Assembly: GCA_045648665.1 (NCBI GenBank)
Contig: JAZROL010000017.1
Location: 4,616-68,615 of the forward strand
DNA: 64,000 nucleotides
From: Candidatus Enterousia sp.
Lineage (GTDB): Bacteria; Pseudomonadota; Alphaproteobacteria; Rs-D84
Direction of reading: 5' to 3'
Shown: positions 1 through 64,000 of the stretch, in pieces
Position numbering within the stretch: position 1 is the first letter of the stretch
Layout of the letters: every line of letters starts with the position of its first letter
Translations under genes and position numbers: made by a program
The notes under the pieces: model-generated
Seen by the model: only the letters and a program-made list of their open reading frames with translations
What the model was told of the DNA's origin: nothing
Database searches by the model: none

Positions 1-76
1 ACACAAAAAAACAACATTTGCGATAAATAAAGCATTTGATTTTTGGTTTGAAATATATATAATTCCACCCATACAC

Positions 77-167
77 GGAGATATGGCAGAGCTGGTTGAA
101 TGCGCGCGACTCGAAATCGCGTATAGTGGCAACACTATCGAGGGTTCGAATCCCCCTATCTCCGCCA
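77..167 (+). tRNA. tRNA-Ser (anticodon CGA), class II with long variable arm, CCA encoded
   Basis: Hand-folded cloverleaf: acceptor GGAGATA/TATCTCC, anticodon stem CGCGA/TCGCG with loop CTCGAAA, variable-arm hairpin TAGTG/CACTA, T-loop TTCGAAT, 3' GCCA. One A-C mismatch in the T stem. Confidence 0.85.
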
Positions 168-347
168 TAAAAATTAAATGACCTTTTGGTCATTTTATTT
201 TTATCACGAGCATAGTATTGGGATTAGAACCCGCAACGAAGTTGCTAGGTTCGACAATGAGTAGATTTCACAAATGTTAATGCAGTGAAATCGTCACGAA
301 TGCAACGCAGACACAAAGTGTCAAGTGAATCCCCCTATCTCCGCCAT
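148..347 (+). repeat. 21-nt perfect direct repeat of the tRNA-Ser 3' end (148-168 and 327-347) bracketing a ~160-bp non-coding element
   Basis: GAATCCCCCTATCTCCGCCAT occurs at both positions. The intervening DNA has a terminator-like hairpin (ATGACC tttt GGTCAT plus T-run) and motifs (CAACGAAGTTG, GGTTCGAC, AATGTTAATG) also seen in reverse orientation in the elements next to tRNA-Gln copies. Confidence 0.8.
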
Positions 348-513
348 CCGTCTTTGCCGCAGGCAAAGCCGCGATCAGCGGATTTGACGCGTTGCAAAAC
401 GGAATGCCGCGGGTGTGCAACAGCACAGCCGGGCAATTAAAGAACGGTCCTGGCGACCGATTTTTTATATACATGCACGTTTTTTTCGTGATCGACCCCC
501 GCAACGATTCCAG

Positions 514-541
514 AGAAAAATTCTCCCCCCGTGGGGGAGAA
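514..541 (-). terminator. rho-independent terminator of the 545-1873 gene
   Basis: 8-bp GC-rich stem TTCTCCCC/GGGGAGAA directly after the stop codon, followed on the minus strand by a T-run. Confidence 0.7.
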
Positions 542-544
542 CTA

Positions 545-1873
545 TTATTGTGCTGGGGTTGTGCGCAGACGCCACCCGCTGAAGATGTAACCTGTTCTTG
601 TTGGGTTGGTTGCAGGTAATGTAATCGGTTGATCGTATGTACATGTATTTGTTTCATACACCGTATCGCCCACACTGTACCAGGTCAGGTTGATTGTATT
701 TGGTGTGCATGTTGGATATTCGCCATATTCACCGAATACTGCGGCACGAGCATGCGTCCAATAAGATACCCTGCTAGCGCATGAATGTGCACAATAATCC
801 GCGCAATTATTCGCATTATCATATATAGTCCACCACACCCATCCGGTATTTGATGATGTGTCAACCGCGCTTTGTCCGGTTAATGTATATCCGGTCATTT
901 TGCACCAACAATTTGCACCGGTACTGTTTTGTGTAAATTGCGCGCTTGTATTAATATTAAATTCTTTATATATCAATGTTCCTGCTTCTTCAAATGTTAT
1001 ATCACCGGATTGATATTGGGTTAATATTTCCTGTAATCGCGTAAATTGTTCCGGTGTTGTGACCGAATATAATGCGGTCATCATTTGTTCCGCGGTAATG
1101 TTATTGTCTGCGAATTCTGTAATATAATATACGATATCATTACGCGTTGTATTACAACTGGATATACCGGATACGGTTGTGCCGTTTTTCCATTTGATTT
1201 CCCATGAACCGGCACTTAAAGGTGCCGCGTTATTGCCATCCGTTCGTGTTCCGGAATTGCTTTTTGCACGATAATAATTATCGTCATAATCTAAAACCTG
1301 AATATTTACGTAATCCGCCAATGCGCCCTTTGACGTTGCGGTATACCCGGTATCGCAAGATACAGTTGCCGCACATGCCAATGTATCATTTGGTATATAA
1401 ACATAATCATAATATTCCTTGGTCGTTGCGGATTGATTTGCGTATGTCACGGTCCCGTGTGGAACGGTTAATGGGTTTTGCACTGCACATGTACGGGTTA
1501 TGGTGTCATAACATAAGTTTTCGCGTGTTGCGCCGGCATCGGAATAATTACCACCGATATTTGATCCATTGCTACATGAAATTATACCAATACTGGCATC
1601 GGCAAAGGTTTCATTTGCAAATCCGGGACAGTATGAATTTGCCGGACATGTCACGTGTTGTGTTATTGTGCCATTAGTCGAATCGTATAACAAATAATAT
1701 CCAGGGTCTTCACTATATTGTGCGCCGGTCCATATTGCCTGAACACCCGCATTACCATTATTTGACGATTCGTTCAAAGTGCCGACCACGCACATCGATT
1801 CGTTATCGATATCCGCAAATGCAGGACACACCGTTACCATCGCAAGCATGGATATTGGCAATAGTTTTTTCAT
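545..1873 (-). CDS. secreted cysteine-rich protein with C-terminal InlB-B-repeat-like (Listeria-Bacteroides repeat) module
   Basis: N-terminal signal-like MKKLLPISMLAMVTVCPAFA, many Cys. C-terminus ...PTRTGYIFSGW resembles the GYxFxGW signature of Flg_new/InlB B repeats. Terminator downstream. Confidence 0.6.
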   Translation of the reverse strand: MKKLLPISMLAMVTVCPAFADIDNESMCVVGTLNESSNNGNAGVQAIWTGAQYSEDPGYYLLYDSTNGTITQHVTCPANSYCPGFANETFADASIGIISCSNGSNIGGNYSDAGATRENLCYDTITRTCAVQNPLTVPHGTVTYANQSATTKEYYDYVYIPNDTLACAATVSCDTGYTATSKGALADYVNIQVLDYDDNYYRAKSNSGTRTDGNNAAPLSAGSWEIKWKNGTTVSGISSCNTTRNDIVYYITEFADNNITAEQMMTALYSVTTPEQFTRLQEILTQYQSGDITFEEAGTLIYKEFNINTSAQFTQNSTGANCWCKMTGYTLTGQSAVDTSSNTGWVWWTIYDNANNCADYCAHSCASRVSYWTHARAAVFGEYGEYPTCTPNTINLTWYSVGDTVYETNTCTYDQPITLPATNPTRTGYIFSGWRLRTTPAQ

Positions 1874-2164
1874 GGGTTCTCCTTTCTATTTTTCTTTTTG
1901 TCCGCGACGGGAACAAAAAACTACACCGCCAAGAAAAAATCAGGCGGCCGGGGAGTTAGAAAATCAGCATACTTTTGACTCCGTGGTTTTCGGGTTTAAC
2001 CCTGTTATATGACACACAGCCCCCCGACACTACCGAATAGTCAGGGAATACACGATGCATTTGCACCGCGAGTATGCTGAGGCCATCTAAAGCCCCGAAC
2101 CCGTTTTTCTTTGGGTTCAATTCAACCTTAGCAAAAAAGAAATATTTAACGCAAGTGGAAAAAT

Positions 2165-2884
2165 TTATCTTGCACGCGAAAGCGCCCTTAACAAATCATT
2201 TCTGTAAAATTCAGCCATTTGTGAACTGTTCGATTGGGTCACAAAAATGTGATTTTCGCCGTCCGGAGTTTTTATCGCCGCGCCCACAATTTTTCCGCCC
2301 GGCGCAACATACACAAATTTAGGCGAATATGGATTTTTAACAAACAAAGATTTATCAATATCAACCGCTGTTTCTAACTTATTGAATTTACGCCAATTAA
2401 ATACAGGAACCGTCCCAATTAAACCGCCAGTTAATTTCTTTTCATAACTACGTTGATTCGAACCAGTATACCCGCGGGATTCATAAAAACCAGTTGCCCC
2501 GTTCAATGATACCACACTCATATTATTTACAATTAATTGCGCAGCGCGTTCGGATCGATGTAATAAAATTTTACCTATGCCAAATCCATTGTATTCAGGG
2601 TAAACATACAAATTATGCAAATACATATGTGTTTTATCTTCCAAATATCCACTGGCAAAACCGACCATTTGTTCATCGTAATATGCTGCAAAAGCAAAAT
2701 TATATTTGTATTTTTTCCAATCTTGGATGTGGCTTTGTAAAATGCGCGCCCTGTCCGTATCATCAACGTGATAGTTGTATTTGACAGAATCACACTTCAT
2801 TTCTATATCTGCAAAAAAAGCCCAAGTCCGCGCATCTGCGGTTTGATTAAAAATCGGCGAAAAACTTAATCTAGATTTGTCCAT
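2165..2884 (-). CDS. GNAT-family N-acetyltransferase with uncharacterised C-terminal extension
   Basis: Motif-A-like segment YVYPEYNGFGIGKILLHRSE and the surrounding beta-strand pattern typical of GNAT. The last ~90 aa are unassigned. Confidence 0.6.
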   Translation of the reverse strand: MDKSRLSFSPIFNQTADARTWAFFADIEMKCDSVKYNYHVDDTDRARILQSHIQDWKKYKYNFAFAAYYDEQMVGFASGYLEDKTHMYLHNLYVYPEYNGFGIGKILLHRSERAAQLIVNNMSVVSLNGATGFYESRGYTGSNQRSYEKKLTGGLIGTVPVFNWRKFNKLETAVDIDKSLFVKNPYSPKFVYVAPGGKIVGAAIKTPDGENHIFVTQSNSSQMAEFYRNDLLRALSRAR

Positions 2885-2972
2885 TTGTGATTTACACCCC
2901 TATACATTATAAATATAGACCATATTTTGTTTTTGTCAATACCACAGCTTAAAAAACCACAAAATTTGCAAT

Positions 2973-3761
2973 GTGGAAAAAAAATTGATAAAATTCCCTA
3001 TCATGTCAAAAAGATTTAGAAAAATTTGGAAAAAATTTTGGACCCCTATTCTGCATAATCCAGTTATACAATGGACACTGGCGGTGATTCTGGCGGGCGC
3101 AACTTGGTTTATATTTTTGACATCTAAACGAAAATTTACAAACACTGAATCTTTGCATCAATATCGTAAAAAACCGGCGGTTTTTGTGTTTTTTCATGGA
3201 CGTTGTTCAATGTTATCACCGGTTATTAAATCCGCACGCATTCCGGGTTTTTGTGTTTCTTCCCGTCACAAAGACGGCCGTATGATGGCACGATTGCAAC
3301 GATTATTCGGCCTGCGCGCGATTTATGGTTCCACATCTGACGGCGCGGTCGCTGTTTTACGTGAAGGCGTTCGTGTTATGCGCGAAACGAATTATTCTAT
3401 GTGTGTTCCTGTTGATGGGCCATCGGGGCCGTCTATGCGGGTTCAAGACGGCGCATTATATTTTGCACGTATGACGGGCGCGCCTATTATTCCATGCTGT
3501 TTTTCTGCGTCACGTGGATTTTTTCTCAATCGTTGGGACAAATTTTTAATTCCAAAACCATTTGGCACTATAACTTGTCGAATTGGCGAACCTATATACA
3601 TAGACGCTAAATTAAAAGGTGATGAATTTGAAAAAAAGCGCGCCGAAATAGAAGAAATTATGGTTAAACAATTACGCGAAATGGACGCTGAATTTAATTT
3701 ACCTGAAATAGAACGTGGCATTCACGCAACTGAATATAAAAAACAATTGCATAAAAAATAA
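2973..3761 (+). CDS. DUF374 / lysophospholipid-acyltransferase-like protein
   Basis: N-terminal TM followed by FFHGR...SRHKDGRMMARLQRLFGLRAIYGSTSDGAVAVLREG...VDGPSGP, characteristic of DUF374. The start may be the downstream Met at 3003. Confidence 0.65.
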   Translation: MEKKLIKFPIMSKRFRKIWKKFWTPILHNPVIQWTLAVILAGATWFIFLTSKRKFTNTESLHQYRKKPAVFVFFHGRCSMLSPVIKSARIPGFCVSSRHKDGRMMARLQRLFGLRAIYGSTSDGAVAVLREGVRVMRETNYSMCVPVDGPSGPSMRVQDGALYFARMTGAPIIPCCFSASRGFFLNRWDKFLIPKPFGTITCRIGEPIYIDAKLKGDEFEKKRAEIEEIMVKQLREMDAEFNLPEIERGIHATEYKKQLHKK

Positions 3762-3766
3762 AATTG

Positions 3767-4060
3767 CTTAGGGCAGCTGACGGATGATCCTGCTGGATTG
3801 GCTCGCTCGACACTTCGTGTCGGCTGCGCGGCATTCGTTAGCACTCGAACCTCGCGTGGCTCGTTTTCGCTTACCCATAGTCGAACCAAAACAACTTCGT
3901 TGAATTGTCAAACCATCGCCACAGAACCAAAAATTCAACTCGTCATTGGACGGGTTGAATTTTTGGTTGTGCTATATGTGCAATTCGCGAGCCAATTTAC
4001 AGGAACTCTTATTCCTCGGTCAGGAAATTGAACAAGCGAAAGATAAATTAAATTTATCTG
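3767..4060 (+). repeat. B-type repeat element, copy 1 (degenerate tRNA-Gln-3'-end-like start, long hairpin, conserved tail)
   Basis: Aligns by eye with 8554-8795 (GGGCAGCTG..GGATT.GCTCGC.CGACAC....GTGTCGGCTGCGCGGCA.TCG ... CAGAACCAAAAATT.AAC...GGGTTGAATTTTTGGTTG.GCTAT.TGTGCAATTCGCGA.CC). Hairpin arms at 3925-3939 / 3954-3968. Confidence 0.75.
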
Positions 4061-4238
4061 GGTTGTATTAAATAACTTAGGGGCAGAACAACGAATATTT
4101 TTACACAAAAACAAGATTTTTCAAGTTGTTTATTTTCTAAAAATGAAAAAATATATAATGACAGCACATTTATTATAGCCAACAATGGTTAGTGAAACAA
4201 TCGTATGTTTCACAAGCTTTTTAACAAAAGGACGCGCT

Positions 4239-4487
4239 ATGGCAAAATATACAACAACAATAACAAACCCAAATATAAAAAATATAAAATATTTGTTTGA
4301 CCATCCAGATTCACAACCTGGTGATGTAGAACCGTGTGCTGGTACAGATACGGACGAACCAAGCTGTGGTATCGCGATAATGGATACTGACGGTGAATGG
4401 ATTGAAGTAAAAAAGAGAAATAAAATACCATATGGTATGTTTTTGAGATGTGCCACAAATGATGCTTACTATCGTCATATACGTTAA
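4239..4487 (+). CDS. hypothetical small protein (82 aa)
   Basis: ORF followed by a strong terminator. Start chosen at the internal Met (MAKYTTT...) of ORF 4185-4487. No recognisable domain. Confidence 0.4.
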   Translation: MAKYTTTITNPNIKNIKYLFDHPDSQPGDVEPCAGTDTDEPSCGIAIMDTDGEWIEVKKRNKIPYGMFLRCATNDAYYRHIR

Positions 4488-4499
4488 TCATTTTTTACC

Positions 4500-4540
4500 A
4501 AACATAGATTGTTGTTCAAAACCAACAATCTATGTTTTTA
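4500..4540 (+). terminator. rho-independent terminator
   Basis: Perfect 15-bp stem AAACATAGATTGTTG / CAACAATCTATGTTT with 8-nt loop, running into a T-run. Confidence 0.75.
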
Positions 4541-4566
4541 ATAATAGCGTAAGTAAAAAATAACAT

Positions 4567-5817
4567 ATGAATACAAAAATATATTATTTATCAAATGGTA
4601 TTCCGGTCGTTGTCTGCGATGCCATGTTCCATACAAACAAAATATTAATCAGTTTAAATTTTGGGGCATATGATGAAGCCCCCCAAGAATACGGTATTAC
4701 GCATTTTATTGAACATTTATTGGGACAAAGTGTCACAGGTGACCCCAGTTTCAGACATTTAAAACAAATGTTAGAAGTATTAGGCGGGTACATAAATTTA
4801 TATACCGATTATGAAAAAATCGGTTGTTTTGTGAAAGTGTTACCGGAACATTTGATTAGCGTTATAAAAATTCTCGGTTCACAAATAACAAATCCTGTAT
4901 TTGATGCTACAAGAATAGAACAAGAAAAAAAAATTATATTAGATGAGTACAGAAGAGCAGCAAATAATTCTTCTTGGGCACTTTTAAAATATAATAGTTT
5001 GTTTAAAAATACTGGTTTGGGACATTGTGTACTGGGGACGCCAGAAACTATCCAATCTTTTACATCGGACGGTTTAAAAAAATATTATTTTTCACATTTG
5101 TCAAACGATAAAATTAATATAGTTTTTGTTGGTCGGGTGCCTGATAGGCATAAATTATTGTCAGAGTTAGAAAGTGTTTTTGGTAAAATACCATTTGTGT
5201 CGTATAGGCGTGATTTTTTACCGGTTCAACAAATAATAAAAAATGATTTAAAGCCTGATGCGAAAAATGTAAAATTGGCTTTGGCTTTCGATGCAAAAAT
5301 ATCGTATGACCGTCTAAATCAAATCGCTATTGGTATATTTCGAAAAATATTGCAAGACAGGTTGATGAATGCTTTGCGTTATGAAAACGGCTTGGTATAT
5401 TCAATACAATGTTTGACAATGGGAATACATGGTGCAAAATTATACACAATAGAAACAGAAACTTTGCCTCAAGATATAGAAAGTGTTACCAGGTTTATCG
5501 CAACAGTTTGTTACGATGTTATAAATACACATCCTGTAACCACGAAAGAGTTGGAAATTGCAAAAAATGTTATAAAGTTCCAATCCGCTTGTATAATTGA
5601 TTCTATTGATAAAAGTTGTGATTTGTATTCGAAATACGTATTGCATTATAACAGTGTGTTCAATATTGAACAGGAAACACAAATATTGAACAAGATACAA
5701 TTGTCAGATATAAACAATATAGCAAAACAATTTTTTAATACCAATGTTTCCATTGTAAGCCAAGGACCAGATTTTGATTGCGATGTCATGAAAATATGGA
5801 GAGAGTTTTTTCAATAA
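4567..5817 (+). CDS. M16 (pitrilysin/insulinase) family zinc peptidase
   Basis: HxxEH zinc motif in GITHFIEHLLGQS near the N-terminus. Length and two-lobe layout fit M16. Confidence 0.8.
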   Translation: MNTKIYYLSNGIPVVVCDAMFHTNKILISLNFGAYDEAPQEYGITHFIEHLLGQSVTGDPSFRHLKQMLEVLGGYINLYTDYEKIGCFVKVLPEHLISVIKILGSQITNPVFDATRIEQEKKIILDEYRRAANNSSWALLKYNSLFKNTGLGHCVLGTPETIQSFTSDGLKKYYFSHLSNDKINIVFVGRVPDRHKLLSELESVFGKIPFVSYRRDFLPVQQIIKNDLKPDAKNVKLALAFDAKISYDRLNQIAIGIFRKILQDRLMNALRYENGLVYSIQCLTMGIHGAKLYTIETETLPQDIESVTRFIATVCYDVINTHPVTTKELEIAKNVIKFQSACIIDSIDKSCDLYSKYVLHYNSVFNIEQETQILNKIQLSDINNIAKQFFNTNVSIVSQGPDFDCDVMKIWREFFQ

Positions 5818-5837
5818 TCACAAATTTATATCAAGAA

Positions 5838-6122
5838 AGTTCGAAAATACTAACATTTTGACATTTTCTAAAACCTAACTCTCGAACTTTGTGAAAGTAT
5901 TAGAAAACAAATAAAAAACCGCTCTGGAATGAACGGTTGTCTATCTTGGTTGGGGCAGCTGGATTGTAATTCCCACTCATTAACATTCGTGGGCCCCTTT
6001 CACTGCGCTGCGCTTCGTCCCGAACCAAACAACTTCGTTGTATAGTCGAACCATCGCCACAGAACCAAAAATTAAACCCGCTTTGTGCGGGTTGAATTTT
6101 TGGTTGGGGTGTGCGGGCGAAA
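5838..6122 (+). repeat. inter-cassette repeat: M module, terminator copy, tRNA-Gln 3'-end copy, B-type element copy 2 and a G-site
   Basis: M inner inverted repeat AGTTCGAAAA...CTCTCGAACT (5838-5888). 5918-5965 matches the tRNA-Gln terminator plus 3' end at 11208-11261 (23 nt identical at 5943-5965). 18-bp hairpin 6063-6080/6088-6105. GGTTGGGGTGTGCGGGCGAAA at 6102-6122. Confidence 0.8.
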
Positions 6123-6128
6123 CGCGAG

Positions 6129-6157
6129 TTGTTATTGTGCTGTTTTTGTGATATAAT
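6129..6157 (+). promoter_or_regulatory. sigma70-like promoter inside cassette E1
   Basis: TTGTTA, 17-nt spacer, TATAAT with TG extension (tgaTATAAT). GGAGAGAG ribosome-binding site precedes the ATG at 6181. Confidence 0.55.
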
Positions 6158-6180
6158 ATCCACAAATATGGAGAGAGAAA

Positions 6181-6585
6181 ATGAAAAAAATAATAATTGT
6201 TCTTGTCAGTTGTTTTATATGTAATCCTATGTTTGCCGGTGCACTTAGTGATGCTATAAAAAAATTAGAAGAATCTGGTACTGGACAAGAATGTAGAGAA
6301 TTGAAAAATAAAATTAAAGATTTGAATAATCAATTAAACGTTGTTGAAGCCGAATACGAAACTAAATGTGTTATTGATGGTACGGGTGACATAGATACAC
6401 AAACGGATTCTGAATATGATGCTTCTGAACCAACCGAAGTTAAATGTGATGACGGTTCTGTTCCTGATATAAATGGATGTTGTACGGACGAAATTTACAC
6501 AGATATGGGACGCGAAGGTTTTAACTGTTGTCCGAAAAATGGTGGCGACTGTTTTTCTCCAATAAAAATAAATACGCAAAAATAG
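6181..6585 (+). CDS. small secreted coiled-coil / Cys-rich protein (134 aa)
   Basis: Signal-like MKKIIIVLVSCFICNPMFAGA, strong RBS and promoter. C-terminal CDDGSVPDINGCCTDE...FNCCPKNGGDC. Confidence 0.6.
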   Translation: MKKIIIVLVSCFICNPMFAGALSDAIKKLEESGTGQECRELKNKIKDLNNQLNVVEAEYETKCVIDGTGDIDTQTDSEYDASEPTEVKCDDGSVPDINGCCTDEIYTDMGREGFNCCPKNGGDCFSPIKINTQK

Positions 6586-6615
6586 TAAGTTATATATTCG
6601 TTTAATTATAACCTT

Positions 6616-6825
6616 TTTGCCCGCACACCCCAACCATTTTGAATAAAAAGACTATTCTTAGCAATGTTTGATTGGTTTTATAAGATTATTGCTAGTTCGA
6701 AAGTGTCAGCAAGAACATAAAATTTCAAAATCAGACTTTCGAACTCGCCAAACCCTTATGTTTCAAACAAAAAAATGCCCCGAAGGACATTTTGTTAACT
6801 TTGGTTGTGGTGTGTGGGCGAAACG
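6616..6825 (+). repeat. inter-cassette structured repeat (C-site, conserved linker, M module, G-site)
   Basis: TTTGCCCGCACACCCCAACC (6616-6635), AYTTTGAATAAAAAGAC linker, M inner IR AGTTCGAAAGT/ACTTTCGAACT (6694-6745), GGTTGTGGTGTGTGGGCGAAACG (6803-6825). Confidence 0.8.
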
Positions 6826-6890
6826 CAAGCTGAACAATTTGACTTTATAATAAAAATAATGATACACTTGAAATATACAAGGGTGAAAGT

Positions 6891-7499
6891 ATGGTTAAAT
6901 TTATTAAAACTTATGCATTGGAAATTTTTACAGTAATATCTATGGCGATGTTGCTGGTTGGTGGATTGATTGGTGATTTGTCAGTTATTCAAAAATTTAC
7001 TTTGGTTTATATATTTTTATTTGTTCTGCATGAATGGGAAGAAATGAAATATCCCGGTGGCTTTGCAGATTCTATTGCAAAAATGTTGGGTATAAAATTA
7101 AACAATGATATGAAACGTGCCAGTCGTATTCCAACCAGTATATTATTGCTAACATTTACTATTACACCGTTTGTTTTGCATGAATATCCAATAACAATAT
7201 TACCAATTGCATGGCTGGGATTGTTTGAAGGTTTTGTTCATATATTTACAATCCGTTTGTTTAAATACCCAAGATTTTATTCTCCTGGGTTTGTAACTGC
7301 AGAAATACAGGCTGTATTTACGATATTTGTTTTTACATATTTTGTAAGAAATGATATTGTATCATGTGGTGAATTTTTGATTGGTTTTATGGTTATGTTT
7401 GTGTGCTTTGTAATTATGCAAAAGAGCCTGACAGCAATGATAGGGTATAAATACAGCAATGTTTTCAAAGTAATAAAAAAACAATTTGCTAAGAAATAA
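6891..7499 (+). CDS. HXXEE-domain integral membrane protein
   Basis: Multi-TM protein with LHEWEEM motif in the second helix, as in the HXXEE domain family. Confidence 0.6.
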   Translation: MVKFIKTYALEIFTVISMAMLLVGGLIGDLSVIQKFTLVYIFLFVLHEWEEMKYPGGFADSIAKMLGIKLNNDMKRASRIPTSILLLTFTITPFVLHEYPITILPIAWLGLFEGFVHIFTIRLFKYPRFYSPGFVTAEIQAVFTIFVFTYFVRNDIVSCGEFLIGFMVMFVCFVIMQKSLTAMIGYKYSNVFKVIKKQFAKK

Positions 7500-7502
7500 T
7501 TG

Positions 7503-7692
7503 TTTCGCCCACACACCCCAACCACTTTGAATAAAAAGACCTGTTAGAGCAGTTTTTTATTAGTTTTATAATATTATTGCTGGTTCGAATGTTTTTAAAG
7601 TGTTATAAGCAGTTCGAAAGTGTGGATAAAGAGATAATTTTTCTAAAAATTACTTTCGAACTCGGTGAAAGTATTGCAAAACAAAAGAAAAA
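7503..7692 (+). repeat. inter-cassette structured repeat (C-site, linker, M module)
   Basis: TTTCGCCCACACACCCCAACC (7503-7523), the same AYTTTGAATAAAAAGAC linker as at 6636, M inner IR 7611-7662, tail CGGTGAAAGTATTGCAAAACAAAAGAAAA. Confidence 0.8.
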
Positions 7693-7698
7693 ATGATT

Positions 7699-8403
7699 TT
7701 ATTCATATTTCTTCAACAAATCTTTCCACGCCTGTGGCGCATCCACTTCATCAAAGTAAGCGCTTAAAAAACTAACCAAGGTTTGATGTTTTTCCTCTGC
7801 ATATTTGCGTCCTGGTTCTGTTAAGCACATATCGCGCAAATGAAAAATTTTAACAAAAAAGTGATTTACGCACGGATCGACTTTTGATTTTCTATACTTT
7901 TCGGCATCCATTTCTTCTGGAAAACAATCTGGATCAAAGAAAGGTTGACCGGTTCCAGAACGATATTCTATGCACCGTAACATACCCGTACATCCAGATG
8001 CATCACACATATCGGCATCGGATACAATGGCACCTTCAATGCCATATGCAGCAATACCCTTTAACCGTTTACTGTATCCAATAGTTTTTACAATATTGAT
8101 ACATTTTTCGCAGAATTCGGCATCAAATCCAGAACCAGACAATATGCGCTTTGTATTGATCATCAGCCGTTCAGATTCTTCACCAAACAGTTTATAATCA
8201 TCACAATCATGTAATAATGCAGCCGCCGCCACCAAATCACGATTAGCAGATGGAATTTCATCACAAATTTTCATTGCCGTATTATAAACGCGAAACACAT
8301 GTTTGTCATCATGCCCGTTAGAGTTATTTTTAAGTAATTCAATCACTGCGTTTTTTATATATTCAACACCTGTCATACAGACACCTTTATCGTTGTACAG
8401 CAT
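7699..8403 (-). CDS. HD-domain metal-dependent phosphohydrolase
   Basis: H...HD signature: DDKHVFRV ... AAALLHDCDDYK. The start may be the Met at 8376. Confidence 0.7.
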   Translation of the reverse strand: MLYNDKGVCMTGVEYIKNAVIELLKNNSNGHDDKHVFRVYNTAMKICDEIPSANRDLVAAAALLHDCDDYKLFGEESERLMINTKRILSGSGFDAEFCEKCINIVKTIGYSKRLKGIAAYGIEGAIVSDADMCDASGCTGMLRCIEYRSGTGQPFFDPDCFPEEMDAEKYRKSKVDPCVNHFFVKIFHLRDMCLTEPGRKYAEEKHQTLVSFLSAYFDEVDAPQAWKDLLKKYE

Positions 8404-8444
8404 ACTATCATAAAAAATTATATATGTCTAATTGTTATTAAAAA

Positions 8445-8795
8445 AGTTCGAAAGTGGTGAAAAATTGCCACTTTTTTAATTTCAACTTTCGAACTCGGTG
8501 AAAGTATTAGAAAACAAAAGAAAACCTGCCTTGATGGGCAAGTTTTGAAACTATGGTTGGGGCAGCTGGATTCGCTCGCACGACACATAGTGTCGGCTGC
8601 GCGGCAATCGTGACGATTGTGGTGCGTTTCACTTCCACAATCTACTGCTTGTCGAACCTTTGGTTCTCATCTCATTACCCCAGAACCAAAAATTAAACCC
8701 GTCTGATGACGGGTTGAATTTTTGGTTGGGCTATCTGTGCAATTCGCGAACCGAATTGGTTAAGATTGGGCAAGAGATTGATGAGCGGAAAGATA
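8445..8795 (+). repeat. inter-cassette repeat: M module, hairpin, tRNA-Gln 3'-end copy and B-type element copy 3
   Basis: M inner IR 8445-8495. 21 nt identical to the tRNA-Gln 3' end at 8554-8574 (TGGTTGGGGCAGCTGGATTCG). 18-bp hairpin 8684-8701/8710-8727. The tail aligns with 3961-4050. Confidence 0.8.
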
Positions 8796-8797
8796 TA

Positions 8798-9448
8798 TTA
8801 TTGCCGTCCAGATTGTGTTAAAGCATTAATTTTTAACAGCCAATCAGGAGTTTCTAGTAAAGTAAAAGTTTTCCCATCCCACCGCATTTTGATATAACCT
8901 GTGTTTGGTGTTCCTCCGTGTGCAAAATCAGTAAAATGTCGTATTAAAAAACTCATAACGCCACCATGTGTTGAAACACCGACTGTTTTTGCATCTGTAT
9001 TCTTTGCAATATTCAACATTGTATCAAGAACTCGTTTAGCAAACATATTATAGCTTTCACCGTTTTTTGGTGGTGCATAATTATCGTCAGACAAAAGAGC
9101 CAAAGGTATGTTTATCATATCTGCATTTATATCAAACTGTGTGTTAACAGGGGCATCCGTTGTTTTTACTATTTTTCCGCAAAGTGCACCAAGGTTCCTT
9201 TCTTGTAATCCTGGGTCTGTTATAATTTCTATATCTCGATTCTCAACAACAATTTTTGCTGTATCTAAAGCCCTTGATAAAGGAGAGCTGTAAATACAAT
9301 CAAATTGCACATCAGATAAATTTTTTGCTAACTGTTTTGCTTGATTAACACCATCTTGGTTTAATGGTATATCTAAAATACTTTGCACCCGTTTCTCAGC
9401 ATTGTAATCTGTCTGACCGTGTCTAAATATATAAAAAATCTTATTCAT
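8798..9448 (-). CDS. histidine phosphatase (phosphoglycerate-mutase-like) family protein
   Basis: RHG motif in IFRHGQTDYN and distal catalytic His in STHGGVM. Confidence 0.8.
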   Translation of the reverse strand: MNKIFYIFRHGQTDYNAEKRVQSILDIPLNQDGVNQAKQLAKNLSDVQFDCIYSSPLSRALDTAKIVVENRDIEIITDPGLQERNLGALCGKIVKTTDAPVNTQFDINADMINIPLALLSDDNYAPPKNGESYNMFAKRVLDTMLNIAKNTDAKTVGVSTHGGVMSFLIRHFTDFAHGGTPNTGYIKMRWDGKTFTLLETPDWLLKINALTQSGRQ

Positions 9449-9478
9449 ATAAAAACCTTTGTTGAATTATACCACAAA

Positions 9479-9609
9479 AGTTCGAAAATGACAATTTTTT
9501 GAGATTTTTTAAACCTAAACTTTCGAACTCACTGGAATTATCAGAAAACAAAAGAAAACTTGCCCCGATGGGCAAGTTTTGAAACTGTGGTTGGGGGGTG
9601 CGGGCGAAA
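9479..9609 (+). repeat. inter-cassette repeat (M module, hairpin, G-site)
   Basis: M inner IR 9479-9529, hairpin CTTGCC ccgat GGCAAG plus TTTT, GGTTGGGGGGTGCGGGCGAAA at 9589-9609. Confidence 0.8.
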
Positions 9610-9726
9610 TTCGAGCTTAAATAAAGTCAAATTTGCGCTAATTTTCTGCTCTTACATAATAAAGTTGAAAAAAACAATCTATTGGAATATAGTCACAGTA
9701 TAATGTTTAGCGAAAAGGTGAAATAA

Positions 9727-10560
9727 ATGACTTTGTTTTTTACGATTGTTTTTTTATTGTTAGTAATTGGATGGGTGTTTTATAACCTTGTAAGGGATGT
9801 TTATACATGGTCTAATCATTATGGTTGGGAAGAAAATTCGACACCAGATAAAAATGCAAAAATTCAAAATATTAGTTCCGAAAAAGTCCAATATTCAAAA
9901 AATGGTGCCAAATATAAAACAAAAATTACTTTTTCTGATGGCTTTTACTTTATTACGCATAAAACAGATAGAGAAGATGGGTTTTTAACATATAGAATTT
10001 TTATTTCCGATGAGCTTAGAGAAAAGATAATTAGTTTGGCTATAGAAAAACATAATATAGCTGTAGATAAGTTTATAAATGATAATCAACCAGTAAGGTG
10101 TGATATAAGCAAGCCTGATTGTAAAGCAAAAAAAGATATGACCAAAATAAAAATAGAAATTGTAAATGATGAAAAATACATAAATCTTAAATCTAGCGAT
10201 AGAATTAAATATCTCAACAGTTTAAAAAAACAAACCGTATCCGAATTGAACAAATTGAACAAAGTATTTGAAATAGAAAACAATAAAAGAAGAGATATAC
10301 CCGTTGATATTGCTAAATATATAAAATCCAATGATATTTCTTCATTAAAAAACGAGATAATAAAATTAGAAAATAAAAGCCTGGTTCTTGATGAATTGAT
10401 TACATTGGAAATTTACGATAAGTGCAAAAAGACAGAATATGAAGCATTGACCAAAAAATTGACTGCTGATACACAGTTAGACAAAAAAGCAAAAGATTCT
10501 ACTAATTCGGAAGAAGATACAGAGACTGAAAAGGAATATGGTTGGCAAAGTTGGGATTAG
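9727..10560 (+). CDS. membrane-anchored coiled-coil protein (277 aa), unknown function
   Basis: N-terminal TM (LFFTIVFLLLVIGWVFYNLV), then a Lys/Glu-rich heptad-like C-terminal half. TTGAAA-17-TATAGT promoter-like sequence upstream. Confidence 0.55.
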   Translation: MTLFFTIVFLLLVIGWVFYNLVRDVYTWSNHYGWEENSTPDKNAKIQNISSEKVQYSKNGAKYKTKITFSDGFYFITHKTDREDGFLTYRIFISDELREKIISLAIEKHNIAVDKFINDNQPVRCDISKPDCKAKKDMTKIKIEIVNDEKYINLKSSDRIKYLNSLKKQTVSELNKLNKVFEIENNKRRDIPVDIAKYIKSNDISSLKNEIIKLENKSLVLDELITLEIYDKCKKTEYEALTKKLTADTQLDKKAKDSTNSEEDTETEKEYGWQSWD

Positions 10561-10577
10561 TTTTTATATTTTATTAG

Positions 10578-10660
10578 TTTTGCCCGCACCCCCCAACCAA
10601 GATAGACAACCGTTCATTTCAGAGCGGTTTTTTGTTTGTTTTTCTTTCGTTTTTATCGGT
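10578..10660 (-). repeat. inverted copy of G-site, tRNA-Gln-type terminator and M-tail
   Basis: TTTGCCCGCACCCCCCAACC (10578-10598). The following 45 nt are the reverse complement of 5918-5955 and also act as a plus-strand terminator for 9727-10560. Confidence 0.75.
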
Positions 10661-10725
10661 TCGAACCTATATATAAAGATACAAAAACACGAAACAGAAG
10701 CTTGTTTGGTGAAATAAGTACTGAT

Positions 10726-11046
10726 TTATTTCTTATCATCACAAATCAATTTTGCTAATAAGCCCAACCTATTGAGATAATCAGAAAGAGCTTTCTTATT
10801 CGCTAAAACATCCGGGGTTTCTTCAAAAAAATAAACCCATTCTATATCATCAGAGCCTTTATAGGATAATTGTTTTGCTTGCTTTTGAGTGAGTCTTATT
10901 TTTCTGACTGATGGGTGGGTAGCGTAATCCTCAACCCATTCTGTTGTTCCGAGTGGTTTGTAACCGCGATTTAAAACAATATAATTATGGTTCCCTAGAT
11001 GTTTCATACAATAAGGAAAATGTGTGTAAATCAGTTCTTGTTTCAT
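10726..11046 (-). CDS. hypothetical protein (106 aa)
   Basis: Clean ORF between repeat modules. No recognisable motif. Confidence 0.4.
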   Translation of the reverse strand: MKQELIYTHFPYCMKHLGNHNYIVLNRGYKPLGTTEWVEDYATHPSVRKIRLTQKQAKQLSYKGSDDIEWVYFFEETPDVLANKKALSDYLNRLGLLAKLICDDKK

Positions 11047-11130
11047 GTTTTTCTCCTAATTTGTTTTCTACGCAATAAATATAATGATTTTTTTAGTAAT
11101 ATCAAGACAACATTAGTCGTTTTTACTAAA

Positions 11131-11240
11131 AGTTCGAAAGCGCCAATAAGAACATAAAATTTCAAGAATAAACTTTCGAACTCGATGAAAAACTTGCAAT
11201 TCTAATAAAAAACCGCCCTGAAACGAACGGTTGTACATCT
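11131..11240 (+). repeat. M module plus native tRNA-Gln terminator
   Basis: M inner IR 11131-11182. On the minus strand, hairpin AACCGTTCGTTTCAGGGCGGTT plus T-run sits immediately 3' of the tRNA. Confidence 0.75.
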
Positions 11241-11314
11241 TGGTTGGGGCAGCTGGATTCGAACCAACACTAGCGGAGTCAGAGTCCGATGTTCTACCAT
11301 TAAACTATGCCCCA
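11241..11314 (-). tRNA. tRNA-Gln (anticodon CUG), CCA encoded
   Basis: Minus-strand cloverleaf: acceptor TGGGGCA/TGCCCCA with U1-A72 as in bacterial tRNA-Gln, D stem GTTT/GAAC, anticodon loop CTCTGAC, T arm GTTGG TTCGAAT CCAGC, discriminator A, CCA. Confidence 0.85.
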
Positions 11315-11464
11315 ATGTCCGTCATATTATATATTTATTATTTCCTTTTTCAATCAAATATTTTAAGCCCTATAAAATTATCACACGCAATAAAACACAT
11401 ATGGCAAATAAAATTTTTGGTAGTATAATTATTCCGTCAAAATCTTAAACAAAAGGAACTTATT

Positions 11465-12700
11465 ATGAAAATTAAACCATTTGCCGGTATTCGCCCTCCA
11501 AAAGAATTAGTTAATGAAGTCGCTTCGCGTCCTTATGATGTTTTGAATTCAGCGGAAGCAAAAGCAGAGGCCGGTGAAAAATCACTTTTACACATTATCA
11601 AACCAGAAATAGATTTTGAACCGATTGCAGATGAACACGAACAAAAAACCTATGACAAAGCGGTCGAAAATTTCAAAAAATGGCAAGACAACGGATGGTT
11701 GGTGCAAGATGCTAAAGAAATGTATTATATTTACGCGCAAACTATGGATGGGCGTACACAATATGGTTTAGTTGCGGCCGCTAATGTTGACGATTATATG
11801 ACTGGCAAAATCAAAAAACACGAATTAACACGCAAAGACAAAGAAGATGATCGTATGATTCACGTTCGTATTCAAAGCGCAAATTTGGAACCTGTGTTTT
11901 TCGCATACCCAGATGTTGATGAAATGAATCAATTAGTTGCTGATTGGATTGCAAATCATGCCCCAGAATATGATTTTGTTGCCGAAGACGGCTTTGGACA
12001 TACTTTCTGGAAAATAGATGATGATGCAACAAATGCACACATCACCGAAATCTTTGCAAAAGTTCCTGCTTTCTATGTGGCGGACGGTCATCACAGAACT
12101 GCGGCTGCGGCACGCGTTGGCGCGGAACGTCGCGAACAAAATCCAAATCACACAGGAAACGAAGAATACAATTATTTTCTGGCGGTGATATTCCCTGAAT
12201 CCCAATTAAGAGTTATTGATTATAACCGCGTTGTCAAAGATTTGAACGGATTAACGGAAACTGAATTTTTGGAAAAATTAAAAGAATCTTTTGATGTAGT
12301 TGAAATGGGATCCGATGTTTATCATCCACACAAATTACATAATTTTGCAATGTATCTGGGTGGTAAATGGTATTCATTGACCGCGAAACCGGGCACATAT
12401 AATGACAACGATCCAATAGGTGTTTTAGATGTGACCGTATTATCTAATTTAGTATTTGATAAAATATTAAACCTTGGTGATTTGCGCACATCGAAACGAA
12501 TCGACTTTGTCGGTGGAATTCGTGGGCTTGGCGAATTACAAAAACGCGTGGATAGTGGAGAAATGGTTGCTGCTTTTGCACTGTATCCCGTCACAATGCG
12601 CCAAATTATAGACATAGCGGACACAGGCAACATAATGCCACCAAAGACAACTTGGTTTGAACCAAAATTACGCAGTGGTCTGGTGATACATAAATTTTAA
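11465..12700 (+). CDS. DUF1015 family protein
   Basis: Length ~410 aa and conserved ADGHHR motif (FYVADGHHRTAAA), typical of DUF1015. Confidence 0.8.
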   Translation: MKIKPFAGIRPPKELVNEVASRPYDVLNSAEAKAEAGEKSLLHIIKPEIDFEPIADEHEQKTYDKAVENFKKWQDNGWLVQDAKEMYYIYAQTMDGRTQYGLVAAANVDDYMTGKIKKHELTRKDKEDDRMIHVRIQSANLEPVFFAYPDVDEMNQLVADWIANHAPEYDFVAEDGFGHTFWKIDDDATNAHITEIFAKVPAFYVADGHHRTAAAARVGAERREQNPNHTGNEEYNYFLAVIFPESQLRVIDYNRVVKDLNGLTETEFLEKLKESFDVVEMGSDVYHPHKLHNFAMYLGGKWYSLTAKPGTYNDNDPIGVLDVTVLSNLVFDKILNLGDLRTSKRIDFVGGIRGLGELQKRVDSGEMVAAFALYPVTMRQIIDIADTGNIMPPKTTWFEPKLRSGLVIHKF

Positions 12701-12705
12701 TTTGC

Positions 12706-12742
12706 ACAAAAAAACACCACCCATATTGGGCGGTGTTTTTTA
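12706..12742. terminator. bidirectional terminator between DUF1015 gene and ssb
   Basis: A-run, hairpin ACACCACC / GGCGGTGT, then T-run. Confidence 0.6.
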
Positions 12743-12757
12743 TTTATTATTTAACCA

Positions 12758-13204
12758 TTAAAATGGGATATCGTCGGCAATATCTTCGATATTAACTTCT
12801 TCACGTGGGGCAGAAGGCGCAGATACAGATTCAGCCGAACCATCCATCGCTTTGGCACCCGACAAAATAACCATTTGACCAGAATAAGGATTCAAAACCA
12901 CTTCTGTTGTATATGTGTCAACACCCTGTTGATTTTGCCATTTACGTGTGCGAAGTGCACCTTCCAAATACAACTTGGTGCCTTTCTGCAACATACGTTC
13001 CGCAACATCGACCAAAGAAGGATTGAATATCACAACACGATGCCATTCGGTTTGTTCTTTTTGTTCACCAGTTTGTCTGTCACGCCACCTATCCGATGTA
13101 GCCAATGAAAAAGACACAACCTTTTGTCCGCTTTGCATAGTGCGAACCTGTGGTTCCTGACCAATATTACCAACTAATATTACTTTATTTATACTTCCTG
13201 CCAT
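12758..13204 (-). CDS. ssb: single-stranded DNA-binding protein
   Basis: OB-fold N-terminus MAGSINKVILVGNIGQEPQVR, acidic tail ending DDIPF. Confidence 0.95.
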   Translation of the reverse strand: MAGSINKVILVGNIGQEPQVRTMQSGQKVVSFSLATSDRWRDRQTGEQKEQTEWHRVVIFNPSLVDVAERMLQKGTKLYLEGALRTRKWQNQQGVDTYTTEVVLNPYSGQMVILSGAKAMDGSAESVSAPSAPREEVNIEDIADDIPF

Positions 13205-13304
13205 ATTTTCGTCCTTTTGTTAATTCTATGATTAAATGATTGCGAAAAAAACAAATAAATACAAGGAAAAAAGAAACGCGTCAAAAAACGACGCGTCTAT
13301 TTAA

Positions 13305-13871
13305 TTATTCTTCGTCATCTGCCTCTTCTATATCTTCATCATCATCTTCTATTGCATTTAAATCTATTTCTTTTGGAATACCTAAAATATCTTCTATCTT
13401 ATTAGAGGCCGCCTCTACATCAATTTTATGTAAAACAGCAAATTCTTGTGCCATACGTTCCAAAGCTTTCAAATACAACTGACGCGCAGAAAAAGTCATA
13501 GAATCGGCAGCAGATCTACGCTGTAAATCACGTACAACCTCCGCCAGTTTCATAGGATCGCCAGAATTTATGTTATCTTCGTATTGTGCCGCACGACGAG
13601 CCCAAATCATACGTTTTGCACCAGCGCGCCCCTTCGCAACACTGATTGCTTCGTCCATTTTCTTTATACTGGTCAAAGGACGCAATCCGGACAGTTCAGC
13701 CCTATCCAAAGGAACACGTAAAGTCATATGATTTTTTTCAAAATCTATGACCATCATTTTCATCTTTTGATCACCAATGGTTGCTTCTTCTATACGCAAT
13801 AATTTACCGACACCCTGTGTTGGATAAACGACGTATTGACCGGTTTTAAAATCAAGTTTCTTATTTGGCAT
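13305..13871 (-). CDS. carD: CarD/CdnL-family transcriptional regulator with acidic tail
   Basis: FKTGQYVVYPTQGVGKLLRIEE N-terminal Tudor-like module. C-terminal IEDDDEDIEEADDEE. Confidence 0.85.
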   Translation of the reverse strand: MPNKKLDFKTGQYVVYPTQGVGKLLRIEEATIGDQKMKMMVIDFEKNHMTLRVPLDRAELSGLRPLTSIKKMDEAISVAKGRAGAKRMIWARRAAQYEDNINSGDPMKLAEVVRDLQRRSAADSMTFSARQLYLKALERMAQEFAVLHKIDVEAASNKIEDILGIPKEIDLNAIEDDDEDIEEADDEE

Positions 13872-13958
13872 AATATATCACACCTGCGGTTGCCATTCTC
13901 TCTCTATACGGTGCATTATAACACAAAAAATCGAAAAAACAAATATTTGGGCAAAAAA

Positions 13959-14387
13959 TTATTGTCCTAATCCAGCAGGCGAAAAACGCCCTATGTTATT
14001 GAACAATTCTTCCAAAGCATTTAATTCGATAGCCGCTGGAATCTCAGTTTCCCCGCCTGCCATCCTTATATCTTGCAAATCAGCATCATTCAAAATCTTG
14101 GTTTTTACAACGCGACCGTTTTTAACCCACGCTAATAAAACTTTTTTATCAGTATAAGTAGTCCGCATCGGGCCGCGCATATTTTCTTCCGCACTATAAT
14201 AAATCCATACTTCGTCCCCATACATAGTGCGCGTTTGCGGATCACCAATTTCATCTTGCAATTGTGCAGTTGTTTTTATATTTGCAACTTTACTTTCCAA
14301 ATCATCGGGAAAAACATAACCACGATGTTTTGTTTGAAAAGTACATGCCGACAATACAATCAATAATAACAATAATATTTTTTTCAT
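13959..14387 (-). CDS. bamE: outer membrane protein assembly factor BamE (SmpA/OmlA lipoprotein)
   Basis: Lipobox LSAC, then HRGYVFPDD...L..GDPQT...YGDEVWIYY, typical of BamE. Confidence 0.8.
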   Translation of the reverse strand: MKKILLLLLIVLSACTFQTKHRGYVFPDDLESKVANIKTTAQLQDEIGDPQTRTMYGDEVWIYYSAEENMRGPMRTTYTDKKVLLAWVKNGRVVKTKILNDADLQDIRMAGGETEIPAAIELNALEELFNNIGRFSPAGLGQ

Positions 14388-14390
14388 TTT

Positions 14391-17300
14391 TTACCCTTCC
14401 CCATTATCTTTGTTTTTATTCACAACAAAATTAGCAATATGTTGTTTCAATTCTGTTTTATATAAATTATTTGCTTTGGCTTCTTCAACTAACTTATCAA
14501 AATTAGGATTTACTGATCGTGCCGCCGCAAACCTAGTTTCACTTTTCATAAATTCTTCCAATGGAAATGGAACATCAACATGCGAATCCATAGTCAACGG
14601 ATTTTGACCATTTTCAACATTTGCCGGATTAAATCGGTATAATGGCCACGCCCCAGTATTAACCAAATTCATTTGATGTTCGACACCATTTTGTAAAGCA
14701 AACCCATGCGCGATACATGGCGCATACGCCAAAATTATCGATGGACCGTCAAAGCTTTCCGCTTCACGAAAAGCGCGTATCGCCTGCGCTTGATTGGCGC
14801 CTATTGCAATTTGTGCAACATAAGCACCGGACATCATAGCAATTAAACCTAAGTCTTTCTTTGCATGTTCTTTACCACCAATTGCGAATTTCATTGATGC
14901 CCCAAAAGGTGTTGATTTAGATTGCTGACCACCAGTATTAGAATAACCTTCTGTATCCAAAACCAAAACATTAACATTTTCGCCACTGTGCAAAACATGA
15001 TCCAAACCACCATAACCAATATCATATGCCCAACCGTCACCACCAACAATCCATACAGATTTATCAACGATTGCATCTAATAAAGACAAAGCATATTTTG
15101 CGCGTTCGTTATCAATGGCAACCAATTTATTATGTAAAAATTCTTTGATTTCGCGTTGCTTTTCCGTATCGCGTTCTGCAAACAAACTATCAACATTTTC
15201 AAAACCTAATTCGAACAATACTGAACGCAAAGCAGCACGTTTTTGATTCAACGCAATTCGCATACCTAAACCATATTCCGCATTATCTTCGAACAAAGAA
15301 TTAGACCAGGCCGGCCCACGTCCGTTTTTATCTGTGCACCATGGTGTTGTCGGTAAATTGCCCCCATAAATAGACGAACACCCTGTTGCATTTGCGACAA
15401 CCATTTTATCACCAAACAGATGCGACATTAAACGAACATAAGGCGTTTCACCACATCCCGCACATGCCCCGGGAAATTCAAAATAATGTGGTAATAATTC
15501 AACATGTTTTGGAATATTTAAATTCAATTTTGATTTATCAAAATCTTTTATTTTCAAAGCATCGTCAAAAACTTTTTGATTTTTAATTCCGTCGGCCAAA
15601 GGCACCATTGACAATGCACCAACCGGACAATTTTTCATACACAAACCGCAACCGGTACAATCAGCCGGTGATATATTTAATGTGTAAAATAAATCCGTCC
15701 CCAATTCAGGTGTTTTTATTGGAACAACGGTTATACCTTTTTCACGCGCCAATTCCATTTCTAATTTATTCATAACTTTGATACGAATCGCGCCATGCGG
15801 ACAAAGCATAGAACATTTTCCACATTGAATACATTTATTCAAATCACATACCGCAACACGCGTAGCCAGCGCACGCTTTTCATATTTCGATGTACCAACA
15901 GGATATTGTCCAGCACCAAACGCACCATCAATTTTGAATCGCGACACAGGAATATCATCGCCACGCCCTGCAGCAATTTCCCCCAAAGTTCCAGCAATTT
16001 CAGCCGGCGTATCATTTGTCATCGCAGGAATAAAATCAGGTGCCAGATTAGAAATACTTGATGGCAAATCATATTTTTGTAAATACGAATCCGCTTTATC
16101 AACCGCGTTCCAGTTCGCCTGAACGACTTCCATACCTTTCTTTTTATATGTTTTTTCTATTGCAATTTTTGCGGCATCCTTTGCAACGTCAGGATTTATG
16201 ACTTTTGTTAAATTAAAGAAATTAAGCATAATAAAAGTGTTTATACGATTTCCCAACCCCAGTTCATTTGCAGCCCTGTTTGCATCCAAGAAATATACAT
16301 TTGCACGCATACGAATTAATTGTTCTTGGGATTCGCGCGGCAAATTCATAAATGCTTCATCTGGTTGCAAAGAAGTATTTATCAATACAGTACCACCAGC
16401 ACGCAACGCAGAAAAAACATCAAATCTTTGCGCAATCATAAAATTAGATACACATATGAAATCAGCACTGTCCACCAAATATTCACTTTTAATCGGTGTT
16501 GGCGCAAAACGAATATGGGATTGTGTTATACCACCTGATTTTTTTGAATCATATACTGCATAAGATTGTGGATATAAATTCGAATTTTCACCAACTATCT
16601 TTACAATATTTTTAACCGCACCAACGGTACCATCGCTGCCGATACCATACAATATAGCGGTTTTAACATCAGGATTTTCAATTGTAAAAGTTTTATCCAC
16701 ATTTAATGATAAATGCGTTAAATCGTCATCTATACCAACCGTAAAATTATGGTGCAATTCTCCACACATCATATATTCAACAATCGCTTTGACATCACGT
16801 GGCTTGAATTCTTTTGACCCCAAACCATAACGTCCACCAAACACAGAAATTTTAGAATCAACGATACTGCGAACGTTTTGATAAAGCGGTTCACCGATCG
16901 AACCTGGTTCTTTTGTTCTATCTAATACAGCAATCTGTTCAACCGTCTTTGGCAGAATTTTTAAAAACGCATCCACAGGGAAAGGATTAAATAAATGCAC
17001 ACATATCAAACCAACACCCTTTGGCAAATATGGCAAAGTTTCAGCTATTGTTTCACAAGACGATCCCATAGAAACAATTACATATTTTGCTTTTTTATCA
17101 CCAATATAATCGACAACGCCATATTTACGTCCCGTCAATTTTGCAAATTTATCCATACAATTCTGCACTATCAGCGGTACATTATCATAAAGAGAATTAG
17201 CCGCTTCACGTCCTTGAAAATACACATCTGGATTTTGTGCGGTTCCACGAATCGCCGGATTATCAGGATTCATACCACGTTCACGATTCGCAATAACTAA

Positions 17301-17894
17301 TTCGTCAGGCAACATTTCACGCAAAACATCATCATCAATTCTTTCAAGCGAGGATTCTTCGTGACTGGTTCTAAATCCATCAAAAAAATGTAAAAAAGGA
17401 ACACGCGATTGTAAAGTCGCAGCATGTGCAATCGCCGCCATATCGTGTGCCGCCTGGACATTATGAGAAGACAACAAAGCAAAACCCGTTTGACGCACAG
17501 ACATAACATCACTGTGGTCGCCAAATATAGACAATGCATGTGTCGCCAATGCACGTGCAGCAACATGCATAACAAACGGTGTCTGTTCACCGGCAATTTT
17601 ATACATATTTGGAATCATCAAAAGCAACCCCTGGGATGCAGTAAAAGTTGTCGCCAATGCGCCCATCTGCAATGCACCATGCAATGCGCCTGCCGCACCA
17701 GCCTCTGATTGCATTTCTATGATTTCCGGTATCACACCCCAAATATTTTTCTTGTGCTGGAATGCCCACTCGTCAGCCAATTCACCCATAGTGCTGCTGG
17801 GGGTGATTGGATAAATTGCCGCACAATCAACACATCTGTATGCAACATCAGCCGCAGCCCAATTCCCATCAACGATTAATTTTGACATTTTCAA
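14391..17894 (-). CDS. nifJ: pyruvate:ferredoxin (flavodoxin) oxidoreductase, fused NifJ type
   Basis: 1167 aa. Two 4Fe-4S motifs (CIQCGKCSMLCPHGA, CTGCGLCMKNCPVGA) and a TPP-binding region GGDGWAYDIGYGGLDH. Confidence 0.95.
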   Translation of the reverse strand: MKMSKLIVDGNWAAADVAYRCVDCAAIYPITPSSTMGELADEWAFQHKKNIWGVIPEIIEMQSEAGAAGALHGALQMGALATTFTASQGLLLMIPNMYKIAGEQTPFVMHVAARALATHALSIFGDHSDVMSVRQTGFALLSSHNVQAAHDMAAIAHAATLQSRVPFLHFFDGFRTSHEESSLERIDDDVLREMLPDELVIANRERGMNPDNPAIRGTAQNPDVYFQGREAANSLYDNVPLIVQNCMDKFAKLTGRKYGVVDYIGDKKAKYVIVSMGSSCETIAETLPYLPKGVGLICVHLFNPFPVDAFLKILPKTVEQIAVLDRTKEPGSIGEPLYQNVRSIVDSKISVFGGRYGLGSKEFKPRDVKAIVEYMMCGELHHNFTVGIDDDLTHLSLNVDKTFTIENPDVKTAILYGIGSDGTVGAVKNIVKIVGENSNLYPQSYAVYDSKKSGGITQSHIRFAPTPIKSEYLVDSADFICVSNFMIAQRFDVFSALRAGGTVLINTSLQPDEAFMNLPRESQEQLIRMRANVYFLDANRAANELGLGNRINTFIMLNFFNLTKVINPDVAKDAAKIAIEKTYKKKGMEVVQANWNAVDKADSYLQKYDLPSSISNLAPDFIPAMTNDTPAEIAGTLGEIAAGRGDDIPVSRFKIDGAFGAGQYPVGTSKYEKRALATRVAVCDLNKCIQCGKCSMLCPHGAIRIKVMNKLEMELAREKGITVVPIKTPELGTDLFYTLNISPADCTGCGLCMKNCPVGALSMVPLADGIKNQKVFDDALKIKDFDKSKLNLNIPKHVELLPHYFEFPGACAGCGETPYVRLMSHLFGDKMVVANATGCSSIYGGNLPTTPWCTDKNGRGPAWSNSLFEDNAEYGLGMRIALNQKRAALRSVLFELGFENVDSLFAERDTEKQREIKEFLHNKLVAIDNERAKYALSLLDAIVDKSVWIVGGDGWAYDIGYGGLDHVLHSGENVNVLVLDTEGYSNTGGQQSKSTPFGASMKFAIGGKEHAKKDLGLIAMMSGAYVAQIAIGANQAQAIRAFREAESFDGPSIILAYAPCIAHGFALQNGVEHQMNLVNTGAWPLYRFNPANVENGQNPLTMDSHVDVPFPLEEFMKSETRFAAARSVNPNFDKLVEEAKANNLYKTELKQHIANFVVNKNKDNGEG

Positions 17895-17911
17895 ATCCTG
17901 TTCGCATAAAA

Positions 17912-19510
17912 TTATTTTTTACTATTATTGTTTTTAGATTTCGTCGTATCAGATTTTTTATTATCTGTCTTCTTTTCTGTTTTTTTAGAATCTGGTTTTG
18001 TTTCTGTCTTTTTTGTATCTTTCTTAGGTTCTTGTTTCACAGCTTTTTTTGTTTCCGGTTTAGATTCTGTTTTGGAATCTTTTTTAAAATCTGTTTTTTC
18101 ATCTGCCGATTCGGTTTCTTCTATTTTTTCAAGATTCTTTTTACCAATCTTTGACAAAGCACGCACCATATCCATAGCGCGTTGCAATTGATAATCACGC
18201 GCATCTTTTTCTTCGTCTGTTAAACTTAAATAATCTTCTTCCTCTTCATCAGCAGCATCTTTTGATTTCTTGGAATCTTTCTTCTTAGATTTGTCTTTTT
18301 TATCAGATGCATCATTTTTCAAAGAATTATTGAACGTTGCCTCTGTAAAAAGAGCTTCCTTCTTTTCAATAACTTCCAATTTACTTTGCAAAACTTCTAT
18401 ATCAGGTGTGATACCTTCGTTTTGTATAGAACGTCCGCTTGGTGTATAATAACGTGCAATTGTTATATGAATGGCAGACCCGTCGCCCAACGGTTTTTGT
18501 TGTTGCACAGAACCTTTACCAAAACTTTGCGATCCCATAACCAACGCACGTCCGTTATCTTGCAATGCGCCCGCAACAATTTCAGATGCAGATGCAGACC
18601 CATGGTTGATTAAAACAACAACGGGTTTGCCTTTTACCACATCCCCTGGTTTTGCGAACATGCGTTCAATATCTGTTTTTTCTTTGCCACGTGTTGAAAC
18701 AATTTCACCACCATCCAAAAACGCATCGGAAACTTCCACAGCAGCGGTTAAATAACCGCCCGGATTATTACGCAAATCCAATACATAACCCGCTACTTTT
18801 TTCTTTTCCAAATCTTTCAGCGCATCCAATAATTCCTTTGTTGTTGTTGCGCCAAAATCTGAAATACGAATATAACCTATCTTTGGCAATTTTTCATCAT
18901 CGACCGCAGCGGCATCATCTTTTTCAGAAAACTTCACAGATTTAACCTTGATTATTGCACGTTTCAGGGTGATTTCTTTTGGTTCTTCGCCAGAATGGAC
19001 AATTGTTAACTTCACTTTGGTTCCTGGTTTCCCCTTCATTTTTTTAACGGCTTGATTAAGTGTCATATCAAACACCTGTTCACCGTCAATATGGGTAATA
19101 TAATCACCCGCCTCTATCCCGGCCTTTGCCGCAGGCGTATCATCAATAGGTGAAATCACACGAACTGCACCTTTGTCACTGGTTATTTGAATACCCAAAC
19201 CACCAAATTCGCCATGTGATTTATCTGTAAATTCTTTGAAATCCTCTTTTGATAAATACGAAGAATGCGGATCCAACGCGCCCAACATACCATTCATAGC
19301 GCCTTCTAACATTTTACGTTCGTCGGCCTCTTCTACAAATTTATCGCGCGCGGTTTCAAAAACCAAAGCCAATTTTTTTAATTCTTCGTAAATTTGTTCA
19401 TCGGTTAAATGAACAACAGGTTCTTCTTTTTTATTTTTATTTTTATTAGGTGCAGCATCCACAACGAATGGGGTTACCAAAGCTAAAATTAAAACGAATT
19501 TTTTCAACAT
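17912..19510 (-). CDS. ctpA: carboxy-terminal processing protease (S41) with long Lys-rich low-complexity tail
   Basis: PDZ segment GLGIQITSDKGAVRVISPIDDTPAAKAGI, catalytic region NPGGYL...GSASASEIVAGALQD. Start taken at MLKKFVL (AGGAAAG RBS), not the upstream ORF Met. Confidence 0.9.
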   Translation of the reverse strand: MLKKFVLILALVTPFVVDAAPNKNKNKKEEPVVHLTDEQIYEELKKLALVFETARDKFVEEADERKMLEGAMNGMLGALDPHSSYLSKEDFKEFTDKSHGEFGGLGIQITSDKGAVRVISPIDDTPAAKAGIEAGDYITHIDGEQVFDMTLNQAVKKMKGKPGTKVKLTIVHSGEEPKEITLKRAIIKVKSVKFSEKDDAAAVDDEKLPKIGYIRISDFGATTTKELLDALKDLEKKKVAGYVLDLRNNPGGYLTAAVEVSDAFLDGGEIVSTRGKEKTDIERMFAKPGDVVKGKPVVVLINHGSASASEIVAGALQDNGRALVMGSQSFGKGSVQQQKPLGDGSAIHITIARYYTPSGRSIQNEGITPDIEVLQSKLEVIEKKEALFTEATFNNSLKNDASDKKDKSKKKDSKKSKDAADEEEEDYLSLTDEEKDARDYQLQRAMDMVRALSKIGKKNLEKIEETESADEKTDFKKDSKTESKPETKKAVKQEPKKDTKKTETKPDSKKTEKKTDNKKSDTTKSKNNNSKK

Positions 19511-19584
19511 AGTCTTTCCTTTATTATTTCTAAAGAAAAGCATAGTAAAAAAAGATATCCCGCGCAACACGATTTTTGTTTAAT

Positions 19585-19608
19585 ATAAAAAAACGCCGAA
19601 ATGGCGTT
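19585..19608 (-). terminator. rho-independent terminator after the kinase-like gene
   Basis: AACGCC gaaat GGCGTT abutting the stop codon, with a T-run on the minus strand. Confidence 0.65.
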
Positions 19609-20529
19609 TTATCTTGTTAAACCTTTTTCTATACTTCGCATTTTTGCGATAAGTTCACGCATATATTTGACTTTGTTAACATTATTTATTTTGGTCTTTT
19701 TAGATTGAGGATTTAATCTTAAATCGTCACCCGCTTTGATAAAACGTTTTAACAATACAGTTATCATTCGATATCTCATAATGTTTTGCAATTCTTGGTT
19801 TCTTGGCCCATAAATACGATATCGATATTTATTGTGTAATTTTAAATATTCTTCATACAAAGGTTTACAAATATCCAAATCAACCGCCAATGGTGAAAAA
19901 ATATCACGATAAACAAAATTATAATTTGCCTCTGCGAAATCAATAAAAGATAATTTACTGGTTTCAGCATCATACAAAACATTGCTTGAATTTAAATCGC
20001 AATGAGACCAAACTTTTCTTGTCACATATTTGAAATTTTCAATATCTTCCATCAAATCCGACATATATTTAATTTCGCCCAAATCAAACCATTGTGGCAT
20101 TTTTCTTTCCAGAATATTTTGAAAACGAACCATTTTTAATTCACTAGAAATTTTATGTTCCGTTTCTTTTTTTACCCCTTTTGATTCGTTCATATCGACT
20201 AAAAAATGAGCAATACTAGTGATAATTTCATAACGTTGACGTGTAGTTAAACTTTGATACAGTTTCAAAGTCAAATCTTCCCCTGGCGCACGTTCTTCTA
20301 ATAATTGGTATTCGCTATCTTTTATATACAACATCTTTGGAATGTTATACACAGGATTATTAAGTTCAATGATATCGTTAATAACAACCCTTGTTCTAAA
20401 TTGTTTTTGTAACCATTTATCTTTTTCAGCCTGGGTAAATTCCGGCAAAGGACGTTTCATAACAAGACCATCGCCAAAATCGGCGATATAAGTTTCACGA
20501 CCATGAGGTTCCATTATATTTGTTTTCAT
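19609..20529 (-). CDS. APH/choline-kinase-like phosphotransferase family protein
   Basis: Brenner-type motif WSHCDLNSSNVLYD followed by FIDFAEA. Confidence 0.7.
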   Translation of the reverse strand: MKTNIMEPHGRETYIADFGDGLVMKRPLPEFTQAEKDKWLQKQFRTRVVINDIIELNNPVYNIPKMLYIKDSEYQLLEERAPGEDLTLKLYQSLTTRQRYEIITSIAHFLVDMNESKGVKKETEHKISSELKMVRFQNILERKMPQWFDLGEIKYMSDLMEDIENFKYVTRKVWSHCDLNSSNVLYDAETSKLSFIDFAEANYNFVYRDIFSPLAVDLDICKPLYEEYLKLHNKYRYRIYGPRNQELQNIMRYRMITVLLKRFIKAGDDLRLNPQSKKTKINNVNKVKYMRELIAKMRSIEKGLTR

Positions 20530-20623
20530 GCTGCATATTATAGACGTATTTTTATTTTTGTCAATGATTTTTTAATAATCTATGATTTACAATTTTAATG
20601 CGTTTTGTTAAAATAAAACCGCA

Positions 20624-21706
20624 ATGCAAACGAAACATTTTGTTTTTTCTTTGTTTATATCTGGCGTATTGTTATCGCCCGGCGTTTGTGCCAATGTTGA
20701 TTTGGAAAAAATTAAATCACAAATCAAACAAACAGAACAACAAAACAAACAAATTGAACAACAAATACAAACATCTGCCAAAGACGTTGAAAAAACAAAA
20801 AAACAACTGGTAAAAACTGCAACCCAGGTCAGTACTTTGGAAGAACAACGCGCCCAAATAGCAAAATACATCGCAGAACTGGATAAACAACGTGATAAAA
20901 TAAATGCAGAATTATCAAAAAGTTATGACGGAATATCTGATGCAACGGGCAGTATTTTATTTATTGCATCGAACCCTAGTTTTGATGCACAAACCATGCA
21001 CGATTACGTTTTAACATCTGTGCTATTATCATCTGCCGCGGAACAATTTGATGTACAAATTATGGATGCCACGCAAAAATTAAAAGAATTAGATAAAATT
21101 CGCGAAAAACGCGCCATTGAAAAAGAAAAATTGGATCGCAGTGCAAAAAAATATACAAATGAAAAAAATGCTTTGGATAAATTGTTAAAAACACGTTCCG
21201 CGCAAAATGAAAAATTAAAAAATCAGCAAATAGAATTACAGGCTAAATTAAAAAAACTATCAGCTCAGGCGAAAAGCATATCCGAATTGTCTGCTGGCGT
21301 CGGTTCATCTGAAATGTCCGCCGATACACGTTTTTCAAAAAGAAAACTTAATACGCCAGTGCGCGGCAAATTGGTTGTAAAATTTGGCGAAAAGACCGCC
21401 CTGGGATTAAAATCAGACGGCTGGCGCATACACGTCCGCGGAGATGCTTTGGTTATGGCCCCTGCCGATGGGGTTGTAAAATTTGCAGACAGTTTCCGCG
21501 GTTTTGGCAAAGTGATAATAATGTCACACAAAAATGGATATAACACAGTTATGACAAACATGGGAACTGTTGACGCCCTGGTTGGTCAAGAAGTTTTAGC
21601 CGGTGAACCAATTGGTCGCATGGATTCTAATCGCAACGAAATGTATCTAGAAGTACGCCGTGGCAACAAAGCCATTGACCCCGCTAAATTATTTAACGAA
21701 CCGTAA
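20624..21706 (+). CDS. EnvC-like murein hydrolase activator (coiled coil plus LytM/M23 domain)
   Basis: Signal peptide, long coiled coil, C-terminal M23-like ...PADGVVKFADSFRGFGKVIIMSHKNGYNTVMTNM...GEPIG. Confidence 0.8.
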   Translation: MQTKHFVFSLFISGVLLSPGVCANVDLEKIKSQIKQTEQQNKQIEQQIQTSAKDVEKTKKQLVKTATQVSTLEEQRAQIAKYIAELDKQRDKINAELSKSYDGISDATGSILFIASNPSFDAQTMHDYVLTSVLLSSAAEQFDVQIMDATQKLKELDKIREKRAIEKEKLDRSAKKYTNEKNALDKLLKTRSAQNEKLKNQQIELQAKLKKLSAQAKSISELSAGVGSSEMSADTRFSKRKLNTPVRGKLVVKFGEKTALGLKSDGWRIHVRGDALVMAPADGVVKFADSFRGFGKVIIMSHKNGYNTVMTNMGTVDALVGQEVLAGEPIGRMDSNRNEMYLEVRRGNKAIDPAKLFNEP

Positions 21707-21710
21707 AGAA

Positions 21711-22697
21711 TTAAAATTCAAATCTTAAACCCAACATCAAATTGGTATAAATCATATTTTCAGCCGCAAACCATTCACGATGGCGCGAACCATCTGAATT
21801 GACTAAATCCCAAGTCACTTTCGGAATATACATAAAACGCGCACTGAAATCTAAATAAGTTGATTCAACTATACCATACGAAAAACCCAACGCACCGATA
21901 ACCGCCACATTCACAGAAGACGGATATTTGTCTTTATCTGTTGGATTATCAAAAACAATCGCCCCAGTTACTGAATCAATAGTTCCATAATTTCTTAAAT
22001 CAGAATCATTTGATAAATCACCGTAAATATCGGACAAATTCAACGTGGTTTTTGATACAGAGTATCCCAAGCCCAATCCAACATACGGGATAAATTGATT
22101 CAAAGGCTTTACATTTCCTTTGTAAAAATCATAAAAAGCCATTGCCGAGATAACATCTGTGGTAATTGTAGATTTTACACCACTGCTGGCAACATCAATA
22201 GTATCATCACCAATCGCGCCACCCGATACACCCAAAGCACCTTCCAAGAATGGAATTTCATTATAATCAGATTCTGCAATATGGTCATAGCCCGCTTCAA
22301 AACGCCATTGTGGATAATAAGGCAATGTAAAACCAACGCTAGCCCCGGCTGTGAACGACGTCTTTTTGAAATTTTCTTTAACCGGCAAAGTGGCTAAATT
22401 ACCATATCCCGCGGGCGTGTATCCCGTGGATGGGGAACCCGCGTTTATATAACCCAATTCTGAAACAACATCACCATTTGAGTCATTTATGTAATACAGC
22501 GTGTATAAACTGCCCATTTCATTTCTTATTTTTGCATTACCCATGGACAAACCGCCACGCAAACTGATTACAAAACGAGAACCGTCATCATTATAATATC
22601 CATCGTTAATACGATATCCGTCATATTGCCAACCTGCGAATGCAGAATTAGCACACAACAACAACGCCATAGAAAAAATAGATATCCTTGCTTTCAT
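21711..22697 (-). CDS. outer-membrane beta-barrel protein
   Basis: Signal peptide MKARISIFSMALLLCANSAFA, alternating amphipathic strands, terminal ...LGLRFEF. Start moved to 22697. Confidence 0.75.
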   Translation of the reverse strand: MKARISIFSMALLLCANSAFAGWQYDGYRINDGYYNDDGSRFVISLRGGLSMGNAKIRNEMGSLYTLYYINDSNGDVVSELGYINAGSPSTGYTPAGYGNLATLPVKENFKKTSFTAGASVGFTLPYYPQWRFEAGYDHIAESDYNEIPFLEGALGVSGGAIGDDTIDVASSGVKSTITTDVISAMAFYDFYKGNVKPLNQFIPYVGLGLGYSVSKTTLNLSDIYGDLSNDSDLRNYGTIDSVTGAIVFDNPTDKDKYPSSVNVAVIGALGFSYGIVESTYLDFSARFMYIPKVTWDLVNSDGSRHREWFAAENMIYTNLMLGLRFEF

Positions 22698-22749
22698 AAC
22701 TGCGATTATTATATCACAAAAAGACATCAAAAAAAAGAATAAAGAGCAT

Positions 22750-22774
22750 AAAAAAATGCCCAAATGGGCATTTT
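22750..22774 (-). terminator. terminator after ygiW-like gene
   Basis: AATGCCC aaa TGGGCATT flanked by A/T runs. Confidence 0.6.
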
Positions 22775-23131
22775 TTATTTTGTAATAGATTCCACATCTA
22801 TTTCGGTATAATTAACACCTTTGTCTACATTACCGTAAACAGTGACAATGTCATCCACGCGAACTGTATTACCATTCCAATCAGATTCATCTATTTCCAA
22901 CATGATTGTTCCCGAAGAATCTTCGAAAACATAAATATTATCACCCATGTTTTGCGTAATACGGCCACGCATTACAACTGGCGTATTATCAGGCAAAGAA
23001 ACAACCTCTGTGACTGACCAGACTGTTGGTTGGGCGTAATTATTATTCATATTGTAATTTTTACCTGGGCCTGCGATTGCGCCACAAATTGGCAACAAAG
23101 CAAACAAAGTTAAAAAAGATACTTTTTTCAT
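22775..23131 (-). CDS. YgiW/YdeI-family periplasmic OB-fold (BOF) protein
   Basis: Signal peptide plus VVMRGRITQNMGDNIYVFEDSSGTIMLEIDESDW...VTVYGNVDK pattern. Confidence 0.75.
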   Translation of the reverse strand: MKKVSFLTLFALLPICGAIAGPGKNYNMNNNYAQPTVWSVTEVVSLPDNTPVVMRGRITQNMGDNIYVFEDSSGTIMLEIDESDWNGNTVRVDDIVTVYGNVDKGVNYTEIDVESITK

Positions 23132-23225
23132 GTGTTTTCTCCTTGTGTTGTTAAATGTGTTTTTTACACAATAAAATTATAACAGCAAGGCCCACAAAAA
23201 TAACTAGGAACGATTTCGTTAAGCA

Positions 23226-23253
23226 AACAAAAAACCGCCCATGCAGGCGGTTT
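23226..23253 (-). terminator. terminator after P1
   Basis: AACCGCC / GGCGGTT hairpin with a minus-strand T-run. Confidence 0.65.
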
Positions 23254-23257
23254 GTTT

Positions 23258-25735
23258 TTACATTTGAACATCTTCACAAATCGGTTCACCCGCATTAACC
23301 TGACAATCAGATTCAGATCTGAAATATTTTGTCATATTTTTACATGATGTTGTCGTTGTAGTAGTGCAAATATGACATTTTCTTGTCGCTTTATCAAATG
23401 TTGCTCGGGTTTCTTTTGTATAACCACTATTCATAGATGTACGGCCACGATATTTAAATGTTTCAGCTCCTTCTTTAATCTTGCCATATCCACCTTGTAA
23501 TAATGATTTAGTGGTCAAACCCGTACCGACATCATAGGATATAGCAAAAGGTGTTGTTAATGGAGATTGTTCAGAAATAGAATTTAAATTAAACGAAGTA
23601 TTTCCCATATCTCCCAATTTTTGACACATAAACTGAGCTACTTCTGCCGAAGAATTATGCGCTGCCTCTTCTATTGCACTTGCTATTTTCTTGTTATAAT
23701 TATCTTGTGCCTTGCGCAATGCGGCCATACCTATCATTGTTCTGTATTGGTTCAATAAATTAGGAAAACGCGCAACCGTTTGATTTTCACCCCTTTTGTT
23801 TTCTTTACCGTTTATCTGTGATAAATCACGACCATTGATACAATATTGAATCCGCGTATCTGATTCAATCAAAGATATTGCATGATTGATAGTGCCAGAT
23901 ATATTCTTTAATTCCTCTTCTATGGATGAAATAATACCATCTGCGCCAGGGACAGTCTTGTTCTTTTTCTTAACTTCTGCTATATAATCTTCAACACCGA
24001 TTTCACCCGGTTTAAGAACCAATTTACCATCACGAACAGATCCTGCGGCATCACCCATTTTAATAGAACCAAAAGATATCATACCTGTGACACGATATAT
24101 TGTGCCATCTTTTTGCGAACGCACAGACCCTGTTCCCAGATACTCATCTGATGCAAATGAATTACAATCTGTGGTAGACCCGCACAGCTCGACCATTTTT
24201 TCTTCTGCTATTTTCTGGCAATTTTCCAATGCCTGATTATCAATATTCAAATACAACCCCATTAACATAGAATCCAAATCTGACATTTTGAAATCTGGAT
24301 TTGCTTGTTTACAAACAACCAATTTATCAATTGGGCAAATATCGTGAATATAATTGAAATCCATACCTATACAATTCATAAAGTCTGTGCCACATCTATC
24401 TTCTGATGTAAAACATTCTTTAACTTCTTGTGTACAAGCATCGACACGCATAGCAGCCAATTTACTTTCTACATAATCCCAAATTTGTGGTTCCATACGT
24501 TCACATGGATCAAGTTGCACTTTACAGAAAGAACGTGCCATAGTTGGGCGAGCCAAACACGCATCCATAGTCGCAACACCTTTCCCAACAATGTCATCTT
24601 TGCACGCTGTTTGAATACAATCTGAAATATCCTTCAAACAAGATTGTCTTTTCTTTGATTCTATATTTGATTCTGCTAAACGAATAGTTGGCGCCGCCTC
24701 GCGTAAAAAATCGTTCCAGATGTACCGACGATTTGCGACACATTTATCCAAAACATTTTCACAAATATAACGTTTTGCTTCCAATATTTCCATCGTTGAC
24801 GCAGTGATGTCATAAGTATCCGTAGTAATAACACTTGTGCCCGCAACGCTGTTTGACTTTTTATTTTGCATATTCTCGGATGCAATAGTGAATACGCATT
24901 GTTCCCAGTCTGGACCGCAAGCATCTTCACTGCGCATACATTTCTTATATTCAACCATACATGTTCCACGATCGTATTTATTGGCCTCGTCCAAACTTTC
25001 TTTTAACGCAGCACGCACACTGGCATTTGCAGAAGACAACATCGTTTTTGCTTCTTGTTTTTTCTGGTCTATGCTATTTGCCAAACCTTTACAATCTGAC
25101 ACAATTTGACGAGAATACATTTGGGTTAACAAACTCATATCTTCTGCACAAGAAGAATCCATTTGTTCAACACATAACTTATGTGCCGCATTATACAGAG
25201 CATTTCCTGTTTTATCAGAAATCAAATCCATCATATCATATTCTTCATCATCTTCGTCATAATCCGTATCATAAAAAGATGACCACATAGATTTTGCTGC
25301 TTCAGCTCTGTCTTTTGTTGCTTTTGTCGCTATGACTTCACCATTTTCATCGTATGTTCTGGTCCCTTGGAAAATAATATCAGCATTTGCACCGGCTTTT
25401 ACTTTTTCAACCTCTTCCGTACTTATACGTTCTGCTTCGGATAACATCTGTCGTATATCAGACAAAGCAGATTCATATTGTTTTATATCATCATTACAAT
25501 TACAAGAACCACCTAATTCGTTATCAACAATACAGAATTGATCCATACACCCAAAATATGATTCATAGCATTTTTTATCATAAACACCACTTGCATCAAC
25601 TTTTGTACGAACCTTTGTCCCAATTTGAATTGCAGATTGTTTTTTTGCTGTTTTTGTGGCGCAAAAACCATCACCAACGCCGACAAAAACAGCCAATCCA
25701 CAAACAAACAAACTAAATTTTAATAATTTTTTCAT
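23258..25735 (-). CDS. Cys-rich secreted protein, CMDxFC family paralog P1 (825 aa)
   Basis: Signal peptide MKKLLKFSLFVCGLAVFVG. Shares ordered Cys motifs with five other ORFs (CYESYFGCMDQFCIVDNELGGSCNC ...). 18 bp downstream of P2. Confidence 0.85.
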   Translation of the reverse strand: MKKLLKFSLFVCGLAVFVGVGDGFCATKTAKKQSAIQIGTKVRTKVDASGVYDKKCYESYFGCMDQFCIVDNELGGSCNCNDDIKQYESALSDIRQMLSEAERISTEEVEKVKAGANADIIFQGTRTYDENGEVIATKATKDRAEAAKSMWSSFYDTDYDEDDEEYDMMDLISDKTGNALYNAAHKLCVEQMDSSCAEDMSLLTQMYSRQIVSDCKGLANSIDQKKQEAKTMLSSANASVRAALKESLDEANKYDRGTCMVEYKKCMRSEDACGPDWEQCVFTIASENMQNKKSNSVAGTSVITTDTYDITASTMEILEAKRYICENVLDKCVANRRYIWNDFLREAAPTIRLAESNIESKKRQSCLKDISDCIQTACKDDIVGKGVATMDACLARPTMARSFCKVQLDPCERMEPQIWDYVESKLAAMRVDACTQEVKECFTSEDRCGTDFMNCIGMDFNYIHDICPIDKLVVCKQANPDFKMSDLDSMLMGLYLNIDNQALENCQKIAEEKMVELCGSTTDCNSFASDEYLGTGSVRSQKDGTIYRVTGMISFGSIKMGDAAGSVRDGKLVLKPGEIGVEDYIAEVKKKNKTVPGADGIISSIEEELKNISGTINHAISLIESDTRIQYCINGRDLSQINGKENKRGENQTVARFPNLLNQYRTMIGMAALRKAQDNYNKKIASAIEEAAHNSSAEVAQFMCQKLGDMGNTSFNLNSISEQSPLTTPFAISYDVGTGLTTKSLLQGGYGKIKEGAETFKYRGRTSMNSGYTKETRATFDKATRKCHICTTTTTTSCKNMTKYFRSESDCQVNAGEPICEDVQM

Positions 25736-25753
25736 ATTCGCCCTCTTCCACAA

Positions 25754-27946
25754 TTACATATTTATATCTTCACAGGATTCAATTTCTTGACAGAATTCTT
25801 TCTTTCCACCGGACGCAGCACCCAAAACCCCAGCACCGACAGCACCAACAATACCACCAATCGCGGTACCCCAACCGGCGTTTATCATCGTTCCCATTGA
25901 TGCCCCAGCAGACAAACCACCCGCCGCCGCTTTCAACGCAGCAGATGCTTTTGATTCACCACCTTCTTCGCAAACTTGTTGTAATCTGCAAACATGGCAA
26001 TTACGCGTTGCTTCTTCAAAAGACGAAGTATGAATATAACTATAATTTGATTTTGAATCTTTCGGCTGTTCAGGTTTATACGTCTTCAAACAAGTTTGTC
26101 TGGCAGTTTCAACATCTTTTTTACGTGTTAATTCAGCAATCTTTGAATCCAATTCACGTAAATTACGATTTTCTGCTGCCATTTTTGCCAATAACTTAGC
26201 AGTATTAAACACACTTGTTCCCAAAGGCTCTCTACCTTTTACTTTCTTTGATTCAACACTTTGTAAATCAGCACATTCTGCAACAGTTTTGTCTTTTTCA
26301 AATTGTTTGAAAAATTCTTCAACCGCATTATCAGAATTTTGAACAATCATTTTACGCAAAGCAGCAAAACCTTCTTCTGTATCCGGCAACCCGACCAATG
26401 AAGGAATAGTGTCATCTATCGGCAAACAAGCCATATCCGTTCCACAAACCTTTGATAATTCATCACTAAAATAATTTATACAACCCTGTAATATTTGATA
26501 ATCCATTTGTAAAAGCACAGATTGAACAATTATATCATATTGCATTGCACCCTTACAAGACGGAAACATAGATTGCGGACAAAGCGCAGCTATTTCATAA
26601 GGCTTTTTACCGACACATTCCGGTTTTGTAAAATCAACACCACATTTATCACGCAAGCATTTATCAATGTCATTTTCACAGAATTTAGTTTGCAAAAATC
26701 CTAACTTGTCATTAACAACCGTTTGCAACCCCGGAATCATAGCATCACATTCGGTAATTATAGGACAAATTCCCGCAGCAACATTAACATCAACTAAACA
26801 TTCGGCATTCGTTGCCGTGGAACAACTTTCTTCCAAACAATCCTGAATTTTTGCTAAACAGGTTGCACGCTTATACTTATCAGCATACTTTGCAGCCTCA
26901 TCCAAAATACTTTTTGATTCTTCTTTCCAATCCTTTTCGACATAATCGCGAACAGCTAAACATTGATCCAAAATATTTTCACATGCATTTGAACGACGTT
27001 TTAACAAACTTGCGTCTAAACAATTTTCAAAATTCGCACCACATCCACCCTTGTCAGCAACACAAGAACGATACGCCAACAAACATTCACCACGATTATA
27101 TTTATTCGTCGTATCTAACATTTCAAGACGCGCTTTACGCACAGCCGATTCGGCGATACGTTTATTAGATTCAGCGTTTGTTTTTTGATCTTTTAAATAC
27201 GCATCATAACTTTTACAATCTTGAACAACCATACGCGTATAAAGCATAGATTCCATTTCAGCCCTGCTACCACAAGCATCTAATTCTGGTTGACAATATT
27301 GCGATGCCATTTCAAGCAAAACATCACCAATATTATAATCTTCACCAACATCTTCATCTTCTTCCCCGTAATCACCAGTTAACCAAGCAAAGAAATTTGC
27401 ACCAGTCGTACTATTGTTCGCAGAATCATTTGTAAACACCAACCGTGCCTTCGCACCCATCTGTTCACGTTCAACACCTTCGCTGTATAATTTATCAGCT
27501 TCGGCCTGAATATCCAAAACCTCTTTAATTTTACTTTTTGCATAGTATATGCTGTCGGAACACGCACATCTTTCACCCTGACTTTCATCCAACAAGCAAA
27601 AATCATCCATACACTTACGATAAGCTTCACGACATTCTTCATGTGAAATAGCAGGCGTTTCAGCGACAGATTCCGTCACCTTTTCAGTTTCAGTGCTAAT
27701 AATGACGGTACTTCCAGAACGTTGCGAATCCTTTACTGCGTTTACAGTCGCAGAATTAACATTTCCAGCCTTCACATTCGGTGCCGAAACAGTTCCGACA
27801 TGAATTCCTGCACTGCCCAATGACAGTCGAGCCTCTGTTTGCGAAGCACGCCCCGCACCAGAACGAACATTACCTGCATCGCGATCCGCAGCAAATGCAA
27901 CAACCGGAAAAACTGCAAAAAGCAGCCAAAATTTACTCATTTTCAT
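25754..27946 (-). CDS. Cys-rich secreted protein, CMDxFC family paralog P2 (730 aa) with C-terminal glycine zipper
   Basis: Signal peptide, CREAYRKCMDDFCLLDESQGERCAC, Gly/Ala zipper GGLSAGASMGTMINAGWGTAIGGIVGAVGAGVLGAASGG, terminal Cys module. Start at ATG 27946 (AGGA upstream). Confidence 0.85.
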   Translation of the reverse strand: MKMSKFWLLFAVFPVVAFAADRDAGNVRSGAGRASQTEARLSLGSAGIHVGTVSAPNVKAGNVNSATVNAVKDSQRSGSTVIISTETEKVTESVAETPAISHEECREAYRKCMDDFCLLDESQGERCACSDSIYYAKSKIKEVLDIQAEADKLYSEGVEREQMGAKARLVFTNDSANNSTTGANFFAWLTGDYGEEDEDVGEDYNIGDVLLEMASQYCQPELDACGSRAEMESMLYTRMVVQDCKSYDAYLKDQKTNAESNKRIAESAVRKARLEMLDTTNKYNRGECLLAYRSCVADKGGCGANFENCLDASLLKRRSNACENILDQCLAVRDYVEKDWKEESKSILDEAAKYADKYKRATCLAKIQDCLEESCSTATNAECLVDVNVAAGICPIITECDAMIPGLQTVVNDKLGFLQTKFCENDIDKCLRDKCGVDFTKPECVGKKPYEIAALCPQSMFPSCKGAMQYDIIVQSVLLQMDYQILQGCINYFSDELSKVCGTDMACLPIDDTIPSLVGLPDTEEGFAALRKMIVQNSDNAVEEFFKQFEKDKTVAECADLQSVESKKVKGREPLGTSVFNTAKLLAKMAAENRNLRELDSKIAELTRKKDVETARQTCLKTYKPEQPKDSKSNYSYIHTSSFEEATRNCHVCRLQQVCEEGGESKASAALKAAAGGLSAGASMGTMINAGWGTAIGGIVGAVGAGVLGAASGGKKEFCQEIESCEDINM

Positions 27947-28096
27947 GTGACACATTCCTACATTATATCTTTCATTTTATCAAAAAATATTATATCTTGC
28001 AAGCACTTAAAGGAATCATATATCCAAAAATTTCTTGCAATTTTTATTGACGCCTAATATTATTGTAGGCATAACATAAATAAAGGTTTTTATAAT

Positions 28097-28348
28097 ATGG
28101 CAAAAGATGATGTAATTGTTTTTTCTGGCGTAGTCGAAGAAAGATTGCCAAACACAATGTTTCGTGTGCGTCTTGAAAATGGACACATGATTTTGGCGAC
28201 CGTTTGTGGAAAAATGCGCAAAGCGCGTATTTGGGTCAATGTTGGCGAACACGTCCACGTTGAAATGACACCTTACGACCTGGACAAAGGACGCATAACA
28301 TTTGTTGAACGCGTTCGCACAGGAAATGAAGGTGCACAAAACAATTAA
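28097..28348 (+). CDS. infA: translation initiation factor IF-1
   Basis: [42 protein letters not shown]... Confidence 0.95.
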
Positions 28349-28373
28349 AATCCACCATGTGTGGATTTTTTAT
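28349..28373 (+). terminator. infA terminator
   Basis: ATCCAC catgt GTGGAT plus a T-run. Confidence 0.7.
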
Positions 28374-28445
28374 TTTCTATTTTTTGTAAAATACCCTTGC
28401 TTAAAATACCCTATTTTTGATATTATTATTAAAAAGTAAGAAGGG

Positions 28446-30743
28446 ATGCGAAAAATACTTGTATTTTTTGTTGGTTTGTTTTTATGCATTGATGTTGTCA
28501 ATGCTGCTGGGCGTGGACAAAACATAAATCCAAGAAATGATGCAAAAAATGTCTCGGTTCGCCAAACAACAAATACAAGAAGCACAAATTCAAATCGCGC
28601 AACAACCGCAAGAACATCAATAAACACGAACACCCGAAAGAACGAAAAATCGAAACAAATTTTATCTCGCACACCACAAACACGAAAATCAGTATCTGCA
28701 CGTTCTGCAAATACAACAACATCTTCTGGAAACATAAAAGTTTCACGTGTTGCATCAAACCAGACAAAAACATTTGGTACAAATTACAATTCTTGTCGCG
28801 ATTCATATTTTACATGCATGGATCAGTTTTGTGCGGCACAAAATGAAACTTATAGACGTTGCGTTTGTTCTTCACGATTGACCGAGATAAAAAACAAAGA
28901 AGCAAAAATATCCCAAACTGGGGACAACCTGAAAGATTTTCAAAATTTAAATTTAGAAGTTATAAATAAAACTGCTGGTGAAGTAAAAGCAATGGTTTCT
29001 GCATCCGAAGGCGAAAGCGCTATGAAAAAAGATAAATCCGCCAGTGCAAAAACTTTGAATAGTATATCCGATGTTTTAAACAACACAAAAAAACAAGCCC
29101 TTTCAACCCAAGGACAACTTGACATTGCCGGCGACATCAAAGCGATTTGGTCAACGACAGATTTAATTGGCGGTGCCGATATTGCAAATTTAACCGGCGA
29201 AGCATTATATAACGCAGTTCATGCACAATGTGCAGAATTGGTTGCACAAAATTGTGAAACATCTGATTTGAATATGGTTGCATCTGCATATGGAATGTAT
29301 ATAGAAAATGATTGTTCCACATTAGCCAATAACCTGGACAAGAAAAAAACAGAAGCAAATGCCGCTATTCGTTCAACCAGGCATCAAATGCAAGATGCAA
29401 GACTTGAAAATTATGATGCACACAACTCTTTGTCCATAAATGATTGTGTTGCAAGGGTACGCCAAGATTTAACAACAGAAACCGCTTGTGGCGCTGATTA
29501 TATTCACTGTTTAGACATGACTGGTAAATATATAAATTCAACAACAGGCAAACCAATATATTCCACTGAATTTTATCAAATAGAAAATCAAATTTCATTA
29601 TCTGGCGATGTTTTAACTAACAATAAAAATGCAAATTTCATAGTTGCACTAAATCAAAAACGTGCTTTTGCTGAAAAAACATTGGATTTATGTCGCGATA
29701 ATGCCGACGAAGTTTGGGATGAATACATGCGTCAGGCCATTATCGAAATATATCAAAAACAACAAGAACGTGTAAGAATTGTTAAATCAGAATGTTTACG
29801 TGTTGTCAATGATTGTTATTTAGATAAATCAAACCAATTAAAATCTTTTTCTGATACCACAAACGAAATAACTTTGGGGCAAACATTAGAAACCGCAGAA
29901 GACATGTGTGCAGATAAATTAAATACTTGCAGTAATTTATATGGCGGTGGCTCAGAAGGTTTCGCAAAACTTGTTGATACAATGTCTGAAATAACAGACG
30001 TCACCATCGCACAAACATGTCCAGATTTATTAAATAAATATGTGCAAAGTATCTGTTCTGTATCAGTTAATGATTCAATTCATACTTATCCTTATGGCTG
30101 TCGTACTTATGCCCCGGGCGAAGCACGCTATGCAAACACAGAAATATGCAACACAACTTTAACCAATCCTTTTAGTAAATCTGACATTTTTGTTTCAACA
30201 AATATCAGTGTTTATGACGATTATTATGTTTGTAAAAATACCACAAAAAGATATATACGCTGTGAATTTAATTACTATTTGTATGACGACCAAGGCGAAT
30301 GCAACGAAACCAACAACTTTTGTTTCAGTAAAAATAATGCAACCGAATGCCGTATATGTCCATCTGGACATTTATGCACAGGCGGAACCAGTGAACCAAA
30401 AGGAATAAATTCAGATATATATAGTTCGTGCGGAGTATATTATATAGGCAGTTTGTATCAACAACTTGTTCGTTACGCATTGCAAAATTGTGTACGACCT
30501 TCACGAAGTTCATATATATTACCAGAAAATATTTTGGCAGATGTTGATACCGTTATGAAACAAGTCCAGTCATCTTTGGTATCTGAATTAAGTAAAGAAT
30601 GTGAACGCTATAACGGGAAATGGTATGACTTACCATGGATTGATGACGATATGGATGGTTATCACGATGAAAATGATGATACGCTGAACGAAGAATTTTA
30701 TGATCAAACACGAACAAATAAACTTTGGGGATATTGCAAATAA
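28446..30743 (+). CDS. Cys-rich secreted protein, CMDxFC family paralog P3 (765 aa, most divergent)
   Basis: Signal peptide MRKILVFFVGLFLCIDVVNA, CRDSYFTCMDQFCAAQNETYRRCVC, GEALYNAVHAQC...NDCSTLANNLDKKK. Confidence 0.85.
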   Translation: MRKILVFFVGLFLCIDVVNAAGRGQNINPRNDAKNVSVRQTTNTRSTNSNRATTARTSINTNTRKNEKSKQILSRTPQTRKSVSARSANTTTSSGNIKVSRVASNQTKTFGTNYNSCRDSYFTCMDQFCAAQNETYRRCVCSSRLTEIKNKEAKISQTGDNLKDFQNLNLEVINKTAGEVKAMVSASEGESAMKKDKSASAKTLNSISDVLNNTKKQALSTQGQLDIAGDIKAIWSTTDLIGGADIANLTGEALYNAVHAQCAELVAQNCETSDLNMVASAYGMYIENDCSTLANNLDKKKTEANAAIRSTRHQMQDARLENYDAHNSLSINDCVARVRQDLTTETACGADYIHCLDMTGKYINSTTGKPIYSTEFYQIENQISLSGDVLTNNKNANFIVALNQKRAFAEKTLDLCRDNADEVWDEYMRQAIIEIYQKQQERVRIVKSECLRVVNDCYLDKSNQLKSFSDTTNEITLGQTLETAEDMCADKLNTCSNLYGGGSEGFAKLVDTMSEITDVTIAQTCPDLLNKYVQSICSVSVNDSIHTYPYGCRTYAPGEARYANTEICNTTLTNPFSKSDIFVSTNISVYDDYYVCKNTTKRYIRCEFNYYLYDDQGECNETNNFCFSKNNATECRICPSGHLCTGGTSEPKGINSDIYSSCGVYYIGSLYQQLVRYALQNCVRPSRSSYILPENILADVDTVMKQVQSSLVSELSKECERYNGKWYDLPWIDDDMDGYHDENDDTLNEEFYDQTRTNKLWGYCK

Positions 30744-30746
30744 AAA

Positions 30747-30768
30747 AACCGATTGAAATAAATCGGTT
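30747..30768. terminator. bidirectional terminator between P3 and clpX
   Basis: AACCGATT gaaataa AATCGGTT flanked by A and T runs. Confidence 0.65.
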
Positions 30769-30788
30769 TTTTAATAATCAAATATTTT

Positions 30789-32054
30789 TTACGCGGCTTT
30801 TTTTACTTCTTCATATATTTCTACTGCTGATTTTTTCCCATTAACTACATCAGCATCAATAACTATCTCTTTTAAATCTTTTTTATCTGGTGCTTCGAAC
30901 ATAGGTTGCAACAATATCTTTTCTAATATAGACCGCAAACCACGCGCCCCAGTTTTTCTTTCTACTGCCATTTTGGCGATAGCAGTTAAACCGTCTTTGG
31001 TAACATTTAATTTAATACCATCCATTTCCAACATAGCGGCATACTGTTTTACTATCGCGTTTTTCGGTTCTGTTAAAATTTTCACCAATGCTTTTTCGTC
31101 CAACGGATTCAATGTTGTAACAATCGGCAAACGACCTATTAATTCAGGTATAATGCCGAATTTTACTAAATCACCAGATTGAACATCGCCCAATCTATTT
31201 TTGTCTTCACGTGATTGTTTATCTAAAACATCTGCGCCGAATCCAATACCTGCACGCGCAGATGTTCTGGATTCTATGATTTTATTTAAACCATCAAACG
31301 CACCACCACAAATGAACAAAATTTTACTAGTATCCAATTGTACGGTTGTTTCACCCGGATGTTTGCGTCCACCACCACCCGCCGGAACATTGGCAACAGT
31401 TCCTTCTATTAATTTCAACAAAGCCTGTTGAACCCCCTCACCTGAAACATCACGCGTCAAAGATGGATTTTCAGATTTTCTTGAAATTTTATCAATTTCA
31501 TCAATATAAATTATCCCGCGTTGCGCCCTTTCAACATCAAAATTAGCATTCTGCAACAAACGAGTTAATACAGATTCCACATCATCACCGACATATCCCG
31601 CTTCGGTCAAGGTTGTAGCATCAGCAATTGCAAAAGGTACATCCAATACGCGCGCCAAAGTTTGCGCGAACAAAGTTTTACCAGTACCTGTTGACCCTAT
31701 CATCAAAATATTAGATTTTTGAATTTCAACATTTGATGCAACTGCAGCCATATTTCTTTTATAATGATTATACACCGCGACCGACAAAGTTCGTTTTGCT
31801 TCATCTTGCCCTATTACATAATCATTTAAAAACTTATAAATTTGCGATGGGGTCGGTAATTTAACATCATCATGATTTATTTTATTTTGTTTATCATCGG
31901 CCATTATGTCATTGCACAAATTTATACATTCATCACAAATGCAAACATTTCGACCACTGACTAACTTTTTTACTTCATATACAGACTTACCACAAAAACT
32001 ACAACATTGTTGCGAATTTTCTGGTGTATCTTGTTTTTTTGTATCATCACTCAT
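30789..32054 (-). CDS. clpX: ATP-dependent Clp protease ATP-binding subunit ClpX
   Basis: Zinc finger CSFCGK...CICDECI, Walker A GSTGTGKT. Confidence 0.97.
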
Positions 32055-32081
32055 CTGTTCATTACCTTTGATTTATAAAAA

Positions 32082-32663
32082 TTATTTACGAATCAAAATA
32101 TCGTCGACCAAACCAAACTTTTTGGCTGCTTCTGCATCCATCCAATTATCACGTTCCATCGAATCAAACAATTCTTTTTCCTTGCGACCTGTGAACTCAG
32201 CCATTTTTTCGGTTAACAATTTTTTAAGACGTTGCCCTTCTCGCACAGAAATTTCCATATCTGTCACCATCCCTTGTGTTCCAGCAGATGGTTGATGAAT
32301 CATAACTGTTGTATTAGGCAAAACAAAACGTTTCCCCTTTTCACCCGCCGCCAACAACACAGAAGCCATAGATGCAACCAATCCCATACCAATAGTTGAA
32401 ACCTTTGGTTTGATATATTGCATAGTATTCATAATTGCCAACCCTGCATACACTTCACCACCCGGTGAATTTATATACAAAGAAATATCCGCATTTGGAT
32501 TTTCAGATTCCAAAAATAATAATTGCGCTATAATAGTATTCGCCATATTGGTTTCAATTGGCCCCGATACCATAACTATTCTGTCACGCAAAAGACGTGA
32601 ATAAATATCAAAAGAACGTTCGCCTTTTGGTGATTCTTCTATAACAATAGGAACTAACGACAT
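32082..32663 (-). CDS. clpP: ATP-dependent Clp protease proteolytic subunit
   Basis: Canonical ClpP sequence with the GLVASMAS active-site Ser region and IHQP. Confidence 0.97.
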   Translation of the reverse strand: MSLVPIVIEESPKGERSFDIYSRLLRDRIVMVSGPIETNMANTIIAQLLFLESENPNADISLYINSPGGEVYAGLAIMNTMQYIKPKVSTIGMGLVASMASVLLAAGEKGKRFVLPNTTVMIHQPSAGTQGMVTDMEISVREGQRLKKLLTEKMAEFTGRKEKELFDSMERDNWMDAEAAKKFGLVDDILIRK

Positions 32664-32771
32664 AATAAATCCTCTTTTTACACTGAATTATACCACTCTT
32701 TTGGCCGATTCGCCAATTTTATAGTATATAAGTAAGGATTTTTTACCGATTTACAAGGTCTCGCCCAATAT

Positions 32772-33947
32772 TTATTGCATCAAAGCAACTATTCCAGGCA
32801 ATTCTTTACCTTCTATAAATTCTAAAAATGCACCACCGCCAGTTGAAACATATGTCATATCATTAAACACGCCGCTATCATTTAATGCCGCGACAGTATC
32901 GCCCCCACCAACAATGCTTTCTATTTTTCCCATTTTTGTAAAATGAGCTAAATCTTGTGCGAATTCAAATGATGCACGTCCCCAGCGTTTACCCCATTCA
33001 GCCAAACCAAAAGTCCCGTTCCAAATGACAGTTTGCGCGTTTTTCAATATTTCTTTGTTACGCAATATGGTTTTATCACCATCATCCATTATTATATCAT
33101 CATCATGAATATCATTCACATCACAATTAACACGTATCGCATCTTTTGAAAAAGTTTTTCCAACCCCTTTATCCAAAGGCAATAAAATTTCACAATTATT
33201 TTCTTTTGCTAATTTAATTATATCCAACGCGACATTTGCCATATCTGGTTCATACAAAGAATTTCCAACCGGTAATCCCAATGCAAAATTAAAAGTAGTT
33301 CCCATGGCACCACCAATGACAATCTTATCAGTAATAGAAACTAATTTTTTCAACACGCCTATTTTCGTTGATATTTTGCCACCACCGACAAAAGCGATTA
33401 ACGGACGATTTGGATTTTCCATAACCCGTGAAATATTTTCAATTTCTTTTTGAAGCAATAACCCTGCAAATGACGGTAAATATTTTGTAACACCGACCAT
33501 GCTAGCCGCTGCCCTGTGCGATACAGCAAAGGCATCATTTACGTAAATATCAAAACCACTTGCTAATTTTTTTGCGAAGGCTTCGTCGTTTTCTTCTTCG
33601 CCTTTATAAAAACGTAAATTTTCAAGTAAAACAACATCGCCATTTTTCATATTTGCTAAAAACTTTTTATCCAAACAATCATCAACAAAAGGAATATTCA
33701 TATATTCAGCAATTTTACGCAAAGATAAATCTGCAACAAACTTTCCGTCCGGCCGTCCCAAGTGCGAACAGATAACAACTCGTGCACCATTTGCTATTAA
33801 ATATTTAATCGTCGGCATTGATGCATTTATACGAAAAGTCTCTGTTATAACACCATCAACAATTTGAACATTAAAATCGTCCCTTAACAAAACATATTTT
33901 CCACGAACATCTGTTTCTTTGATATTATGAATCAGCATTTTTTTCAA
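32772..33947 (-). CDS. pgk: phosphoglycerate kinase
   Basis: VRGKYVLLRDDFNV..., SHLGRPDG, C-terminal STGGGAFLEF. The 5' end overlaps the rnhB stop. Confidence 0.95.
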   Translation of the reverse strand: MKKMLIHNIKETDVRGKYVLLRDDFNVQIVDGVITETFRINASMPTIKYLIANGARVVICSHLGRPDGKFVADLSLRKIAEYMNIPFVDDCLDKKFLANMKNGDVVLLENLRFYKGEEENDEAFAKKLASGFDIYVNDAFAVSHRAAASMVGVTKYLPSFAGLLLQKEIENISRVMENPNRPLIAFVGGGKISTKIGVLKKLVSITDKIVIGGAMGTTFNFALGLPVGNSLYEPDMANVALDIIKLAKENNCEILLPLDKGVGKTFSKDAIRVNCDVNDIHDDDIIMDDGDKTILRNKEILKNAQTVIWNGTFGLAEWGKRWGRASFEFAQDLAHFTKMGKIESIVGGGDTVAALNDSGVFNDMTYVSTGGGAFLEFIEGKELPGIVALMQ

Positions 33948-34551
33948 TCCTTTCTTTCACAGGCTTATAAGTTTTTCTATAATGTTCATTTATACCATAT
34001 TTATCAATCGCCTGCAAATGGTGTTTTGTTGGATATCCAGCATTCTTTTCCCATTCGTATTGCGGATATTGTTTTGATAATTCACACATAATTCTATCAC
34101 GTGTTACTTTCGCTATAACAGAAGCAGCCGCGATAGACAACGATTTTGCATCACCTTTGACAACAGATTCGCCAATTAAACCCTTTGGCATTTTATTTCC
34201 ATCAATTAAACAATATTCTGGATTTATACCCAGCGCATTAATTGCACGTGTCATAGCGGTTAAAGATGCCTGTAAAATATTTAATTCATCTATTTCGATT
34301 GCACTGCATTGCCCAACGGCCCACATGACATCAGGATTATTAGTAATCCAATCATATGCAATGTTACGTTGATGTTCGTTCATTTGTTTAGAATCACAAA
34401 TAAGTGGCATATCATCAAAATCATATTTTTTAAAAATAACAGCGCCAGCAACCACAGGCCCACACAATGGACCACGCCCCGCCTCATCAGCACCGGCAAT
34501 TATTTTTTTACCGCAATTTTTTTCAATAGAAAAATCAGGTATATCACGCAT
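33925..34551 (-). CDS. rnhB: ribonuclease HII
   Basis: GADEAGRGPLCGPVV catalytic motif. Confidence 0.93.
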   Translation of the reverse strand: MRDIPDFSIEKNCGKKIIAGADEAGRGPLCGPVVAGAVIFKKYDFDDMPLICDSKQMNEHQRNIAYDWITNNPDVMWAVGQCSAIEIDELNILQASLTAMTRAINALGINPEYCLIDGNKMPKGLIGESVVKGDAKSLSIAAASVIAKVTRDRIMCELSKQYPQYEWEKNAGYPTKHHLQAIDKYGINEHYRKTYKPVKERIEKNADS

Positions 34552-34558
34552 ATATCAA

Positions 34559-36283
34559 TTATAAAGACATTTTATTTAATAAATTATTTTGAACATATTC
34601 ATCTTCACTATTGTAATACGGCCAATGCCCATCGGCCAGTTCTTTTAACGCAGTCAAAGGCTGATTCAAACGTGCACGATACAACCACAAATTAGACATT
34701 ACACGTTTAATATAATTACGCGTTTCATACGCAGGAAAACTTTCAATGTAAAGCAACGGATCGGTTGTTGAAAAACTTTTTTCAAATTTAACCAAATTCC
34801 CCATACCAGCATTATAAGCGGCTAACATTTTTATTATGTTATTTTGAATCACTTGATGTGCTAATAAATCAACAATATGTTGTTGACCTAAAAACATATT
34901 ATGTTCCGGCTTTGACATATCAATTTCAGATAATTTCACGTCATTTTTACGCGCGACTCGTTTTGCAGTCCCTGGCATCAACTGCATAACACCATTTGCC
35001 CCAGCATGTGATTTAGCAGTTGTCTTAAAACCACTTTCCTGTTTTGCAATTGCTAAAAGCAAAGCTCTGTCGATAGACCAACCACCCATTGGTTCCCAAT
35101 TCGGCAAAGGATATTGCGCAGAATAAATAATATCATCGTTTATTTCTAAAACACCTCTGTCACGCATAACACCAGACACCAATATAGAAACGCTTGGTAA
35201 ACCATACATAGAAGACACAGCATTTATAGCATGCAACATTTTATCCGATGCCTTTGCTGTAATAATATATTTCAAATATTGTTCTGCCCTATCTTTACGT
35301 CCAACTTGAATCAAAGCCAATGCTTTTCGACCATATTTATTTTCGCGTAATTCAATAATGTCCTCTTCTGAACATTCCTGATCAAAAAATTCATATGCCG
35401 GCAAATAACCTAACATAACAGCCGCCAAAGCACCATAAAAAGACATAGGATGCGCAGCCGCGATTTTCCAATATTTTCTGGCATCGACATTATTGCCATC
35501 CATATCTGCGGCGCGCCCCGCCCAAAAAGCAGCCTCTGTTTTACGTGCATTATTTATTTGTGTTAAATCTAAAATTTTGCTGAAATATTTTTGACTTTCT
35601 TTGTATTTTTGTTCTTTAAAATAAAGTAATCCCATTGACCACAATCCATATTCAGAATTTGCATCACTTGCAACAAATCCCCATTTTTTCGCTAATTCAT
35701 ATTCACCGTTTGTATAATACAAGAAAGACAACCGCCCCGCCAACCTTCCATAATCGGCTTCGTAAAGTGATTTCTTAAAATTCTTATCTTCCAATATATT
35801 ACGCGCAGTCTTTGAACTACCAGAACGAATTGCTTTTTTAAATTTATTTATAGTTTTAGTTGTTTTTTCTTTGTAAGTTTTTTCAGTCCAAGTTTCAGAT
35901 TGTGCCGTTTCAATATAATCAGTGCCGGTTATAATATTTGGGACAACAGGTTCGCGCACCGACGTCTTTTTAATCTTCGCCATTTTAGACAAACGTTGTG
36001 CACCAGGCATATCATAATATTTATTCATCCATTGTTGTAATTCGGTTCCACGTGTATGATAAGTTTTCGAAATATAACGATGATATAAAACTTCATTCAT
36101 TAAAAATTTATCAGTCAATTTGCTTTCAAGTTTTTTTGCAGATTCTATTTTTTCTTTATCTTGCAATGTGAAAATTTGTAAATATATTGCGGCATCTTCA
36201 TCTGTTAAAATATCTACAGATTCCACCGCCGATGCAAACAACGGTATAAACAAAGCCACAAAAAAAGCCAGTATCTTTTTCAT
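34559..36283 (-). CDS. slt: soluble lytic murein transglycosylase (Slt70-like)
   Basis: Signal peptide, superhelical N-domain, catalytic AIAKQESGF...GVMQLMP. Confidence 0.9.
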   Translation of the reverse strand: MKKILAFFVALFIPLFASAVESVDILTDEDAAIYLQIFTLQDKEKIESAKKLESKLTDKFLMNEVLYHRYISKTYHTRGTELQQWMNKYYDMPGAQRLSKMAKIKKTSVREPVVPNIITGTDYIETAQSETWTEKTYKEKTTKTINKFKKAIRSGSSKTARNILEDKNFKKSLYEADYGRLAGRLSFLYYTNGEYELAKKWGFVASDANSEYGLWSMGLLYFKEQKYKESQKYFSKILDLTQINNARKTEAAFWAGRAADMDGNNVDARKYWKIAAAHPMSFYGALAAVMLGYLPAYEFFDQECSEEDIIELRENKYGRKALALIQVGRKDRAEQYLKYIITAKASDKMLHAINAVSSMYGLPSVSILVSGVMRDRGVLEINDDIIYSAQYPLPNWEPMGGWSIDRALLLAIAKQESGFKTTAKSHAGANGVMQLMPGTAKRVARKNDVKLSEIDMSKPEHNMFLGQQHIVDLLAHQVIQNNIIKMLAAYNAGMGNLVKFEKSFSTTDPLLYIESFPAYETRNYIKRVMSNLWLYRARLNQPLTALKELADGHWPYYNSEDEYVQNNLLNKMSL

Positions 36284-36292
36284 AATTTAAAT

Positions 36293-36793
36293 TCAAAACA
36301 AAGATGTTTTCGGCAATTTGCAAACCAGAGCATCATCATCCGCTTCTGGTATTTGGTTGATAATTTTTTTGAAATCAGAAACCTTTGAAAATTTTCTATA
36401 AACCGACACAAATCGTATAAAAGCAATAGGATCCAAATTCAACAAAGAATCAGAAACCATTTGCCCAACCATCGCACTGGTCACTGTGTCATCAGCAGTT
36501 TCTGTTTCAAGACGGCGTTGAATAGATGCAACCAATCTTTCAATTTGTTCGTCACGTACATCACGATTGCGACATGCTAATTTTATACTGCGGAATAATT
36601 TATCACGATCAAAAGGTTCTGTTTTTCCGCTGTTTTTACGAACAATCAAATCTCGCATTTGAATACGTTCCACAGTTGTAAATTTTGCGCCACATTGATT
36701 ACACACGCGTCTGCGTCGAATAATCGCATCGCCAATATCAGGACGGGAATCCGCCACCCTGCTATCCGTAGAATTACAATATGGACATCTCAT
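36293..36793 (-). CDS. nrdR: transcriptional repressor NrdR
   Basis: MRCPYCNSTDSRVADSR...CNQCGAKFTTVE zinc ribbon plus ATP-cone. The upstream extension of the ORF is rejected. Confidence 0.93.
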   Translation of the reverse strand: MRCPYCNSTDSRVADSRPDIGDAIIRRRRVCNQCGAKFTTVERIQMRDLIVRKNSGKTEPFDRDKLFRSIKLACRNRDVRDEQIERLVASIQRRLETETADDTVTSAMVGQMVSDSLLNLDPIAFIRFVSVYRKFSKVSDFKKIINQIPEADDDALVCKLPKTSLF

Positions 36794-36976
36794 AATGACT
36801 AAGATTAGAAAAAATTCACTTGGTTGTAAAGTATAATTTATCGTAAAAAAAATTACTTTTTTATAAAAATCAAGCGTTTTTTTTATAAACCGATTCGGTG
36901 GCACGATTTTTTATCCACATAAAATGTGATAAAATGCAAATATAAATCATAAATAAGAGAGAGAATCTGCGCCAAA

Positions 36977-38077
36977 ATGCAAAAGTATTTAAACCAAATT
37001 TTGTGTGGTGATTGCATAGATATTATGCGAAAGATGCCTGACGCATCTGTTGATGCCGTATTTGCAGATTCCCCGTACAATTTACAACTGGGCGAAAAAA
37101 CACTTTACAGACCCGAAGATCAAACCGCCGCACGTGCAGTCCGTGACAGCTGGGATGCGTTTGAATCAAACGACAAATATGATGAATTCACACGCGATTG
37201 GATGCGTGAATGTAAACGCATACTTAAACCAGACGGTGCAATGTGGGTTATTGGTTCTTATCATAACATATTTCGTGTTGGCGCAATATTACAAGACATG
37301 GGTTTTTGGATTTTAAATGACATAGTTTGGGTAAAAACAAATCCTATGCCTAATTTTCGTGGCACACGCTTTACAAACGCACATGAAACTTTGATTTGGG
37401 CGACACCTACAAAAACCGGGAAATACACATTTAATTACGAAACTATGAAAAAATTAAATGGTGGAAAACAAATGCGTTCGGATTGGGATTTAAATATTTG
37501 CCTGGGTGAAGAACGCGTAAAGGACAAAGACGGCAAAAGCCTGCACAATACACAAAAACCAATGGATTTGTTGCGTCGTGTAATTTTGTCTTCAACAAAA
37601 CCTGGCGATATAATTTTGGATCCTTTTGTTGGTTCTGGAACAACCGCCGCGGTTGCAAAAGAATTAGGACGTCAATTTATCGGTATAGATCGCGAACCTA
37701 TATACGTAGACGCTGCGCGCGAACGTGTTAATAATATAGTCCCTGTTGATTTATCAGACATAGAAGTCACTGCACCAAAACGTGATGCAATAAAGATTGC
37801 TTTCCGTGAATTGATTGATGCGGGATTACTTTACACAGGACAAACATTGGTTGGCCCACGTGGTGATCGCGTTATGATTACTCACGACGGACAATTAACA
37901 CATACTTTGTACGGCAAAGCATCTATCCACATAATGGCTGCGCGCATACAACACAGTGTCAGTTTTAATGGTTGGGATTATTGGTCTGCGGAAAAAGCAG
38001 ACGGCACATTGGTTGCCATTGACGAATTACGCAAATATTTACGCAACATAAAACAGAATATGAAACGCGCCGCTTAA
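36977..38077 (+). CDS. ccrM: CcrM-like N6-adenine DNA methyltransferase (beta class)
   Basis: Motif IV ADSPYNL near the N-terminus, AdoMet motif DPFVGSGTTAAVA later, ~80-aa C-terminal extension as in CcrM. Confidence 0.9.
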   Translation: MQKYLNQILCGDCIDIMRKMPDASVDAVFADSPYNLQLGEKTLYRPEDQTAARAVRDSWDAFESNDKYDEFTRDWMRECKRILKPDGAMWVIGSYHNIFRVGAILQDMGFWILNDIVWVKTNPMPNFRGTRFTNAHETLIWATPTKTGKYTFNYETMKKLNGGKQMRSDWDLNICLGEERVKDKDGKSLHNTQKPMDLLRRVILSSTKPGDIILDPFVGSGTTAAVAKELGRQFIGIDREPIYVDAARERVNNIVPVDLSDIEVTAPKRDAIKIAFRELIDAGLLYTGQTLVGPRGDRVMITHDGQLTHTLYGKASIHIMAARIQHSVSFNGWDYWSAEKADGTLVAIDELRKYLRNIKQNMKRAA

Positions 38078-38110
38078 CTATAAAGATAAAAAACCAAAGA
38101 ACAAATTAAA

Positions 38111-38139
38111 AATCCCCAGAAAACAATATTCTGGGGATT
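38111..38139. terminator. bidirectional terminator between ccrM and 38159-40267
   Basis: AATCCCCAGA / TCTGGGGATT 10-bp stem flanked by A/T runs. Confidence 0.7.
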
Positions 38140-38158
38140 TTAATTAATACACTTACTT

Positions 38159-40267
38159 TTATTTAATCTTACGTGATTTTGCAACTGCTTCGTTCACGAT
38201 ACAGATCGTTCCGGAAACTTTGCACGCACCACGAACTAAATCATAACCTTTTTTGTTTTTCAGGTTGATTTGAACACGTGGACAATCTTGCAATTTACCA
38301 TTGAACTGTGAACAGGCCTGTTCCCAATCTGCACGATTTTCGACTGCAGATGTTGGGGATACTGTATCTGGCAAATGCAAATTCCATTTGACATAGAAAT
38401 CTTTCAAAGAATCTATGGTATGGGATTTACCCAAAGCAACAGAATTCAAACCATCACCAACTTTACAAGTAATATTGCTGCGTTCAACAAAAGCAGTTAT
38501 CGCTGTTGCCAAACCACCGGCAGCTGCACCAGTCGCAGCACCAATAGCAGCACCCTTACCTATTTCTTTGCCTTTGTTTAATTCAGCCAAATCAACAATG
38601 TTCGCATCAACCACACCCTTGATAGAATTCAAGAAAATGCGCAAAGAACTTAATTCCGATTGAACATATGTGACCGGGACACAAACACCATCGGATTCAC
38701 ACAAAGGTGTTGTATCTTCGACGAACAAACCAACCTGCATTGGTTTAAACAAACATTTCTTTGGCACTTGTTTAATATTATAATCATTCACAATTGCTTT
38801 TTGTTCGGCTTTTCCCCCGTTTTCACACACGCCTTCCAAACTATTTAGCGCCCTTTTTTCGTCTATGGTAAGCCCACCTAGATCACAACGTTTGATTGTG
38901 TCTTCGTATAAATATATCTTAGAGAACAATCTGTGTATCGCCCGACATTGTTCGTCATCCATACTTCTAAAGCTCTCTTCGTCTCTAAATACTGGTGATG
39001 ATGCAGCGGCATTCAATTTCTTAACAGTAATTGTATCGCCATTTTTATCAACAGTTTCTTCGTTATCCCATTTTACATATTTATACAACCAAGTCTTTAA
39101 CCATACATCTTGGTGTTGTGACATAATATAAGCACCCAACGATTTACGATAATCGGCATCTAAACAAGGATCTTTCTGGGCGGCTTTCTTTTTTGATTCG
39201 TACGCCCCCGCACCCGCAGCAGCACCAATCGCGGTTCCCAAAACGGTACCACCACCGACACCGACAACGGCCGCAGTTTTCGTATCATTTAACAAAGAAA
39301 ATCCGAATAAATCTTTATTGCAAGTAAATGTAGAACCGGCTTTTTCCCAAACTTCGGCAACATTATCATTACCAACGGCACCAAACAACCAACTGTTAGT
39401 AATCGCTTTGTCTTTATTATAAGCACCAACACGCACTAAACATTCTGCATTCACCGCATCCCAACGTGCATAATGCCCACGATTTCCATCATATCCAACG
39501 GTGTTAACCGCAACACCTTGTGGATTTTCTTTTGTCAAAGTTCCATTTTCAGCACGATTATACGCACCAACTTTGTTTTTATATTCTGTGTTAACTTCGT
39601 TCAAATCAGACACAGCCGCAAACGAAGCGCCATAAGTATTTCTGTCCAACAACAAACAAGTATTTTCAGCCTGATTTGGTGTTAAACCTGTTTTACGCAA
39701 AACAAAATTGTAATATTCCGGTTGCACAATACGGGAATTGAAATCAAGCCACACATCGTTAGAAGACGTATAAACATTTCTGCAATCAACACGAACAGAA
39801 GTGATACATCTATCAACTTCTGTTTGGCATAATCTCATACCGCTGGCAATAGAATTACGAACGTCTTCATTGAACAAATCGTGTAATCCACCCTGTAACG
39901 CGCCAGTATTCACACATTGTAAAACATCATTCATACAAAGGGAAATTGTATAATCAGAATTTTCAACCTTGCCATCATCACATTTTGACTCTGGTTCATC
40001 TGGATCATCTGGTTTTGGATCGTCTGGATTCACCGGCACAGGGATAGTAATATTTGCCTGCACAGGTTGCGACACCACACCAACAGCAGGATTATTAAAC
40101 GTATTCAACGACACAGTTGGTGCAACCAACATACGTCCCGCACTAGGTGCAGTTGTTGGCATCATACTGCGACTGCCACGGCTGCCTTCCGCAGCGACAG
40201 CGGCACTGAACGTTGCCAATACGGCGATACTTACCACAGATTTTCCACATAAATTTAACATTTTCAT
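38159..40267 (-). CDS. secreted Cys-rich protein with two glycine-zipper segments (702 aa)
   Basis: Signal peptide, Pro/Asp linker PVNPDDPKPDDPDEPESKC, zippers VVGVGGGTVLGTAIGAAAGAGAY and GKGAAIGAATGAAAGGLATAI, many Cys. Confidence 0.75.
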   Translation of the reverse strand: MKMLNLCGKSVVSIAVLATFSAAVAAEGSRGSRSMMPTTAPSAGRMLVAPTVSLNTFNNPAVGVVSQPVQANITIPVPVNPDDPKPDDPDEPESKCDDGKVENSDYTISLCMNDVLQCVNTGALQGGLHDLFNEDVRNSIASGMRLCQTEVDRCITSVRVDCRNVYTSSNDVWLDFNSRIVQPEYYNFVLRKTGLTPNQAENTCLLLDRNTYGASFAAVSDLNEVNTEYKNKVGAYNRAENGTLTKENPQGVAVNTVGYDGNRGHYARWDAVNAECLVRVGAYNKDKAITNSWLFGAVGNDNVAEVWEKAGSTFTCNKDLFGFSLLNDTKTAAVVGVGGGTVLGTAIGAAAGAGAYESKKKAAQKDPCLDADYRKSLGAYIMSQHQDVWLKTWLYKYVKWDNEETVDKNGDTITVKKLNAAASSPVFRDEESFRSMDDEQCRAIHRLFSKIYLYEDTIKRCDLGGLTIDEKRALNSLEGVCENGGKAEQKAIVNDYNIKQVPKKCLFKPMQVGLFVEDTTPLCESDGVCVPVTYVQSELSSLRIFLNSIKGVVDANIVDLAELNKGKEIGKGAAIGAATGAAAGGLATAITAFVERSNITCKVGDGLNSVALGKSHTIDSLKDFYVKWNLHLPDTVSPTSAVENRADWEQACSQFNGKLQDCPRVQINLKNKKGYDLVRGACKVSGTICIVNEAVAKSRKIK

Positions 40268-40406
40268 GATTTTTCCCTCGTATTCTTATGCGCATATTAT
40301 ACCATACAACCGTGTATAAAAAAAGTTTTTTTTGATAAAAATAACCCCACACAAAACACTTTTATTATAATATTGACAAATCATATAAATTGTCTATAAT
40401 TGTAAT

Positions 40407-41336
40407 ATGAAAAAGATTTGGGAATTTTTGAAAACGAATTTTTTAGTTATCAAATGGACATTTTGGTATTTTCTGTTTGTGTGGGCTGTTTTACAGTTCG
40501 TGTTCGGGTTTGATATGTTTTCTTTGAAATATTGGGAACGTTTTTTCAGGGCAACCCTGCACGGATTCAGCGGTTTTGTATTTGGTACAATAATATACAC
40601 TTTTATACCGATTTACCTGGCGACTGTCATCACTGTTTATCGAAAACATGAATTGATAATAACAATACCTTTTGTTGATAAAATATTTAATCTTTTCAAA
40701 AAAGCACAACCCGCCCCGGAACCAGAACCTGAACAAACCGAACCGGAAGAAACCGCAAACAAAATTGAATACCCGGCGGATTTGCCACCTGAATTGCGCG
40801 TTCCATATACACGTGTGAAAAACAATCTTTCTTTGACTGGTGCGGTATCTGTATATAATCGCCAACCAATATCAACACCAAAAGCACCCGAACACAAACC
40901 AGAAGAAAATTCCGAATACCCTATTCCTATGGATTTTGATATATCCGAAGATTTAACCACAGAAGACACCAACATACCACAATTCACAGACCTCGATTTT
41001 GGCACACCTATTGCAAATCAACATTCAAACAGCGTCACAAAATATTTCGATTTACACGACATAGAATACGAACAATATCGTGATTTTGTCGCAACGGAAA
41101 AATATGTAATCTATCCACACATCGACGATGATTTTTGGATAATGGACGAAGACAATTGGTTTGCCAGTGGCAAACAAATGGAATCCCCATTACCAGAATT
41201 AAAGGGCCTGGCAAAACAAAATGGATTAATCCCGGTGTTGTATTTGGAATCAACAAATATAATGAATTTGAACGAAACAATAAAACAAATCGAATCCACC
41301 GGAATAAAAGTTATTAAAGATTTAGACGAATTGTAA
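40407..41336 (+). CDS. membrane protein, unknown function (309 aa)
   Basis: Three N-terminal TM helices, Pro/Glu linker, acidic C-terminal domain. No known motif. Confidence 0.55.
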   Translation: MKKIWEFLKTNFLVIKWTFWYFLFVWAVLQFVFGFDMFSLKYWERFFRATLHGFSGFVFGTIIYTFIPIYLATVITVYRKHELIITIPFVDKIFNLFKKAQPAPEPEPEQTEPEETANKIEYPADLPPELRVPYTRVKNNLSLTGAVSVYNRQPISTPKAPEHKPEENSEYPIPMDFDISEDLTTEDTNIPQFTDLDFGTPIANQHSNSVTKYFDLHDIEYEQYRDFVATEKYVIYPHIDDDFWIMDEDNWFASGKQMESPLPELKGLAKQNGLIPVLYLESTNIMNLNETIKQIESTGIKVIKDLDEL

Positions 41337-42103
41337 AATTCCCACCACACGGTTCGGGCGCCGCCGCCCGAGCCGCTTGTGTAAATCTGGCCGCAGTTTC
41401 CGCCTTTGCCAAAGCCCCCGTCTGGCAAAATTTGATTACAAAGATTGTTATAGCCGTAGTTGTTGCGGCAGTCATTGTTGTTGCATGTCTTTTCACCGCG
41501 GGGGCTGCAGGTGCAGGCCCATTAGCCAAATTCATGGCTACACATGGTGCAACTTTTGCGATAATGAAGGAAAAATTAGCGGCAGCAGCGCTAAAGTCAG
41601 CTATTGCTGGAGCAGCAAAAACTGAAGCAAAAGTAGCAATAGCTGCAGCGGCATCTGGGAAGGGAAGTATCAATGACGCCACGATGGCTATCGGCGCTTC
41701 TATTAAGGCAACGTCAGCCGCTACTAAGGCTACTGCAGAAGCCGCTGCCGCTACCGCTGCGACTGTGGGTACCGTTGCAGCCAGTACAATAGGAATGGCA
41801 GGTGCCGTTGCTGGTGTTATGGCTGACGGTATTTCAACAGGTATAACAAATGCAAATAATAATGCTGAAATCAGCGCACAAAAAGCAAGTACTAATGAAA
41901 ATCATGGGGAGTTTTTTACCAACGAATGGAACTATAAAGAAAAAATCACGACAGATTTTGATGATAAAACTAATATTTGTAAGCGTTGTATTTCAACCAA
42001 GAAATGTGAAGAAACAAAGTGGTCTATTTTTTCGGATAGAACGTGCAAAAAATGGAAAAGCGAAGAATTTTCTGAACCCCGTTGCAGTGAGATACAGTTT
42101 TAA
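41318..42103 (+). other. start-less alternative C-terminal cassette of P4 (no ATG or SD visible; open frame from 41318)
   Basis: The in-frame translation begins ...AAARAACVNLAAVSAFAKAPVWQ (identical to P4), then a divergent TM/Ala-rich region, and ends NHGEFFTNEWNYKEKITTDFDDKTNICKRCISTKKCEETKWSIFSDRTCKKWKSEEFSEPRCSEIQF. The P4 end is THGEFFANEWNYREKITTDFDNDTGICKKCVSKMTCEKTKWHIFSDRTCSKWASEDFEDERCTEIQF. Only a TTG at 41432 is available as a start, and no SD is visible. Confidence 0.8.
41360..41428 (+). repeat. left arm of perfect 69-bp inverted repeat
   Basis: Base-for-base reverse complement of 42557-42625 by manual alignment. GC-rich relative to its surroundings. Confidence 0.9.
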
Positions 42104-42112
42104 ATTATTAAA

Positions 42113-44755
42113 TTAAAATTGGATTTCGGTGCATCTTTCGTCCTCAAAATCTTCAGATGCCCATTTACTGCAAGTTCTGTCACTAAATATATGCCACTTT
42201 GTTTTTTCACAGGTCATTTTTGAAACACATTTTTTACAAATACCCGTATCATTATCAAAATCAGTTGTTATCTTTTCACGATAATTCCATTCATTAGCAA
42301 AGAATTCACCATGAGTTTCAGTAACTTTATCCTTATGCGTAGATATAAAAGCTTTGTCATCCTCTCTTTCATTAGAAGCTAACCCTTCATCTATACCTAC
42401 CGCAATGGCTCCTATCGCAGTTGCACCAAAAAAAACAAGACCTATAATACCGGCAACAAAATGAAAAGTATTAGTCCACGCACCAGCAGTAAATACCGTT
42501 GCAACAATCGCCGCCCCAATAACAACTATACCGACAATAATTTGTGCCCATAATGATTGCCAGACGGGGGCTTTGGCAAAGGCGGAAACTGCGGCCAGAT
42601 TTACACAAGCGGCTCGGGCGGCGGCTCTCTTTGCATCTTCACCATTTAACTTTAAATTATTAGCAACTCGTTCATTTACTATCGCTAAATCCATTTGCAT
42701 TTGTTCGCTGTATATATCATACAATTGATAATAATTTTCTTTTGCTTTTAATAATGCGGCATTTGCCAAACTTACACGAATAGTATTTGATAATTTTGGA
42801 AAACGAACTTTGTTATTTTTAAATTGATCTGTTACACCTGGAACCTCGCGACCATTTATGCAATATTGCACAAAATAATCAGATTCCACAGACGATATCA
42901 TTGAATTAATTCCAGATTGCAAATGTTGCAATTCATCCATGACACGTGCTTTTTCTTCTTCTGGGATATAACTGTCTTTGTTTTCTTCCAATGCGGTCAT
43001 ATACGCATCAATATCGATTTTACCGTCGTCGGTTACTTGAATACTTTCCCATTTTATAATGCCGCTGATAACACCCGCAAATGGGGCAACATAACCCAAT
43101 TCTTCACTTTGTGCATTTTGCAAACGCCCCAGCTCATAATCGGAAATATCATTAACGCTGCTGCGACAATTAAACCATTTGAACCCGGCGGTTGAATCTG
43201 GCGAATCCGTAGAATATTCACACACCTGATAACGCAAGGATTGCGCACCTATCTTTTGTCCCAACGCCTGAACCGCGCAATCTTCAACACTGCCACAGGT
43301 TTTACTAACTGAATTTTCCACAGCCAATTCGCAAGTCTGCAACATATCATTATCGATATTCAAAATTATACCCTGGACAATTTGCGCGATATTATCGTAA
43401 ATTTCATCGCCCTGCACTTTTTCGTTACCATATACTTTTTGACAACCGACCAATTTATCATAAGGGCACATACGCATAATTATATTCGTATCCAAACCAA
43501 CACACTGAGAATAATCCGGGCCACATCTGTCCACGCTTTGCATACATTCTTTTAATTCCGCAGTACAAGAATCAACACGCATAGCCGACAATTTAGACAA
43601 CACTGATGGCCACAGCGTTGATAATTGCGGAACCTCGTAACTGCCACCTGTTGCAGCCAAACAAGGTTCCAATTCAACTTTGCACATAGACTTTATTGTT
43701 TCAGGACGTGTCAAACACATATCATACGAATCGTTTCCATCTATGTTGTCTTTGCACGCTTTCACAAAACAATTGGAAATATTTTCCAAACAAGATGTCC
43801 TGATATTCGATTCGGCTTTTGATTCGGCTAACTTTATTTGTGGCGCAGATATTTTTAAGAAAGAATCCCAAACATTATCACGCACAGAAACACATTTGCT
43901 CAAAACCGATTCGCACATTATTTTTTTGCTTTCCAACATATCCATTGTTGATTTAGCAATTATTACCGACGAATTTTCCCCCTGTATTGCAACTGTATTT
44001 GTCACACCAGCATAAATACTTTCTTTTGCAACAGTATCAACACATCCTGTGAAATCAGCACCACATTCCGCGGTAGTTTGCATACATTGTGAAAATTCAT
44101 TTACGCATTGTCCCAGATCATATTTGTTTGACGATTGATATTGTTCCAGCGCGGCTTTGCGAACAGTCGTTTTTGCAGCGGCAGCACGTTGCGAACTTTT
44201 ATTTTTTTCAATCTTCAAAGCATTTTCATACGCATTACAATCAGATTTAACTTTTTGTGCATAAATATTTTTCAACAGCGTAAGTTGCGATTTACATTCT
44301 GGAATTTTTTCAATACAGATATCATGCATTTTTGCACGTAATCTGTCGCCCTGTTCCGAATCGGTGACGGATAAATCAACATCTTCTTCATCTTGATCTG
44401 CGGTAATATCATCATATAGTTGTTGTCCCAATTCACCAAGTTTAATTATTTCGACACTGTTTTCAGTTATTAATTGTGTTTGTGCTTCGGATTTTTTTAT
44501 TTGATTAAATTCAGCATTTAATTCTTTGATTCGATTACTGCATTGGCAACGGCCACCCGAATCGTTATCCAACATACATCCCATATCCATACATGCGGTA
44601 TATTTGTCCTGACAAGAATTTGATGTTGCAGTCGATTCAGAAACTTTTGTTCCACGATTTATAACCGATTGACTGGGGCCACGCGTTGCAGAATAAGTCG
44701 GCATCGCGCAACAAACAAAAAACAGAACTGATAAAAATCTTGTTATCGATTTCAT
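42113..44755 (-). CDS. Cys-rich secreted protein, CMDxFC family paralog P4 (880 aa) with TM hairpin and C-terminal Cys module
   Basis: Signal peptide, CQDKYTACMDMGCMLDNDSGGRCQCSNR and all downstream family motifs. Two hydrophobic segments, then the NEWNY...CTEIQF module. Confidence 0.88.
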   Translation of the reverse strand: MKSITRFLSVLFFVCCAMPTYSATRGPSQSVINRGTKVSESTATSNSCQDKYTACMDMGCMLDNDSGGRCQCSNRIKELNAEFNQIKKSEAQTQLITENSVEIIKLGELGQQLYDDITADQDEEDVDLSVTDSEQGDRLRAKMHDICIEKIPECKSQLTLLKNIYAQKVKSDCNAYENALKIEKNKSSQRAAAAKTTVRKAALEQYQSSNKYDLGQCVNEFSQCMQTTAECGADFTGCVDTVAKESIYAGVTNTVAIQGENSSVIIAKSTMDMLESKKIMCESVLSKCVSVRDNVWDSFLKISAPQIKLAESKAESNIRTSCLENISNCFVKACKDNIDGNDSYDMCLTRPETIKSMCKVELEPCLAATGGSYEVPQLSTLWPSVLSKLSAMRVDSCTAELKECMQSVDRCGPDYSQCVGLDTNIIMRMCPYDKLVGCQKVYGNEKVQGDEIYDNIAQIVQGIILNIDNDMLQTCELAVENSVSKTCGSVEDCAVQALGQKIGAQSLRYQVCEYSTDSPDSTAGFKWFNCRSSVNDISDYELGRLQNAQSEELGYVAPFAGVISGIIKWESIQVTDDGKIDIDAYMTALEENKDSYIPEEEKARVMDELQHLQSGINSMISSVESDYFVQYCINGREVPGVTDQFKNNKVRFPKLSNTIRVSLANAALLKAKENYYQLYDIYSEQMQMDLAIVNERVANNLKLNGEDAKRAAARAACVNLAAVSAFAKAPVWQSLWAQIIVGIVVIGAAIVATVFTAGAWTNTFHFVAGIIGLVFFGATAIGAIAVGIDEGLASNEREDDKAFISTHKDKVTETHGEFFANEWNYREKITTDFDNDTGICKKCVSKMTCEKTKWHIFSDRTCSKWASEDFEDERCTEIQF
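42557..42625 (-). repeat. right arm of perfect 69-bp inverted repeat (inside P4)
   Basis: Reverse complement of 41360-41428. Confidence 0.9.
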
Positions 44756-44764
44756 ATTGTTTTC

Positions 44765-47296
44765 CTAGTATTCAATTTCCTTACATTCTTCTTTTTCATC
44801 ACCCCATTCTTTGCACCATTTGTGTTTAGGTGTATCACATTCCTGCGTTCTTACACACTTAGTACAAACCACTCTGTTTATATCAAACTGCGTAGTCACA
44901 GAACGTTTATAATTCCACGCACTGTGTTGTGAATAACCAACCAACTTTTCGTCACGTCCAGACTTTCTATTTATCTTCCAGTTATTGTTCAATTCTTTAA
45001 TATCTCTGACATCGTCATTTTCACCCAACGCCATACATTTTTCACGTGCAATATCTTCTTTTTTGCGTTGTTCATTTTCTTTATTTACTTTTGCATAACG
45101 CGCAGCCAACGAACTGTTATCATTCACAGAATCTTCATAAACCGTATTATATTTTCTGTAATAATTTCTTTGCACAGACCTTAACGCAGAATTTATAATT
45201 TTTGCACGCGCCATTTGTGTTAAATTAGGAAACTTTGGATTGTCTTTTTTTCCTATAACTTGTTCAAAACCCGAATCGTAAGTCAAACCAGAAACCTGAC
45301 GCCCCGTCATACAAAATTGAATACGAGGATCGGCTTCTATTTCTGCGATTGCGTTTTTAATAGATGTTCCCAACACACCTATTTCGGTTTTAATATTATC
45401 AGCTTCTTTTTTATCAATATCTATCATCACATCCTTGACTTTGTCCATATATTCATCGGCACTGATTATCCCGGACATATCTTCCAACATTTCTACGTTT
45501 TGCCACAATATTTGACCATAAATTATTGACGTAAAAATATGTTTATCATGTTTAGTCAAAGATAAATCAGAATTACGGGATGTCTTTCCTAATTCAATAT
45601 CAGTAATCGCGGATAAATCTTGTTTACAGTTCACATATTTGTGTTCACCATCCGCAGTTTCACAATATTTTATTCCTAATGACCGAGTTCCTAAATCATT
45701 ATCGACTATTAAACCATCGCAATTATTAACATCACCGCACACACGCAACATAGCATCATCAACAGCCTTTTGACAAGCATCAGCCAAACCTTTTTCAACG
45801 GACAACATAACACCCTGGGCAACACGCGCCAAAGTTTCCCGCACATTATAAACTTTACCTTTATAATCACCATAACACGCGGTCAGTTTATCTTCTGGAC
45901 ACATATCGACAACATCTTCATTATCCAACCCGATACATTTTGAATAATCTTCGCCACATCTGTCATCGTCTTGCATACATTGTTTAAATTCTTTGGTACA
46001 TGCATCTGCACGTTCTTTTGCTAATTCCGCCAAGATACCTTTCCAAATACGCGATTTTTCAGGTTTATCATAACTGCCACCCGTTGCCGACAAACAAGGT
46101 TCCAATTCAATTTTACAAAAAGATTTATAATTTTCTGGTTGCGTCAAACACATATCATAAGAACCATCAGGATCTTTCGGATCCATATTTTCACGACATG
46201 CCTTTAAATAACATTCTGCAACAGTAGAAAGACAATTTTCACGCAAACCCGATTCGGCTTTTAATTCCGCAGACTTTATATCGAACGCAGCATCTTGTAA
46301 AAATGAATTCCACACATTATCTTTGACCGATTCGCATTTATCCAAAATATTTTCACACAAAATTTTCTTTGCCGACAAAGAATCCATAGTCGACCCGGAC
46401 AGATTAATGTCCATGCTGCCAACCGTTATAATTTGTGATTCTGCTTTTGCAGCACCTACATTTTCATACGCAGACAAAGTCACACATCCGGTAAAATCAT
46501 TTCCACAACCACCGGTCGTTTTCATACACTGTTTAAATTCCAAAGCACATTTTCCCAAACCATACGAATTAGAATCTTTGAATTGCGCCAACGCAGCATC
46601 ACGAACATTTTTTTGCGCATTATCCAGCTGCACAGTGGCTTCTGATTTTTGCAATTTAATTGCATTTTCAAATCCAATACAATCAGATTTAATTTTTTGC
46701 GCATACAACAATTGCACCATTTCTTTTGACGATGCGCATTTCTTAGGTGTTTGTTCCCAACACATAGAATCAGCAACATTATAAAGTTCATCGCCTTTTT
46801 TATTAGAGATATCATCTTCTAAAACAAAATCATCTTCTTCGTCATCTTCATTGGACGAAAACATATTATTCCAATCACTAAATGATAAAGACTTTTTGTC
46901 CTGTTTATCTTTTTTCTTTAAAACATCTTCGGACATTTTTACAACATCATCGGTTGCTTTGCCTAAATTTACATAATCGGCACCATTTTCAGCAATCAAA
47001 GCCGCCTTATTTTGCATATCCATAATTTCGTTCAGTTGTGTGTATAAACTGTTATATTTATTACTGCATTGGCAACGACCACCAGAAACATTTTCATCCA
47101 TACAAAGCGCATCCATACAACCGAAATACGAATCCTGGCATTCTGTATCAACCGCGGTATTTTCAGCTGCAGAATTGACCTTGGTCCCGGTATTAACAAC
47201 CTTTTGTTTAACCGCAGAACGCGAAACCACCGCACCAAAAGACGAACCCGGCACAACATATAAACATAACAAAAACACTGCGAACAATTTACGCAT
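44765..47296 (-). CDS. Cys-rich secreted protein, CMDxFC family paralog P5 (843 aa)
   Basis: Start at MRKLFAVFLLCLYVVPGSSFG (GGAGAG RBS). CQDSYFGCMDALCMDENVSGGRCQCSNK. 9 bp upstream of P4. Confidence 0.88.
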   Translation of the reverse strand: MRKLFAVFLLCLYVVPGSSFGAVVSRSAVKQKVVNTGTKVNSAAENTAVDTECQDSYFGCMDALCMDENVSGGRCQCSNKYNSLYTQLNEIMDMQNKAALIAENGADYVNLGKATDDVVKMSEDVLKKKDKQDKKSLSFSDWNNMFSSNEDDEEDDFVLEDDISNKKGDELYNVADSMCWEQTPKKCASSKEMVQLLYAQKIKSDCIGFENAIKLQKSEATVQLDNAQKNVRDAALAQFKDSNSYGLGKCALEFKQCMKTTGGCGNDFTGCVTLSAYENVGAAKAESQIITVGSMDINLSGSTMDSLSAKKILCENILDKCESVKDNVWNSFLQDAAFDIKSAELKAESGLRENCLSTVAECYLKACRENMDPKDPDGSYDMCLTQPENYKSFCKIELEPCLSATGGSYDKPEKSRIWKGILAELAKERADACTKEFKQCMQDDDRCGEDYSKCIGLDNEDVVDMCPEDKLTACYGDYKGKVYNVRETLARVAQGVMLSVEKGLADACQKAVDDAMLRVCGDVNNCDGLIVDNDLGTRSLGIKYCETADGEHKYVNCKQDLSAITDIELGKTSRNSDLSLTKHDKHIFTSIIYGQILWQNVEMLEDMSGIISADEYMDKVKDVMIDIDKKEADNIKTEIGVLGTSIKNAIAEIEADPRIQFCMTGRQVSGLTYDSGFEQVIGKKDNPKFPNLTQMARAKIINSALRSVQRNYYRKYNTVYEDSVNDNSSLAARYAKVNKENEQRKKEDIAREKCMALGENDDVRDIKELNNNWKINRKSGRDEKLVGYSQHSAWNYKRSVTTQFDINRVVCTKCVRTQECDTPKHKWCKEWGDEKEECKEIEY

Positions 47297-47405
47297 GCAA
47301 AAACTCTCTCCAATATTGGTATATATATTATACCACAAAACAAGAATTGATAAAATCAGTTTTTATAATAAATATTTAATTTCAAAGACGTATATAACAA
47401 AAAAA

Positions 47406-47429
47406 ACACCGTCCATTTGTTGACGGTGT
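47406..47429. terminator. terminator after P6
   Basis: ACACCGTC catttgt TGACGGTGT flanked by A and T runs. Confidence 0.7.
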
Positions 47430-47434
47430 TTTTT

Positions 47435-50278
47435 TTAATGAACGCTGACACTTCTAGCCACATCTATCAGGAAGTCCGCACTGTTACCTATCGTCTTCGC
47501 TGCATCTTTTAGGGATTTCTCACTGTTACCTAATAAATCACGTTCACGATTGTATTTAGGCATAGCAACAGTACGGCTGCCATCTTCTACACCTTTTTCA
47601 TCCCAATGCCAACAGCACCCAGTAAGCATATAATCACAAACATGTTTTTTTCTGGTAATCGTACAGGTATATGTTGCAGGATCATACGCAGCAGTTGAAA
47701 ACCAATGCGCAGAGTCTCTCGCGGATCCCACACAACCCGTGCGGAAAAATCCTGTACCTTGTGTAGATGAAAACCCATCAATATCATTGTTTGCTATAGC
47801 AAGCTTCTCACAATAGTCTTTATTTAGTTCATGTTTTTTCTCTGCAACCACACCCTCTATTGATGCTAAACGTTCTGCGACTTTGGCGTAAAGAGCTTCA
47901 ATCTCTGCATCTTTTGCTCTTTCTGCTTTGATATATTGTTCACGCATAACACCCAAAGTTTTTGAAACTAATATATTAGTATACTGTTCCAACAATTCTG
48001 GATATCTTGTACCTCTTGAATCAATATCGTCTCCGTCCGCACCAATATCATACGAGTTTTTTCCACCCCTTGTTGCACTTATACCTTGAATTTTTTTCCC
48101 GTTAAGACATGCACTTACTGTCGCGTCAGATTTCAATATAGCAATCTTTGTGTTTAAAAGATTTGTAAGACCATCTCTTATAGATTCAACACCTGAATCA
48201 TCCGCCTCTGCAAATCCAGCATTTGCTGGGTTGTTTGTCGAAGAGTATTCAAACTTACCCTTATTATACATTACATTGTTAACATTTATACGATTTAACA
48301 AACGAGGTCTGACATTACCCGCTATTATATCCGCTGCTTTAAATGCGTCCGCGGAATTATAACAATTTCCATCTGTTTCGTCTTCTCCATCCAGGCATAA
48401 TTTAACATCCAACAAACCATCAAATGATATATTTCCTAAATCAAGACCTTCACATGTTTCTTCGTCACCACACAACTTAATCATTGCGGTTTTAGCAGCT
48501 TTTTGACATGTTTCCGCTAATTTAGAATCTATCTTTAATGCGTAACCCTGGGCAACCTGGGCTATATATTCACGAACATCTTGATTTTGGCCACCGGCAC
48601 CACGCCCATAACGGTCTTGACATGCCGTCAATTTTTCTTCGGCACACAAATCGACAATCGTATCTGTTGATAAACCAACACACATAGCATAATCTTCGCC
48701 ACAAATGCCTTCTATGCACTGCGTCACTTCTTTTGTACATGCATCAACACGCAAAGCCGACAACATAGCGGTAACACCCTGCCATAATCTGGATTTTTTA
48801 AATCCAGCATCAGATGTTGATTGCCCACCGGTTGCAACTATACATGGATCTAACTTTACTTTACAAGAATCGCGTAATAACCAAGGATCCGCCAAACACA
48901 TATCATAATTTTTCGCGTCGCTGTTTGGGTCAAAACTGGTTGCACAACGTTCTTTGAAACAAGTTGCTACTTCGGAAATACAATTTTTACGCAAATCATC
49001 TTCTGCATTCAATTCCGCACTTTTTAATGCAGGCGCCGCATCACGCAAGAACAAATCCCAAATAGTATCTTTGTATTTCACACAATGTGATAAAACATCA
49101 TCGTCACAATAAACCTTCTTTGCGTTTAATTGATTCATTGTTGACCCGGCCAAAACAATATCAACAACCCCAGAAATAGTTCTGGCTTTCTCAGATTGCT
49201 TTGCTTTTCTTGATGTTTTAGCATTTGATGCATCCGCAGCAGTTTGGATATTTTCTTCGGCCGAAAACTGTACACATCCCGAATAATCCGCACCGCATCC
49301 GGCTGTAGTTTGCATACACTGTGTATATCGGGTTAAACATTGCCCCTGGTTATATTTATTTGCATCCTGAAATTGTTCAAGCGCAGCATCACGCAATGCT
49401 TTTTCCGCGGTTTGTAATTTTTGTGCACTGGCATTTTTTTGCTGCTTCAAACTGTTTTCATACGCAGTACAATCAGATTTAATTTTTTGCTTATATATCA
49501 ATTGCAACATAGATGCTGATTCCTGACATTGTTCCGGGATTTGTGCAGCACACATTTTAGAAGCACTAGCATGTAACGCATCGCCTTTTTTATCTAAAAC
49601 CACAGAACTAGCCACATCAAAAATATCTTCTTCATCATCTTCGAACATAGCATCGTTATTCCATAAATCCAAATTCAATGTTCTGGATGTTTTCCCGTTT
49701 TCTGCCTCGGCAGTTTTACTATTGACAACGGCATCCGCTGCCGCTTTTGCGCGCGCCATAATCTCGTCCGCATTTTCACCCATTTTCAAACGTTCGACAC
49801 CTTCGGTTGCCATAGCATAACTTTGTTCATCCAATTTCATAATCTCTTCTAGAATAGAATCAAATTCAGCATTTTTATTACTGCATTGGCAACGACCACC
49901 CGACGTGTTATCCAACATACAGAAAGAATCCATACATCCAAAATAAGCATCCTGGCATTCCTGATCAACAACAGTATTTGTTGTCGCAGACTGCACTTTT
50001 GTCCCAGCATTGATTACCTTTTGTTTAGTCCCAGCACGCGCAGCAATCGGTCTTGTCGCGGCACGCGCAGTCGCAGGTGCAATCCCAGATGTATTTTTTA
50101 CACCGACATTACGTGCAGCACGTGCAGTTTGCGCTTTCGGTGCAGCCGCTTCCTTTTGTTCAACAGATTGTTCCTGTGAAACAAGGCCACGCGCACTTCT
50201 GCGTTGTGTCGCAGCAAACGCCCCAAAATCAGCCAAAACCAATGAAACAAACAATGGCAAAATTAATAATTTGCGCAT
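47435..50278 (-). CDS. Cys-rich secreted protein, CMDxFC family paralog P6 (947 aa)
   Basis: AAGGAG RBS, signal peptide MRKLLILPLFVSLVLADFGAFA, CQDAYFGCMDSFCMLDNTSGGRCQCSNK and the downstream family motifs. Confidence 0.88.
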   Translation of the reverse strand: MRKLLILPLFVSLVLADFGAFAATQRRSARGLVSQEQSVEQKEAAAPKAQTARAARNVGVKNTSGIAPATARAATRPIAARAGTKQKVINAGTKVQSATTNTVVDQECQDAYFGCMDSFCMLDNTSGGRCQCSNKNAEFDSILEEIMKLDEQSYAMATEGVERLKMGENADEIMARAKAAADAVVNSKTAEAENGKTSRTLNLDLWNNDAMFEDDEEDIFDVASSVVLDKKGDALHASASKMCAAQIPEQCQESASMLQLIYKQKIKSDCTAYENSLKQQKNASAQKLQTAEKALRDAALEQFQDANKYNQGQCLTRYTQCMQTTAGCGADYSGCVQFSAEENIQTAADASNAKTSRKAKQSEKARTISGVVDIVLAGSTMNQLNAKKVYCDDDVLSHCVKYKDTIWDLFLRDAAPALKSAELNAEDDLRKNCISEVATCFKERCATSFDPNSDAKNYDMCLADPWLLRDSCKVKLDPCIVATGGQSTSDAGFKKSRLWQGVTAMLSALRVDACTKEVTQCIEGICGEDYAMCVGLSTDTIVDLCAEEKLTACQDRYGRGAGGQNQDVREYIAQVAQGYALKIDSKLAETCQKAAKTAMIKLCGDEETCEGLDLGNISFDGLLDVKLCLDGEDETDGNCYNSADAFKAADIIAGNVRPRLLNRINVNNVMYNKGKFEYSSTNNPANAGFAEADDSGVESIRDGLTNLLNTKIAILKSDATVSACLNGKKIQGISATRGGKNSYDIGADGDDIDSRGTRYPELLEQYTNILVSKTLGVMREQYIKAERAKDAEIEALYAKVAERLASIEGVVAEKKHELNKDYCEKLAIANNDIDGFSSTQGTGFFRTGCVGSARDSAHWFSTAAYDPATYTCTITRKKHVCDYMLTGCCWHWDEKGVEDGSRTVAMPKYNRERDLLGNSEKSLKDAAKTIGNSADFLIDVARSVSVH

Positions 50279-50447
50279 AAAAGACTCCTTACCTTATACA
50301 ATTAATTTTATCATAAAGCCCGAACCCGCGCAAGCGCTTTATCATAAAAAAAACTAAAAAATCACAGAATTTTTTCTACAAAAACATTGACAAAAACCAC
50401 AGATTGTATTAAATTATGCAGGCTTGCGCAAAAATTAAGGATAAAAA

Positions 50448-50864
50448 ATGAAAGTTAGAAAAAATACATATGAAATATCGACTCAATTTTTAAATTATGA
50501 ATTGATATGTTTTTTTACATACCAAAAATCTACCCCTTTGCCAATCCTATCCATTAACGGGAACAAAGCTTATATGGAATATTCAGCAATACCAACTATA
50601 TCATTTCCAAATCCTGCAACGTTTGAAATGGTATCTGTATTATGCAATGAATACACTCCAAAAACCAAATTTTCCGCAACCATAGTCGAATATGTAGACA
50701 ATTGCAATCAACCAATTTTATATTTATTTCCGGACGGTACAATTTTCGAAAAAACTGAAAATGCATCCAAGAAAATGAACAATCTTATGCGACGCGATTT
50801 GATATATCAACAAAGATTGCGTCAAAATATGCTTAAAGAAGCAAAACAAAAATATCGCAGATAA
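50448..50864 (+). CDS. hypothetical protein (138 aa)
   Basis: ORF followed by a terminator. No motif recognised. Confidence 0.4.
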   Translation: MKVRKNTYEISTQFLNYELICFFTYQKSTPLPILSINGNKAYMEYSAIPTISFPNPATFEMVSVLCNEYTPKTKFSATIVEYVDNCNQPILYLFPDGTIFEKTENASKKMNNLMRRDLIYQQRLRQNMLKEAKQKYRR

Positions 50865-50869
50865 AAAAC

Positions 50870-50890
50870 AAACGTCCAAAACGGACGTTT
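50870..50890. terminator. bidirectional terminator (end of alpha operon / 50448 gene)
   Basis: AAACGTCC aaaa CGGACGTTT flanked by A and T runs. Confidence 0.7.
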
Positions 50891-50912
50891 ATTTTTTTGA
50901 AAGAAAAATTTA

Positions 50913-51467
50913 TTATTTTCCTGTTGCGCGACGTTTAACAGCCACAGTCTTTTTTGCAGCAGTCGCTTTTGGTGCAGCCGCTTTCTTTTCAACAGACGCA
51001 GCCTTTTTCGCCTTTGGCGCAGCAGTTTTTTTAACTTCTTCTTTTACAGTTGGTTCTTCGACTGGTGCAGCAACAGATTTTGGTGCAACTTTTTTTGCAT
51101 TTTCATCTCTGTCAACCAATTCGATAATCGCCATAGGCGCAGCATCACCATAACGGAAACCCGCTTTCAAAACACGAGTATAACCGCCAGGACGTTTTGC
51201 ATAACGAGGTCCCAACACAGCAAACAATTTTTTCACTGTTTTTTCGCAACCGTTGCCCAATTCAGATGCAGTCAAACGACGATTTGCAACTGTATCGACT
51301 TTCGCACGGGTAATCAATTTTTCGACTACACTGCGTAAATCTTTTGCTTTTGGCAAAGTTGTTTTAATTTGTTCTTTTTCAATCAAATTTTTCGCCAAAC
51401 CAATAAACAAGGCTTTGCGAGCATTAGTGTCGCGATTGAAAGTACGACCTGCTTTCATATGTCTCAT
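50913..51467 (-). CDS. rplQ: 50S ribosomal protein L17 with Ala/Lys/Pro-rich C-terminal extension
   Basis: [21 protein letters not shown]...[10 protein letters not shown]...; ~45 extra residues rich in A/K/P. Confidence 0.93.
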
Positions 51468-51679
51468 TGATTACTCCTTTTGTTTCTGCCCCACGCGGGG
51501 ATTTAACGAGACGCGTGCCCCAGAATTAAATTCCAGCAACACGATTTTGAAGATTATACATTTTCTCGTTCTTGGCGAGAAATTAAATTATGTGCAGGGA
51601 TTGGCAGCGATTGACGTTTTGCCGTGTAGTAAACCTACATAAAAAACGGCAATCGCAACAAGCACCCACAGAATTTAAT

Positions 51680-52708
51680 TTATTTGTATGGGTCTTCGTA
51701 TTTTTTAGCCAATTCCGCAACATTTTCTGGTGGCCATCCTGGAACTTCCATTCCAAGGGACAATCCCATTGCTTCCAATTGGACCTTGATTTCATTCAAA
51801 GATTTACGGCCGAAATTAGGTGTTTTCAACATATCATTTTCTGTTTTTTGCACCAATTCGCCCAACCAATTGATTTTGTCGTTTTTCAGACAGTTTGTTG
51901 CACGAACCGACAATTCTAATTCATCAACATGTTTCAACAATTTTGGATCGAAAGGCAAAGTATCTTTTGCTTTTTCTTCGTCGGAATCAGCGCTGATTTG
52001 TGTTGGATCTTCGAAATTGATAAATACACTCAGTTGATCCGTCAAAATACGCGCTGCATATGCAATCGCATCTTCTGGGGATACAGAACCATTTGTTTTA
52101 ACAACCAATTCCAATTTGTCATAATCAGTACTTTGTCCCACACGTGTTTGTGAAACATTTGACGCAACGTTCAAAATTGGCGAATAGATAGAATCGACAG
52201 GAATTGTACCCAAAGGCAAATTATTTGCATTCATATTTGCAGGTACATATCCGCGACCAGACGCCAAAGTGATTTCCATATCAAAAACAGCCCCAGCATC
52301 CAAAGTACAAATTTGGGCGTCTTTGTTCATAACTTCGACATTAGAAGACGTTTCAATCATAGCAGCCGTCACAACAGCAGGACCTTTTACTTTAATAGCA
52401 GCCTTGTGTTGTCCTTCGGTCAAAGCTTTGAAATAAACACCTTTTAAATTCAAAATAATATCCGTAATATCTTCACGAACACCAGGCAAAGTTGTGAATT
52501 CATGTTGCACACCGTCAATTTTAACATATATAGGTGCACAGCCTTGTAAAGAAGACAACAACACACGACGCAAAGCCGTACCCAATGTCAACCCAAAGCC
52601 TTTTTCCAAAGGTTCTGCGATTAATGTTGCAATATTAGGATTGTTTTCATCGACTTTGATGCTTAATTTTTTTGGCTTAATCAAAGTCATCCAGTTTTTT
52701 TCGATCAT
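51680..52708 (-). CDS. rpoA: DNA-directed RNA polymerase subunit alpha
   Basis: Canonical N-terminal domain ([22 protein letters not shown]) and C-terminal domain ([12 protein letters not shown]). Confidence 0.97.
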
Positions 52709-52778
52709 TTTTACACCTTATGGCTTAGTTTATTATTTTCACCATTTTTGCGACATACCTTTCGATACGCGCCTCGCG

Positions 52779-52807
52779 ATTGTAAAAGAAAAAATATCAA
52801 AAGTCAA
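52779..52807 (-). promoter_or_regulatory. sigma70-like promoter upstream of rpoA
   Basis: Minus strand TTGACT, 17-nt spacer, TACAAT, ~70 nt upstream of the rpoA ATG. Confidence 0.5.
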
Positions 52808-52865
52808 ATATTTTAATAAATTCTCCCAATATTAGAAGAGAACCGATATATTGATTTTACAGCCC

Positions 52866-55112
52866 CTAAACAGGACATATATCTCTCTTCAAAGGAGGAA
52901 TTGTCATATTTTGTCTTTCTATATCATTTTGATAAATATTTATTTTCGTTGGCCACTCAAAACATGTATTTTCATCGATGCAATACTTAGCCACAGTTGG
53001 AACACATTCATCACAACCTTTGGCCCCCTTGTTCACAGTAGTTGTTCCGTCTGGACAAGAATGACACTTTCCTTCATCATCGTTGATGCAATAGTAATTA
53101 CCATCTTTTGTACCATCAGACGCGGGTCTTGTTCCAGTTGAATAAGTCCCCCTATTACATTGATACTGCTTTGCAATAACCCTTTCTCCAACTGTTTCTT
53201 TTATACAACAAGCCCCAGGTGGACAAGTCGTGCATTGTTCTTTGCCCGGACCGAAAGAAAATGTTCCCTCGGCACATGGTTGACATAAAGCATTATGAGT
53301 ATCATTACCACTGCGGTATGTTCCGTCCGGACATTTTTCACAAGATCCTCTTGAATCGGATTGAACCCAACCGTACCCTCCATCACACAACTTTGCACAG
53401 TATTCGCGTTTTTCACCTTTTTCTATCACATAAATAGAATCAGCTGAACATGGCAAGACACATCTTATAAACTCTGTCCTTTCACCATCGTCACCCCAAG
53501 TATACAATGCTACCTTGTCACGCGGACACGATTTACAACTAGTTGCGCCGGGTTCTTCTGTATATTTTGTGTCACCGCATTCAATACATTTTCCGTCACT
53601 TGCATATGTTCCAATTGGACATATATAACAACCGTCCTGTGTATCATTTACAATCGACCCAACAGGACAATTTGTACAAGTACCATCGCTATCCCTATAT
53701 TGATTCAAACCACACAGATTTGGCGTACAAGCACCCGGACCCACGGCACCAACTTCTGGATTATAGGTACCATTACCACAACGTTCACAAACAGGAATAC
53801 CATCTTCATTAATTTTCCCGTATGTATTCACAGGACATGCCGTACACGCAACCACAGGGAAAGTTTCTTTTATAACATATAGAGGTTTTTCACTACAATC
53901 TGTCACATTAGGATTACAAAGATTTGTGCACTTTTGTACTTCACAATTATCCGAGCTTGTCGATGAATTAGAAAAACAATGGCTTCTAACAAGGTCCAAC
54001 TCAGACCACCAAGAATCAAAATCATCAGAAGATTTACCATCACTACTACCTTCTGTTTCATTGCCACAATCTTGTTGTGAATTCGGATCACAAAATTCTT
54101 TGGATTTCACACCACCATTTGAATATGTTCCCACCTGACAACGAAACGCGTTACCACCCACACAATAATGCCCTTCCGGACAAGGTTGTTTTGACCGTTC
54201 TTTTCCAGGCTCTTCACACCAATAACCACTTGGGCATTGTTTACATTGGGCCCAACCCTCTTCTGAATATTCACCTTCACCGCATGGTGTACAATTTCCT
54301 ATGCCTGTATACGATTTTTCTGTTCCCGCAGGACACTTCGTTCCTATCCCTTTATTATCACAGGTATAACCGGCGGGGCAATCATACCGCCCCTGTTCCA
54401 GTCTATTTGTGTGTGGAACCTCAAAACACCCACCGGGACAATAATATGCACCATTACCACCACAAGGTCTACTTTCCGGACGCTCATCTGTGGTCATAGC
54501 AACAAAATACCCAGGCGCACAATAAAATGGAAAATATTGTTTTTCGCCTTTTTCATTATTTGTATAACAATCGTATTGCAGCCATGTTCCCACCTCAGAA
54601 TTCGGGTACTGAGCAGGACATCTGTAAATACCAGCATCATCTGATGTTCCACATAGACCTTCACCTGTGTTTACTGTACAAATATCATTTACATCACAAT
54701 CCTCCCCCCAATAATTCTCATGATAGTAGTTTACCTTTTTTCCGTCTTTACAATTTCTTCTATAAGAATAAGTGTTATCTTTGTTCTTTTTTAGGGTATA
54801 TATAGGAGTTTCTTTTTTATCATAACCTTCAGTATTACAACCTATAAACCACTCACATGGAGAACCATATGCACACCAATTTTCGACATCATTTTTATAA
54901 ATCTCATCTTGGTCATTTCCATGTTTATCCAACGCACCATCATCACCTGGGGCACCTTTACACCAACACCCTTTGGGACAATCAGGGGTTTGATTTGTTA
55001 AACAATATTGCCTTGGGCCAGAACTATAACATTCCCCAATTCCCATTGCAGAATTGTACACGCAAAACAAACAAATAAAAACACTTAAAAATGCCAATCG
55101 CAAAAATTTCAT
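52866..55112 (-). CDS. secreted protein made of eukaryote-like CxxCPxGxY cysteine repeats (748 aa)
   Basis: Start at MKFLRLAFLSVFICLF (AAGGAG RBS). Repeats such as CTPCGEGEYSEEGWAQCKQCPSGYWC, CTACPVNTYGK...CERCGNGTYNP, CTNCPVGS...CYICPIGTYASDGKCIECGDTKY, CEKCPDGTYRSG...CQPCAEGTF, CHSCPDGTT. Confidence 0.85.
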   Translation of the reverse strand: MKFLRLAFLSVFICLFCVYNSAMGIGECYSSGPRQYCLTNQTPDCPKGCWCKGAPGDDGALDKHGNDQDEIYKNDVENWCAYGSPCEWFIGCNTEGYDKKETPIYTLKKNKDNTYSYRRNCKDGKKVNYYHENYWGEDCDVNDICTVNTGEGLCGTSDDAGIYRCPAQYPNSEVGTWLQYDCYTNNEKGEKQYFPFYCAPGYFVAMTTDERPESRPCGGNGAYYCPGGCFEVPHTNRLEQGRYDCPAGYTCDNKGIGTKCPAGTEKSYTGIGNCTPCGEGEYSEEGWAQCKQCPSGYWCEEPGKERSKQPCPEGHYCVGGNAFRCQVGTYSNGGVKSKEFCDPNSQQDCGNETEGSSDGKSSDDFDSWWSELDLVRSHCFSNSSTSSDNCEVQKCTNLCNPNVTDCSEKPLYVIKETFPVVACTACPVNTYGKINEDGIPVCERCGNGTYNPEVGAVGPGACTPNLCGLNQYRDSDGTCTNCPVGSIVNDTQDGCYICPIGTYASDGKCIECGDTKYTEEPGATSCKSCPRDKVALYTWGDDGERTEFIRCVLPCSADSIYVIEKGEKREYCAKLCDGGYGWVQSDSRGSCEKCPDGTYRSGNDTHNALCQPCAEGTFSFGPGKEQCTTCPPGACCIKETVGERVIAKQYQCNRGTYSTGTRPASDGTKDGNYYCINDDEGKCHSCPDGTTTVNKGAKGCDECVPTVAKYCIDENTCFEWPTKINIYQNDIERQNMTIPPLKRDICPV

Positions 55113-55143
55113 TAAAAATCCAATCTCCTTTCTAACGAAATCA

Positions 55144-55172
55144 ATTATAATGTGTTTAATATTTTCGCGCAA
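55144..55172 (-). promoter_or_regulatory. sigma70-like promoter for the inserted Cys-repeat gene
   Basis: Minus strand TTGCGC, 17-nt spacer, TATAAT, 32 nt upstream of the ATG. Confidence 0.55.
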
Positions 55173-55182
55173 GGTAAAAAAC

Positions 55183-55208
55183 AAAAAAACACCGCATAAA
55201 ATGCGGTG
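55183..55208 (-). terminator. rho-independent terminator directly after rpsK
   Basis: CACCGCAT aaa ATGCGGTG with a 7-nt T-run on the minus strand. Confidence 0.7.
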
Positions 55209-55233
55209 CAATTTTTTGTTCACAAACGCAGTA

Positions 55234-55617
55234 TTACACACGACGGACTTTCTTTGGACGGCACCCATTGTGTGGAATACGTGTCGTGTCTGTAATAGAT
55301 TGAACAACCAATCCTGCATTTGCCAAACCACGTACGGCAGATTCACGACCCTGGCCAATTCCGCGCATCAAAACATCGATAGTTTGCATACCCATTTCGG
55401 CAACTTTTTTGCCAACCGCATCTGCAACAACTGTTGCAGCGTACGGGGTAGATTTTTTCGCGCCTTTGAAATTATTAGCCCCAGCGGTTGCCCATGTCAA
55501 AACAGCACCCGTTTGGTCTGTGATTGTAATACGTGTATTGTTATTAGTAGCGACCACATGTGCAATACCATGTGATACTTTTTTAATTACTTTCTTTTTT
55601 GATTTTGTAACTGCCAT
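55234..55617 (-). CDS. rpsK: 30S ribosomal protein S11
   Basis: GIAHVVATNNNTRITITD...; conserved S11 sequence. Confidence 0.97.
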   Translation of the reverse strand: MAVTKSKKKVIKKVSHGIAHVVATNNNTRITITDQTGAVLTWATAGANNFKGAKKSTPYAATVVADAVGKKVAEMGMQTIDVLMRGIGQGRESAVRGLANAGLVVQSITDTTRIPHNGCRPKKVRRV

Positions 55618-55683
55618 TTGTTTTTCCTTAATTTAAGATGTCTTCAATTAACTATAGTGTTAATCTCTACCCTATTTTAATTT

Positions 55684-56061
55684 TTATTTACCCTTGGTTG
55701 CGGATCCTGCAACAACAACGCGTTTTCCTTTGCGGGTACGTGCGTTTGTTTGTGTGCGTTGACCACGAACCGGTAAACGGTTACGGTGACGAATTCCGCG
55801 ATAAGTTTTCAAATCTTGCAAACGTTTAATATTCATTGCAACTTCGCGACGAACATCACCTTCTACTTTGAAATTTTGTTCAATATAATTTGAAATTTTG
55901 ATAACATCCTCGTCCGTTAAATCTTTTGCACGCAGACCGTCTTTCAATTTCAATGCAGAACAAATCTGTGCCGATTTAGCCGGGCCAATACCATGAATGT
56001 ATTGCAACGCAACTTCTATGCGTTTTTCACTTGGAATGTTAACACCTGCTATACGTGCCAT
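55684..56061 (-). CDS. rpsM: 30S ribosomal protein S13
   Basis: [26 protein letters not shown]. Confidence 0.97.
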
Positions 56062-56217
56062 CTTTTATTTTCCTTTTGTTTTATTATCTTTGGAATGTTG
56101 CCATTCCGCCCTGCACTCGTAAAAATCCACACGTTTTTTCGAATGCTTTCGATTTTTGTAATTGGTATTATACACACGCCAAAACAAAAATCAAATCTTG
56201 TTTATTATGTTTCCCAC

Positions 56218-57534
56218 TTATCCGCGGAAACGACCCTTTTGATGTGTCTTTGCTACAACACCGCTGTATTGTTTTTCAACCAAATAAGATTTTACCTGGT
56301 TCATAGTATCCAAAACAACGCCCGCCACGATTAAAACACTGGTTCCACCAATCATCAAAGGCATACCTGCGCGAGTATTCAAAATAATAGGCAAAACGCA
56401 AACTACTATCAAATACACAACACCTATCGCTGTCACTTTGGACACAACATCATCTAAATAATGCATAGTTTGTTCACCCGGACGAACACCCGGTATATAT
56501 CCACCCATGTTTTTCAAATTGTTGCTGGTTTCTTCGGAATTGAATACCACAGCAGTTTGGAAATACGCAAAAAATGCGATTAACACTGTGTACAAAGCCA
56601 TATAAGACCAAGTACCATAGGTAAAGAATCCCAGTATATGTTGCACTGTCAAATTTTCACTTTGCACAAAACGTTGCACAAACGCAGGCAACATCATAAT
56701 TGATGCCGCAAACACAGGCCCCATAACACCGGACATATTTACTTTGATAGGTAAATAAGAAACGTTCGTATTCATAACACCGTTTGCCATTGCCTGACGT
56801 GGATAAAGAATTTGAATACGACGTTGCGCTTGTTCCATAAATGCTATCAACGCAACAATGCCCACTACAAACCCCAATACCAAAGCAATCATTGCAGGCG
56901 ACATTTGGCCAACACCCGCCAATGAAAACAACTTTGCTATACCACCAGGAACTTCCGCGATAATTCCAGCGAAAATCAAAAGCGATGCGCCCTGCCCTAT
57001 GCCACGTGACGTAACCTGTTCGGCCAACCACATAACAAATACAGTTCCGCCAACCAGCGCAATTATCGCAGACAATTCAAACGCAAAACCTGGATTTGCA
57101 ACCGCCGCTATACCATTAACAGGTGCCATTGATTCCAAACCACGAACCACTGCCCAACCCTGGACAACAGCCAATAACACCGCCAAATAACGTGTATATT
57201 GATTGATTTTAATACGCCCAGATTCGCCCTCTTTACGTAAATCAGTCAAAGATTTACTGGTCGCTGTTAATAACTGAATAACGATTGATGCCGAGATATA
57301 TGGGAAAATATTCAAAGCCAAAACCGACATACGTGATAAAGAACCACCGGAAAACATATCAAACATTCCCATCATTCCATTATCGCCATTAAATAAATGC
57401 AAAACAGCACTGGCATTAACACCAGGCAATGGAATAAAAGAACCTATACGATAAACAATCAACGCACCTAATGTGAACAAGATACGTTTTTGTAAATCTG
57501 ACAATTTTCCAAAAATATTTTTAAAAATACTCAT
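56218..57534 (-). CDS. secY: preprotein translocase subunit SecY
   Basis: 10-TM protein with conserved SecY motifs (GSFIPLPGV, IFPYISASI). Confidence 0.97.
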   Translation of the reverse strand: MSIFKNIFGKLSDLQKRILFTLGALIVYRIGSFIPLPGVNASAVLHLFNGDNGMMGMFDMFSGGSLSRMSVLALNIFPYISASIVIQLLTATSKSLTDLRKEGESGRIKINQYTRYLAVLLAVVQGWAVVRGLESMAPVNGIAAVANPGFAFELSAIIALVGGTVFVMWLAEQVTSRGIGQGASLLIFAGIIAEVPGGIAKLFSLAGVGQMSPAMIALVLGFVVGIVALIAFMEQAQRRIQILYPRQAMANGVMNTNVSYLPIKVNMSGVMGPVFAASIMMLPAFVQRFVQSENLTVQHILGFFTYGTWSYMALYTVLIAFFAYFQTAVVFNSEETSNNLKNMGGYIPGVRPGEQTMHYLDDVVSKVTAIGVVYLIVVCVLPIILNTRAGMPLMIGGTSVLIVAGVVLDTMNQVKSYLVEKQYSGVVAKTHQKGRFRG

Positions 57535-57590
57535 GTGGTTTCAACTTTATGTCAAAATGTGCCCGGCAAACCGGACACATTGGTTAATCA

Positions 57591-58049
57591 TTATTTAGAT
57601 TGAATTTTTCCACCCGCTTTGACGATTGCAGCTTCAGCTGATTTAGACCATTTATCTGCAACAATATTCACAGCAGTTTTTATTTCGCCTTTGCCTAAAA
57701 CTTTCAATCCATCCAATTTGCGATTCAAAATTTTTGCATCAAACAAAGAATCCAATGTGATTTCTTTCTTGGCATCAATTTTACCCGCAGCGACAAATTT
57801 TTCAATATCGCCCAAATTGATTGTTGCATATGTTTTAGCAAAAGGATTATTAAAACCAAATTTTGGAAAACGACGCAAAATCGGCATTTGTCCACCTTGG
57901 AAAGTAGCCTGTTTGCGTGATCCAGAACGAGATTTTTGACCCTTATTACCACGACCAGATGTTTTACCATACCCGGACGCCATACCACGACCAACACGTT
58001 TAACATCTTTGCGGGCACCTAAATTATCCATCAATGCATTTAATTTCAT
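57591..58049 (-). CDS. rplO: 50S ribosomal protein L15
   Basis: MKLNALMDNLGARKDVKRVGRGMASGYGKTSGRGNKGQKSRSG. Confidence 0.95.
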   Translation of the reverse strand: MKLNALMDNLGARKDVKRVGRGMASGYGKTSGRGNKGQKSRSGSRKQATFQGGQMPILRRFPKFGFNNPFAKTYATINLGDIEKFVAAGKIDAKKEITLDSLFDAKILNRKLDGLKVLGKGEIKTAVNIVADKWSKSAEAAIVKAGGKIQSK

Positions 58050-58128
58050 TTCTTTTTCCTTTTTGTCCTATGACTATAAGTATAGTCTGTTTCGCACATA
58101 ATTCAAGATTACGTACTCGGTTTATTTT

Positions 58129-58683
58129 TTATTTTGATTCTTCTGCAACTTCTAATTTTTTACCGTCACGGCCAGCGATGATTTCTGCAACTGTTTTGCC
58201 ACGACGTGCAGCAACAGTTTTTGGAGAATTCATTTTATTGAAAGCCAAAAATGCAGCGCGAATCATGTTGTTTGGATTGTTTGAACCTTGTGATTTAACA
58301 ACAACGTCTTGTACGCCCAAACATTCAAAAACTGCACGCAAAGCACCACCCGCGATAATACCAGTACCAGGAACTGCGCTGCGAACGACCAATTTGCTGG
58401 CGCCATATTTTGCAGCACTATCATGGTGCAAAGTGCGACCTTCTTTCAAAGGAACACGAATCATTTTTGCTTTTGCAGCCTTGGTTGCTTTTTGAACAGC
58501 AGCTTGTACTTCCAAAGCTTTACCTTTGCCAAAACCAACCATTCCAGATTTATCACCAACAACAACCAATGCCGAAAACGACATGTTGCGTCCGCCTTTC
58601 ACAGTTTTGGAAACGCGATTGATAGAAACTAATTTATCTACCAAATTATCTGACTGTAATTTTTTATCATCAAAACGTGCCAT
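58129..58683 (-). CDS. rpsE: 30S ribosomal protein S5
   Basis: [27 protein letters not shown]. Confidence 0.96.
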
Positions 58684-58701
58684 TGTATTTTGCTCCTAAT
58701 A

Positions 58702-59079
58702 TTAAATATTGATTCCGTTTGCGCGCACTGCGTCACCCAAAGCTTTTACACGACCATGATATAAATAACGACCACGATCGAAATAACAGTTGTCTTTGAT
58801 ACCTGCTTTTGCTGCACGTTCAGCAAACAATTTGCCAACCATTTCAGCCCCAGCAATATTCCAACCTTTGCCTTTGAAATCTTTTTCTTTTGAAGATGCC
58901 GCACACAATGTGTGCCCTTTTACATCATCAATAGCTTGGATTTCAATATGACGAGCAGAACGGAACACTGACAAACGAATTTTGCCAGGATTCTTTCTTT
59001 TCAACGCACCGCGATTTGCCAATGTACGTCTTTCATCAGAAGATAAATGTCTTAACATTTCTTTTTCCTTTTTTATCAA
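58702..59079 (-). CDS. rplR: 50S ribosomal protein L18
   Basis: RLSVFRSARHIEIQAIDD...YLYHGRVKALGDAVRANG. The exact start is ambiguous. Confidence 0.93.
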   Translation of the reverse strand: MIKKEKEMLRHLSSDERRTLANRGALKRKNPGKIRLSVFRSARHIEIQAIDDVKGHTLCAASSKEKDFKGKGWNIAGAEMVGKLFAERAAKAGIKDNCYFDRGRYLYHGRVKALGDAVRANGINI

Positions 59080-59110
59080 TTTCCGTAACAGCGGAAATTA
59101 TATTGTTTTA

Positions 59111-59662
59111 TTATTTCTTCTTGCCTTCTTTGCGACGGACATATTCGTCTTTATAGAAGATACCTTTACCTTTATATGGATCTGCTTTGCGGATTTTATG
59201 GATTTTATCTGCAAATTGTCCCAATAAATTCTTGTCAATACCAGAAATAGTAAATTCTGTTGGGGTTTCACCCATAGTGACGGTCAAGCCTGCTGGGATT
59301 TCCATATTAACATCATGAGAAAAACCAACAACCAATGTGAACATATTACCCTTCACAGATGCTTTATAACCAACACCTTTCATGTACATGGCTTTTGAAA
59401 AACCTTCTGCAACACCTTGTACAGCGGCTTTGATATTACGAGTCATAGTTCCCCTCATAGCGCGAGATGCTTTATCTTCCGCATTTTTTGGGGTAATCAC
59501 AACATGACCATCTTCAATTTTTATATCAACCAAACCTGCGTTTTTAGTTTCCAAAGAAACTTTCAATTCGCCTTTTGGACCTTTTACAATTACGGCTTTA
59601 TCTGTTAATTCAACCGATACGCCATTTTTAATTTCTACTGGATATTTTCCTGCACGAGACAT
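59111..59662 (-). CDS. rplF: 50S ribosomal protein L6
   Basis: MSRAGKYPVEIKNGVSVEL... Confidence 0.96.
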   Translation of the reverse strand: MSRAGKYPVEIKNGVSVELTDKAVIVKGPKGELKVSLETKNAGLVDIKIEDGHVVITPKNAEDKASRAMRGTMTRNIKAAVQGVAEGFSKAMYMKGVGYKASVKGNMFTLVVGFSHDVNMEIPAGLTVTMGETPTEFTISGIDKNLLGQFADKIHKIRKADPYKGKGIFYKDEYVRRKEGKKK

Positions 59663-59677
59663 AACGATTTCCTTTAA

Positions 59678-60076
59678 TTAGATAACTTTGCACAACACTT
59701 CGCCGCCGACATTCATCAAACGGGCTTTGTGATCTGTCATAACACCATTTGGTGTGGATACAATTGCTATACCCAAACCGTTCAAAACGCGTGGCATTTT
59801 TGCACAACCAGAATATACACGACGGCCCGGTTTAGACACCGCTGTAATTTCTTGGATTGCACCATTACCATTAACGTATTTCAATTCAATAACCAAATTT
59901 GCGCGTTTTTCATCAATTTGTTCTTTGCGAAAATCTGTTATGAAACCTTCGTCTTTCAAAACCGTCAAAACCGCAACACGTAATTTGCTGTTTGGAACGG
60001 TGACGTATTCTTTACCTGCATTTTGTCCATTACGGATGCGGGTAATCATATCTCCAATTGGATGTGATAGTGACAT
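59678..60076 (-). CDS. rpsH: 30S ribosomal protein S8
   Basis: MSLSHPIGDMITRIRNGQNA. Confidence 0.96.
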   Translation of the reverse strand: MSLSHPIGDMITRIRNGQNAGKEYVTVPNSKLRVAVLTVLKDEGFITDFRKEQIDEKRANLVIELKYVNGNGAIQEITAVSKPGRRVYSGCAKMPRVLNGLGIAIVSTPNGVMTDHKARLMNVGGEVLCKVI

Positions 60077-60153
60077 ATTTTTACTCCTTGTTTATTTGCA
60101 AGAATTTTCATTCTTGCGCTTGGGCTGCATTGTCCACAGCTTGCATTTATTTT

Positions 60154-60456
60154 TTACCAACTAGATTTGCGAACACCTGGCAATTTACCTTCTGATGCCA
60201 TTGTTCGAACCTGTTGACGACACAAACCGAACAAGCGGGAAAATCCGCGTGCACGTCCAGTTACTGAACAGCGGTTGTGTAAACGTGTAGGATTTGCATT
60301 GCGTGGCAATTTTGCCAATTTTTTCATTGCATCCATACGTTCTTCTGGGGTTGCATTAACGGACATCTTTGCTTTGATAGATTCGCGTTTTTTTGCGTAT
60401 TGCGCAACCATCTTTTCACGTTTCTTTTGTTTATTTATCAACGCTAATTTAGCCAT
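60154..60456 (-). CDS. rpsN: 30S ribosomal protein S14 (long form)
   Basis: MAKLALINKQKKREKMV...NRCSVTGRARGF...VRKSSW. Confidence 0.95.
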   Translation of the reverse strand: MAKLALINKQKKREKMVAQYAKKRESIKAKMSVNATPEERMDAMKKLAKLPRNANPTRLHNRCSVTGRARGFSRLFGLCRQQVRTMASEGKLPGVRKSSW

Positions 60457-60471
60457 TTTCTTTTCCTTATA

Positions 60472-61017
60472 TTATTTCAAAACCAATGGCAAGCCGATTT
60501 TTGTCAGCAAAGCACGGGCTTCATCATCTGTTTTTGCTGTTGTAACAATGACGATATCCATACCACGGATAGCATCAATTTTATCAACAGAAATTTCTGG
60601 GAATATCAAATGTTCTTTGATACCAAATGCGTAATTTCCACGACCATCAAATTTAGATTTTGATAATCCACGAAAATCTTTCACACGTGGCAAAGCCACT
60701 GTAATCAATTTATCCAAGAAATCATACATTCTTTTTCCACGCAAAGTCACTTTTGTTCCAATCGCTTGACCTTCACGCAAACGATATGTCGCAATTGATT
60801 TCTTTGCATGTGTGATAATTGATTTCTGTGCCGCAATAGCCGTCAAATCAGCAGCAGCAGCATCTAATTTCTTTTTATCAGAAACTGCTTCGCCAACGCC
60901 CATATTCAAAACAATTTTTGTAAGTTTTGGAACGGCAAACGCATTTTTGTACCCAAATTCTTTTACTAATTCAGGAACAATATTTTTTTCATAAAATTCA
61001 CGCAATCTACTTTGCAT
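60472..61017 (-). CDS. rplE: 50S ribosomal protein L5
   Basis: [14 protein letters not shown]...NMGVGEA. Confidence 0.96.
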
Positions 61018-61064
61018 TTTTTTGCCTTTTCGTTATCAATTCCGTAACAGCGGAATCATTTACT

Positions 61065-61367
61065 TTATATTTGTGTTCCAGATTTTTTAGAAACACGAAC
61101 TTTTTTATCGCCTTCTACTTTGTATCCAACGCGTGTTGCTTTCTTTGTCTTTGGATCAACCAAAGCAACGTTTGATACATGTATAGGTGCTTCGCGGTCA
61201 ACAATATGACCAGGTTGTTCTTGTGTTGGTTTGATGTGCCATTTATGACGATTTACACCTTCGACCACCACACGGGATTCACTTGGACGTGCCTGTAATA
61301 CTTTACCTTTGACGCCTTTGTATTTTCCCGAAATAACTACGACTTCGTCGCCTTTCTTAATTTTCAT
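61065..61367 (-). CDS. rplX: 50S ribosomal protein L24
   Basis: [24 protein letters not shown]. Confidence 0.95.
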
Positions 61368-61394
61368 TGTTTTACCTTTTTGTTGTCAAAAGTA

Positions 61395-61769
61395 TTATAT
61401 TACTTCTGGTGCCAAAGACACGATTTTTTGAACGTCATATTTACGACGAACTTCACGAGCAATTGGCCCAAAAATACGAGTTCCAATTGGTTCAAAATTG
61501 TTTTTGTTAATCAAAACAACCGCATTATCATCGAAACGAATAATGGAACCGTCTGGACGTTTTACAGGGAATTTTGTTCTTACGATAATAGCGCGTTGAA
61601 CAGTTCCCTTTTGAACTTTACCACGTGGAATGGCATCTTTAATAGCAACAACTATTTTGTCGCCAACTGTTGCATAACGACGATGAGAACCGCCCAAAAC
61701 TTTGATGCACATTGCTTTACGAGCACCAGAGTTGTCTGCAACTGTCATAACTGTTTCATTTTGTATCAT
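61395..61769 (-). CDS. rplN: 50S ribosomal protein L14
   Basis: [18 protein letters not shown]. Confidence 0.96.
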
Positions 61770-61880
61770 AACTTTTTCCTATATCCTGCGAACGGGGCAA
61801 TCCCCCATCGCTTTGTTAACGGGTTTCGACTGTCTTGAATCTAATTTTTGTATTCAAGGCCTCAAAAAACCCACCTAAAT

Positions 61881-62147
61881 TTAATCAACATTGACAGATG
61901 TGTCTTTGCTGACCCCAACACGACCCTTTACAACCCAAGATTTTGTCTTGGAAATAGGACGATGTTCTTCAATAGCAACGATTTCACCAACTTTATATTC
62001 ATTGTTTTCATCGTGTGCCTTGTATTTTTTATTCTGCTTCACGAACTTTCCATACAACGGATGACGGAAACGGCGTTCAACTTCCACAACGACTGTCTTG
62101 TCATTTGCTGTACTTTTCACAGTTCCTTGCAATATACGTCTTGGCAT
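61881..62147 (-). CDS. rpsQ: 30S ribosomal protein S17
   Basis: [31 protein letters not shown]. Confidence 0.95.
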
Positions 62148-62220
62148 AACTTTTGTCCTTGTTATTCTTGTTTACCGGCCTTTGATTTTACACTAAAAAA
62201 ATCAAAAGTCAAAGATTTAG

Positions 62221-62424
62221 TTATTTCGCAGCGTTCAACTTTGTCTTTACACGTGCAATTTCACGACGGGTTTTACGCAAAACATGTGTTTTTGGCAATT
62301 GACCCGCAGCCAGTTGAAAGCGTTGATTCATTTGTTCTTTTTTCAAATCAACCAATTTGCTTTGCAAAGCTTCTTTTGTCAAAGCATCTTTTTCGGCTGT
62401 TTTATTTACTTTCTTTTCTGCCAT
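62221..62424 (-). CDS. rpmC: 50S ribosomal protein L29
   Basis: Size, position between rplP and rpsQ, and [13 protein letters not shown]. Confidence 0.9.
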
Positions 62425-62450
62425 TTTTTAACCTTTTTGCACTTGTATTT

Positions 62451-62864
62451 TTAGTTTACTTTGCGTTCTACGATTTTTGTTTTTACTGGCAATTTAGCAG
62501 CGGCCAACGCGAACGCTTCATATGCGATTTCTGGCTTAACACCATCTAATTCGAACATGATACGTCCTGGTTTAACGCGGCAAATCCAGTATTCAACAGC
62601 ACCTTTACCCTTACCCATACGAACACCACCAGGTTTCGCGGTCACAGGAACATCTGGGAAAATACGAATCCATAATTTACCCATACGTCTCATATGACGG
62701 GTTATGGCACGACGTGCCGCTTCTATCTGACGTGCAGTCACACGTTCAGGAGACATTGCTTTCAATCCAAACGAACCAAACGCCAATTCACTTCCACCTT
62801 TGGCAGCCCCGTGAATACGACCTTTGTGCTGTTTGCGAAATTTTGTTTTATTTGGCATTAACAT
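62451..62864 (-). CDS. rplP: 50S ribosomal protein L16
   Basis: [19 protein letters not shown]. Confidence 0.96.
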
Positions 62865-62888
62865 GATTAAAACCTTTGATTTTAATTA

Positions 62889-63590
62889 TTATTTGCTTTT
62901 CTTTTCGCTGCTGCCGGCATATTCAGTCGGACGCGCCATTTCAGACGCCAGCTTTTCTTTATTCACAACATCGCCAGTGTAAATCCACACTTTCACGCCG
63001 ATAACACCATATGTTGTTTTTGCTTGAATTGACGCATAGTCAATATCTGCACGTAACGTATGAAGAGGTATGCGACCTTCACGAATTTGTTCGCTACGAG
63101 CAATTTCAGCACCATTCAAACGACCGGAACACATAACTTTAATACCTTGTGCACCTGCTTTTTGAGCATTTTGAACAGCTTTTTTCATAGCACGTTTGAA
63201 CGAAACACGTCCTTCAATTTGTTGTGCAATGTTTTGTGCAACCAATTGTGCATTCAAATCTGGACGACGAACTTCATAGATATTAACAACTACTTGATCG
63301 TTTTTAACCAGTTTTTTGATATCGTTACGCAAAGCTTCGATATCTGCACCGTTTTTACCAATAATCATACCTGGACGAGATGTGTGTATAGTAACAACTA
63401 CTTTTTTCGCAAAACGTTCGATAACGACTTTGGCCAATCCTGCTTTCTTTAATTTCTTTTCAACGAATTTACGGATTTTGACATCTTCTGCCAACAATGC
63501 AGCATAATCTTTTTTACCTGCAATCCAACGAGAATCTGTAATTTTATTTATAAATTCGCGCAATGAAATTGGTGATACTTTCTGTCCCAT
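62889..63590 (-). CDS. rpsC: 30S ribosomal protein S3
   Basis: [11 protein letters not shown]...KH domain... Confidence 0.96.
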
Positions 63591-63605
63591 TTTTTCACTC
63601 CACTT

Positions 63606-64000
63606 TTATTTTGTTACTTTTTTTGTTTTTTTCTTTTCAGGAGCCGTGCCACTTTCCAAAACTATTGTAAGATTAGAAAATGGTTTCAAAATTGGACGAG
63701 CACTTCCACGAGGTCCTGCCATAATACGTTTCATTGTCAACGCTTTGCCACACCAAATTTCTTTGACGAACAAAGTATCAACTGACAAGTTTTTATTGTG
63801 TTCTGCATTTGCAACAGCAGACAACAATGTCTTCAAAACTTCGTCAGAAACACGTTTCTTTGAAAATTTCAAAACGTCAACGGCACGATCAACTGGCAAG
63901 CCGCGAACCATATCACAAACCAGATTTAATTTCTGGTGGCTGATGCGAATCATTTTATTGAACGCACGAACCTGATTGTCTTTTATTCCATATCTTGTCA
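63606..64000 (-). CDS. rplV: 50S ribosomal protein L22 (5' end runs off the window)
   Basis: The frame stays open upstream of the listed Met (..KDNQVRAFNKMIRISHQKLNLV), matching the usual L22 N-terminus. The true start lies beyond 64000. Confidence 0.9.
   Translation of the reverse strand, partial: TRYGIKDNQVRAFNKMIRISHQKLNLVCDMVRGLPVDRAVDVLKFSKKRVSDEVLKTLLSAVANAEHNKNLSVDTLFVKEIWCGKALTMKRIMAGPRGSARPILKPFSNLTIVLESGTAPEKKKTKKVTK

Follow-up and report, generated by a model that had tools for sequence, protein, structure and literature searches.

A candidate inversion switch exchanging the C-terminal end of a Cys-rich protein in Candidatus Enterousia

P4 and a silent alternative 3′ end converge between perfect inverted repeats

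In the window, i.e., the whole 64-kb stretch of Candidatus Enterousia DNA that was analysed, the expressed gene P4 and a silent alternative 3′ end of the same gene converge between the arms of a 69-bp perfect inverted repeat (Table 1). This anatomy is conserved in six species, the silent copy is under selection as judged from its codon substitutions, and in a sister species the bracketed segment has actually inverted. We infer that flipping would occur in the window's strain too. That an inversion-type cassette switch operates here, whichever enzyme drives it, is held with high confidence; the full statement, i.e., a two-state gene-altering inversion switch with a homology-driven mechanism included, we regard as somewhat probable when taken as one whole.

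In the proposed switch, a reciprocal crossover between the 69-bp arms would flip the segment that they enclose. Residues 1-733 of P4 would be constant and stay in place, and the 147-aa tail, which comprises a short membrane hairpin and a Cys module, would be exchanged in frame for the 224-aa silent tail, with its membrane helix, long Ala-rich loop, second hydrophobic segment and diverged Cys module. The computed inversion product has an in-frame junction and extends P4 from 880 to 957 aa. The old tail would be parked as the new silent cassette, so that the switch would be reversible. The initial annotation had already suggested an in-frame inversion that swaps the 3′ end of P4, and both the frame and an exact inversion at a sister-species locus (L012/L034, see below) bear this out, but its figure of about 225 aa replaced has to be corrected to 147 aa exchanged for 224 aa.

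Table 1. Coordinates of the features at the P4 locus within the window
Feature	Position	Strand	Description
Gene X	40407-41336	+	309 aa; conserved membrane protein without Pfam match
Left arm of the 69-bp perfect inverted repeat	41360-41428	+	Heads the silent cassette, 23 nt past the stop codon of gene X
Silent alternative 3′ cassette	41360-42103	+	Repeat, then 224 codons and stop
Segment between the arms	41429-42556		1128 bp; both alternative tails, tail to tail; predicted from the geometry to flip
Inner imperfect inverted repeat	41893-42323		Two convergent Cys modules; 41893-42107 against 42109-42323; 215 nt at 70%; arms 1 nt apart
P4, expressed gene	42113-44755	-	880 aa; ORF and translation; third in the array C-B-P4, whose genes share one strand
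Right arm of the 69-bp perfect inverted repeat	42557-42625	-	Within P4, residues 711-733; proposed crossover site
Paralogues B and C	44765-50278 (B 44765-47338; C 47435-50278)	-	Directly upstream of P4, same strand

The two arms are exact reverse complements (69/69 matching positions), and this sequence was found in 2 copies within the window versus 0 in 100 shuffles. The identity ends sharply on the outer side and decays inward, reaching 105 nt at 85%. The arms are 1128 bp apart and the stops of the two convergent frames 9 nt apart, while the inner repeat carries no perfect run of at least 20 nt. The perfect match of the arms, both distances and the divergence of the Cys modules to about 70% DNA identity had been claimed by the initial annotation, and all were confirmed, the last by the measured 215 nt at 70%. 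A GC-rich patch had also been pointed out. The G+C content of the arm is indeed 65%, as compared with 37% for the window, but the patch is mainly a conserved Ala-rich peptide motif, and most of the high G+C is due to Ala, Pro and Gly codons. The GC3 of the arm is 0.57 versus 0.32 upstream, and an equal bias was observed in a relative that lacks the cassette.

In P4 a signal peptide is followed by a helical body rich in Cys, the conserved motif AARAACVNLAAVSAFAKAPVWQ, a membrane hairpin of two helices (hydrophobic segments at residues 731-761 and 763-789) and, at the C-terminus, a beta module with 6 Cys residues. In the AlphaFold model a long helix (residues 653-727) runs into the membrane helix, and the beta module spans residues 815-879. 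The variable part of P4 lies in regions that appear to be membrane-embedded or cytoplasmic, and its surface exposure is not obvious. More than 800 homologues were found, every one from uncultured gut or rumen Alphaproteobacteria. Paralogue B ends in the same Cys module, with neither a membrane hairpin nor a silent cassette. Gene X is convergent with P4 in all the relatives examined, and the silent cassette, where present, always lies between the two genes. Genomes of this order (Rs-D84) are smaller than 1 Mb (PMC12306168); that of the window's organism is roughly 0.9 Mb.

The silent cassette is a start-less but intact reading frame

The frame of the left arm stays open between 41318 and its stop at 42101-42103, and carries no ATG, GTG or TTG ahead of the TTG at 41432. 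No ribosome-binding site is visible for the cassette, and no Shine-Dalgarno sequence precedes position 41432. Homology to P4 starts exactly at 41360, i.e., at the repeat boundary. Hence, the open frame without a start codon or visible Shine-Dalgarno sequence and the abrupt onset of homology, both noticed on first inspection of the sequence, hold. The cassette encodes a membrane helix, an Ala-rich loop of about 100 aa, a second hydrophobic segment and a Cys module, in which 6/6 Cys residues and the WNY.EKITTDFD motif are retained. When the silent and expressed Cys modules of the window were compared, the dN/dS was 0.17 at a dS of 1.74, while the dS of the repeat (23 codons) was 0. In 5/6 genomes the same comparison within one genome gave a dN/dS of 0.06-0.17 at a dS of 0.8-1.7, and L035, the sixth, has two modules that are almost identical. 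The silent cassettes are intact ORFs in 6/6 species, and these codon comparisons indicate that all six are under purifying selection.

The layout is conserved in related species

The same layout, with a P4 orthologue, a convergent silent cassette and the neighbour X, was found in five other Candidatus Enterousia-like species (represented by L010; L012/L034/L031; L028; L035; and L037), each genome having a single silent cassette in inverted orientation. In the window and in these five species the partner copy lacks the gene start up to the repeat, so that the pair is asymmetric. The repeat starts within four codons of one position (an AAA[R/Q]AA motif) in 6/6 species, and from this outer edge the perfect run extends for 109 nt in L028, 72 nt in L010, 69 nt in the window, 41 nt in L012/L034/L031, 30 nt in L035 and 18 nt in L037. 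The repeat sequence varies between species yet is identical inside each genome, a pattern indicative of concerted evolution. The inner repeat has perfect blocks of 133 nt in L012, 125 nt in L010 and 186 nt in L035. The window and L028 differ in the frame offset of the cassette from X, and the tails of P4 are hypervariable between strains. The cassette is missing from L023, a second assembly of the window's species (about 93% DNA identity), and from most other species too.

The segment is inverted between two assemblies of a sister species

L012 and L034 are near-isogenic assemblies, with 0/4777 and 1/4842 mismatches in the two flanks (1 in 9.6 kb). Between these flanks, positions 4778-6583 of L012 correspond to 13957-12152 of L034 (minus strand) with 100% identity over 1806 nt, from repeat to repeat and in opposite orientation. 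The arm-specific mismatches were all swapped between the two assemblies (20/20), so that the crossover must have occurred inside the outer 41 perfect bases. The event was reciprocal: both tails were kept, swapped and 100% identical, and the spacer was flipped. P0124 (933 aa) and P0128 (893 aa), the corresponding full-length proteins, are both on record in public assemblies; their identical bodies carry exchanged tails, and the displaced tail is called as an ORF (P0126, 209 aa) on the P0128 contig. In a third strain (L031-L033) the inner repeat, whose sequence is unrelated to that of the outer one, has also recombined, so that the orientation of the spacer is restored and the tails are still swapped. 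Each orientation is present on several contigs. In the window's own species the other orientation was not seen in the two assemblies on record, one of which lacks the cassette. A rare inversion that became fixed in different strains would have the same appearance in assemblies as a fast programmed switch.

Homologous recombination or an unlinked invertase

The initial annotation listed no invertase in the window and, in agreement with this, Pfam scans covering 39 of the 46 ORFs of at least 150 aa in the window revealed no recombinase domain, with neither a PF00239-type (resolvase family) nor an integrase-family match among them. Likewise, the precomputed Pfam hits for the genes 6-10 kb on each side of the P4 orthologue at seven related loci include no recombinase. 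The perfect block ranges from 18 to 109 nt among species, and no fixed core is visible in it. Because no Hin/Gin- or Rci-type enzyme is encoded nearby and a second, unrelated repeat pair recombines, homologous recombination is no less likely than a dedicated invertase. We therefore mildly favour a RecA-type, homology-driven inversion, in which the general homologous recombination machinery of the cell would act on the short perfect repeat. This also limits the analogy first drawn with Mu, P1 and R64, which stands for the logic of switching but not for the enzyme.

The same switch could alternatively depend on a dedicated enzyme, a site-specific invertase whose gene would lie elsewhere in the genome and whose core would be at the outer edge of the repeat; the global invertases of Bacteroides provide a model. 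We consider this unlikely, albeit a serious contender. It would fit the perfect block that begins exactly at the outer boundary in all six species, within four codons of one position, and the single mapped crossover that falls in the outer 41 nt; moreover, PMC9881135 describes programmed inversions that have no recombinase gene close by. The lack of a recombinase among the 39 window ORFs scanned and in the 6-10 kb around the gene at the related loci argues against it, as do the recombination of a second repeat pair of unrelated sequence and the small genomes of the order (<1 Mb; PMC12306168). In addition, the repeat is a conserved coding motif, so that a core at the DNA level is inseparable from codon constraint.

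Alternative explanations of the left copy

The left copy could also be an inert relic, dating from an inverted duplication that copied the 3′ end of P4, with the 69-bp identity left over and no switching in this strain. The cassette is evidently losable, being missing in the closest relative L023 and in most other species, the perfect run is down to 18 nt in L037, which suggests decay in some lineages, and the inner repeat of the window lacks a perfect run. However, a single duplication date is excluded because the dS is 1.74 in the Cys modules but 0 in the 23 repeat codons; the chance survival of an open frame of 261 codons was estimated at less than 1 in 10,000 at this DNA composition; and the dN/dS of 0.17, the occurrence of the pattern in six species and the inversion observed in one of them also make a relic improbable. 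Even less credible is the view of the left copy as a small gene in its own right (about 220 aa), with translation starting at the TTG at 41432 or coupled to that of gene X. From this TTG a 223-aa ORF does extend to 42103, ORFs are called in relatives (P0126 with 209 aa, and others of 184 aa in L037 and 220 aa in L035), and the cassette follows X on the same strand at a distance of 23 nt. But the six species share no conserved start codon and the starts called in them vary, a Shine-Dalgarno sequence cannot be seen ahead of 41432, the frame offset to X is not the same in the window and L028, and the homology to P4 begins exactly at the repeat boundary.

About as improbable as the relic is gene conversion of the pilE/pilS or msp2 kind, in which the left copy would serve as a silent donor and transfer would be non-reciprocal. 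Three observations would be in line with conversion: the variable region is framed by conserved sequence, with the repeat motif on one side and the Cys module on the other, which is also the arrangement of cassette-conversion systems; the tails are hypervariable between strains; and the L023 tail resembles a mosaic of the expressed and silent tails of the window. The event that was caught is nonetheless a clean reciprocal exchange, in which both tails were retained with 100% identity and the spacer was flipped, and there is a single silent copy per genome, which is inverted. Finally, a mis-joined or folded-back contig around the repeat has a negligible probability. Short-read assemblers can be misled by repeats, but typical reads, and also the k of 141 to which 'k141_' in the contig names points, exceed the length of the perfect tract (41-109 nt), what lies between the arms is no fold-back (at most 70% identity), and the layout recurs in independent assemblies from different projects, with each orientation on several contigs.

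Discussion

The purpose of the proposed inversion switch is probably variation in the anchoring or presentation of a major envelope protein of a genome-reduced gut symbiont. A bolder proposal, which we put forward tentatively and consider doubtful, is that of an ancient, invertase-independent system of nested inversions, kept through the whole divergence of a gut-symbiont clade with genomes smaller than 1 Mb, which would toggle the membrane hairpin and the C-terminal domain of one member of a dominant Cys-rich envelope family. On this proposal, the anchoring of the protein or its presentation to host cells, partner microbes or phages would change with each state, and the order Rs-D84 would gain its first described phase-variation system. 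Programmed variation would then be maintained purely by the concerted evolution of a coding-sequence repeat.

In the G segment of phage Mu and the C segment of P1 (Gin, Cin), and in the Hin system of Salmonella, a two-state flip swaps a C-terminal part, in frame, behind a constant N-terminal part, and these systems use a serine invertase encoded next to the segment, together with sites of some 26-34 bp and an enhancer. The P4 locus shares the two-state in-frame exchange of a C-terminal part, but it has neither an adjacent invertase gene nor an enhancer, it is chromosomal rather than part of a phage, and in place of short (about 26-bp) sites it has an identical tract of 18-109 nt whose sequence differs between species. 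The R64 shufflon, in which the Rci tyrosine recombinase encoded next to several segments acts on 19-bp sfx sites to provide alternative PilV C-termini, and the pilin inversion of Moraxella, with Piv encoded beside the segment, likewise combine a constant N-terminus with alternative C-terminal cassettes chosen by inversion inside the coding region. The P4 locus differs from both in its single cassette pair, its species-specific repeats of 18-109 nt and the lack of a linked enzyme, and from R64 also in that the repeat has only two copies in 64 kb, with one silent cassette.

With Neisseria pilE/pilS and Anaplasma msp2 the locus shares a silent, start-less partial copy and conserved flanks around a hypervariable core, but those systems are non-reciprocal and draw on many donors, whereas the donor here is single and inverted, and the one event that was caught was a reciprocal exchange. 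The sap S-layer locus of Campylobacter fetus undergoes nested inversions, in which the mobile element is a promoter that is shifted from one complete gene to another, the genes having about 600 bp of 5′ homology in common. Both loci would invert through conserved coding-sequence homology without a dedicated invertase, and in both the inversions are nested and use different repeat pairs (compare the outer and inner repeats of L012, L034 and L031); at P4, in contrast, a 3′ cassette moves behind a fixed gene body, and the repeats are of at most 109 nt.

The closest parallel in kind is the class of gene-altering programmed inversions described by Milman, Yelin and Kishony (2023, NAR; PMC9881135), which Chanin et al. 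named 'partial intergenic invertons' (PMC10028968). In their study, inversion was best predicted by asymmetry (PMC9881135) and, as there, one arm at the P4 locus lies in a full-length gene while a truncated partner without a promoter begins at the other. The two copies are also separated by a very short gap, and at the homologous locus of the sister species orientation differs between assemblies (L012 and L034). A nearby recombinase gene, which is a usual but not an obligatory feature of programmed inversions, is lacking at P4. The target also differs from those in PMC9881135, in that it is not an HsdS, PilV, tail fibre, SusC/D or Type II restriction-modification gene but a member of an unannotated Cys-rich family from uncultured Rs-D84 / Candidatus Enterousia Alphaproteobacteria. 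The P4 locus is very probably a new case of this known class.

The inverted repeat and the two alternative ends of P4

The two 69-bp arms are exact reverse complements (69/69 bases), and 0/100 dinucleotide-preserving shuffles yielded a matching repeat. Identity stops sharply at the outer side of each arm and decays inwards, to give 105 nt at 85%. The right arm encodes residues 711-733 of P4 (AAARAACVNLAAVSAFAKAPVWQ), and this peptide is encoded by the left arm as well, in an open plus-strand frame, in which the first ATG, GTG or TTG is a TTG at 41432, with none earlier from 41318. The arms lie 1128 bp apart, the stop codons of the converging frames are separated by 9 nt, and there is a second inverted repeat, weaker than the first, between the converging 3′ ends (215 nt at 70%). 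Hence, the initial annotation was right about the perfect repeat, the frame without an ATG (which also has no GTG or TTG before 41432), the distances between arms and between stops, and the roughly 70% DNA identity of the convergent ends. The exchange that it proposed would indeed stay in frame, but the figure of ~225 aa replaced has to be corrected: in the predicted inversion product the last 147 aa of P4 would give way to 224 aa, and the protein would grow from 880 to 957 aa.

The GC-rich patch noted earlier is real (65% G+C in the arm vs 37%) and is mainly due to Ala, Pro and Gly codons. The third-position G+C of the repeat is 0.57 vs 0.32, and is equally raised in L023, a relative that carries no cassette. 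GC-biased gene conversion was dropped as a recombination signature, because GC3 is also up in L023 and is not up in L010 and L012, two loci that carry the cassette.

Features of the P4 region and of related loci
Feature	Locus	Positions	Strand	Description
Left arm	window	41360-41428		
Right arm	window	42557-42625		
Left-arm frame	window	41318-42103	+	stop codon 42101-42103
Silent cassette	window	41360-42103	+	
Expressed tail	window	42113-42625	-	
Inner repeat	window	41893-42107, 42109-42323		
P4	window	42113-44755	-	third gene of C-B-P4 array
Paralog B	window	44765-47338	-	same-strand array C-B-P4
Paralog C	window	47435-50278	-	same-strand array C-B-P4
Further paralog	window	23258-25753	-	
Further paralog	window	25754-27955	-	
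Further paralog	window	28446-30743	+	
Gene X	window	40407-41336	+	309 aa
N6/N4 DNA methylase	window	36977-38077	+	RAMA domain
Cys-rich protein	window	52866-55358	-	830 aa
Species 1	L010			Ca. Enterousia sp. JAZRBB01
Species 2	L012			goat omasum MAG JAFRSF01; with L034 and L031-L033; goat and rumen samples for L012, L034 and L031
Species 3	L028			JGI Ga0310696
Species 4	L035			
Species 5	L037			
Inverted segment	L012	4778-6583		
Inverted segment	L034	13957-12152		opposite strand to L012
Perfect inner block	L012	5408-5540, 5941-6073		133 nt
Perfect inner block	L010	7241-7365		125 nt
Perfect inner block	L035	8604-8789		186 nt
Expressed tail	L023	12119-12724		C-terminus of protein P0121
Extra gene	L023	6040-7296	-	418 aa
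DUF559 (PF04480) gene	L034	12842-13189		
DUF559 (PF04480) gene	L012	5546-5959	-	
DUF559 (PF04480) gene	L031	8504-8851	-	
DUF559 (PF04480) gene	L023	12815-13162		
DUF559 (PF04480) gene	L004	12767-13123		

The P4 family and its neighborhood

More than 800 homologs of P4 were found and, where the source is named, nearly all of them come from uncultured Alphaproteobacteria, including Ca. Enterousia. Rs-D84 comprises uncultured gut and rumen Alphaproteobacteria with genomes <1 Mb, no cultured members and a lifestyle that is not understood (PMC12306168). The window is chromosomal DNA of such a gut bacterium, of Ca. Enterousia / Rs-D84 type, with housekeeping neighbors (rpoA, SecY, L17 and further ribosomal proteins, ClpXP, PGK, RNase HII, NrdR, PFOR, an N6/N4 DNA methylase and an SLT transglycosylase). 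The 64 kb hold six paralogs of this Cys-rich secreted family, which lacks any known domain, of ~730-950 aa (765-947 aa by ORF length) and 23-36% pairwise identity, a large investment given that the genomes of relatives are below 1 Mb; only at P4 are a membrane hairpin and a silent cassette present.

P4 has no Pfam domain, and its PDB profile search returned nothing below E = 0.1. The AlphaFold model (mean pLDDT 59.5) had no Foldseek match in the PDB at E <= 0.001. The sequence and the model together indicate a signal peptide, a ~700-aa helical Cys-rich body and a long helix ending in the repeat-encoded motif, followed by a membrane hairpin (hydrophobic segments 731-761 and 763-789), a charged linker and a ~65-aa six-Cys beta module. 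Conservation among the orthologs covers the repeat motif and the Cys module, with a hypervariable stretch in between.

The synteny kept in relatives consists of L17, C, B and P4, gene X on the opposite strand, and then A, the methylase and NrdR. The product of gene X has two N-terminal hydrophobic segments, an acidic Pro-rich middle and no Pfam match; the gene is convergent with P4 in every case, and the silent cassette begins 7-29 nt past its stop codon. The methylase, with no restriction enzyme seen alongside, is located three genes away from the switch and is kept in most relatives. In addition, the 830-aa protein that adjoins rpoA carries Ephrin_rec_like (PF07699) and NCD3G-like repeats and represents a second, distinct Cys-rich surface-protein family, found at the same position in L001 and L023.

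The layout recurs in five other species

A P4 ortholog with a convergent start-less cassette and gene X was found in five species besides that of the window. In 6/6 species the repeat starts within 4 codons of one shared position (an AAA[R/Q]AA motif) and the longest perfect run begins exactly at the outer boundary, with lengths of 109 nt (L028), 72 (L010), 69 (window), 41 (L012), 30 (L035) and 18 (L037). The repeat sequences carry many synonymous differences between species and are identical inside each genome, which indicates concerted evolution of both arms.

The cassette is absent from many relatives, including the closest one, L023 (WOLF17-1 sample, ~93% DNA identity), which has a third tail variant. 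A strain-specific relic was briefly suggested by the cassette-free loci L001, L003 and L004, until genome and metagenome scans found the cassette in other species. A between-species swap, in which the L012 expressed tail would be orthologous to the L028 silent tail, was not used as evidence: the variable cores support it weakly (67% vs 55% DNA identity), the evidence of the Cys modules is to the contrary, and the L028 silent tail is similar to both L012 tails. The 957-aa hybrid that inversion would create in the window strain was not found among 5.8 billion proteins, and the 90% cluster consists of the window protein and P0121 only; with sampling of this depth the negative result is uninformative.

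A small DUF559 gene (Vsr / restriction-endonuclease-like) lies in the spacer between the cassettes of the L012 species, and therefore flips with the segment. It is found directly downstream of P4 in L023 and L004, both cassette-free, and the window lacks it. G+C-rich palindromic hairpins (GGTTCTCCCCCAGTATGGGGGAGAACC) lie on both sides of the gene in L004; in L023 there is only a 19-nt G+C-rich inverted repeat at 84%. This gene may be a small selfish nuclease cassette.

Inversions at the homologous locus of a sister species

When the protein database was queried with the four silent tails then known, concatenated, a full-length protein of 896 aa (P0031) was found, with a tail that matches the L012 silent cassette at 100% identity. 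Its 90% cluster includes P0124 (933 aa), which is the protein expressed in L012, P0128 (893 aa), with a 713-aa body identical to that of P0124 and the other tail, and P0126 (209 aa), a small ORF annotated on the contig of P0128, which is the displaced tail. The flanks of L012 and L034 differ at 0/4777 and 1/4842 positions, and the segment between them is 100% identical over 1806 nt on the opposite strand. All arm-distinguishing positions (20/20) were swapped, so that the crossover must lie inside the outer 41 perfect bases, and both tails are still present, so that the event was reciprocal.

In L031-L033 the B and P4 bodies are ~94% identical to those of L012, and the tails are swapped relative to L012, but the central spacer keeps the L012 orientation; this calls for a further exchange, within the inner repeat. 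At its inner edge this repeat has a perfect block in L012, made up of the last codons and ~110 nt of 3′ UTR with a G+C-rich hairpin, and in the equivalent position in L010 and L035; the inner repeat of the window contains no such block. In these three loci the inner-edge anchoring mirrors the outer-edge anchoring of the outer repeat. One clean reciprocal inversion and a nested one have thus taken place at the homologous locus.

Alternative explanations and the mechanism of the flip

An assembly artefact is not credible, since typical reads, as well as k = 141, exceed the perfect tracts in length and each orientation state is present on several independent contigs. Gene conversion alone is unlikely beside the reciprocal event in L012 and L034. 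The silent copy is also unlikely to be an independent small gene. A promoter and terminator scan around it gave background level, and a private promoter is not indicated. Silent cassettes are uninterrupted in 6/6 species, with every Cys and the WNY.EKITTDFD motif retained. Between silent and expressed Cys modules of one genome, dS is 0.8-1.7 and dN/dS 0.06-0.17 in 5/6 species; those of L035 are nearly identical (dN 0.007, dS 0). These results show that the silent copy is under selection. An inert relic is accordingly unlikely, because a drifting pseudogene would drive the pairwise dN/dS towards at least 0.5, as against 0.17 in the window, and because a dS of 1.74 in the window modules beside a dS of 0 in the 23 repeat codons makes a single duplication date impossible. 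The inversion switch put forward in the initial annotation is therefore supported by the sister-species inversion, the six-species layout and the selection on the silent copy; we consider it very probable that the locus is an inversion-type cassette switch, and we infer that the window strain flips likewise.

As to what turns the segment, general homologous recombination is mildly favored, since recombination takes place at two unrelated repeat pairs and the length of the identical tract ranges across species from 18 to 109 nt. A serious rival is a site-specific enzyme encoded elsewhere with its core at the outer edge of the repeat, which would match the identity always anchored there. No recombinase domain was found in the 39 of 46 window ORFs of at least 150 aa that were scanned, in keeping with the earlier statement that the window encodes no invertase, and none is on record among the genes called 6-10 kb each side of the P4 ortholog in seven related loci. 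For the full statement, an inversion switch driven by homology, the balance tips just past even.

What the flip would change

Three parts of P4 would be exchanged by the flip: membrane hairpin, linker and Cys module. In the current tail, two hydrophobic helices lie close together. The silent tail combines a single strong helix with an Ala-rich amphipathic stretch of ~100 aa and a second, weaker hydrophobic segment, and its Cys module shares 71% identity with that of the current tail. Judging from hydropathy, an even number of membrane passes would leave the two Cys-rich parts together on the non-cytoplasmic side.

The expressed tail of L023 is a mosaic of the two window tails: NLVTKI after the repeat and the last ~20 residues (KKWESEEFSEPRC) are like the silent tail, and the similarity is to the expressed one in the linker and over the first half of the Cys module. 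The pattern suggests that cassette alleles once recombined and that the cassette was lost afterwards. Strain-to-strain hypervariability and this mosaic show that the hypervariable region of the P4 tail is under diversifying pressure. In L023, C and B are also separated by an extra gene that runs on the opposite strand and has a segment like the repeat motif and a Cys module; by its sequence it is a short member of the Cys-rich family, and it has no counterpart in the window.

Relation to known systems

A conserved and selected switch would single out P4 as a protein with a form that is important in the gut. It would also provide a cultivation-free handle, as the orientation ratio can be read from metagenomes and correlated with host, diet or phage load. 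In addition, the locus offers a clean natural setting in which to ask if reversible inversion can be kept up by short coding repeats when no dedicated invertase is at work.

The locus operates in the manner of the Mu G segment, the R64 shufflon and the Moraxella pilin inversion; thus, the Mu G/R64 logic invoked in the initial annotation holds for the working principle, but not for the linked enzyme and the short fixed sites. Having neither such sites nor a linked Gin/Hin, Rci or Piv-type enzyme, which defines those families, the locus lies outside them. In its apparent use of coding-sequence homology and in its nested inversions the locus is similar to the sap system of Campylobacter fetus. 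Gene-altering programmed inversions are a class defined by Milman et al., for which the strongest predictor is a truncated partner starting at the repeat (PMC9881135); the window locus fits this class, including such a partner, and the term "partial intergenic inverton" of Chanin et al. (PMC10028968) applies to it. The principle is not new, C-terminal cassette swap by inversion being well established; what we rate as new here is the lineage in which it occurs, the family that it targets and the lack of any linked recombinase.

What the first reader, a model, noticed from the sequence alone, without database searches (positions are those of the whole stretch)
52866..55208. Eukaryote-like CxxCPxGxY repeat protein gene inserted as a self-contained unit between rpsK and rpoA
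The rpsM-rpsK-rpoA-rplQ block is normally contiguous. Here a rho-independent terminator (55183-55208) follows rpsK. Next comes a near-consensus promoter (TTGCGC-17-TATAAT) and an AAGGAG RBS, driving a 748-aa signal-peptide protein. rpoA then has its own TTGACT-17-TACAAT promoter.

The protein is built almost entirely of repeats of the form CxxCPxGxY / CxxCxxGxY. Examples: CKQCPSGYWC, CTACPVNTYG, CERCGNGTYNP, CYICPIGTYASDGKCIECGDTKY, CEKCPDGTYRSG, CQPCAEGTFS, CHSCPDGTT.

This pattern is what I associate with furin-like/GCC2-GCC3 repeats, Giardia VSPs and ciliate surface antigens, not with typical bacterial proteins. It suggests horizontal acquisition or host mimicry, placed in one of the most conserved loci of the genome.
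Basis: partly seen in the sequence, partly recalled or inferred. Interest (0 to 1): 0.65.

Follow-up and report, generated by a model that had tools for sequence, protein, structure and literature searches.

The report
Variable cysteine-rich secreted protein cassette
A small-genome gut bacterium (Candidatus Enterousia) keeps a secreted, cysteine-rich protein built from a repeat otherwise typical of eukaryotic cell surfaces in a self-contained slot between two ribosomal-operon genes, and this slot holds a different gene in almost every related species.

Summary
Window 52866..55112 (-) encodes a 748-aa protein with a signal peptide and 9.8% Cys. It scores above threshold for Pfam Ephrin_rec_like (formerly GCC2_GCC3). 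It lies between rpsK and rpoA, with its own terminator, promoter and RBS.

The organism is a Candidatus Enterousia (order Rs-D84), a gut alphaproteobacterium with a genome under 1 Mb that is thought to depend on a partner organism.

The "recently inserted foreign gene" reading is not supported:
- Codon usage and GC3 are native.
- All 11 relatives with rpoA at least 89% identical carry a member of the same family in the same gap.
- rpoA has its own conserved promoter and leader across the genus.

What is unusual is the locus. The rpsK-rpoA gap ranges from 24 bp in outgroups to more than 9.7 kb and holds at least 13 unrelated gene families. Similarity to relatives stops one base after the rpsK stop codon and resumes at the rpoA promoter.

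Against the closest relative, flanking genes give dS 0.03-0.28 and dN at most 0.012. The cassette gene gives dN 0.46 and dS 1.3, with the Cys scaffold conserved. Within one species the allele is identical in five samples.

Best reading: a secreted, disulfide-laddered rod protein used for contact or recognition, kept as ancient divergent alleles in an insulated hotspot. The function is inferred, not shown.

The parts
55234..55617 (-). rpsK (S11), upstream conserved flank
   Evidence: ORF. 100% aa identity to L001. Similarity to all relatives ends at 55233, one base after the stop codon.
52821..55232 (-). Hypervariable cassette: everything between the rpsK stop codon and the rpoA promoter
   Evidence: blastn against L001, L084, L004, L006 and L008 loses alignment at 55232-55233, and against L007 and L088 at 55183 and 55077. 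Alignment resumes at 52744-52821. In L001 only about 300 bp inside the cassette align, at 75%.
55179..55209 (-). Intrinsic terminator after rpsK
   Evidence: 9-pair stem, 5 G-C pairs, loop of 3, T-rich tail. Conserved in L088 and L007. L084 has an analogous but unrelated terminator.
55144..55172 (-). Cassette promoter TTGCGC-17-TATAAT
   Evidence: Read from the sequence. -35 matches 3 of 6, -10 matches 6 of 6. Conserved as TTGCGN-17-TATAAT/TATGAT in L088 and L007.
55125..55130 (-). RBS AAGGAG
   Evidence: 12 nt upstream of the ATG at 55112.
52866..55112 (-). Gene for the 748-aa secreted Cys-rich repeat protein
55041..55112 (-). Signal peptide (residues 1-24, MKFLRLAFLSVFICLFCVYNSAMG). The cleavage site is approximate.
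   Evidence: It is the only hydrophobic segment in the protein. It aligns with the signal peptides of family members, which end just before the conserved CYSS motif. No lipobox and no C-terminal transmembrane segment.
54618..55040 (-). N-terminal Cys-rich module (residues 25-165). Its first ~90 residues are shared with a small set of other proteins.
   Evidence: Residues 1-91 match P0008, P0019, P0034, P0057, P0083 and P0085 (alignment). P0002 and P0004 lack this module.
54078..54545 (-). Repeat block 1 (residues ~190-345)
   Evidence: Pfam stretches. Motifs at 274 and 290. This is the stretch best conserved with P0002.
53853..54077 (-). Linker (residues 346-420), mainly acidic and Ser-rich, largely absent from P0002 and P0004
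   Evidence: Alignment A2.
52968..53852 (-). Repeat block 2 (residues 421-715)
   Evidence: Best Pfam stretch is 485-529. AlphaFold2 model with pLDDT 85-97 over residues ~424-634. Foldseek matches.
52869..52967 (-). Conserved C-terminal tail (CFEWPTKINIYQNDIERQN...)
   Evidence: A Phe/Tyr-x-Trp-Pro tail is conserved in L001, L084, L006, L048 and L088. A looser form occurs in the 112-aa L009 version. See also the alignment.
52779..52807 (-). rpoA promoter TTGACT-17-TACAAT
   Evidence: Conserved in nearly all Enterousia loci. Absent in outgroups L080-L082, where rpoA follows rpsK within 24-45 bp.
52709..52778 (-). Conserved rpoA 5' leader: a hairpin of variable sequence followed by the near-invariant box GGYGAAAATRATAAACTAAGC
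   Evidence: No Rfam family matches it.
51680..52708 (-). rpoA, downstream conserved flank

Best explanation
The gene encodes a Sec-exported protein that is soluble or surface-attached. Its mature part is an elongated stack of small Cys-knotted beta-hairpin units of the Ephrin_rec_like / TNFR-like type. I infer that it acts outside the cytoplasm as a contact or recognition protein, for example an adhesin or coat component. The bacterium (Candidatus Enterousia, order Rs-D84) is predicted to depend on a partner organism, so the protein would face whatever partner cell or host surface it lives on.

The gene is not a recent import. It occupies a long-standing, transcriptionally insulated slot. In this genus the r-protein superoperon is split after rpsK, and rpoA has its own promoter and structured leader. 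A gene placed between them, with its own terminator and promoter, therefore has no polar effect on rpoA.

Across the genus this slot is a hotspot holding many different gene families, many of them with signal-peptide-like N-termini. In the window's subclade it always holds a member of this Cys-rich family. The alleles are extremely old and divergent: the Cys scaffold and the C-terminal tail are kept, while loops, repeat number and N-terminal modules differ. Their modular make-up suggests exchange or shuffling by recombination, but this was not tested.

Shown: the anatomy, domain family, fold class, position, hotspot behaviour, allele divergence and clonal stability.

Inferred: export beyond the inner membrane, disulfide formation, the binding function, and recombination as the replacement mechanism.
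For: Domain and fold:
- Pfam PF07699, E=3e-14, above the cut-off.
- An alignment-based AlphaFold2 model is confident over residues ~424-634.
- Its best Foldseek matches are Chlamydomonas mastigoneme Mst1, ELAPOR1, TNFR-family domains and EphB6. PDB sequence search also finds Mst1.

Export:
- The only hydrophobic segment is the N-terminal signal peptide.
- All family members start with one.

Organism:
- rpoA is 80-92% identical to many Enterousia genome bins.
- Published work describes genomes under 1 Mb, no TCA cycle or respiration, and a predicted partner-dependent lifestyle (PMC12306168).

Resident, not recent:
- GC3 is 0.25 and the codon-usage distance 0.117, both within the range of other window genes.
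- Family members occupy the same gap in L001, L084, L088/L089, L004, L006, L007, L008, L011 and L048. L009 carries a minimal 112-aa form.

Hotspot:
- The gap runs from 24 bp to more than 9.7 kb and holds at least 13 gene families.
- Boundaries are sharp at 55233 and about 52820.
- rpsK is inverted or more than 10 kb away in about 12 loci.

Insulation:
- Terminator and promoters are present.
- The rpoA promoter and leader are conserved across the genus.

Old alleles:
- Against L001, flanking genes give dS 0.03-0.28 and dN at most 0.012. The cassette gene gives dN 0.46 and dS 1.34.
- More than 50 Cys columns are invariant among the three closest alleles, with indels that add or remove Cys-bearing repeat segments.
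- The 90% identity clusters hold 356 rpoA, 750 rpsK and 275 secY sequences, but this allele is a singleton.
- Only two near-full-length homologs exist among 1.84 billion representative proteins.

Stable within a clone:
- The 749-aa allele is 100% identical at nucleotide level in five contigs, at least four of them from different samples.
Against: - There is no expression data. No RNA run holds the sequence.
- No anchor, secretion-system signal or outer-membrane domain was recognised, so localisation beyond the periplasm is a guess.
- The organism is an anaerobe said to lack a respiratory chain. It is unclear how about 35 disulfides would form. No Dsb genes were looked for outside the window, and the Cys could bind metal instead.
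- Overall dN/dS is about 0.35, so positive selection is not demonstrated.
- Divergence falls to background exactly at the cassette edges, with no gradient of hitch-hiked divergence in the flanks. This is not the simplest expectation for homologous-recombination swaps.
- Foldseek TM-scores are low (0.1-0.2), as expected for flexible rods. The fold match therefore rests on local similarity.
Confidence: 0.55

Rival explanations
1. One reading: a recent horizontal acquisition from a eukaryote, or a host-mimicry gene, dropped as a unit into an otherwise contiguous rpsK-rpoA junction.
For: - The domain is described as having emerged in ancient eukaryotes, with rare bacterial cases attributed to transfer (PMC6993872).
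- Nearly all non-family HMMER hits are giant multi-repeat proteins. The only named one among the ten looked up is from Blastocystis. One hit lies in a eukaryote-like gene context.
- All top structural matches are eukaryotic.
Against: - Codon usage and GC3 are native.
- The same family fills the same gap in 11 related genomes.
- Allele dS of 1.3-1.8 implies long residence.
- The rpoA promoter and leader exist even in genomes with a gap of about 100-200 bp.
- No integrase, att-like repeats or transposase were found.
- An ancient transfer of the repeat module from a eukaryote is not excluded.
Confidence: 0.12
2. A structural or metal-binding envelope protein, such as a coat layer or a periplasmic Zn/Fe-binding protein, whose diversity reflects relaxed constraint rather than recognition.
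For: - CxxC-rich proteins can coordinate metals; Giardia VSPs are reported to bind zinc (my own knowledge).
- The window also holds seven large signal-peptide proteins with 3-5% Cys, so the envelope looks generally Cys-rich.
- dN/dS is 0.35.
Against: - The Cys pattern and predicted fold match disulfide-laddered extracellular domains.
- Relaxed constraint does not explain the strict conservation of more than 50 Cys and the C-terminal tail.
Confidence: 0.15
3. A decoy receptor: a TNFR-like ligand trap for a host or protist signalling protein, analogous to the TNFR homologs of poxviruses.
For: Foldseek matches RANK, TNFR2, CD40, DR6 and 4-1BB with probability 0.8-0.99. The related L004 protein weakly hits TNFR_c6 and TNFR_ELAPOR1.
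Against: - The window protein has no above-threshold TNFR Pfam hit.
- The similarity is generic to Cys-ladder rods.
- Alleles are too divergent for a conserved ligand.
Confidence: 0.04
4. Programmed antigenic variation, through a diversity-generating retroelement, gene conversion from silent copies, or phase variation.
For: Extreme diversity on a conserved scaffold resembles variant surface protein systems. One distant relative (L061) has a reverse transcriptase in the gap.
Against: - No template/variable repeat pair and no DNA repeats in or around the gene.
- No other copy of the family in the 64-kb window.
- The 749-aa allele is nucleotide-identical across five contigs, at least four of them from different samples.
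Confidence: 0.03
5. An assembly chimera or contamination by eukaryotic DNA.
For: The source is a metagenome-assembled contig.
Against: - The same architecture appears in independent assemblies from many studies.
- Bacterial terminator, promoter, RBS and signal peptide are present.
- Composition is native.
Confidence: 0.01

Closest known systems
Ephrin_rec_like / GCC2_GCC3 repeat proteins (Pfam PF07699): Chlamydomonas mastigoneme Mst1, ELAPOR1, the Eph receptor Cys-rich region, giant protist surface proteins such as Blastocystis KAK8815864.1
   Same: Same repeat family by HMM, above threshold. Same CxxCxxGxY spacing. Predicted beta-hairpin Cys-ladder rod. Extracellular context with a signal peptide.
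   Different: Bacterial host. Much shorter, with about 10 units rather than tens. Combined with lineage-specific N-terminal and C-terminal modules. Encoded at a single variable chromosomal slot.
Giardia variant-specific surface proteins (VSPs)
   Same: About 10% Cys, many CxxC motifs, a signal peptide, a hypervariable body with a conserved C-terminal end, and extreme allelic or paralog diversity.
   Different: No PF03302 hit. No C-terminal transmembrane helix or CRGKA tail. One locus rather than about 200 genes. No sign of switching, since alleles are clonally stable.
TNF-receptor superfamily Cys-rich domains, and their viral decoy homologs
   Same: Local fold similarity (Foldseek probability 0.8-0.99).
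   Different: No above-threshold TNFR Pfam match for the window protein. No evidence of a ligand.
Eukaryote-like proteins of host-associated bacteria (ankyrin, LRR, TPR and similar repeats in Legionella, Amoebophilus and sponge symbionts; from my own knowledge)
   Same: A eukaryote-typical extracellular repeat in a partner-dependent bacterium with a reduced genome.
   Different: A different repeat class. As far as my literature searches show, this class has not been described as expanded in a bacterial lineage. It carries a Sec signal rather than an effector-type secretion signal.
Chromosomal gene-flux hotspots and surface-antigen loci flanked by conserved core genes, such as O-antigen and capsule loci (from my own knowledge)
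   Same: A fixed interval between two core genes with different gene content in each lineage, sharp boundaries, old divergent alleles and no mobile-element genes in most cases.
   Different: The interval lies inside the ribosomal-protein/rpoA superoperon. It encodes proteins rather than polysaccharide pathways. It is tied to a genus-specific dedicated rpoA promoter and leader.

Membership tests
Ephrin_rec_like (PF07699, formerly GCC2_GCC3) | Profile-HMM score above the curated gathering threshold | tested here: met
   52.9 bits against a cut-off of 23.1, E=3e-14, 5 stretches. Also met in the gap proteins of L004, L006, L007 and L008.
Ephrin_rec_like (PF07699, formerly GCC2_GCC3) | Tandem units with the CxxC-x2-G-x-Y/F spacing | tested here: met
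   8 strict motifs and 14 CxxC. Cys columns are invariant or nearly so in a 26-row alignment with repeat stretches from other proteins.
Ephrin_rec_like (PF07699, formerly GCC2_GCC3) | Fold similar to solved members | tested here: met
   The model (pLDDT 85-97 over residues ~424-634) matches Mst1, ELAPOR1 and EphB6 with Foldseek probability 0.8-1.0. TM-scores are low because the proteins are long flexible rods.
Ephrin_rec_like (PF07699, formerly GCC2_GCC3) | Cysteines actually form disulfides | not testable with these tools
   Needs biochemistry.
Giardia VSP (PF03302) | Profile-HMM match | tested here: not met
   No PF03302 hit at E<=1.
Giardia VSP (PF03302) | C-terminal transmembrane helix with a CRGKA tail | tested here: not met
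   No hydrophobic segment other than the signal peptide. The C-terminus reads ...RQNMTIPPLKRDICPV.
TNFR Cys-rich domain (PF00020) | Profile-HMM match above threshold | tested here: not met
   Not listed for the window protein. The only related hit is TNFR_ELAPOR1_6th at E=0.2.
Diversity-generating retroelement target | Nearby reverse transcriptase and a template/variable repeat pair | tested here: not met
   No DNA repeats of that kind. The allele is identical across samples. The window was not scanned exhaustively for a reverse transcriptase.
Mobile genomic island | Integrase or transposase, and flanking direct repeats | tested here: not met
   No flanking repeats. The cassette holds one gene only. 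Composition is native.
Core-gene-flanked gene-flux hotspot | The same interval between two core genes carries different accessory genes in different genomes | tested here: met
   At least 13 families, gap from 24 bp to more than 9.7 kb across about 60 loci. Boundaries are sharp.
Known anti-phage defence systems (PADLOC) and NCBIfam families | Profile-HMM match | tested here: not met
   No hits.

The most novel reading that the evidence does not exclude
Enterousia uses the rpsK|rpoA junction as a dedicated, insulated expression site for its partner-recognition protein. In one subclade that protein is a bacterial counterpart of protist variant surface proteins, built from a repeat module acquired long ago from a gut eukaryote. 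The allele at this one site would determine which partner cell or host the bacterium can attach to. The gene would then be a handle for finding the unknown partner of a widespread, uncultured gut lineage.
Probability: 0.2. Interest if true: 0.75.

Novelty: new variant of a known kind. Interest (0 to 1): 0.55.

Why it matters
- Enterousia (order Rs-D84) is common in ruminant, horse, bird, human and termite guts. It is uncultured and has no known partner. A secreted recognition protein that differs by lineage is the most direct lead to that partner.
- The locus shows that the most conserved gene cluster in bacteria can host a hypervariable slot once it is transcriptionally split. This is a natural insulated insertion site.
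- It adds a bacterial lineage in which a eukaryote-typical Cys-ladder repeat has become a diversified family. That bears on how such modules move between domains of life.

Tried and rejected
- Single-sequence AlphaFold2 of the full protein gave pLDDT 36 and was unusable. It was replaced by an alignment-based model of residues 415-748.
- The word-indexed protein search found only 2 homologs. The exhaustive HMMER search was needed.
- A scan of JGI metagenome contigs with the three-allele alignment found one weak hit.
- No DNA run holds more than 8% of the region's words, and no RNA run is listed. Transcription could not be tested.
- Rfam has no family for the rpoA leader. RNAalifold on a MAFFT alignment missed the variable hairpin, so per-sequence folding was used instead.
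- NCBIfam and PADLOC gave nothing.
- Literature searches for Enterousia, Rs-D84, the Pfam names and rpsK/rpoA hypervariability found no description of this family or hotspot.
- Rejected after consideration: mobile element, DGR, assembly chimera, recent HGT. Reasons are given under the rival explanations.
Full report
**1. What is in the sequence**

On the minus strand the window reads secY (56218-57534), rpsM (55684-56061), rpsK (55234-55617), a 2.4-kb interval, rpoA (51680-52708) and rplQ (50913-51467).

The interval contains, in order:
- an intrinsic terminator directly after rpsK: 9-bp stem at 55209-55189 plus a T-run;
- TTGCGC-17-TATAAT (55172-55144);
- AAGGAG (55130-55125);
- an ATG at 55112 that opens a 748-codon frame ending at 52866.

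The longest possible ORF, and the 800-aa public gene call P0001, start inside rpsK and are over-extended. Homologs begin at the equivalent of the ATG at 55112.

rpoA is preceded by TTGACT-17-TACAAT (52807-52779).

The protein has one hydrophobic segment, its N-terminal signal peptide. It has 73 Cys (9.8%), 14 CxxC and 8 strict CxxC..G.Y-type motifs. Pfam gives Ephrin_rec_like (PF07699, the former GCC2_GCC3) at E=3e-14, 52.9 bits against a cut-off of 23.1, in 5 stretches.

The -35 box matches the consensus in only 3 of 6 positions. The repeats cover about 60% of the protein rather than nearly all of it.

**2. Whose genome it is**

rpoA is 80-92% identical to about 80 metagenome-assembled genomes labelled Candidatus Enterousia, Alphaproteobacteria or Rickettsiales. 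They come from cattle, sheep, goat, yak, horse, chicken, human and termite guts.

Enterousia belongs to the order Rs-D84. Its genomes are below 1 Mb and lack the TCA cycle, respiration and standard transporters. The authors propose an obligate symbiont or parasite lifestyle (PMC12306168). Members occur in both flagellate-bearing and flagellate-free termites (PMC11257099).

**3. The protein's relatives and fold**

An exhaustive HMMER search of 1.84 billion representative proteins gave 910 hits. Only two are near-full-length: P0002 and P0004.

Almost all other hits are proteins of about 1,000 to nearly 8,000 aa with many matched stretches, that is, generic repeat matches. Ten of the non-self hits were looked up, and the only one with a name is a 4,710-aa Blastocystis protein. 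Another sits among WD40 and ankyrin genes on a gene-poor contig that looks eukaryotic.

A separate small set of proteins shares only the first ~90 residues (P0008, P0019, P0034, P0057, P0083, P0085).

A single-sequence structure prediction failed (pLDDT 36). With a 26-row alignment of repeat stretches, residues ~424-634 reached pLDDT 85-97.

Foldseek against the PDB returned only eukaryotic extracellular Cys-rich rods: Chlamydomonas mastigoneme Mst1, ELAPOR1, many TNF-receptor family members and EphB6. Probabilities are 0.8-1.0. TM-scores are low, as expected for long flexible rods. A sequence search of the PDB also found only Mst1.

The literature treats this domain as eukaryotic in origin, with rare bacterial cases ascribed to transfer (PMC6993872).

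**4. The position is conserved and the content is not**

P0002, P0004 and P0085 all lie between rpsK and rpoA in related contigs (L001, L084, L088/L089).

Among the GTDB representatives, every locus with rpoA at least 89% identical has a Cys-rich relative in the gap:
- L004, L006, L007 and L008 score above threshold for Ephrin_rec_like.
- L011 is a family member by BLAST clustering and weak BLAST similarity to the window protein.
- L048 and L009 are minimal versions of about 100 aa. They consist of a signal peptide, one repeat unit and the C-terminal tail.

Other Enterousia clades hold unrelated genes in the gap:
- a small signal-peptide protein family in 24 loci;
- large Cys-containing secreted proteins;
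- a predicted hydrolase and glycosyltransferases;
- in one termite-gut genome, a reverse transcriptase, a DNA methylase and a ParB-CE protein.

The gap ranges from 24-45 bp in the outgroups to more than 9.7 kb. In about 12 loci rpsK is no longer within 10 kb upstream of rpoA or is inverted.

At the DNA level, similarity between the window and relatives stops at 55232-55233, one base after the rpsK stop. It resumes at about 52820, just upstream of the rpoA -35 box. In L088 and L007 the shared stretch extends through the terminator. In L088 it continues through the promoter, RBS and signal peptide.

**5. Why a gene can sit here**

An alignment of the 160 nt before rpoA shows a conserved TTGACT-17-TAtAAT promoter. 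It is followed by a hairpin whose sequence differs between species while the pairing is kept. Most of the 78 sequences fold into a 6-14-bp stem, with mean z-score -1.7.

After the hairpin comes a near-invariant box, GGYGAAAATRATAAACTAAGC, and then the RBS.

The box and RBS are present even in genomes with gaps of only about 100-200 bp. The promoter is recognisable in L015, L055 and L071 but not in L063, L074 and L083. The whole element is absent in the outgroups (L080-L082), where rpoA follows rpsK directly.

The operon split is therefore a genus-level trait that precedes any particular cassette. It makes the interval a place where genes can be added or replaced without polar effects. That is my inference.

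**6. How the alleles differ**

The closest relative is L001, with rpsK 100% and rpoA 98.5% aa identity. Against it, rpsK, rpsM, secY, rpoA and rplQ give dS 0.03-0.28 and dN 0-0.012. The cassette gene gives dN 0.46 and dS 1.34. Against L084 it gives dN 0.63 and dS 1.79.

The raised dS means the alleles are much older than the surrounding chromosome. They are not merely fast-evolving in place.

In the three-way alignment more than 50 Cys, many Gly/Pro and the C-terminal CF(S/E)WP..INIY.ND.E.QN tail are invariant. The loops between Cys, Cys-bearing repeat segments, the linker at 346-420 and the N-terminal module all differ. This points to a maintained scaffold.

The gene's GC3 (0.25) and codon usage are typical of the genome.

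In the public collection the 90% identity clusters of rpoA, rpsK and secY hold 356, 750 and 275 sequences. This allele, P0002 and the neighbouring 947-aa protein are singletons.

On short time scales nothing changes. Five contigs carry identical or nearly identical rpoA sequences (at most 1 nt difference), and at least four of them come from different samples. All carry a 749-aa allele without a single nucleotide difference. The 134-aa gene of another species is present at the same position and length in all ten contigs listed, out of 20 that carry that rpoA.

There are no DNA-level repeats, template/variable pairs or flanking repeats in the window's cassette. Programmed variation is therefore unlikely.

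**7. Interpretation**

The best-supported reading is a Sec-exported, Cys-laddered rod protein that faces the outside. It is held as ancient divergent alleles in an insulated hotspot of a partner-dependent gut bacterium. This pattern is usual for molecules that mediate or suffer recognition.

The mosaic make-up supports module shuffling among family members. The N-module is shared with the L088-type proteins, the body with the L001/L084-type, and the C-tail across the family.

The eukaryote-typical nature of the repeat is confirmed. An ancient origin from a gut eukaryote is plausible but untested.

Function, localisation, disulfide chemistry in an anaerobe and the replacement mechanism remain inferences. 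No transcript data exist for this sequence.

**8. Novelty**

Searches of the paper library for Enterousia, Rs-D84, the Pfam names and rpsK/rpoA hypervariability found no description of this protein family, of the hotspot or of the rpoA leader.

Each ingredient is of a known kind: eukaryote-like repeat proteins in symbionts, and core-flanked variable loci. The combination and its place inside the r-protein/rpoA cluster are a new variant.

Noticed in passing
window 52709-52780 (-), and the same position in about 80 loci: A conserved rpoA 5' leader. It has a hairpin that differs in sequence between species while the pairing is kept, then the near-invariant box GGYGAAAATRATAAACTAAGC before the RBS. 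No Rfam family matches it. It may be a new leader or mRNA-stabilising element.
   Followed up: partly
window 23258-25735, 25754-27955, 28446-30743 (+), 38159-40267, 42113-44755, 44765-47296, 47435-50278: Seven large (700-950 aa) signal-peptide proteins with 3-5% Cys. The three tested (880, 857 and 947 aa) have no significant Pfam match, and the 947-aa one has no NCBIfam match. Several share an N-terminal GTKV motif. Together they fill about a quarter of the window in a genome under 1 Mb. The 947-aa one also diverges fast (dN 0.13, dS 0.67 against L001).
   Followed up: partly
window 56029-56137 (-): A weak match to Rfam Alpha_RBS (RF00140, the S4-binding leader of the alpha operon) upstream of rpsM. 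It scores 31.7 bits, below the gathering score of 38.
   Followed up: no
L084 9858-9890 and 12025-12053: A G+C-rich palindromic element of about 30 nt (CCCCAnTGGGGsCGrATTTAGTATCTGGA) flanks the Cys-rich gene on both sides in this relative only. Similar short palindromes lie nearby.
   Followed up: partly
L061 1160-8576 (rpsK-rpoA gap of a termite-gut relative): Here the gap holds a reverse transcriptase (RVT_1), an N6/N4 DNA methylase and a ParB-CE protein. This is defence or mobile-element-like cargo rather than secreted proteins.
   Followed up: no
L069, L070, L077; L017, L019, L022, L023, L026, L032, L042, L045, L078: In these genomes rpsK lies downstream of rpoA on the opposite strand, or is not within 10 kb upstream. 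The junction is therefore also a rearrangement breakpoint.
   Followed up: no
L085-L087 (P0019): A 309-aa protein sharing the N-terminal module lies elsewhere in the genome, next to and divergent from a MacB-type ABC transporter, a membrane-fusion protein and an outer-membrane factor. This could be a route out of the periplasm.
   Followed up: no
window 58050-58128: There is no rpmD (L30) gene between rpsE and rplO, and no adk between secY and rpsM. A more distant Enterousia (L093) has L30 at that spot, and L084 has an unannotated 99-aa ORF there.
   Followed up: no
window 50448-50864 (+): A 138-aa ORF with no family match lies on the opposite strand between rplQ and the 947-aa gene. It is conserved in L001 but absent in L084.
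   Followed up: no
L002 (contig of 1.18 Mb carrying P0003): A distant 639-aa relative sits next to a 2,427-aa protein with faint Ephrin_rec_like hits and a MINDY-type deubiquitinase gene. The contig is of unknown affiliation, so another organism may hold an expansion of this repeat.
   Followed up: no
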